From IMG/VR virus record IMGVR_UViG_3300013342_000002: DNA of 20,000 bases. One strand, given 5' to 3'. Below, piece by piece: positions 1 to 20,000 of the stretch. A model generated the notes under the pieces. That model was not told the origin of the DNA. It was given only the letters and a program-made list of their open reading frames with translations, and ran no database searches. Made by a program: the position numbers and the translations under genes. Each line of letters starts with the position of its first letter. Position 1 is the first letter of the stretch. The DNA comes from an uncultured virus (IMG/VR IMGVR_UViG_3300013342_000002) (lineage: Duplodnaviria > Heunggongvirae > Uroviricota > Caudoviricetes).

Positions 1-44
1 TCAAGCTCTCCGCCGCCGGCACCGTCTACGCCCTGGCGGGCTGA
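1..44 (+). CDS. 3' end of an upstream phage gene (partial; ...KLSAAGTVYALAG*)
   Basis: Open frame with high-GC3 codons ending at TGA 42-44, immediately followed by the AAGGAG RBS of the next gene. Confidence 0.6.
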   Translation, partial: KLSAAGTVYALAG

Positions 45-56
45 AAGGAGCCGCAC

Positions 57-596
57 ATGAGCAAGTCCACTGTCATCGTTCCCGTCGTGCTGTTGACCAT
101 TCTGCGCAGTACCGAGGTCACCATCACCGAGTCCGTGTTCAAGCACGAGGTACCGATCCTCGAACTTATTCATGGCGAGGACAACGTGAATGTCATCAAC
201 GATGACTACCACGCGATCGAGCTGCCGGACAACGCCACGCAGGAATATCAGCGGCTGCTGACCAAGTACGGCGACAAGTACCGCCCGGTCATCGACCAGG
301 TGTTCCGCAATGGCGCGCGCGACGTGGCGAAGGAAGTCGGCATGGATCTCGGCAAGGACAGCTTCAAGAAGCAGTCCGAGGCCGTGGTCGAAAGCCGTCT
401 GCCGGCCCGTCCGGGCAAGAAGGCCGAATCCGGCGCCGGCACGGGCGGCGATGCCGACCTGACCGCAGCCGAGCTGAAGACCGAGCTGACCAAGCGCAAG
501 GTCGAGTTCAAGGGCAACGCCTCGAAGGCAGATCTGCAGGCGCTGCTGGACGAGGCGAAGAAGGCCGAATCCGGCGCCGGCACCCTGGGCGGTTGA
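57..596 (+). CDS. Phage hypothetical protein with C-terminal HeH/LEM-like domain
   Basis: AAGGAG RBS and strong codon bias. C-terminal LTAAELKTELTKRKVEFKGNASKADLQALL matches the HeH/LEM pattern. Confidence 0.8.
   Translation: MSKSTVIVPVVLLTILRSTEVTITESVFKHEVPILELIHGEDNVNVINDDYHAIELPDNATQEYQRLLTKYGDKYRPVIDQVFRNGARDVAKEVGMDLGKDSFKKQSEAVVESRLPARPGKKAESGAGTGGDADLTAAELKTELTKRKVEFKGNASKADLQALLDEAKKAESGAGTLGG
417..583 (+). repeat. Exact 26-bp direct repeat AAGAAGGCCGAATCCGGCGCCGGCAC (417-442 and 558-583)
   Basis: Read directly from the sequence. Encodes KKAESGAGT twice, 141 bp apart and in frame. Confidence 0.95.
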
Positions 597-619
597 TCAC
601 CAGCACCACGCAGTAACCC

Positions 620-645
620 GACGGGCTGGGGGAACCCGGCCCGTC
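620..645 (+). terminator. GC-rich hairpin with GGAA tetraloop (possible attenuator or mRNA-stabilising stem)
   Basis: GACGGGCTGGG-GGAA-CCCGGCCCGTC, an 11-bp stem with one G-U pair. There is no poly-U tail, so termination is uncertain. Confidence 0.5.
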
Positions 646-662
646 TCCACAAGAGGGATCCC

Positions 663-1409
663 ATGAGCATCACCGACGGCATCCAGTGCGCCTGCTCCAG
701 CACGGACGGCAACGCCACGCTGGCAGAGCTGCGCAAGCGGCTGATGATCCGGCTGGGATTCGCTGCCCAGGCGAACAACCCGCCGCCGGGCATGAAGGAT
801 CTGCTCAACGAGTTCCTGCAGAGCGCGCAGGTGGCGCTGTTCCGGCGCCCCACCGGCGAGTTCCGCAACGAGCGCTGGTTCTCCTGGCCGCTGGTGGCCG
901 GCCAGCGCCTGTACGACTACCCGGACAACGACGAGAAGAATGCCCCGCAGTCGTGCCCGGCAACGCTGGACCCGCGCAAGGTGACGTGGGTTGGTCGCGA
1001 GCGTGATGGCGTGTGGGCCGAGATGCACCAGGGCATCAACCCGCGCAGCTACACGACCAGCGAGCTGACCGGCTTGCCGCAGCGCTACGAGTTCCGCAAC
1101 TGCATCGAGATCTGGCCGGCGCCCGACGAGACGCTGGGCAACCTGGTCATCAAGGGCAAGTTCGACCTCAACCGGTTCACCGAGGACACGGACCGGACCA
1201 CGATCGACAGCGAGATCGTGTTTTTGCTGGCGCTTGCCAACGGCAAGGCGCACTACCGGCAGGCCGACGCGCAGGCCTACATCCAGCAACTAGAGGTGAT
1301 GATCACCAACCTTGTGGCCGGTACCCATGCCACGGCGCGGTACATCCCTGGGCCGCCGGCGGGTGAGGGCGTCTACGTACCGCCTCGCCCGGAGGTGCCG
1401 TTCCCGTGA
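663..1409 (+). CDS. Head-to-tail adaptor / tail tubular protein A-like (P22 gp4 / T7 gp11 equivalent)
   Basis: 248 aa. N-terminal TLAELRKRLMIRLG helix, a G-P-x-Y...IEIWPAPD motif and a helical C-terminus typical of podovirus adaptors. Sits directly before the nozzle. Confidence 0.7.
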   Translation: MSITDGIQCACSSTDGNATLAELRKRLMIRLGFAAQANNPPPGMKDLLNEFLQSAQVALFRRPTGEFRNERWFSWPLVAGQRLYDYPDNDEKNAPQSCPATLDPRKVTWVGRERDGVWAEMHQGINPRSYTTSELTGLPQRYEFRNCIEIWPAPDETLGNLVIKGKFDLNRFTEDTDRTTIDSEIVFLLALANGKAHYRQADAQAYIQQLEVMITNLVAGTHATARYIPGPPAGEGVYVPPRPEVPFP

Positions 1410-2206
1410 CCGGCCGCATTGTCACCCTCAACGCCTCCAAGGGCGGCATCAACCGGCTCAGAACGAAGGGCGGGGCAGACGCGAACACCCTGTACGATTT
1501 GGTCAACGGCTACGTCGATCAGGACGGTGTGCCGCGGTCGCGGCCTGGCACCAAGAACAAGAACACGCTCCCCACCGGTGCGACCAAGGGCCTGTGCGCC
1601 TACGACGGCAAGCTGATCGTCTTCAGCCATGAGCCGCAGACCATCGCGGCCAGCACCCCGGTGGTCGAGTGTGAGGTGCTGAAGCACCCGAACACCCCGG
1701 ATCTGCCGATCAAGGAAATCCACTTCGCCGGCCCGTTCCTCGGCTACTTGTATGTGGTGCCCGAGTTCGTCAACGGCGATGTCTTCCACTACTGGCTGCA
1801 GCGCGGCACGACGTGGGAGCCGGGGAAGATCTACCTTCCGGGGTCGTTGGTCACGCCTACCGACCCCAACGGCATCGCCTACCAGCTCGACAGCGGCACC
1901 GAGCAGTTCCAGGTGTGGGTGCGCAACGTCGCGCGCGCGCTGGGCGACAAGGTCGTTCCCACCGTCGACAACGGATATTCCTACACGGTCACCGACGTGT
2001 TCGGTCCAGCGCCGCGGTCCGGTGCCACTGAGCCGTCTTGGCCAGCATCGCCAGGCGCTACCGTGTTCGAAGACAGCGACGTGGCCAACCCGACGCCGAT
2101 CCCGGGCGAGCAGTCCGGCAACCAGTTGCCGCCGGACGTGACAGATCGCTACGGCAGCAGCGGCGGCAACAGTCCATGGCGCTACGCCAATCAGGAGGCT
2201 CAGTAA
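1406..2206 (+). CDS. Tail nozzle/stabilisation protein, N-terminal part, followed by W-x-x-G-x-x-Y repeat modules
   Basis: GTG start overlapping the upstream TGA. N-terminus GGINRL...DLVNGYVDQDG..RSRPG is typical of podovirus nozzle starts. C-half has WEPGKIYLPGSLVTPT..NGIAY and SGATEPSWP modules. Confidence 0.65.
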   Translation: MTGRIVTLNASKGGINRLRTKGGADANTLYDLVNGYVDQDGVPRSRPGTKNKNTLPTGATKGLCAYDGKLIVFSHEPQTIAASTPVVECEVLKHPNTPDLPIKEIHFAGPFLGYLYVVPEFVNGDVFHYWLQRGTTWEPGKIYLPGSLVTPTDPNGIAYQLDSGTEQFQVWVRNVARALGDKVVPTVDNGYSYTVTDVFGPAPRSGATEPSWPASPGATVFEDSDVANPTPIPGEQSGNQLPPDVTDRYGSSGGNSPWRYANQEAQ

Positions 2207-4197
2207 TGGCCGCTCCCGTCTGGCAGCCTGGCACCCTGTATCTGCCCGGGGATCTGGTCCAGCCGATCACCCATCCGGCGCCGAACAACCCGCAGGTCAT
2301 CAACGGCTACTTCGAGCAAGGGACGACAGGCTGGACGTTCTCCGGCGACGCTTCACTTTCGACGTCGCACGGTTACGGCAGCCCGAATTGCGTCCAGCTG
2401 CCTGGCAACAAGCCAGATGGCGTCGCCCTGAACAACGCGCAGCTCGTCGTGCCAGTCGGCGGACAGCTGACTGCAAACTCGATGATCCAGCAGGGAGCGT
2501 CGGTGGCCGGCGCCACTGCAGGCTGGACCGAGATTCGCTGGTATGACGCGCTGAACACGTTGTTGCAGACGGACAAGGGCAACGTGGTCGACAGTGGCTC
2601 TGGCGGCGCATGGCACCAGTCCACGGTAACCGCGACGGCGCCGGCCTCTGCGGCCTATGCCCGTGGCGCAATCCACCTGACCTCGGTGGCCGACCACAAC
2701 CACGAGATCTTCGGGGACAACCTCGTCGTCAGTGGTGCCAGCGCGGGATTGCCGGAGGGACTGGTCTACAAGGCAGTGCAAGCTGAGTCGGGCACTTCTG
2801 GCAGCAGCGAGCCGACCTGGCCGGGCATCCTCGGCCAGCAGGTCATCGACAACGAGGTGATCTGGGAGGCCGTGACCACCAGCCGTGTGGTGTGGACGGC
2901 CTCGCCGCGCTACGTGAGCGGCACCACCGAACCTGTGTGGCCGACCGACATCGGTGCCATGGTGCAGGACGGTTCGATCAACTGGCGCGCCGTTTCTCGC
3001 CGCGTGGAGGACGAGAAATGCCCCCGCTCGAAGGTGGTGGCGATCGTCGCCAGCAAGGTGTTCGCGGCGGACAAGGACATCGTGCGGTACAGCGCCACGG
3101 CCAACCCGCTGGACTGGTCCACGGCCGATGACGCCGGCTACCTGCCGACCGGCCTGCAGCAGGCCAATGCGAACAACATGGCGGTGCTGCAGCAGTACCG
3201 GGCCAATCTGGTTGCGCTCAACGCCAGCAGCTTCCAGAACTGGCAGGTGGACCCGGATCCGGCTTCGATGGAGATCCTGGACCAGATGGACGGCATCGGC
3301 TCGATCTGGCAGAAGGCTGCCGCACCGGTGGCCAACGACCTGATCTACCTATCCCAGCAGGGCGTGCGCTCGGTCGGGATCGCCAACGCCGCCGAGAATC
3401 TCGCGTCCGGCGACATCGGGGCGCCGATCGACGCCCTGGTTCAGCAGGCGATGCTCTATGCCGACCGCAACGGCACGCCGCCGCTGGCCACCTACTACCC
3501 GGGCGCGGGCCAGTACCTGCTGGCCTTCCCGAACTACCCGCCGCCGGTGCTGGGTGTCTATGGCCGGCTGCCAGCCGCTGGCTGCGGCGACACCATCAAC
3601 TATCCCTACGTAATCGCCGGGGGCCTGCCGCCGTACCAGGTCGAGATTGTGGATGGTCAGCTGCCGGCCGGCCTGTCGATGGACGGCAGCGGCCTGGTCA
3701 CTGGCGAGATTGCCAACGGCGGCGACGCCATCTGGACGGTGCGCGCCACGGACGCGCTGGGCGACACCGCAGAGCTGACCGAAAACCGTACTGGCAGTGA
3801 CGGCTTCTTCAAATACCTGACGACGCGCTTGTATCCCGTCGACGGCGGTGTCGATGCGGTGGGCCTTGCGTCCGATGTCGTGGAAGCGACCTTCCGCAAC
3901 ATCTACCACAGCTACGACGTCCCGGTGGAGGCCATCTCCCTAGCTTCCTCGGTGGAGGCCGGGACGTTCCGCCCGATCCTCCAGAACTACACCGCAATCG
4001 AGGCCATGAGCTTGGCCAGCGCCGTTGAAGCCGGGACGCTGCGAAACACACTGCTCGGGTACACGGTTCCGCCGGAATCGGTGTCGATTGCATCCGCATT
4101 CGTCGCCGGAACCCTGCAGCAGATTCTGATCACCACCACCATGGCACCCGAGGGCATCGGGCTGTCTTCCAGTGTCGAAGGAGGCACCCTCACATGA
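2206..4197 (+). CDS. Multidomain tail protein: W-repeat modules, CBM-like jelly-roll, central nozzle beta-propeller part, Ig-like (He_PIG) domain and C-terminal repeats
   Basis: True start is probably ATG 2206 (TAATG coupling, AGGAGG RBS), not 2038. CBM-like NGYFEQGTTGW...WHQSTVTATAPASAAY. Nozzle-like IVRYSATANPLDW...GIGS...DLIYLSQQGVRS. Ig-like GGLPPY...GQLPAGLSMDGSGLVTG...TVRATDALG. Confidence 0.7.
   Translation: MAAPVWQPGTLYLPGDLVQPITHPAPNNPQVINGYFEQGTTGWTFSGDASLSTSHGYGSPNCVQLPGNKPDGVALNNAQLVVPVGGQLTANSMIQQGASVAGATAGWTEIRWYDALNTLLQTDKGNVVDSGSGGAWHQSTVTATAPASAAYARGAIHLTSVADHNHEIFGDNLVVSGASAGLPEGLVYKAVQAESGTSGSSEPTWPGILGQQVIDNEVIWEAVTTSRVVWTASPRYVSGTTEPVWPTDIGAMVQDGSINWRAVSRRVEDEKCPRSKVVAIVASKVFAADKDIVRYSATANPLDWSTADDAGYLPTGLQQANANNMAVLQQYRANLVALNASSFQNWQVDPDPASMEILDQMDGIGSIWQKAAAPVANDLIYLSQQGVRSVGIANAAENLASGDIGAPIDALVQQAMLYADRNGTPPLATYYPGAGQYLLAFPNYPPPVLGVYGRLPAAGCGDTINYPYVIAGGLPPYQVEIVDGQLPAGLSMDGSGLVTGEIANGGDAIWTVRATDALGDTAELTENRTGSDGFFKYLTTRLYPVDGGVDAVGLASDVVEATFRNIYHSYDVPVEAISLASSVEAGTFRPILQNYTAIEAMSLASAVEAGTLRNTLLGYTVPPESVSIASAFVAGTLQQILITTTMAPEGIGLSSSVEGGTLT
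3850..4194 (+). repeat. Five degenerate ~24-25 aa tandem protein repeats ([ED]xxx[LI][AS]Sxxx[AG][GA]T[FL])
   Basis: DAVGLASDVVEATF / EAISLASSVEAGTF / EAMSLASAVEAGTL / ESVSIASAFVAGTL / EGIGLSSSVEGGTL. Confidence 0.85.
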
Positions 4198-5153
4198 ACA
4201 ATGTCCTGCACGCGCACAACGGCGTGGCCGGTTGGTACAAGATCGAGGCATTCCGGGTGGATGGCCAGGGCAATGAGGTGCCGGGCAGCCGCCGGGTCGC
4301 TGCCGACTGGTTCCCCAATCTGATCACCAACGCCGGCCTGGATCTGCTTGGGACTACAGGATCGACGCCGGTCCAGAGCTTCTGCCGGGTTGGGTCTGGC
4401 AATACCGCGCCGGCCTTCACGGATACCGCGCTGGTTTCCCAGGTGGCCGTGAGCAGCACAGTTCAATCCGACACCAACGGTGTTGACAGGACTGGCGCAT
4501 TCTACGGCTGGCGCCGGCGCACGATTCGTTTCGTCGCAGGCACAGCGACTGGAACTCTTGCCGAAGTGGGTGTGTCTGCCCTCGCCGCAGGCCCATTGTT
4601 CAGCCGCGCTCTGATCCTCGACGGTGGCGGAAACCCGACCACCATCACCGTGCTCTCCGACGAGGTGCTTGACGTCACCTACGAGCTGCGCATCTATCCA
4701 ACCATGACGGATGCAACCGGGTCGGTTGTGATTGCGGGTGTCACCTACGCCTGGACCGCGCGTCCTTTGAACAACGCGACCTATGACTCCCGCTGGGGGC
4801 AGTACATCGGGTGTGGTGTGGGTTTCAATACCACGGCCGGCAACATCTCAATCCTTGGGCCTTCGGCGCTGGCGACCCTGCCAGCCCAAGGATCAACACC
4901 AACGTCGCCGGTGAATGGGACGAGCATGAACCCGCAGGCGTATACCGCCGCCAGCTATCAGCGGTCGTTCCGCATGGATTTCGACCTCAACGACGGAAAC
5001 GTCGCAGGCGGGATTGGGGCATTTTTCGCCGCGACGGAATCATTCCAGACCGGTGGCGCGTGGGCTTGGGGCCTCTCTCCTAAGCTCCCGAAGACCAGCT
5101 CATTCAAGGCGACCTTCACCGTCCGCATGAGCTGGGGGCGCTACACGCCATGA
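4194..5153 (+). CDS. Virion structural protein, tail-collar/fibre-like
   Basis: NLITNAGLD...RVGSGNTAPAFTDTAL resembles tail-collar fibre N-terminal motifs. Thr/Gly/Ser-rich and beta-rich. ATGA-coupled with GGAGG RBS. Confidence 0.6.
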   Translation: MNNVLHAHNGVAGWYKIEAFRVDGQGNEVPGSRRVAADWFPNLITNAGLDLLGTTGSTPVQSFCRVGSGNTAPAFTDTALVSQVAVSSTVQSDTNGVDRTGAFYGWRRRTIRFVAGTATGTLAEVGVSALAAGPLFSRALILDGGGNPTTITVLSDEVLDVTYELRIYPTMTDATGSVVIAGVTYAWTARPLNNATYDSRWGQYIGCGVGFNTTAGNISILGPSALATLPAQGSTPTSPVNGTSMNPQAYTAASYQRSFRMDFDLNDGNVAGGIGAFFAATESFQTGGAWAWGLSPKLPKTSSFKATFTVRMSWGRYTP

Positions 5154-5725
5154 TCCCGGCCGGCGGCCTGTCCACCACCCCGATGCCCGCGGCGAACGTC
5201 GAGCGGGTCAATTCGACGCTGCAGCCGCTGATCGACTTCGAGATGGGCGGTGTCGCGCTGAACGACGCATCGCAGGGCCTGCGGGTGAAGCTGTGGCGCG
5301 TGCGGGTGGACGGCGATGTGGTGTATCTGGGGCCGGATGGCGGAAACGAGCAACCGGCGTTCATCCGGCCTGGCATCACCTCGGTGGCGCTGGCCTTCGA
5401 CCAGAACATGCAGCCAGCCATTGCGTTCGTGCAGTCGGGCCTGGCATGGTTGTGGTGGTATGACAGTTCGGTGCCGGGGATGGTGTTCACCTCGTTTGCG
5501 GGGATGATCAACCCGCGGCTGACGCTGGACGACAAGCGGCCGACCCAGACCAGCAATTCCGATGTGATTCTGGGCTATCTGCGCGCCGGGTCGCTCTACT
5601 ACCGCCAGCAGCGCGACCGCTACCAGACCGAATACCTGCTGAGCGCCAATCCTCCCTGCGGTGGCCTGGCCACGCTATGCATGTCCACTGGCGGCCGACT
5701 GCAGTTCGGCTTCGGAGGTGCCTAA
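5150..5725 (+). CDS. Phage virion structural protein (hypothetical, beta-rich)
   Basis: 191 aa, ATGA-coupled upstream and TAATG-coupled downstream, with strong codon bias. Confidence 0.65.
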   Translation: MIPAGGLSTTPMPAANVERVNSTLQPLIDFEMGGVALNDASQGLRVKLWRVRVDGDVVYLGPDGGNEQPAFIRPGITSVALAFDQNMQPAIAFVQSGLAWLWWYDSSVPGMVFTSFAGMINPRLTLDDKRPTQTSNSDVILGYLRAGSLYYRQQRDRYQTEYLLSANPPCGGLATLCMSTGGRLQFGFGGA

Positions 5726-6213
5726 TGCAGTCGACGGTGTTCGTCTACACGATGCGCTCGGGTAAGCAAGGCGCCTGGAGCCGCTACCTGTTCCCGTTCT
5801 CCGTGGATGCCTTCGCGCAGCTGGGGAATGATCTCTACATCCGGCACGGGGACGAAATCAGCGCGGTCAGCGACTTTGCCTTGGGCGACGACGTTGGCGG
5901 CGAGTCGACCCCGTTCGGTGGCACGGTCTGGTGGCCGTGGCTGGACTTCGGGACGCCGAGCGTCACCAAGATGATGGAGGGTTTCGACATCGTGAGCCAG
6001 GGCACGCCCAGCATCAGCATCGGCTACGACCAGCGGAACCCTGCCGCGTTCACCGAGCCGTACACGGTCGATCCCGACACGCTGCCGGGCGGCGTGATCC
6101 CGTTCCCGATGTCTGCCCCGACCTTCAGCCTGCGCGTGGACTTCGCGCCTGGCAAGAAGTGGGCACTGACGCAGGCGTCGCTGAGCTTCTTCGACCTGGG
6201 CAACGGGCCATGA
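5725..6213 (+). CDS. Tail nozzle/stabilisation protein, C-terminal part
   Basis: Start is probably ATG 5725 (GGAGGT RBS, TAATG). TVFVYT...AWSRY and WLDFGTPSVTK motifs are typical of nozzle C-terminal thirds. Followed by the gp13-like gene, as intact nozzles usually are. Confidence 0.65.
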   Translation: MQSTVFVYTMRSGKQGAWSRYLFPFSVDAFAQLGNDLYIRHGDEISAVSDFALGDDVGGESTPFGGTVWWPWLDFGTPSVTKMMEGFDIVSQGTPSISIGYDQRNPAAFTEPYTVDPDTLPGGVIPFPMSAPTFSLRVDFAPGKKWALTQASLSFFDLGNGP

Positions 6214-6698
6214 CCGTCACCGCCTCCAGCGACGTCCTGATTGAGGATCTGGCCTATTTGGCGAGGAACATGCGCCCGGACGAGATCGCGCAGGACCTGG
6301 CCATGACTGGCGCGGCCGAGTACGACCCGCAGCAGGCGATCCTGAAGATGGCCTCGGTACACGGGCCGAAGTTTGTCCTGCTTGCCGACGGCGTGCCTGT
6401 GGTTGCCGGCGGGTTCTGGCAGGTCCGTCCCGGCGTATGGGAGGGCTGGCAGCTGGGCACGATGGCCGGCTGGGAGAAGCATTGGCGGGCCATCACCAAG
6501 ATCACGCGCAGGCTCAACGATCGGATGCTGGCCGAGCCGAACGTGCACCGCCTGCAGCTCTACGGCCAAGCCGGCCGTGACAAGACGTTCGAGTGGTACG
6601 AGCGTTCGCTGGGCTACCAGCGTGAAGCCACCCTGAGCCGCTACTGCGCCAATGGCGACGACGCGGTCCTGTTCGCACGTATCAAGGAGGCAGGCTGA
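6210..6698 (+). CDS. GNAT-fold virion assembly protein (T7 gp13 / P22 gp14-like)
   Basis: Start ATG 6210 (ATGA overlap). DLAYLARNMRPDE, PVVAGG and VHRLQ...WYERSLGYQREATL motifs. Syntenic between nozzle and ejection genes. Confidence 0.75.
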   Translation: MTVTASSDVLIEDLAYLARNMRPDEIAQDLAMTGAAEYDPQQAILKMASVHGPKFVLLADGVPVVAGGFWQVRPGVWEGWQLGTMAGWEKHWRAITKITRRLNDRMLAEPNVHRLQLYGQAGRDKTFEWYERSLGYQREATLSRYCANGDDAVLFARIKEAG

Positions 6699-7408
6699 TG
6701 GCCGGCGGCGGCAATATCGGCAAGGGCAACTGGGCAGACCCGACGGGGCTGATCCAGAAGTCGGGCGCCAGCAAGATTCTGGACCCGCTGGGCCTGACCA
6801 AGACGGCCAAGCAGGGCGAGTCGGCTGCGGACGTGGCCGCGCGTCTGGAGATGGAGCGCCAGGAGCGAATCCGCGAGGCTCAGGGCCGCATCAACCAGGT
6901 GTTCGACAACCCGCGCCGGGCCAAGGACATCGCCGATTTTGTATCGGCAACCCGTTCCAAGCTGATGGAAGACCTCAACCGGCAGAACACCGACGCGGCG
7001 CGCGAACTGAAGTTCTCGCTGGCGCGCGGCGGCCTGTCCGGCGGCAGCGTCAACGTCGACCAGAACCGCAGGCTCACCGACGAGTACAACCGGGGGCTGA
7101 TCAACGTCGAGGGCAGGGCGCAGGGCGCCGGCGCGCAGCTCGAAGCTGCCGATCAGGATTCCCGTGCCCGCCTCATCCAGCTGGCGACGTCTGGCCTAGA
7201 CGCGACCACGGCGGCATCGCAGGCGGCGGCCGGTTTGCGCTCCAACTTCGAGAACGCCAAGTCACAGGCCTTCGGCGAGCAGCTGGGGGACCAGTTCGCA
7301 GGCATCACGGGCTTCGTGAAGCGGCGGCTTGAAGAGTCTGGCCAACGAAAGGCGGTGCGCGATTCCAACTTCTCTCTTTACGGCGGCGGTGCCGCATATG
7401 GCGGGTAA
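6698..7408 (+). CDS. Internal virion / DNA ejection protein
   Basis: Helical, Ala/Gln/Arg-rich, with an LARGGLSGGS motif. Position after the gp13-like gene. Confidence 0.65.
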   Translation: MAGGGNIGKGNWADPTGLIQKSGASKILDPLGLTKTAKQGESAADVAARLEMERQERIREAQGRINQVFDNPRRAKDIADFVSATRSKLMEDLNRQNTDAARELKFSLARGGLSGGSVNVDQNRRLTDEYNRGLINVEGRAQGAGAQLEAADQDSRARLIQLATSGLDATTAASQAAAGLRSNFENAKSQAFGEQLGDQFAGITGFVKRRLEESGQRKAVRDSNFSLYGGGAAYGG

Positions 7409-7411
7409 CTC

Positions 7412-8056
7412 ATGGGCCAGGTAATCCCAATCGCGCTGATGGCCGCTGGCACCCTTGCACAGCAGGCAGAGACCGAGCGTGTCACGCGCAAGCAGGACGA
7501 GGCGACTGCGCAGGGCCTGCTGAACCAGTCGCGCCGCCAGCAGGAGGCCGATCGCCGCGTGAACGACGAGATCGCCCAGCTGGAGACCAGCACGGCGGCG
7601 GATGACCGGGCCCAGCGGCTGGGGCAGTACATGCAGCAGCTGCAGCGCGGCCGCAAGCAGGCCGTCGCTGGTTTGGAGGGACCCGTCGGCGGAGCAACCT
7701 TCCAGGCTGATGCCGGCGCCGCGCGCGCCGGCGCGGACAACGCCGCTGCAACCACTGCCGGCCTGATGTCCCGCATCGATGCTCCGCAGCTGCAGCGGCA
7801 GCAGGAGGCATTCGGGTACGGCAGGCTGGCCACCGATCTCGGTATGGAGGCGCGCGCAAGCCGCGGCCAGCAGTTCATCGACCAACTGCGCCTGCGGCAG
7901 ATCCGGCGCCGCCCCGAAGTCGACCTCCTGGCCGGTCTGGCTACGTCCGTCGGCGGGGCGATGGCAGGCGGAGGCGGCGGGCTCGCTGCCTCTGCGCCGC
8001 AGATGGGTGCCAATTTCTACGGGTCGTATGACCCGGTCACCATGGGGTATGCGTAA
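7412..8056 (+). CDS. Internal virion / DNA ejection protein (P22 gp7 / T7 gp14-like)
   Basis: Hydrophobic N-terminus, Q/A-rich coiled coil and a Gly-rich hydrophobic C-terminal segment. Confidence 0.65.
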   Translation: MGQVIPIALMAAGTLAQQAETERVTRKQDEATAQGLLNQSRRQQEADRRVNDEIAQLETSTAADDRAQRLGQYMQQLQRGRKQAVAGLEGPVGGATFQADAGAARAGADNAAATTAGLMSRIDAPQLQRQQEAFGYGRLATDLGMEARASRGQQFIDQLRLRQIRRRPEVDLLAGLATSVGGAMAGGGGGLAASAPQMGANFYGSYDPVTMGYA

Positions 8057-9264
8057 TGGATCCGTATCTGGCAGGGCAGACACTCGGCAGCTTGTTTGGC
8101 GCCAAGGACCGCGCCTACAGCGCTGAGATGGATCGCCAGCAGAAGCTCGAAGCTGCAAAAGCTGAAGCTCGATACAAGCGAGCGCAGGCTGTCTTGGCTG
8201 AGGGCAACGTATCCCAGCGGGGTGTCATGAACGACCCTGCACTGGTGGGGCGCTTTCTCGCGGGAGACACTGATGCTCGGAACGAGTACCTGACGGCGGC
8301 CACGCTGGCGAACCCCAACGTCGACATCAAGACGCTAGGGGAAGGGCTACAGGTCCTGTACCGACAGGCTGCCAGAGACAAGGCGGTGCTGGGTGACGCG
8401 GATAATCCGAATTCGGAGCTGTTCGGTGTCGCGAATGGCCCGGTCGAAACGACGAAGATCTCTGACGGGGTGGCTTACAGCCCCCTGGGCTCGTCGTCTC
8501 AGTCGCTGAACGTGACGCCTCTTGGCGAGGCCGCGATCGGGCAGCGTCGCGCGTCTGCTGCGGCCAGCTATGCCAGTGCCGACAATTCCCGTGCCTCTGC
8601 TGCCCGAACCCGGCAGGCGATGAGCCTCGACCGCGCCGATGTGCTTGGCGGTGGCGGCGGAAAGCCTGCCAGCAAGGCTCCAAGCGGCTACCGCTGGGCC
8701 GCAAATGGAACCTTGGAGGCCATCCCCGGCGGCCCCGCCGACAAGCCGTTGGGGAGCGGCGCAACTGAAGACGAGCGCAAAGCCGCTGGCTGGCTGGGCC
8801 AGGCGACGCGGGCGCTCTCGAACATGGAGCAGGCGCTCTACAAGAAGGACGACAAAGGCGCCTTCTTGCTGGACGCGCGTGGGCAGCGCATCCCAACGGG
8901 AGCGGATACGCCTGGGTTCATCGAGACGTATTCGTGGAGCCCAGAGCTTGGCAATCGCAGCATGAGCCCGGATCGACAGCGCTATTCGAACGCCGCGTCG
9001 TCGCTGTCCGAAGCGCTGTTGCGCGCCGCTACCGGCGCTGGCGTCAACGAGTCCGAGGCAAAGCAGAAGATCGCAGAGTTGACCCCGCAGCGCGGTGATT
9101 CGGAGGAAGTGAAGAAGCAGAAGCTGGCTGGCGCTGCCGGCTACATCGAAGACCTGCGCGCCCGAGCAGGTCGCGCGCTTCCTGCTGCACCGCGGACCCT
9201 GGGCGATGCTCCTTCGGGAGGCATCCGCAAGCGCTACAACCCGGCGACTGGGAGGGTTGAATAA
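8056..9264 (+). CDS. DNA ejection/transfer protein
   Basis: 402 aa, Ala-rich. KAPSGYRW..GTLEAIPGGPAD and LLRAATGAGVNESE...PQRGDSEEVKKQK motifs are typical of podovirus ejection proteins. Confidence 0.65.
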   Translation: MDPYLAGQTLGSLFGAKDRAYSAEMDRQQKLEAAKAEARYKRAQAVLAEGNVSQRGVMNDPALVGRFLAGDTDARNEYLTAATLANPNVDIKTLGEGLQVLYRQAARDKAVLGDADNPNSELFGVANGPVETTKISDGVAYSPLGSSSQSLNVTPLGEAAIGQRRASAAASYASADNSRASAARTRQAMSLDRADVLGGGGGKPASKAPSGYRWAANGTLEAIPGGPADKPLGSGATEDERKAAGWLGQATRALSNMEQALYKKDDKGAFLLDARGQRIPTGADTPGFIETYSWSPELGNRSMSPDRQRYSNAASSLSEALLRAATGAGVNESEAKQKIAELTPQRGDSEEVKKQKLAGAAGYIEDLRARAGRALPAAPRTLGDAPSGGIRKRYNPATGRVE

Positions 9265-11615
9265 TGCCGATCGAAGTCGAATTGCCTGATGGCAGCATCG
9301 CCGAGTTCCCCGATGGCATGTCCGACGACGCCATCAGCAGTGTGCTGAGGAAGCAGTTTGGAACCGGTGGCCCTCCGATCACCGACCTGCCCGCCGTCCA
9401 GGCGCTCCCGCCTGATTTCTCCGAAGTGACAAGCAGCGTCTCCAGCACGGCGGACGGCCGGCAGGCGGACGGCTGGAGGGCCGGACCGCTGCGCGACGCC
9501 GCTTTCAGTGCGCGTTCGGTGCTACAGGGCATTGGCAGCCTCCTTGGCGCGGTCGGTGGCGATGCCCTCGGCGCGTTGGAAACGAAGGTCACCGGCCGGC
9601 CTGTGGCCAGCTTCCGCGACAACGCCGCGACGCTGGGCGACGCCCTCGGGCTGCCCAAGGCACAGACCTCTGGCGATCGCGTTCTCGGTGACGTGGGCGA
9701 GGCGCTGACCGGTACCGCCTTGACCCTTGGCGGTGGTGGAGCGCTCACCGCTGGGCGCCCGGTTGCCTCACTCGTGCCCACCCTGGGTGAGAGGGCGGGG
9801 GCGTTCCTCACTGCGCAGCCTGCCTTGCAGGTCGCCAGCACGCTCGGTGGCTCTGCAGCTGCCAGCGGAACGCGTGAGGCCGGTGGCGGGCCGGTCGCGC
9901 AGGCTATCGCGGGCATCGCCGGCGGCCTCGCACCGGGCGTGGTCCCGAGGCTGCCCACATCTGGCGTGGTTCCGGCAGTTGCCGCCAATGCCACGCGGCG
10001 AGCGCTGCGTGGTGGCGATGCTGCGGCGGTGAAGCAGACGCTGGGTGACTTCGCAGAAGCGGGGGTGCAGCCGAGCATGGGGCAGGCCACAGGCAATCGT
10101 GTGCTGCAGGCTGCTGAAACGTTCCTGGGAAGCGTGCCGGGCTCCGCTGGCGTGATCGATCGATTCGCACAGCGACAGGCTGGCCAGTTTGGCAACCGGA
10201 TCGATGAGATTGCCTCCTCGCTGGCACCGGGTGGCCAGGCTGTCGACCCAGAAATGGCTGGCCTCGCCATCAGGCAGGGAATTGCGGGGCCGGGCGGCTT
10301 CAAGGAGATGTCGCGCGCAGAGAGCAATGCGCTCTACCAGGCGCTGGACGAGCTGATTCCGCAGGACACGCGGGTCGACATCTCCAATGTGCAGGCGGCG
10401 CTGAGGGATCTGAATCAGGCTATCCCCGGCGCTCCTTCCACGTCGCGTTTGTTCCAGAACGCTCGCTTGGGCAGCATCGAGGGCGGCCTGATCGATGACA
10501 CCCAGGGCGTGCAGGCTCTGCTGACGCAGCCCGGCATGCAGGAGCAGGCCGACGCCTACCGCGCCTACCTGCAGGCCCAAGCTCGTTCCGTCGAGATGGA
10601 AAATGCGCGCCGCAAGTCGCTGGGCATGACGGTGATGGAGCCGGTGCCGACTGCTGATCAGATCGAGCAGAACGTCATGGCCACGCTGGGCAACATGACC
10701 GACAACCGTCTGCCCTACGAGGCCCTGCAGAAGCTGCGGTCGCTGGTTGGGCGCGAGATCGACAACGCCAATTTCGGCAGCGACGTGCCGCGCAGCATGT
10801 GGCGGCCGGTGTACGCCGCACTGAGCCGCGATATGGAGGAGGCGGTCAAGGCAACCGGCAATCCCAAGGCGGGTGAGGCCCTGACGAATGCCAACCAGTA
10901 CCACGCGCGGTATGTGGACCAGCTGGAGAACATCGATTCCATCATTGGCCCCAAGGACGGCGAGGCCGCCTATCTGGCCGCGGTGAGCGGCGCAAAGGAC
11001 GGACCGACCCGCATCCGATCGATCATGAAGGCGCTGCCGGATGAGCAGAAAAAGATCGTCAGCTCTGCCTTCATCCGCCGTATGGGCCGCGCTGTGGGCA
11101 GCCAGCAGACCGACGAGAACAATGTGTTCTCGATGAATACGTTCCTCACGAACTACGCCAACACCAGCCCGGAGGCTCGCAAGGTCCTGTTTGGCAGCTA
11201 CGGGCCTGAGTTTGAACGTAACATGCAGACGATCGCCAAAGCCTCCTCCCGTATCAGGGAGGGGTCGAAGGTGTTTGCGAACCCTTCGGGAACATCCAGT
11301 AGGGATGCGCTGATTGGGCAGCTGGCTACCACGGGTGCTGGCGCTGGTACGGCGCTGGCGATGGGAAACGCAGGCGCGGCGTTCATTACGCTGGCGAGTT
11401 CGCTGGGCAGTTCGGCATTTGCAAACGGCTTGGCCAAGGCCATGACCAGCCCCAAGTACGTCAACTGGCTCGCACGGACCTCTGAAAAGCCAACAGGGGA
11501 GATCATGAGCCAGCTACAGGTACTGCGTGGGATCGCGGAAAGGTCGCGCGATCCTGACGTCGCTGAGGTGGCGGATGAGATCGAGCGCCAGCTCAGCGAA
11601 CAAACGACAGAATGA
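9264..11615 (+). CDS. Large DNA ejection/transfer protein
   Basis: 783 aa. N-terminal VELPDGSIAEFPDGMSDDAI module, Gly/Ala hydrophobic stretches and a helical body. Last gene of the ejection cluster. Confidence 0.7.
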   Translation: MPIEVELPDGSIAEFPDGMSDDAISSVLRKQFGTGGPPITDLPAVQALPPDFSEVTSSVSSTADGRQADGWRAGPLRDAAFSARSVLQGIGSLLGAVGGDALGALETKVTGRPVASFRDNAATLGDALGLPKAQTSGDRVLGDVGEALTGTALTLGGGGALTAGRPVASLVPTLGERAGAFLTAQPALQVASTLGGSAAASGTREAGGGPVAQAIAGIAGGLAPGVVPRLPTSGVVPAVAANATRRALRGGDAAAVKQTLGDFAEAGVQPSMGQATGNRVLQAAETFLGSVPGSAGVIDRFAQRQAGQFGNRIDEIASSLAPGGQAVDPEMAGLAIRQGIAGPGGFKEMSRAESNALYQALDELIPQDTRVDISNVQAALRDLNQAIPGAPSTSRLFQNARLGSIEGGLIDDTQGVQALLTQPGMQEQADAYRAYLQAQARSVEMENARRKSLGMTVMEPVPTADQIEQNVMATLGNMTDNRLPYEALQKLRSLVGREIDNANFGSDVPRSMWRPVYAALSRDMEEAVKATGNPKAGEALTNANQYHARYVDQLENIDSIIGPKDGEAAYLAAVSGAKDGPTRIRSIMKALPDEQKKIVSSAFIRRMGRAVGSQQTDENNVFSMNTFLTNYANTSPEARKVLFGSYGPEFERNMQTIAKASSRIREGSKVFANPSGTSSRDALIGQLATTGAGAGTALAMGNAGAAFITLASSLGSSAFANGLAKAMTSPKYVNWLARTSEKPTGEIMSQLQVLRGIAERSRDPDVAEVADEIERQLSEQTTE

Positions 11616-11778
11616 CGTAGACGACGCCGGCGGCTACGCACAGGGCAAGGAAGCCCAGCCATATAAGCATCGGCACAGGACTTGCGCTGACCTTTTCCAG
11701 CTCTGCCTCGCTCTTCTCGTGCTGGATCTCGGCCCAGGTCTTCGGGGTGCCGTAGTTGGTCTTCTTCCAATCACTCAT
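11593..11778 (-). CDS. Small single-pass membrane protein (moron; candidate superinfection exclusion)
   Basis: 61 aa with a C-terminal hydrophobic helix MLIWLGFLALCVAAGVVYVIL. Directly downstream of 11789..12136 with a GAGGA RBS. Confidence 0.6.
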   Translation of the reverse strand: MSDWKKTNYGTPKTWAEIQHEKSEAELEKVSASPVPMLIWLGFLALCVAAGVVYVILSFVR

Positions 11779-11788
11779 GGCATTGTCC

Positions 11789-12136
11789 TCAGCGGAAAGG
11801 CTTCATCTGCACACAACGGGAAAGAGTGGTCGGAATCGAGTCCACGATCCGCTGGACTAGCTCTAGGTCCTTCCCAACGGACGCAACTTGCTCGTCGGAA
11901 AGTGCTGAAATGGTGAGCATGGTTGTGCACTCACACAGCTCGCTCATAGTCCCAGAGCCAGCCTGGATAATCGCATTGGCGACCTCGGGCTTGTACAAGG
12001 CGCGCTCTCGACAGAGTTTATCCACCCGCTCGGCGAGGACTACCCGCGCTGGCGCTCTGTAGGGATCTTCAGCCTTGGGTACGGCGGTGGGCGTTGAAGC
12101 GCCGACTGCAAGTGCAAGGAGCGATGTGACAATCAT
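11789..12136 (-). CDS. Secreted/periplasmic Cys-containing protein (moron)
   Basis: Signal peptide-like MIVTSLLALAVGAS, four Cys (C...CEC...C), and an AAGGAG RBS on the minus strand at 12147-12152. Confidence 0.65.
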   Translation of the reverse strand: MIVTSLLALAVGASTPTAVPKAEDPYRAPARVVLAERVDKLCRERALYKPEVANAIIQAGSGTMSELCECTTMLTISALSDEQVASVGKDLELVQRIVDSIPTTLSRCVQMKPFR

Positions 12137-12176
12137 CCGTGGTGTTCTCCTTTCATCACTTCACCTTGGTTGTAGT

Positions 12177-12623
12177 TCAGAACGGCATCTGGGCCAGGTC
12201 GGAAGCCAACTTCTCGACTTCGGCAGGGATCGGTTCACCGCTGTACTTCGCTTTGACTGCGTGGAACAGAGCTTGGCGAATGGTGTCGGAGAACTCTTCC
12301 AAGTAGGCAAGCTCGGACTGAGCGCCCTCCCATACAGCAGGATCAAAGTCAGACGCTGCGATTTCTTCCTGCAGGGTGGAGATCATGCCTTTCAGCGACT
12401 CCAGCCTGGATCGCAGCAGCAGCGACATCGTGTCCGGGGTGAAGACCACCTGCCTGCCGTCTCCCACGAACGACTCTTCAAGTCGGGCGACGATCTCGGC
12501 GTTTAGGGAGCGCCCCGACTCGCTTGCGGCCTCTTCCAGGCGCTCTTTCAGTTCCGGCTGCATCCGCAGCCCGAACGGGTTGATGTGCCCAGTAGCGGGG
12601 CGGGTTTCGAGCTTTCTGGCCAT
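12177..12623 (-). CDS. Arc/Mnt-family ribbon-helix-helix repressor with C-terminal extension (Mnt-like)
   Basis: PFGLRMQPELKERLEEAASESGRSLNAEIVARLEESF is a canonical Arc motif. Divergent from the arc/antirepressor operon, as mnt is in P22. Confidence 0.88.
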   Translation of the reverse strand: MARKLETRPATGHINPFGLRMQPELKERLEEAASESGRSLNAEIVARLEESFVGDGRQVVFTPDTMSLLLRSRLESLKGMISTLQEEIAASDFDPAVWEGAQSELAYLEEFSDTIRQALFHAVKAKYSGEPIPAEVEKLASDLAQMPF

Positions 12624-12626
12624 GGC

Positions 12627-12691
12627 TACATGGTGTCGTCAAAAAGTGCTTGACGCCATGCCCACACCGTGTAACTAATAACACCATGTAA
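12627..12691. promoter_or_regulatory. Divergent promoter/operator region with repeated ACACCRTGTA boxes
   Basis: TACATGGTGT at 12627-12636 (reverse copy), ACACCGTGTAA at 12664-12674 and ACACCATGTAA at 12681-12691. Inverted CGTCAA-N7-TTGACG at 12637-12655. Confidence 0.7.
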
Positions 12692-12763
12692 TCACTGGCG
12701 AGCATCCGTTGATGCCGCGGGTGGACCCGGGATAGTCCCTCTACCAACCACAGGAGAACCACC

Positions 12764-12913
12764 ATGGAAAAAGCGCACGTCGTTGTCCGGATGCCCGTCG
12801 ATCTGCGCGACTGGCTGAAGCAAAAGGCCGAGGAGGATCGTCGGTCGGTCAATTTCATGACCCTCGAGCTGCTGGAGAAGGCTCGTAGGGAGGACCAGGA
12901 GAAAGCCGCATGA
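12764..12913 (+). CDS. Arc-like RHH repressor, 49 aa (absent from the ORF track)
   Basis: Manual translation MEKAHVVVRMPVDLRDWLKQKAEEDRRSVNFMTLELLEKARREDQEKAA. CAGGAGA RBS and ATGA overlap with the next gene. Confidence 0.85.
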   Translation: MEKAHVVVRMPVDLRDWLKQKAEEDRRSVNFMTLELLEKARREDQEKAA

Positions 12914-13680
12914 GCGAGATGATGATCGCCGGAGTGCAAATCCACAGGGACGCGGGAGGCCGCTACAGTCTCAATGATCTTCACCGCGCCGCTGGCGGGG
13001 AAGTCAGGCACAGGCCCGCCACCTGGCTGCAAAATCAGCAGACCAAAGACCTGGTCACGGAGATTGAGAAAGACGGAATTCCGTCTATCCAAGCAAAACA
13101 AGGGCTTGGGACATATGTGGCGAAAGAGCTCGTCTATGCCTACGCCATGTGGATCAGCCCGGCATTCCACCTGAAAGTCATTCGCGCCTACGATGCCGCA
13201 TTGATCTCCCCCGCAATCAGCCAAGGGTTTGTCGGCGATGGTTGTGCGCTGATTGAGTCTGCAGCAAAGGTTTTGCGGCTGGCGCCATCGGTGACATTGG
13301 GGATGTACCAGCGGCTTGGCGGAAAGGTCGGTCATCAGGACCTCTTGCCGAGCTATACGGTAGATGCCCCGGCTGACACTGTTGGCAGTAGCGAGCCGAC
13401 GCTCCCGATGAGCAGCTTGCTGAAGATGGTCGGCGCCCCTATGAGCGCTCAGAAAGCCAATCAGCTGCTCAAGTCTATTGGCCTCCTTGAGCAGCGTGAA
13501 CGCCCGTCCAGTGGCAACCGGGTCAAGAAGTACTGGACGTTGACGGATGCGGGGCTGCAATACGGGAAGAACCTCACTTCTCCCGAGAATCCCCGCGAGA
13601 CGCAGCCTCACTACTACGTCGCGCGATTCGGTGAGCTCATGGACCTGATGTCTGGTGGTCTGCACGAGGCTGCAGCGTGA
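12910..13680 (+). CDS. KilA-N domain phage antirepressor / DNA-binding protein
   Basis: IHRDAGGRYSLNDLHRAAGG...GTYVAKELVYAYAMWISPAFHLKVIRAYD is a KilA-N signature. C-terminal YWTLTDAGLQYGKN...ETQPHYY domain. Confidence 0.9.
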   Translation: MSEMMIAGVQIHRDAGGRYSLNDLHRAAGGEVRHRPATWLQNQQTKDLVTEIEKDGIPSIQAKQGLGTYVAKELVYAYAMWISPAFHLKVIRAYDAALISPAISQGFVGDGCALIESAAKVLRLAPSVTLGMYQRLGGKVGHQDLLPSYTVDAPADTVGSSEPTLPMSSLLKMVGAPMSAQKANQLLKSIGLLEQRERPSSGNRVKKYWTLTDAGLQYGKNLTSPENPRETQPHYYVARFGELMDLMSGGLHEAAA

Positions 13681-13883
13681 GCCGCGAAGACCCGCAGGTG
13701 AATTTCCGTCTCCCGGCGGAGTTGCTGCAGCGCCTGCGATTTTCGGCAGCTACGAGCAATCGGACGGTGACTGCCGAGCTCGTTTCAAGGCTGGAGAGCA
13801 GTTTCGATGCCAAGCCCTGGCTTGATAAGCCTACCGCCGAGCGCTTGATTGAAGCCCTGCAGGACTACGTCGCACGGCCCTGA
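13677..13883 (+). CDS. Arc-family RHH DNA-binding protein
   Basis: SREDPQVNFRLPAELLQRLRFSAATSNRTVTAELVSRLESSF. GTGA overlap with the upstream gene. Confidence 0.88.
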   Translation: MSREDPQVNFRLPAELLQRLRFSAATSNRTVTAELVSRLESSFDAKPWLDKPTAERLIEALQDYVARP

Positions 13884-13890
13884 CTCCCCC

Positions 13891-13956
13891 AAAAGCGAAG
13901 CCCCAGGGCGGCCACCCCGGGGCTTCGGACGGAAAAATCGACTAGGAGATTTCCAA
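13891..13956 (-). ncRNA. Candidate sar-like antisense RNA (~66 nt)
   Basis: Minus-strand TTGACA (13990-13985)-N16-TAGCCT (13968-13963) promoter. The transcript would cover the AGGAGA RBS (13944-13949) of the 13956 ORF and end at hairpin 13896-13927 followed by CTTTT. Confidence 0.6.
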
Positions 13957-14273
13957 TGGCAAAGGCTACAGCAAGGCCGCTTTGTGTCAACTTCCCGAAG
14001 TCCCACCCGATCTGTGACTGCTGCGACAAGGTCGTGTCGTGGTCCAAGATGGAGGCGGTTCGCGGCGAGCTTGGAACGGTAGCGGGTGGCTTCAAGTACC
14101 AGATCTGCCGTGCATGCGCCGAGGATATTCAGGCTCTGCCTGCAGAGGAGCAGGTGATCCAGTACGCCTACGCTGCGATCAGCCATGCCGAGCTGTATTC
14201 GGCTTCCTATGCCAAGTTCATCGCGGACTGGTTTGGCTTCAACGACCGGGGCCGGGGGAAAAAGGCCGCATGA
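13956..14273 (+). CDS. Hypothetical protein with two CxxC motifs (putative Zn-binding)
   Basis: AGGAGA RBS, CDCC and CRAC motifs, ATGA-coupled to the next gene. Confidence 0.7.
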   Translation: MAKATARPLCVNFPKSHPICDCCDKVVSWSKMEAVRGELGTVAGGFKYQICRACAEDIQALPAEEQVIQYAYAAISHAELYSASYAKFIADWFGFNDRGRGKKAA

Positions 14274-14488
14274 GCATTCCCCACTCCAACGTCCGCGCCC
14301 AGCGCAGTATGAGCGGCGCAACCGGCCTCAGCCCAGAAGACCTGAAGGCTCTCGCGCTTGAACTGTGCGCCGCGCTTCCTCCGCCAGAGAGCGAGGATCC
14401 GGGAGAGCGAGAGCTGCTGCAGATCTATCGGTTGCTGGACGCGAACCAGCAGGAAGCCACCCGCCGATTCCTGGCGGCTATGGTTTGA
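14270..14488 (+). CDS. Small hypothetical protein (72 aa) resembling a repressor C-terminal helical domain
   Basis: Start ATG 14270 overlaps the upstream stop. Ends ERELLQIYRLLDANQQEATRRFLAAMV and is followed directly by a hairpin terminator. Confidence 0.6.
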   Translation: MSIPHSNVRAQRSMSGATGLSPEDLKALALELCAALPPPESEDPGERELLQIYRLLDANQQEATRRFLAAMV

Positions 14489-14492
14489 ACGG

Positions 14493-14517
14493 AGGGCCCG
14501 GGCAACCGGGCCCTTTA
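14493..14517 (+). terminator. Probable rho-independent terminator of the antirepressor operon
   Basis: AGGGCCCGG-GCAA-CCGGGCCCT, a perfect 9-bp stem with a GNRA loop and a short T tail. Confidence 0.65.
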
Positions 14518-14575
14518 CCGTTGATGGCCGGGGCGACGCGGGTACGTTGGGGTTCCCATCGAGAGGAGCGCACCC

Positions 14576-14803
14576 ATGTACAACAACACGCCGCACATCC
14601 CGACTTGGCGCCTGTGGCTGATCCACATCGTGGCGAAGGCGGTTGGGGTCTTGGTGCATGTCCAGGGGTTCCCGCTGGGTAGCAGGAGCAAGAAGTACGC
14701 GTTGCCAAGTGAGCCGAGCTGGAGCGAGGAGCTTTCGGAGCTGCAGCGCATCACCGCCGACCGAGCGAATGACGGCGCTTGGCGGGGAGCCTCGCTCCGT
14801 TGA
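14576..14803 (+). CDS. Small hypothetical protein upstream of the holin
   Basis: GAGGAG RBS, 75 aa, with a moderately hydrophobic N-half. Confidence 0.55.
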   Translation: MYNNTPHIPTWRLWLIHIVAKAVGVLVHVQGFPLGSRSKKYALPSEPSWSEELSELQRITADRANDGAWRGASLR

Positions 14804-14853
14804 AGCATCTGCGCGGAGCGCGAGCATTGCCCTGACTTCCACAGGGGCGTGCA

Positions 14854-15099
14854 ATGAAAGATCCGGTTTCCCAAGAGGTGGCTGCGGCCGCCTACAAGCT
14901 CGTGCCCCCGGTGGTGGGGACGATCACCACCACGGCGCAGGGGCTGTCGTGGGCCGACCTGGTGGCGATCTCGACGCTGGTCTACACGTGCGTCCTGACT
15001 GCCACGACGGTGATGCGGAACTGGGGTGATTGGTCGCAGTGGCTGGGCGCCCGTTTTGCGGCCTTGCGCCGGTTCTGGGGGTGGATCCGTGGCCACTAA
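14854..15099 (+). CDS. Holin (likely pinholin-type)
   Basis: 81 aa with hydrophobic segments and an amphipathic basic C-terminus. Immediately precedes and overlaps the endolysin. Confidence 0.75.
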   Translation: MKDPVSQEVAAAAYKLVPPVVGTITTTAQGLSWADLVAISTLVYTCVLTATTVMRNWGDWSQWLGARFAALRRFWGWIRGH

Positions 15100-15562
15100 G
15101 CGCGGCGTGGTGATCGGCGGGACAGTGGCCAGTGTGATTGCCCTGGCCAGCACCGCCCTGGTCCGTCCGTGGGAGGGCTACTCGCCGACTCCCTACATCG
15201 ACATGGTTGGCGTGGCGACCTACTGCTACGGAGACACCAGCCGGCCGGAGAAGGCCCGCTACACCGAGCAGGAGTGCGCCCAGCGGCTCAACAGCAGGCT
15301 AGGGCAGTACATGGCCGGCATCAGCAGCTGCGTCGTCCTCCCGCTCCACGAGAACGAGTGGGCGGCGGTACTGAGCTGGACCTATAACGTCGGTGTGGAT
15401 GCCGCATGCAAGTCGACCCTGGTCCGCAAGATCAACACGGGTCAGCCTGCATCGGCTTGGTGCCCAGAGCTGGACAAGTGGGTCTATGCGGGTGGGAAGC
15501 GGGTACAGGGCCTGGCCAACCGTCGAGCCGCCGAGCGGCGCCTGTGTGAGGGGAAGTCGTGA
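15089..15562 (+). CDS. SAR endolysin, GH24 lysozyme
   Basis: Probable GTG start at 15089. Gly/Ala-rich SAR helix, an E-x8-D-x5-T triad (EGYSPTPYIDMVGVAT), and YNVG and GLANRRAAE motifs. Confidence 0.92.
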   Translation: MATKRGVVIGGTVASVIALASTALVRPWEGYSPTPYIDMVGVATYCYGDTSRPEKARYTEQECAQRLNSRLGQYMAGISSCVVLPLHENEWAAVLSWTYNVGVDAACKSTLVRKINTGQPASAWCPELDKWVYAGGKRVQGLANRRAAERRLCEGKS

Positions 15563-16023
15563 ACCGCGCGGCGATCGCCATCTGCGCCTTCGCCCTCTGG
15601 TCAGCGGCCATGTTCGGCGCAGGCTGGGCATGGCGCGGTGATCGGGCCGACGGCAGGGAGGCAAACCAGCGCGCCGCCGGCGCAGAGGAAGTCGCCGCCC
15701 AGGTGAACCAGACCCGTGCAACCGAACACGCCCAGGCCGAGACCATGGCCGCCATCGGAGCCAAGCATGAAGAAGACCGAACCGCGGCCCCGGCCGTCGC
15801 TGATGCTGTTGTGGCTGGTGTGCGTGCTGGCGATCTCCGGCTGCGCGACGGGTGGGCGAGCTGCGAGACCCAGCGTCTGTCCGACGCCGTCGCCGCCGCC
15901 AGCGAACGTGATGCGGCCGCCGAACGCCGAGCAGAGTTTGCGGGCGCTGTTGTTCGAGTCGGGCGAGACGCCGACGACCAACTCGCGGCCTGCCAAGCCG
16001 TAGTCCGCGCGCTGGGGCGGTAA
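15559..16023 (+). CDS. i-spanin (Rz-like)
   Basis: N-terminal TM helix, an Ala-rich coiled coil, GDLRLR and C-terminal QLAACQ. Follows the endolysin. Confidence 0.85.
   Translation: MNRAAIAICAFALWSAAMFGAGWAWRGDRADGREANQRAAGAEEVAAQVNQTRATEHAQAETMAAIGAKHEEDRTAAPAVADAVVAGVRAGDLRLRDGWASCETQRLSDAVAAASERDAAAERRAEFAGAVVRVGRDADDQLAACQAVVRALGR
15767..16003 (+). CDS. o-spanin lipoprotein (Rz1-like), embedded in the +1 frame
   Basis: GGAG RBS, ATG 15767, lipobox LAISG-C and a Pro-rich mature part (CPTPSPPPA). Fully inside the i-spanin gene. Confidence 0.85.
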   Translation: MKKTEPRPRPSLMLLWLVCVLAISGCATGGRAARPSVCPTPSPPPANVMRPPNAEQSLRALLFESGETPTTNSRPAKP

Positions 16024-16805
16024 TGGCCAAGAAGCGCGTCCCGCTGCACCAGAATCCCCGCGGCTTCGTTGACGTCGACCCCGACGCAACCAACGGCGCC
16101 CAGGTGGGTGTGAATCTGCGTGGGCCCGATGGACAGATCCTGACCGCGGCGCAGGTGATCAACCCCACCGGCGGCAGCAGCGGCGGCCCGAGCAGCATCG
16201 CGTCCACGATCTGGAAGCTGATCCGAGAAGTCCCATCCAACATCCAGAAGCTGGCAGCGCTGATCGGTGCCGGCTTCGCCGCGAGGCAGAGCAACGGCGA
16301 TTGGGCGCTGCGGACGCTGCAGGAAGGTACCGGCATCGACATCGCCAACGCCGACGGCGATGCAGGGAACCCAACGATCGGGCTGGAGGACGTGGCCAAC
16401 TCGGGCACCGGCACGCTCCTGGCGATCACCCGCGACGGCAAGGGCAGGGTGACCGGCACGCGCGATGCCACGATCACCGGCACGGCGCAGCAGATCAATG
16501 TGGCCAACGGCACCGCAGCCGCCGGTCTACCGACGCTTTCTCTGGCTCCTGAAGTCCTGGCGTCACTCGGCAAGGCCGACAGCGCCGTCCAAGAGGTGCG
16601 TCCTGGCACGAACGTCTCGGTGGACAAGTCAGACCCGCGTCGGCCAATCGTATCGGCGTCTGGTGGCGGCTTCGTGCCCTACAACATCCCTGACGGGCAA
16701 TCGTTCTTGGTGCCGCTGAATCAGCAGGCTCTGTTCACTCTACCCATCAACCTCGGCGACGGTTCCAGCATCGTTCTGGACGGCGCGCTGGTGGAGGTTT
16801 CGTAA
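16023..16805 (+). CDS. Tail fibre, proximal part
   Basis: Gly/Thr-rich fibre shaft repeats (GTGIDIANADGDAGNPTI, GTAQQINVANGTAAAGLPTL, ITRDGKGRVTG). TAATG-coupled on both sides. Confidence 0.7.
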   Translation: MAKKRVPLHQNPRGFVDVDPDATNGAQVGVNLRGPDGQILTAAQVINPTGGSSGGPSSIASTIWKLIREVPSNIQKLAALIGAGFAARQSNGDWALRTLQEGTGIDIANADGDAGNPTIGLEDVANSGTGTLLAITRDGKGRVTGTRDATITGTAQQINVANGTAAAGLPTLSLAPEVLASLGKADSAVQEVRPGTNVSVDKSDPRRPIVSASGGGFVPYNIPDGQSFLVPLNQQALFTLPINLGDGSSIVLDGALVEVS

Positions 16806-17605
16806 TGCTGACCATGTTCAAGCGGCTGGCGTCGCTGGTCCCAACTCCTGCCGCCAACAAGGTGACGCTGTTCGTCAGCGACACCGGCATCCCGTCGTAC
16901 AAGGATGACGCTGGCCTGGTCACGCCGATGAGCGGCCAGCCAATCCCTGCCGGCTACATCGATGGCCTGAAGATGGAGTGGGTATCGGGCACGCAGATCC
17001 GTTTCACTTCCGGCTCGGCCTACATCCCGTCGCTGGGGCGAGCGCTGGCACTCGCTGCGGCTGTCACGAAGTCGCCATCGTTGGCGGCCAGCACCTGGTA
17101 TCACGCTTACCTCTACAGCAACGGCGGAACGCCTGATGTGGAGGTGACGACCACAGCGCCGGATACCCCATACAGCGGCACCGCCCGGACGAAGACCGGC
17201 GACACCTCGCGCCGATACATCGGTAGCTTTCGAACTGATGCGGCGGGAGCAATCATCAATTTCCGTCAATCTGGAACGGAAGTTTTCTACCTAGCCAACA
17301 TATTTCCTGCTCCGTTCCAGGTTCTCGCCAATGGCAATGCGAGCACAGCCACTAGCGTTTCATGCTCAGCGATTGTTCCAGAGACGGCGAGGATCGGCAC
17401 CTTTATCATCACCAACTCCGATTCGTCCATCCGTGCGGAGATATGGAATAGTGAGGGCGCGCAGGCGATGCTTTTTGTGAACGGTGGCAATAGCAATCAG
17501 GTCCGCGCGATTCTCAATGCTGGCCAGGCGCTTCTCTACACCTTCGTTTCGGCACCGACTGGCAACCTCAATATCCGAACAACGGGATATCAGTATGAGC
17601 GGTAA
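16805..17605 (+). CDS. Tail fibre / receptor-binding protein, distal part
   Basis: Beta-rich, with YIDGLKMEWVS, STWYHAY and RRYIGSFRTD motifs. Precedes a fibre chaperone. Confidence 0.7.
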   Translation: MLTMFKRLASLVPTPAANKVTLFVSDTGIPSYKDDAGLVTPMSGQPIPAGYIDGLKMEWVSGTQIRFTSGSAYIPSLGRALALAAAVTKSPSLAASTWYHAYLYSNGGTPDVEVTTTAPDTPYSGTARTKTGDTSRRYIGSFRTDAAGAIINFRQSGTEVFYLANIFPAPFQVLANGNASTATSVSCSAIVPETARIGTFIITNSDSSIRAEIWNSEGAQAMLFVNGGNSNQVRAILNAGQALLYTFVSAPTGNLNIRTTGYQYER

Positions 17606-17942
17606 CAAATATGCCATCAGTGCCTCTGGATATAGAGCAGTCGATGCCGAGATGCCTTTGGGGGCGGGCGAGATTCTTGCGGATGCCATTCCTGTGGACC
17701 TTCTGCGCCGAATCAAGGCCGATCAGTTGAATTCCGAGCGTAGCCAGCGTCTCCGTGCTACCGACTGGACCCAGATGCCCGATGCGCCCCTGACCGCGTT
17801 GGAGAAGGCGGCCTATCAGACCTACCGGCAGGCGCTTCGTGATCTGCCCAGCGTTCCAGGGTTCCCCGACGTGCCGTGGCCGACATTACCAACCATCAGA
17901 GACGGCACGGCCAGCTCTGGAGAGGGCGCTGTCTACCCCTGA
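17595..17942 (+). CDS. Tail fibre assembly chaperone
   Basis: Start ATG 17595. R..RLRATDWTQMPDAPL...YRQALRDLP..PGFP..PWP signature. Confidence 0.85.
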   Translation: MSGNKYAISASGYRAVDAEMPLGAGEILADAIPVDLLRRIKADQLNSERSQRLRATDWTQMPDAPLTALEKAAYQTYRQALRDLPSVPGFPDVPWPTLPTIRDGTASSGEGAVYP

Positions 17943-17945
17943 TCG

Positions 17946-18611
17946 CTAGGCGACCTGTTGCAGCAGATCCTCGCGGTTGTTGCGAGGCGTGTTCACCGCG
18001 CGGCTGACTCGATAGGCCTCCATCGCCGGCGGTTCACTGGCCAGCAGGATGGCCATGGCATCGTCCGGGCCGGCGGCCATCCACTCATCGAGCTGGCTGG
18101 CCTGCAGCCACACCGGCATGCGGTCGTGGTTGTCGGCCGATACGCCGCTGCTGTCGCCGGTGATGATGGTGAAGGTGCCTAGGTTGCCGTTGGGCAGCAG
18201 CGGGCTGGTGTCCTCCCACAGGCCGGCGGCCAGCAGCGGCCCGGTAGCGTGGATGAACCAGGGGTCTTTCTTCTCGTCGATCGGGCTCACCGACCACTCG
18301 TAGTAGCCTGCCATGGGGATCACGCACCGGCGCTTCTTGAACGCCGACCGGAAGGCGGGCTTGGTGGCCACCGTCTCGATCCGGGCGTTGATGGTCGAGC
18401 CCTGCAGGCCCTTGGCCTTGGCCCAGAACGGCAGGAGGCCCCACGCCAGGCGGGTTACCTGCCGGCCTTCGCCGCGGTCCAGGATCACTGAGGCGCGCTG
18501 TGTCGGCGCCAGGTTGTAGCTGGGCTGGATCTCGGCCAGGCCGGGGGCAAGGTCAGCCAGCCCCGGCTGGCCGAAGTCGATCACGGGGAGCTGGACGAAT
18601 CGGCCGCACAT
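17946..18611 (-). CDS. SOS response-associated peptidase (SRAP/YedK/HMCES family, abasic-site crosslinking)
   Basis: MCGRF N-terminus with INARIET, RRCVIPMAGYYEW and HDRMPV motifs. Confidence 0.95.
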   Translation of the reverse strand: MCGRFVQLPVIDFGQPGLADLAPGLAEIQPSYNLAPTQRASVILDRGEGRQVTRLAWGLLPFWAKAKGLQGSTINARIETVATKPAFRSAFKKRRCVIPMAGYYEWSVSPIDEKKDPWFIHATGPLLAAGLWEDTSPLLPNGNLGTFTIITGDSSGVSADNHDRMPVWLQASQLDEWMAAGPDDAMAILLASEPPAMEAYRVSRAVNTPRNNREDLLQQVA

Positions 18612-18764
18612 GGCCGGAGGGTAGCCCTGTCGGCCGTGGCCGGCGCGTGTAGAGCGTGCCGTCGCATGACCGGATCACTGTCAAGACTGGCCCTGTGGCG
18701 CCCGTCCGCGTTAGCATCCCGTCCCCCTCTGGCGGTGCCGGGGCAATTGGATACACTACCCCGC

Positions 18765-19439
18765 ATGACGAGCATCACCATCCCCGGTGGCCTGCTGGTT
18801 GCCATCGAGGGAATCGATGGGGCCGGCAAGTCGACCTTGGCCAAGGGCCTGACCGAGCGGCTTCGCGCCCATGGCGTGGCCGTTTCGACCAGCAAAGAGC
18901 CGACCAATGGGCCGTGGGGCACCAAACTTCGTCAGTCCGCTGAATCGGGCCGCCTGAGCCCGGAGCAGGAGGTCGAATACCTGCTGGCTGACCGCCGCGA
19001 TCACGTGGAGCAGTTCATCGAACCGGCTCTGCAGCGCGGAGAGGTGGTGATTCTCGACCGCTATTTCCCGTCGATGGTCGCCTACCAGGGGGCTGCCGGG
19101 CTGCCGGTGGAGGACCTGTCGAAGGCCAACGACTTCGCGCCCCGGCCACACCTGATGCTCCTGCTCGACGTTGAGCCGGCCACTGGCCTGGAACGTATCC
19201 GCGCACGTGGCGACAGGCCGAACCACTTCGAGAACGAAGAGAATCTGGCCCTGTGCCGGCAGATCTTCTTGGGCATGGCCGAGCGCACGAAGTGTGTGAT
19301 CGATGCCTCGAAGTCGGAGGCGGATGTATTGGAAGACTCGTATGCCCAGCTCATCCGCCAGTTCGCGCAGAACATCGGCGGCTTGTCGCTGGAGAACATC
19401 GAGAAGGTCGGCACCCTCATGGAAGGGCGGCTGGCTTAA
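18765..19439 (+). CDS. tmk: Thymidylate (dTMP) kinase family protein
   Basis: P-loop IEGIDGAGKST, KEP, ADR..H and VILDRY..S..AYQG motifs. Likely start is ATG 18765. Confidence 0.92.
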   Translation: MTSITIPGGLLVAIEGIDGAGKSTLAKGLTERLRAHGVAVSTSKEPTNGPWGTKLRQSAESGRLSPEQEVEYLLADRRDHVEQFIEPALQRGEVVILDRYFPSMVAYQGAAGLPVEDLSKANDFAPRPHLMLLLDVEPATGLERIRARGDRPNHFENEENLALCRQIFLGMAERTKCVIDASKSEADVLEDSYAQLIRQFAQNIGGLSLENIEKVGTLMEGRLA

Positions 19440-19493
19440 TCCGGTCAGGATTCAATCGCAGCATCTGCGACCGCCAGCCGTATCCTTCCGGCC

Positions 19494-20000
19494 ATGATCT
19501 CCTCCACCTACCAAGGCTTCCGCACCGCTCCGATCCCGTCTGGCTGGGTCCAGACAGGGGAGCGGTGGGATCTGTGGTGGAACGGGCGTTCAGTCGCCAA
19601 TATCACTCCGGCGCCCGGCCGTGGTGTCCGGCTTCACCTGGACGTGCGAAAGATCTTCGAGACCAAGAAGGTTTTTGCCGCCAGCGTGTCTCAGGGCAAG
19701 CGCTACGCCGAACGCTGGTGCGCGGCCAGGCTGTATCCCGATCTGCCTCTGCGCGAGGCCGTTGCTCGGCTGACTGACTCCACGCCGATCCAGCCGGCAC
19801 CGCCGCCCCCCGGTCTGCCTCCGACCCGCGAACAGCAGCAACAGGCCCGGCGATTGGCCGAGGCAACGGCCATCGCCACAGCGCGGGTCAAGGAAGCGTT
19901 GGAGCCCGCCAAGCCGATGCCGGCGACCAAGCCCCGCCCGAGGGACGCCCGCAAGGCGTGGGTGAGGGCAGGGCTGCAGCAGATGCGGCGTGGTGTTTGA
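19494..20000 (+). CDS. Hypothetical phage-associated protein
   Basis: 168 aa complete ORF (stop 19998-20000) preceded by a TATCCT -10-like hexamer. Trp-rich N-domain and a Pro-rich linker. Confidence 0.65.
   Translation: MISSTYQGFRTAPIPSGWVQTGERWDLWWNGRSVANITPAPGRGVRLHLDVRKIFETKKVFAASVSQGKRYAERWCAARLYPDLPLREAVARLTDSTPIQPAPPPPGLPPTREQQQQARRLAEATAIATARVKEALEPAKPMPATKPRPRDARKAWVRAGLQQMRRGV

Follow-up and report, generated by a model that had tools for sequence, protein, structure and literature searches.

Here we report that the tail nozzle of a podovirus-type prophage is very probably encoded by three separately translated genes, designated A, B, and E, whose products are proposed to co-fold non-covalently into a nozzle of the usual kind. 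This beta-propeller protein comes after the head-to-tail adaptor and forms the tail channel; P22 (gp10), Pa223, SU10, VP1, and T7 (gp12) have it as one chain. The analyzed stretch of DNA, hereafter the window, comprises 20,000 nucleotides of an uncultured Caudoviricetes virus (IMG/VR record IMGVR_UViG_3300013342_000002), has a GC content of 65%, and contains the tail region of the prophage, with host genes starting at approximately 17.9 kb. Close relatives of the prophage are found in Stenotrophomonas genomes, and relatives are present in five genome assemblies of Stenotrophomonas and Novilysobacter.

All genes of the tail region discussed here are located on the plus strand. The adaptor gene (663..1409) was assigned to the Pfam family SU10_adaptor (PF24175; E 5.8e-10, 40.4 bits versus a cut-off of 27). 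It is immediately followed by ORF A (1406..2206, 266 aa), which was identified by profile match and by alignments to relatives and contains the first nozzle piece (residues ~7-135) and a C-terminal tail (residues ~142-266) with one W..EP.WP-type repeat and a Gly/Ser-rich end. ORF B (2206..4197, 663 aa) includes, in this order, a domain resembling carbohydrate-binding modules (CBM), two repeats, the second nozzle piece, an Ig-like domain, and five repeats of ~25 aa. Two tail-fibre components, ORF C (4194..5153, 319 aa; phrog_4176 'tail fiber', 9e-73) and ORF D (5150..5725, 191 aa; phrog_4950 'tail fiber', 5e-57), lie within the second break and precede ORF E (5725..6213, 162 aa), which carries the third nozzle piece (profile positions 303-460). 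The next gene, F (6210..6698, 162 aa), is conserved downstream of E in all relatives and matches phrog_4177 (2.4e-13) and, weakly, phrog_308 'internal virion protein'; with this gene the nozzle block ends and the internal-protein genes begin. Genes from position 6210 onward match those of Rhizobium phage RHph_N65 that lead to its 'injection protein'. The block thereby occupies the position of a nozzle gene, with A directly after an SU10-type adaptor and E before the genes for internal and ejection proteins.

The genes of this block are tightly coupled. The GTG start of A overlaps the adaptor stop codon (GTGA), the ATG of B overlaps the stop of A in a TAATG junction with AGGAGG upstream, and the ATG of E overlaps the stop of D in the same manner, preceded by GGAGG. 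An earlier reading, made from the sequence alone, had described all junctions as TAATG; this is true for A/B and D/E, while the B/C, C/D, and E/F junctions are ATGA overlaps and the adaptor/A junction is GTGA.

To describe the nozzle core, we used a profile (A2) built as an HMM of 56 single-ORF relatives and spanning 462 positions, which was searched with hmmsearch against the window in six-frame translation (E<=10). The profile matched at three places only, namely 1424..1810 (profile positions 5-131, E 3e-24), 2995..3528 (positions 132-305, E 2e-49), and, in E, 5719-6201 (positions 303-460, E 6e-29), all on the plus strand. These segments cover the profile in order and without a gap, and they agree to within about 20 bases with the three nozzle-like stretches noticed in the sequence-only reading, which had named failure of collinear alignment to a single nozzle protein as its refutation. 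The nozzle core is thus spread over three ORFs separated by stops, which jointly cover one nozzle fold. The same three-tile pattern, with no fourth match, was found in all five related provirus records, four of which are at least 90% complete; in these four, no second nozzle gene was detected. By analogy with them, a further nozzle gene beyond the 20 kb of the window is improbable.

Uninterrupted homologs, which the earlier reading had suggested looking for, do exist. A, B, and E align in order to a single 587-aa ORF of RHph_N65 (B residues 278-421 versus RHph_N65 residues 254-401, E 2e-13) and to the 481-aa protein P0289 (E 9e-16, 8.6e-22, and 3.1e-14, respectively), with core segment 1 aligned to P0289 residues 6-136, so natural single-chain relatives contain all three segments. 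In a further relative (locus L036), one 606-aa protein combines the equivalents of B and E: its residues 1-441 match residues 1-445 of B, and its residues 445-606 match residues 2-162 of E with 58% identity. As judged from the fused relatives, E starts two residues ahead of the beta-strand that follows the last core strand of B, in agreement with the previous suggestion that pieces 2 and 3 are consecutive strands of one propeller blade. Searched against the phage collection with tblastn, A had no match at 1e-5.

These alignments bear on the possibility that the nozzle consists of B and E alone, with A as a separate accessory such as a fibre-like or collar protein located elsewhere. A is a separate gene, in a frame different from that of B, in 38 of the 38 loci of the prophage clade that have both genes, and it has C-terminal extensions that vary in length up to ~400 aa, with LamG insertions in relatives, as could be expected from an accessory. 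However, the first ~135 residues of A correspond to the first 131 positions of the single-chain profile, the equivalent residues of P0289 are inside the region that aligns with solved nozzles (model range 1-481), B-E proteins alone are without an N-terminal part, and the core of A is the most conserved segment (dN/dS 0.04-0.20). We therefore regard a nozzle built without A as very unlikely and retain the three-piece nozzle.

Structural models of relatives provided insights into the fold. The P0289 model (pLDDT 87, pTM 0.87) aligns over residues 1-481 with the solved nozzles of Pa223 (Z 27.9), SU10 (27.0), VP1 (25.6), P22 gp10 (24.7, 403 residues), and T7 gp12 (~21), whereas generic WD40 propellers reach Z values of at most 17.9. 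The first 30 matches listed by Foldseek for this model were all phage nozzles or muzzles, and the model of the fused B-E protein from L036 matches the SU10 and P22 nozzles. The predicted fold of the relatives is that of a nozzle with a platform and a beta-propeller, and the window chains are tied to these relatives by sequence. Since the single-chain relative is modelled as one compact nozzle that matches solved nozzles along its full length, the three segments do not appear to be independent complete domains, which was another outcome that would have spoken against the original proposal. The profiles of B-E and of the compact nozzle gave no meaningful match to the sequences of solved structures. 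In the P0289 model, the B/E break corresponds to the turn between strands 313-320 and 323-332, and given this location, strand complementation would be the only way to keep the fold. A complex predicted from A 1-145, B 262-450, and E, with E as the partner, had a score of 0.92, yet a control with the B chain replaced reached 0.83, and the prediction therefore weighs neither way on binding.

The modules located at the two breaks include fibre-related domains. The first graft, between core segments 1 and 2, consists of the A tail followed by the CBM-like domain and repeats at the N-terminus of B. The CBM-like jelly roll (B residues 24-151; 2275..2658) is similar to residues 26-154 of ORF26 of phage CP2 (36% identity, E 1e-18) and to phrog_12940 'tail fiber' (1e-27), and its equivalent in the model of the L036 homolog matches CBM16 and CBM61 structures. 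The second graft forms the C-terminal part of B (residues 446-663; 3541..4194) and comprises the Ig-like domain (residues ~472-522; ~3619-3771), for which the He_PIG match in the window is below the Pfam cut-off (E 0.0099) but above it in three related loci (L026, L029, and L031), and the five ~25-aa repeats (residues 537-662; 3814-4191). The repeats are visible at the protein level only, and Tandem Repeats Finder detected no DNA repeat in 3400-4300. The five repeats match residues 217-340 of CP2 ORF26 (35% identity, E 7e-14) and may form a five-rung beta-helix or a fibre-dock 'rope' like that of phage A1002; in the accessible part of a preprint on phage PhiXacm4-11, a five-rung beta-helix is predicted for a region that we take to be homologous (bioRxiv 10.64898/2026.02.16.706137). 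The Ig-like domain, the repeats, and two whole genes were correctly anticipated in the 2.2 kb separating pieces 2 and 3, as was the presence of appendage modules at the new termini, where carbohydrate-binding-like, Ig, and fibre modules are indeed found.

Homologs of C were detected by tblastn in 194 phage records, including Pseudomonas phiKMV-like, Xanthomonas CP2-like, Stenotrophomonas, and N4-like phages, and homologs of D in 195 phage records, with 51% identity between D and the gene downstream of the C homolog in CP2. The set has the organization of a CP2/phiKMV-type fibre module, in which a protein ending in the five-repeat region is followed by neighboring homologs of C and D, in this order. 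Neither singly nor as small profiles did C and D reveal a solved homolog by sequence. The receptor is possibly the type IV pilus, as suggested by the presence of homologs in phages reported to be pilus dependent; such dependence is described for PhiXacm4-11 and phiKMV-like phages in the accessible parts of two preprints (bioRxiv 10.64898/2026.02.16.706137; bioRxiv 10.64898/2026.05.18.726046).

In the proposed mechanism, A would provide the N-terminal third of the nozzle fold, the middle of B the next third, and E, beginning inside the beta-hairpin of one propeller blade, the last third. The three translationally coupled chains would fold jointly and non-covalently by beta-strand complementation, with six copies of each. 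At the second break, B would run into the Ig-like linker and the five repeats, followed by C and D and the restart at E, so that the free C-terminus of B would project an anchor for fibres, to which C and D would be recruited as a host-recognition device.

Alternatively, the pieces could be rejoined into one chain by frameshifting or read-through at A/B and by ribosome bypassing or split-intein trans-splicing at B/E. The TAATG overlap of A and B, the occurrence of fused A-B-E proteins in relatives, and the shared frame 1 of B and E (starts at 2206 and 5725, from coordinates) could be seen in this light. Nevertheless, B and E are separated by 1.5 kb holding two complete conserved genes in other frames, and E has its own GGAGG and ATG. 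E aligns from residue 2 and the B core ends three residues earlier, leaving no space for intein halves, and no intein or Hint domain was found in B or E (Pfam, E<=0.01), the C-terminal part of B being an Ig-like domain with fibre repeats. By inspection, no slippery heptamer is present within 25 bases upstream of the A/B junction. We consider such rejoining improbable and favor separate chains that assemble by complementation.

Comparison of 39 related viral loci reveals a graded series of gene layouts at the second break. B and E are one gene in five loci, and one other locus has a fused B-E gene with an insert inside the E part; two loci contain an in-frame domain insert at the B/E junction, seven have a stop and restart at B/E without C and D, and 24 share the window-like layout, in which the break is filled by the Ig domain, the five repeats, and a pair of CP2/phiKMV-type fibre genes. 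The relatives thus keep the intermediate steps (plain, in-frame insert, stop and restart, and added fibre genes) that were put forward as hypotheses in two structural papers of 2026. In every split variant the ATG is placed exactly at the junction and coupled to the upstream stop, and ~90 aa after the B core are common to all of them. Among the best 150 representatives of protein clusters formed at 50% identity, 20 consist of E alone (160-174 aa), each beginning 2-5 residues before the same strand, and 25 have in-frame inserts at this site.

The conservation of this series also bears on whether the gene is simply decaying, that is, whether stops and inserted genes have left nonfunctional pieces in a defective prophage. 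The element is a prophage, defective prophages are common, and three pieces, as compared with one chain in most solved phages, resemble damage. However, comparison of the window with five split relatives gave low dN/dS ratios (A core, 0.04-0.20; B core, 0.07-0.15; E, 0.07-0.12), similar to the adaptor (0.04-0.37), indicating that the nozzle pieces are under purifying selection. In addition, the ORFs are intact in all 39 loci down to 52% identity, their junctions remain coupled in every split variant, stand-alone E recurs among the cluster representatives, and the four near-complete relatives have no replacement nozzle gene. Low dN/dS, intact ORFs, and the absence of another nozzle gene together exclude decay as a credible account, and we rate it as most unlikely, in agreement with the earlier judgement from the clean junctions.

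A sequencing or assembly artefact, either frameshift errors, to which 65% GC DNA is prone with some technologies through indels, or a chimeric assembly, was also evaluated. It is refuted by recurrence in independent assemblies, since 24 independent contigs with identities of 62-99% share the window layout, a further seven have other split layouts, and relatives are present in the five Stenotrophomonas and Novilysobacter assemblies; its probability is practically negligible. The three-gene layout is thus retained as a genuine feature of this prophage group.

The positions of the two breaks are sites where the nozzle family accepts inserted domains. The sequence-only reading had attributed the split to grafted adhesin modules, and the modules do sit at the breaks; however, the first module also occurs in relatives whose A-B-E protein is fused, and at the second site relatives have other inserts that keep the frame, so grafting alone is not the cause of the split. 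The history of the second break was examined on an E-domain tree of 87 rows, consisting of the window and 86 of the 150 representatives, the other 64 being fragments, X-E forms, partial B, or sequences with E in two stretches. Parsimony yielded 19 split changes on this tree versus 17-21 with shuffled labels, so that this count carries no information on the number of origins. The AU test rejects a single clade of the 21 stand-alone E rows (p 0.00019), a result that could be explained by recombination as well as by repeated splitting.

A more tentative proposal, which we consider possible but rather doubtful, is that the hairpin linking two strands of a propeller blade serves this large nozzle family as a general plug-in port, with host-recognition cassettes being swapped there by recombination and E acting as a latch. 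The cassettes would be bounded by the conserved Ig linker and the conserved start of E and would be placed either in frame or with their own stop, genes, and restart, and lineages would shift repeatedly between one-chain and multi-chain nozzles. If so, E would close the propeller only after the fibre-bearing B is in place, coupling fibre loading to tail assembly. Independently of this proposal, the beta-propeller that gates DNA release evidently tolerates two cuts, one of them inside a blade, under selection, and the data point to a specific recurrent insertion site for receptor-binding modules in the nozzle (in frame in 25 and split in 20 of the best 150 clusters). These observations are useful for understanding how the host range changes in temperate phages infecting Stenotrophomonas and related bacteria, and they can improve the annotation of genes currently called 'hypothetical' or mislabelled.

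Single-chain nozzles, including P22 gp10, Sf6 gp8, Pa223, VP1 gp16, SU10, and T7 gp12, share the fold predicted for the single-ORF relative (Z 20-28 across its entire model) and the gene position of the window block, but they are one polypeptide rather than three. Profile searches of solved structures found no sequence-level similarity between the window family and solved nozzle chains. The view of podovirus nozzles as single polypeptides, from which the earlier reading had started, is outdated, as two two-piece nozzles completed by strand complementation were solved by cryo-EM in 2026, in Pseudomonas phage A1002 (PMC13730344) and Xanthomonas citri phage PhiXacm4-11 (bioRxiv 10.64898/2026.02.16.706137). 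Our literature search gave only these two reports on other split nozzles, and it found nothing on the prophage group of the window. The comparisons below follow the accessible parts of both reports.

The A1002 nozzle is composed of gp42, the 'nozzle-base', and gp39, the 'nozzle-rope' (PLoS Biol 2026, PMC13730344). As in the window, an ancestral one-chain nozzle is divided among genes, and in A1002 each chain adds beta-strands that complete the platform and propeller of the other; the numbering places two fibre genes (gp40 and gp41) between the nozzle genes, and one nozzle piece bears an Ig-like domain and a long fibre-docking region. A1002 differs in having two pieces instead of three, in its host and phage group, and in the location of the appendage, which lies N-terminal to the C-terminal nozzle fragment in A1002 and C-terminal to the middle fragment in the window. 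The fibre proteins are also different, being of 147 and 171 aa and GP4/VP1-like in A1002 and of the CP2/phiKMV type in the window. No Kochitakasuvirus record was among the phage-collection matches and there were no PDB sequence matches, although the A1002 chains may be absent from both collections.

In the CP2-like phage PhiXacm4-11, the nozzle is a hexamer of gp30:gp31 heterodimers (bioRxiv 10.64898/2026.02.16.706137), in which two adjacent genes jointly give the platform, propeller, fibre-dock, and tip domains. The first gene has a Gly/Ser-rich tail near the start of the second, resembling the A/B junction of the window, and fused versions are described in other prophages, as is the case here. 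On the other hand, PhiXacm4-11 has a single break with no genes in it, and its fibre module is joined via a separate T7 gp17-like fibre (gp36), while that of the window is grafted into the nozzle. Judging from CP2 homology and from the CBM domain and five-rung beta-helix described in the preprint, gp37-gp39 look like homologs of the two ends of B, of C, and of D. Matches of the window to CP2-like phages in the phage collection were confined to the fibre region, the nozzle parts having no detectable similarity to these phages; neither gp30 nor gp31 was matched in the phage collection or the PDB sequences, which may not include them.

The distal fibre set of CP2-like, phiKMV-like, and some N4-like phages likewise contains adjacent homologs of C and D in the same order. 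The preceding gene in CP2, ORF26, matches the N-terminal domain of B at its N-terminus and the C-terminal repeats of B at its C-terminus, so that its two ends correspond to the two ends of B, with the nozzle core segment interrupting or fused within the window version. In those phages the genes of the set form a cluster of their own at a distance from the nozzle gene, whereas in the window the set is inside the nozzle gene. Distal fibre proteins such as Ar-KM gp45-47 were detected in virions of pilus-dependent phages, according to the accessible parts of two preprints (bioRxiv 10.64898/2026.05.18.726046; bioRxiv 10.64898/2026.02.16.706137). Relative to the two-piece precedents, what is new in the nozzle described here is its division into three pieces, a break placed inside a beta-hairpin, and the wide recurrence of that break site.

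The nozzle core of this prophage is encoded by three conserved, translationally coupled genes, A, B and E, which tile one nozzle fold and carry recognition modules at both of its breaks, the A/B boundary (break 1) and the B/E boundary (break 2). A 462-position HMM profile built from 56 single-ORF relatives (profile A2) and used to search all six reading frames of the window (E <= 10) matched at positions 5-131 in A (window 1424-1810, E = 3e-24), 132-305 in B (2995-3528, E = 2e-49), and 303-460 in E (5719-6201, E = 6e-29). The tiles are collinear and without a gap, and in this search the window held no fourth match; their limits fall within about 20 bases of those given by the sequence-only reading, which had recognized three nozzle-like segments in separate ORFs. 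The same three tiles, again with no fourth match, were found in all five related provirus records, four of which are estimated to be at least 90% complete. In the 587-aa ORF of Rhizobium phage RHph_N65, residues 11-137, 254-401, and 420-562 correspond to A 13-141, B 278-421, and E 1-137, with the order A, B, E kept, and the 481-aa single-chain relative P0289 aligns collinearly with A 8-135, B 263-446, and E 3-131. The RHph_N65 ORF (locus L001, MN988536.1, 3251-5014) is annotated as '6-phosphogluconate dehydrogenase protein', a label that looks wrong because the gene lies between adaptor-like genes and an 'injection protein' and is homologous to the nozzle pieces.

The three genes belong to a closely spaced run on the plus strand (57-9264), where an adaptor gene (663-1409; SU10 adaptor family PF24175, E = 5.8e-10, exceeding the cut-off) is followed on the same strand by A (1406-2206, 266 aa), B (2206-4197, 663 aa), C (4194-5153, 319 aa), D (5150-5725, 191 aa), and E (5725-6213, 162 aa), and then by genes like those of internal virion proteins. 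The PHROG families matched by C (9e-73) and D (5e-57) carry a tail-fibre annotation. The adaptor/A junction is a GTGA stop/start overlap, the A/B and D/E junctions are TAATG overlaps preceded by AGGAGG and GGAGG, respectively, and the B/C, C/D, and E/next-gene junctions are ATGA overlaps. At the start of the run, 57-596 encodes a 179-aa protein whose last 35 residues match HeH/SAP DNA-binding motifs slightly below the Pfam cut-off; five PHROG families match at the same C-terminal part, two with an Arc-like repressor annotation, and a gene of this type is oddly placed between head genes and the adaptor.

Farther downstream, the stretch 11000-14000, where GC falls to 58-59% from about 65%, encodes an Arc-like repressor on the minus strand (12177-12623) and a KilA-N protein (12910-13680), and resembles a regulatory or moron island set between the genes for ejection and those for lysis. 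It is followed by a phage lysozyme gene (15026-15562) and by 16023-17942, where two ORFs without family matches (260 and 266 aa) precede a tail-fibre assembly chaperone (Phage_tail_APC, 17484-17942, 6.5e-20) at the right end of the prophage; this region may be a second receptor-binding locus beside the nozzle one. Since the phage genes give way to host-like bacterial genes within 17946-19439, namely those for an SRAP peptidase (minus strand, 4.6e-54) and a thymidylate kinase (2.3e-42), the element is a prophage, with its right boundary probably near 17.9 kb. Close relatives are contained in Stenotrophomonas and Novilysobacter genomes.

As sequence searches reached no solved structure, the nozzle assignment rests on the folds of natural single-chain relatives. 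The predicted model of P0289 (56 sequences; pLDDT 87.4, pTM 0.87) retrieved only phage nozzle or muzzle proteins in the first 30 listed Foldseek rows, led by Pa223 (1e-19) and P22 gp10 (2e-16), then Sf6, VP1, SU10, T7, and others. A second structural aligner, with alignments spanning model residues 1-481, gave Z-scores of 27.9 for the nozzle of Pa223 (440 residues aligned), 27.0 for SU10 (445), 25.6 for VP1 (441), 24.7 for P22 gp10 (403 of 471), and about 21 for T7 gp12 (about 453), whereas ordinary WD40 propellers reached at most 17.9 over about 280 residues. The predicted model of a 606-aa relative with B and E fused (from locus L036, pLDDT 79) also matches nozzles, and its N-terminal domain matches carbohydrate-binding modules of the CBM16/CBM61 type. 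On these predicted models, the split protein is a nozzle.

Mapped on the P0289 model, break 1 falls at about residues 136-141, in the loop following strand 128-133, and break 2 at residues 320-323, in the turn joining strands 313-320 and 323-332. In the L036 protein, residues 1-441 correspond to B 1-445 and residues 445-606 to E 2-162, a gap of three residues. This bears out the sequence-only reading, which took the B core to end, and E to begin, in consecutive strands of one blade. Comparison with the available text of the A1002 paper (PMC13730344) and the Ar-KM preprint (bioRxiv 10.64898/2026.05.18.726046) suggests that break 1 lies at roughly the site of the tip/N-terminal insertion domain in longer nozzles.

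Intermediate forms of the split nozzle are present in relatives. Among 39 related viral loci, five (L034-L037, L039) encode the B core and E as a single ORF of 605-614 aa; one (L040, 4434-7097) has a single 887-aa ORF with an in-frame insert of about 290 aa inside the E part; two (L020, L032) have a single 920-aa ORF with about 300 aa in frame precisely at the B/E junction; in seven (L026-L031, L033), lacking C and D, B runs into other domains and stops, and E restarts at a stop-coupled ATG; and the other 24 are laid out like the window, C and D included. After the core, the split B proteins all have about 90 residues in common, an Ig-like He_PIG domain that exceeds the Pfam cut-off in three of the seven C/D-less split B proteins scanned, followed by at least five different distal modules, one of them a WD40-like propeller. 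A and B are in different frames in all 38 loci with both. In L036 (5470-6672) and L037 (5476-6675), A is about 400 aa long vs 266, and the extra C-terminal part has no Pfam match. The first 145 residues of A retrieved 28 longer proteins: eight are single chains spanning A, B, and E (P0289 and seven others of 826-1135 aa), seven have A with a long C-terminal extension, and one is an adaptor-A fusion (P0267, 491 aa, source label Fusarium graminearum), probably bacterial or phage contamination called by a eukaryotic gene caller. In the other 12 (P0274, P0278-P0288), the A core is interrupted at about residues 57-99 by an insert of about 250-400 aa, mostly of LamG type, which is a third insertion site of the nozzle fold; the fourth is in the E part at about residues 45-62 (L040 and 12 of the best 150 E representatives). 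Single-chain proteins of the compact form, about 460-520 aa long, make up a large family (357 matches at E <= 0.001).

A search of E against 1.84 billion cluster representatives gave 419 matches at E <= 0.001, the best 150 of which were classified by local searches. B and E were fused without an insert at the junction in 54, 25 had more than 60 aa inserted in frame at the junction, and an insert lay inside E in 12; 20 were stand-alone E proteins of 160-174 aa, 17 had E after 30-190 residues unrelated to B, 12 contained only part of B, nine were fragments, and one was an odd 489-aa protein starting with E. All 20 stand-alone proteins place the initiating Met 2-5 residues ahead of the same strand. 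The 17 proteins with a variable N-terminal region before E (including P0121, P0123-P0127, P0134, and P0156) comprise a few clear fragments retaining the last strand of B; in some of the 17, the appendage may instead sit on the E side, like that of A1002, which would mirror the window's layout. On an E-domain tree of 87 rows, namely the window and 86 of the 150 representatives (the other 64 being fragments, two-stretch E, X-E, or partial-B forms), the AU test rejected a grouping of the 21 stand-alone rows in one clade (p-AU 0.00019). Recombination, as an alternative cause, could also scatter this trait. Parsimony required 19 changes vs 17-21 with shuffled labels and, being no better than these, gives no number of split origins.

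The material in the breaks resembles known fibre genes. Homologs of C and D occur in 194 and 195 phage records, respectively, including Pseudomonas phiKMV-like, Xanthomonas and Xylella CP2-like, Stenotrophomonas, and some N4-like phages; neither had a solved homolog in sequence searches. In CP2 they are adjacent, directly after ORF26. B 24-151 matches ORF26 26-154 and B 537-662 matches ORF26 217-340; with both ends matched, B looks, by sequence, like an ORF26-type fibre protein with the nozzle segment between its two halves. These halves need not have come together, since cassette-less relatives such as L036 retain the N-terminal domain. According to the available text on PhiXacm4-11, which shares 92% nucleotide identity with CP2, gp37 combines a CBM-like domain with a beta-helix predicted to have five rungs, gp38 partly resembles the GP4 fibre, and gp39 is a lectin-like propeller of three blades; all three were detected in virions, and infection needs type IV pili (bioRxiv 10.64898/2026.02.16.706137). 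We infer that gp37 to gp39 correspond to ORF26 and to the two CP2 genes homologous to C and D. The Ar-KM preprint, in its available text, proposes gp45-47 as flexible pilus-binding fibres (bioRxiv 10.64898/2026.05.18.726046).

Decay of a once intact nozzle gene is ruled out by low dN/dS between the window and five split relatives (L007, L019, L021, L024, L027): 0.04-0.20 for the A core, 0.07-0.15 for the B core, and 0.07-0.12 for E, next to 0.04-0.37 for the adaptor, 0.15-0.18 for C, and 0.18-0.57 for the C-terminal graft of B; in comparisons with the most distant loci, dS is saturated and makes the values unreliable. The dS differs sharply between neighbouring segments (vs L007, 0.31 for E and 1.44 for C), which fits cassette exchange. 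The three segments seen in the sequence-only reading are confirmed, and one-profile tiling, the nozzle fold of single-chain relatives, and purifying selection support, with caveats, the split nozzle that it proposed.

A, B, and E very probably form a functional three-chain nozzle. They would complement one another's strands to give a nozzle of the normal hexameric type, made of 18 chains, the Ig linker and five repeats would be carried outward on the free C-terminus of B, and C and D would bind at this appendage. Type IV pili may be the receptor, an assignment that we make only tentatively.

Our literature search retrieved no publication on this group of prophages. The premise that nozzles are single polypeptides held until 2026 and has since been overtaken by two reports of two-chain nozzles. 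As far as the available text of each describes, the A1002 nozzle consists of gp42 (nozzle-base) and gp39 (nozzle-rope), each supplying strands missing from the other, while the intervening numbers, gp40 and gp41, belong to fibre genes (PMC13730344), and the PhiXacm4-11 nozzle is built of gp30:gp31 heterodimers (bioRxiv 10.64898/2026.02.16.706137). Compared with these two, the window's nozzle, known from its genes, is in three pieces rather than two chains, has one break within a blade hairpin, and embeds an otherwise free-standing fibre gene set within the nozzle gene; its appendage and that of A1002 lie on opposite sides of the break. Its relatives add a comparative series and frequency data absent from the available parts of both papers. 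Relative to what these describe, two-chain nozzles were already known, and the three-piece form with an in-blade break is new.
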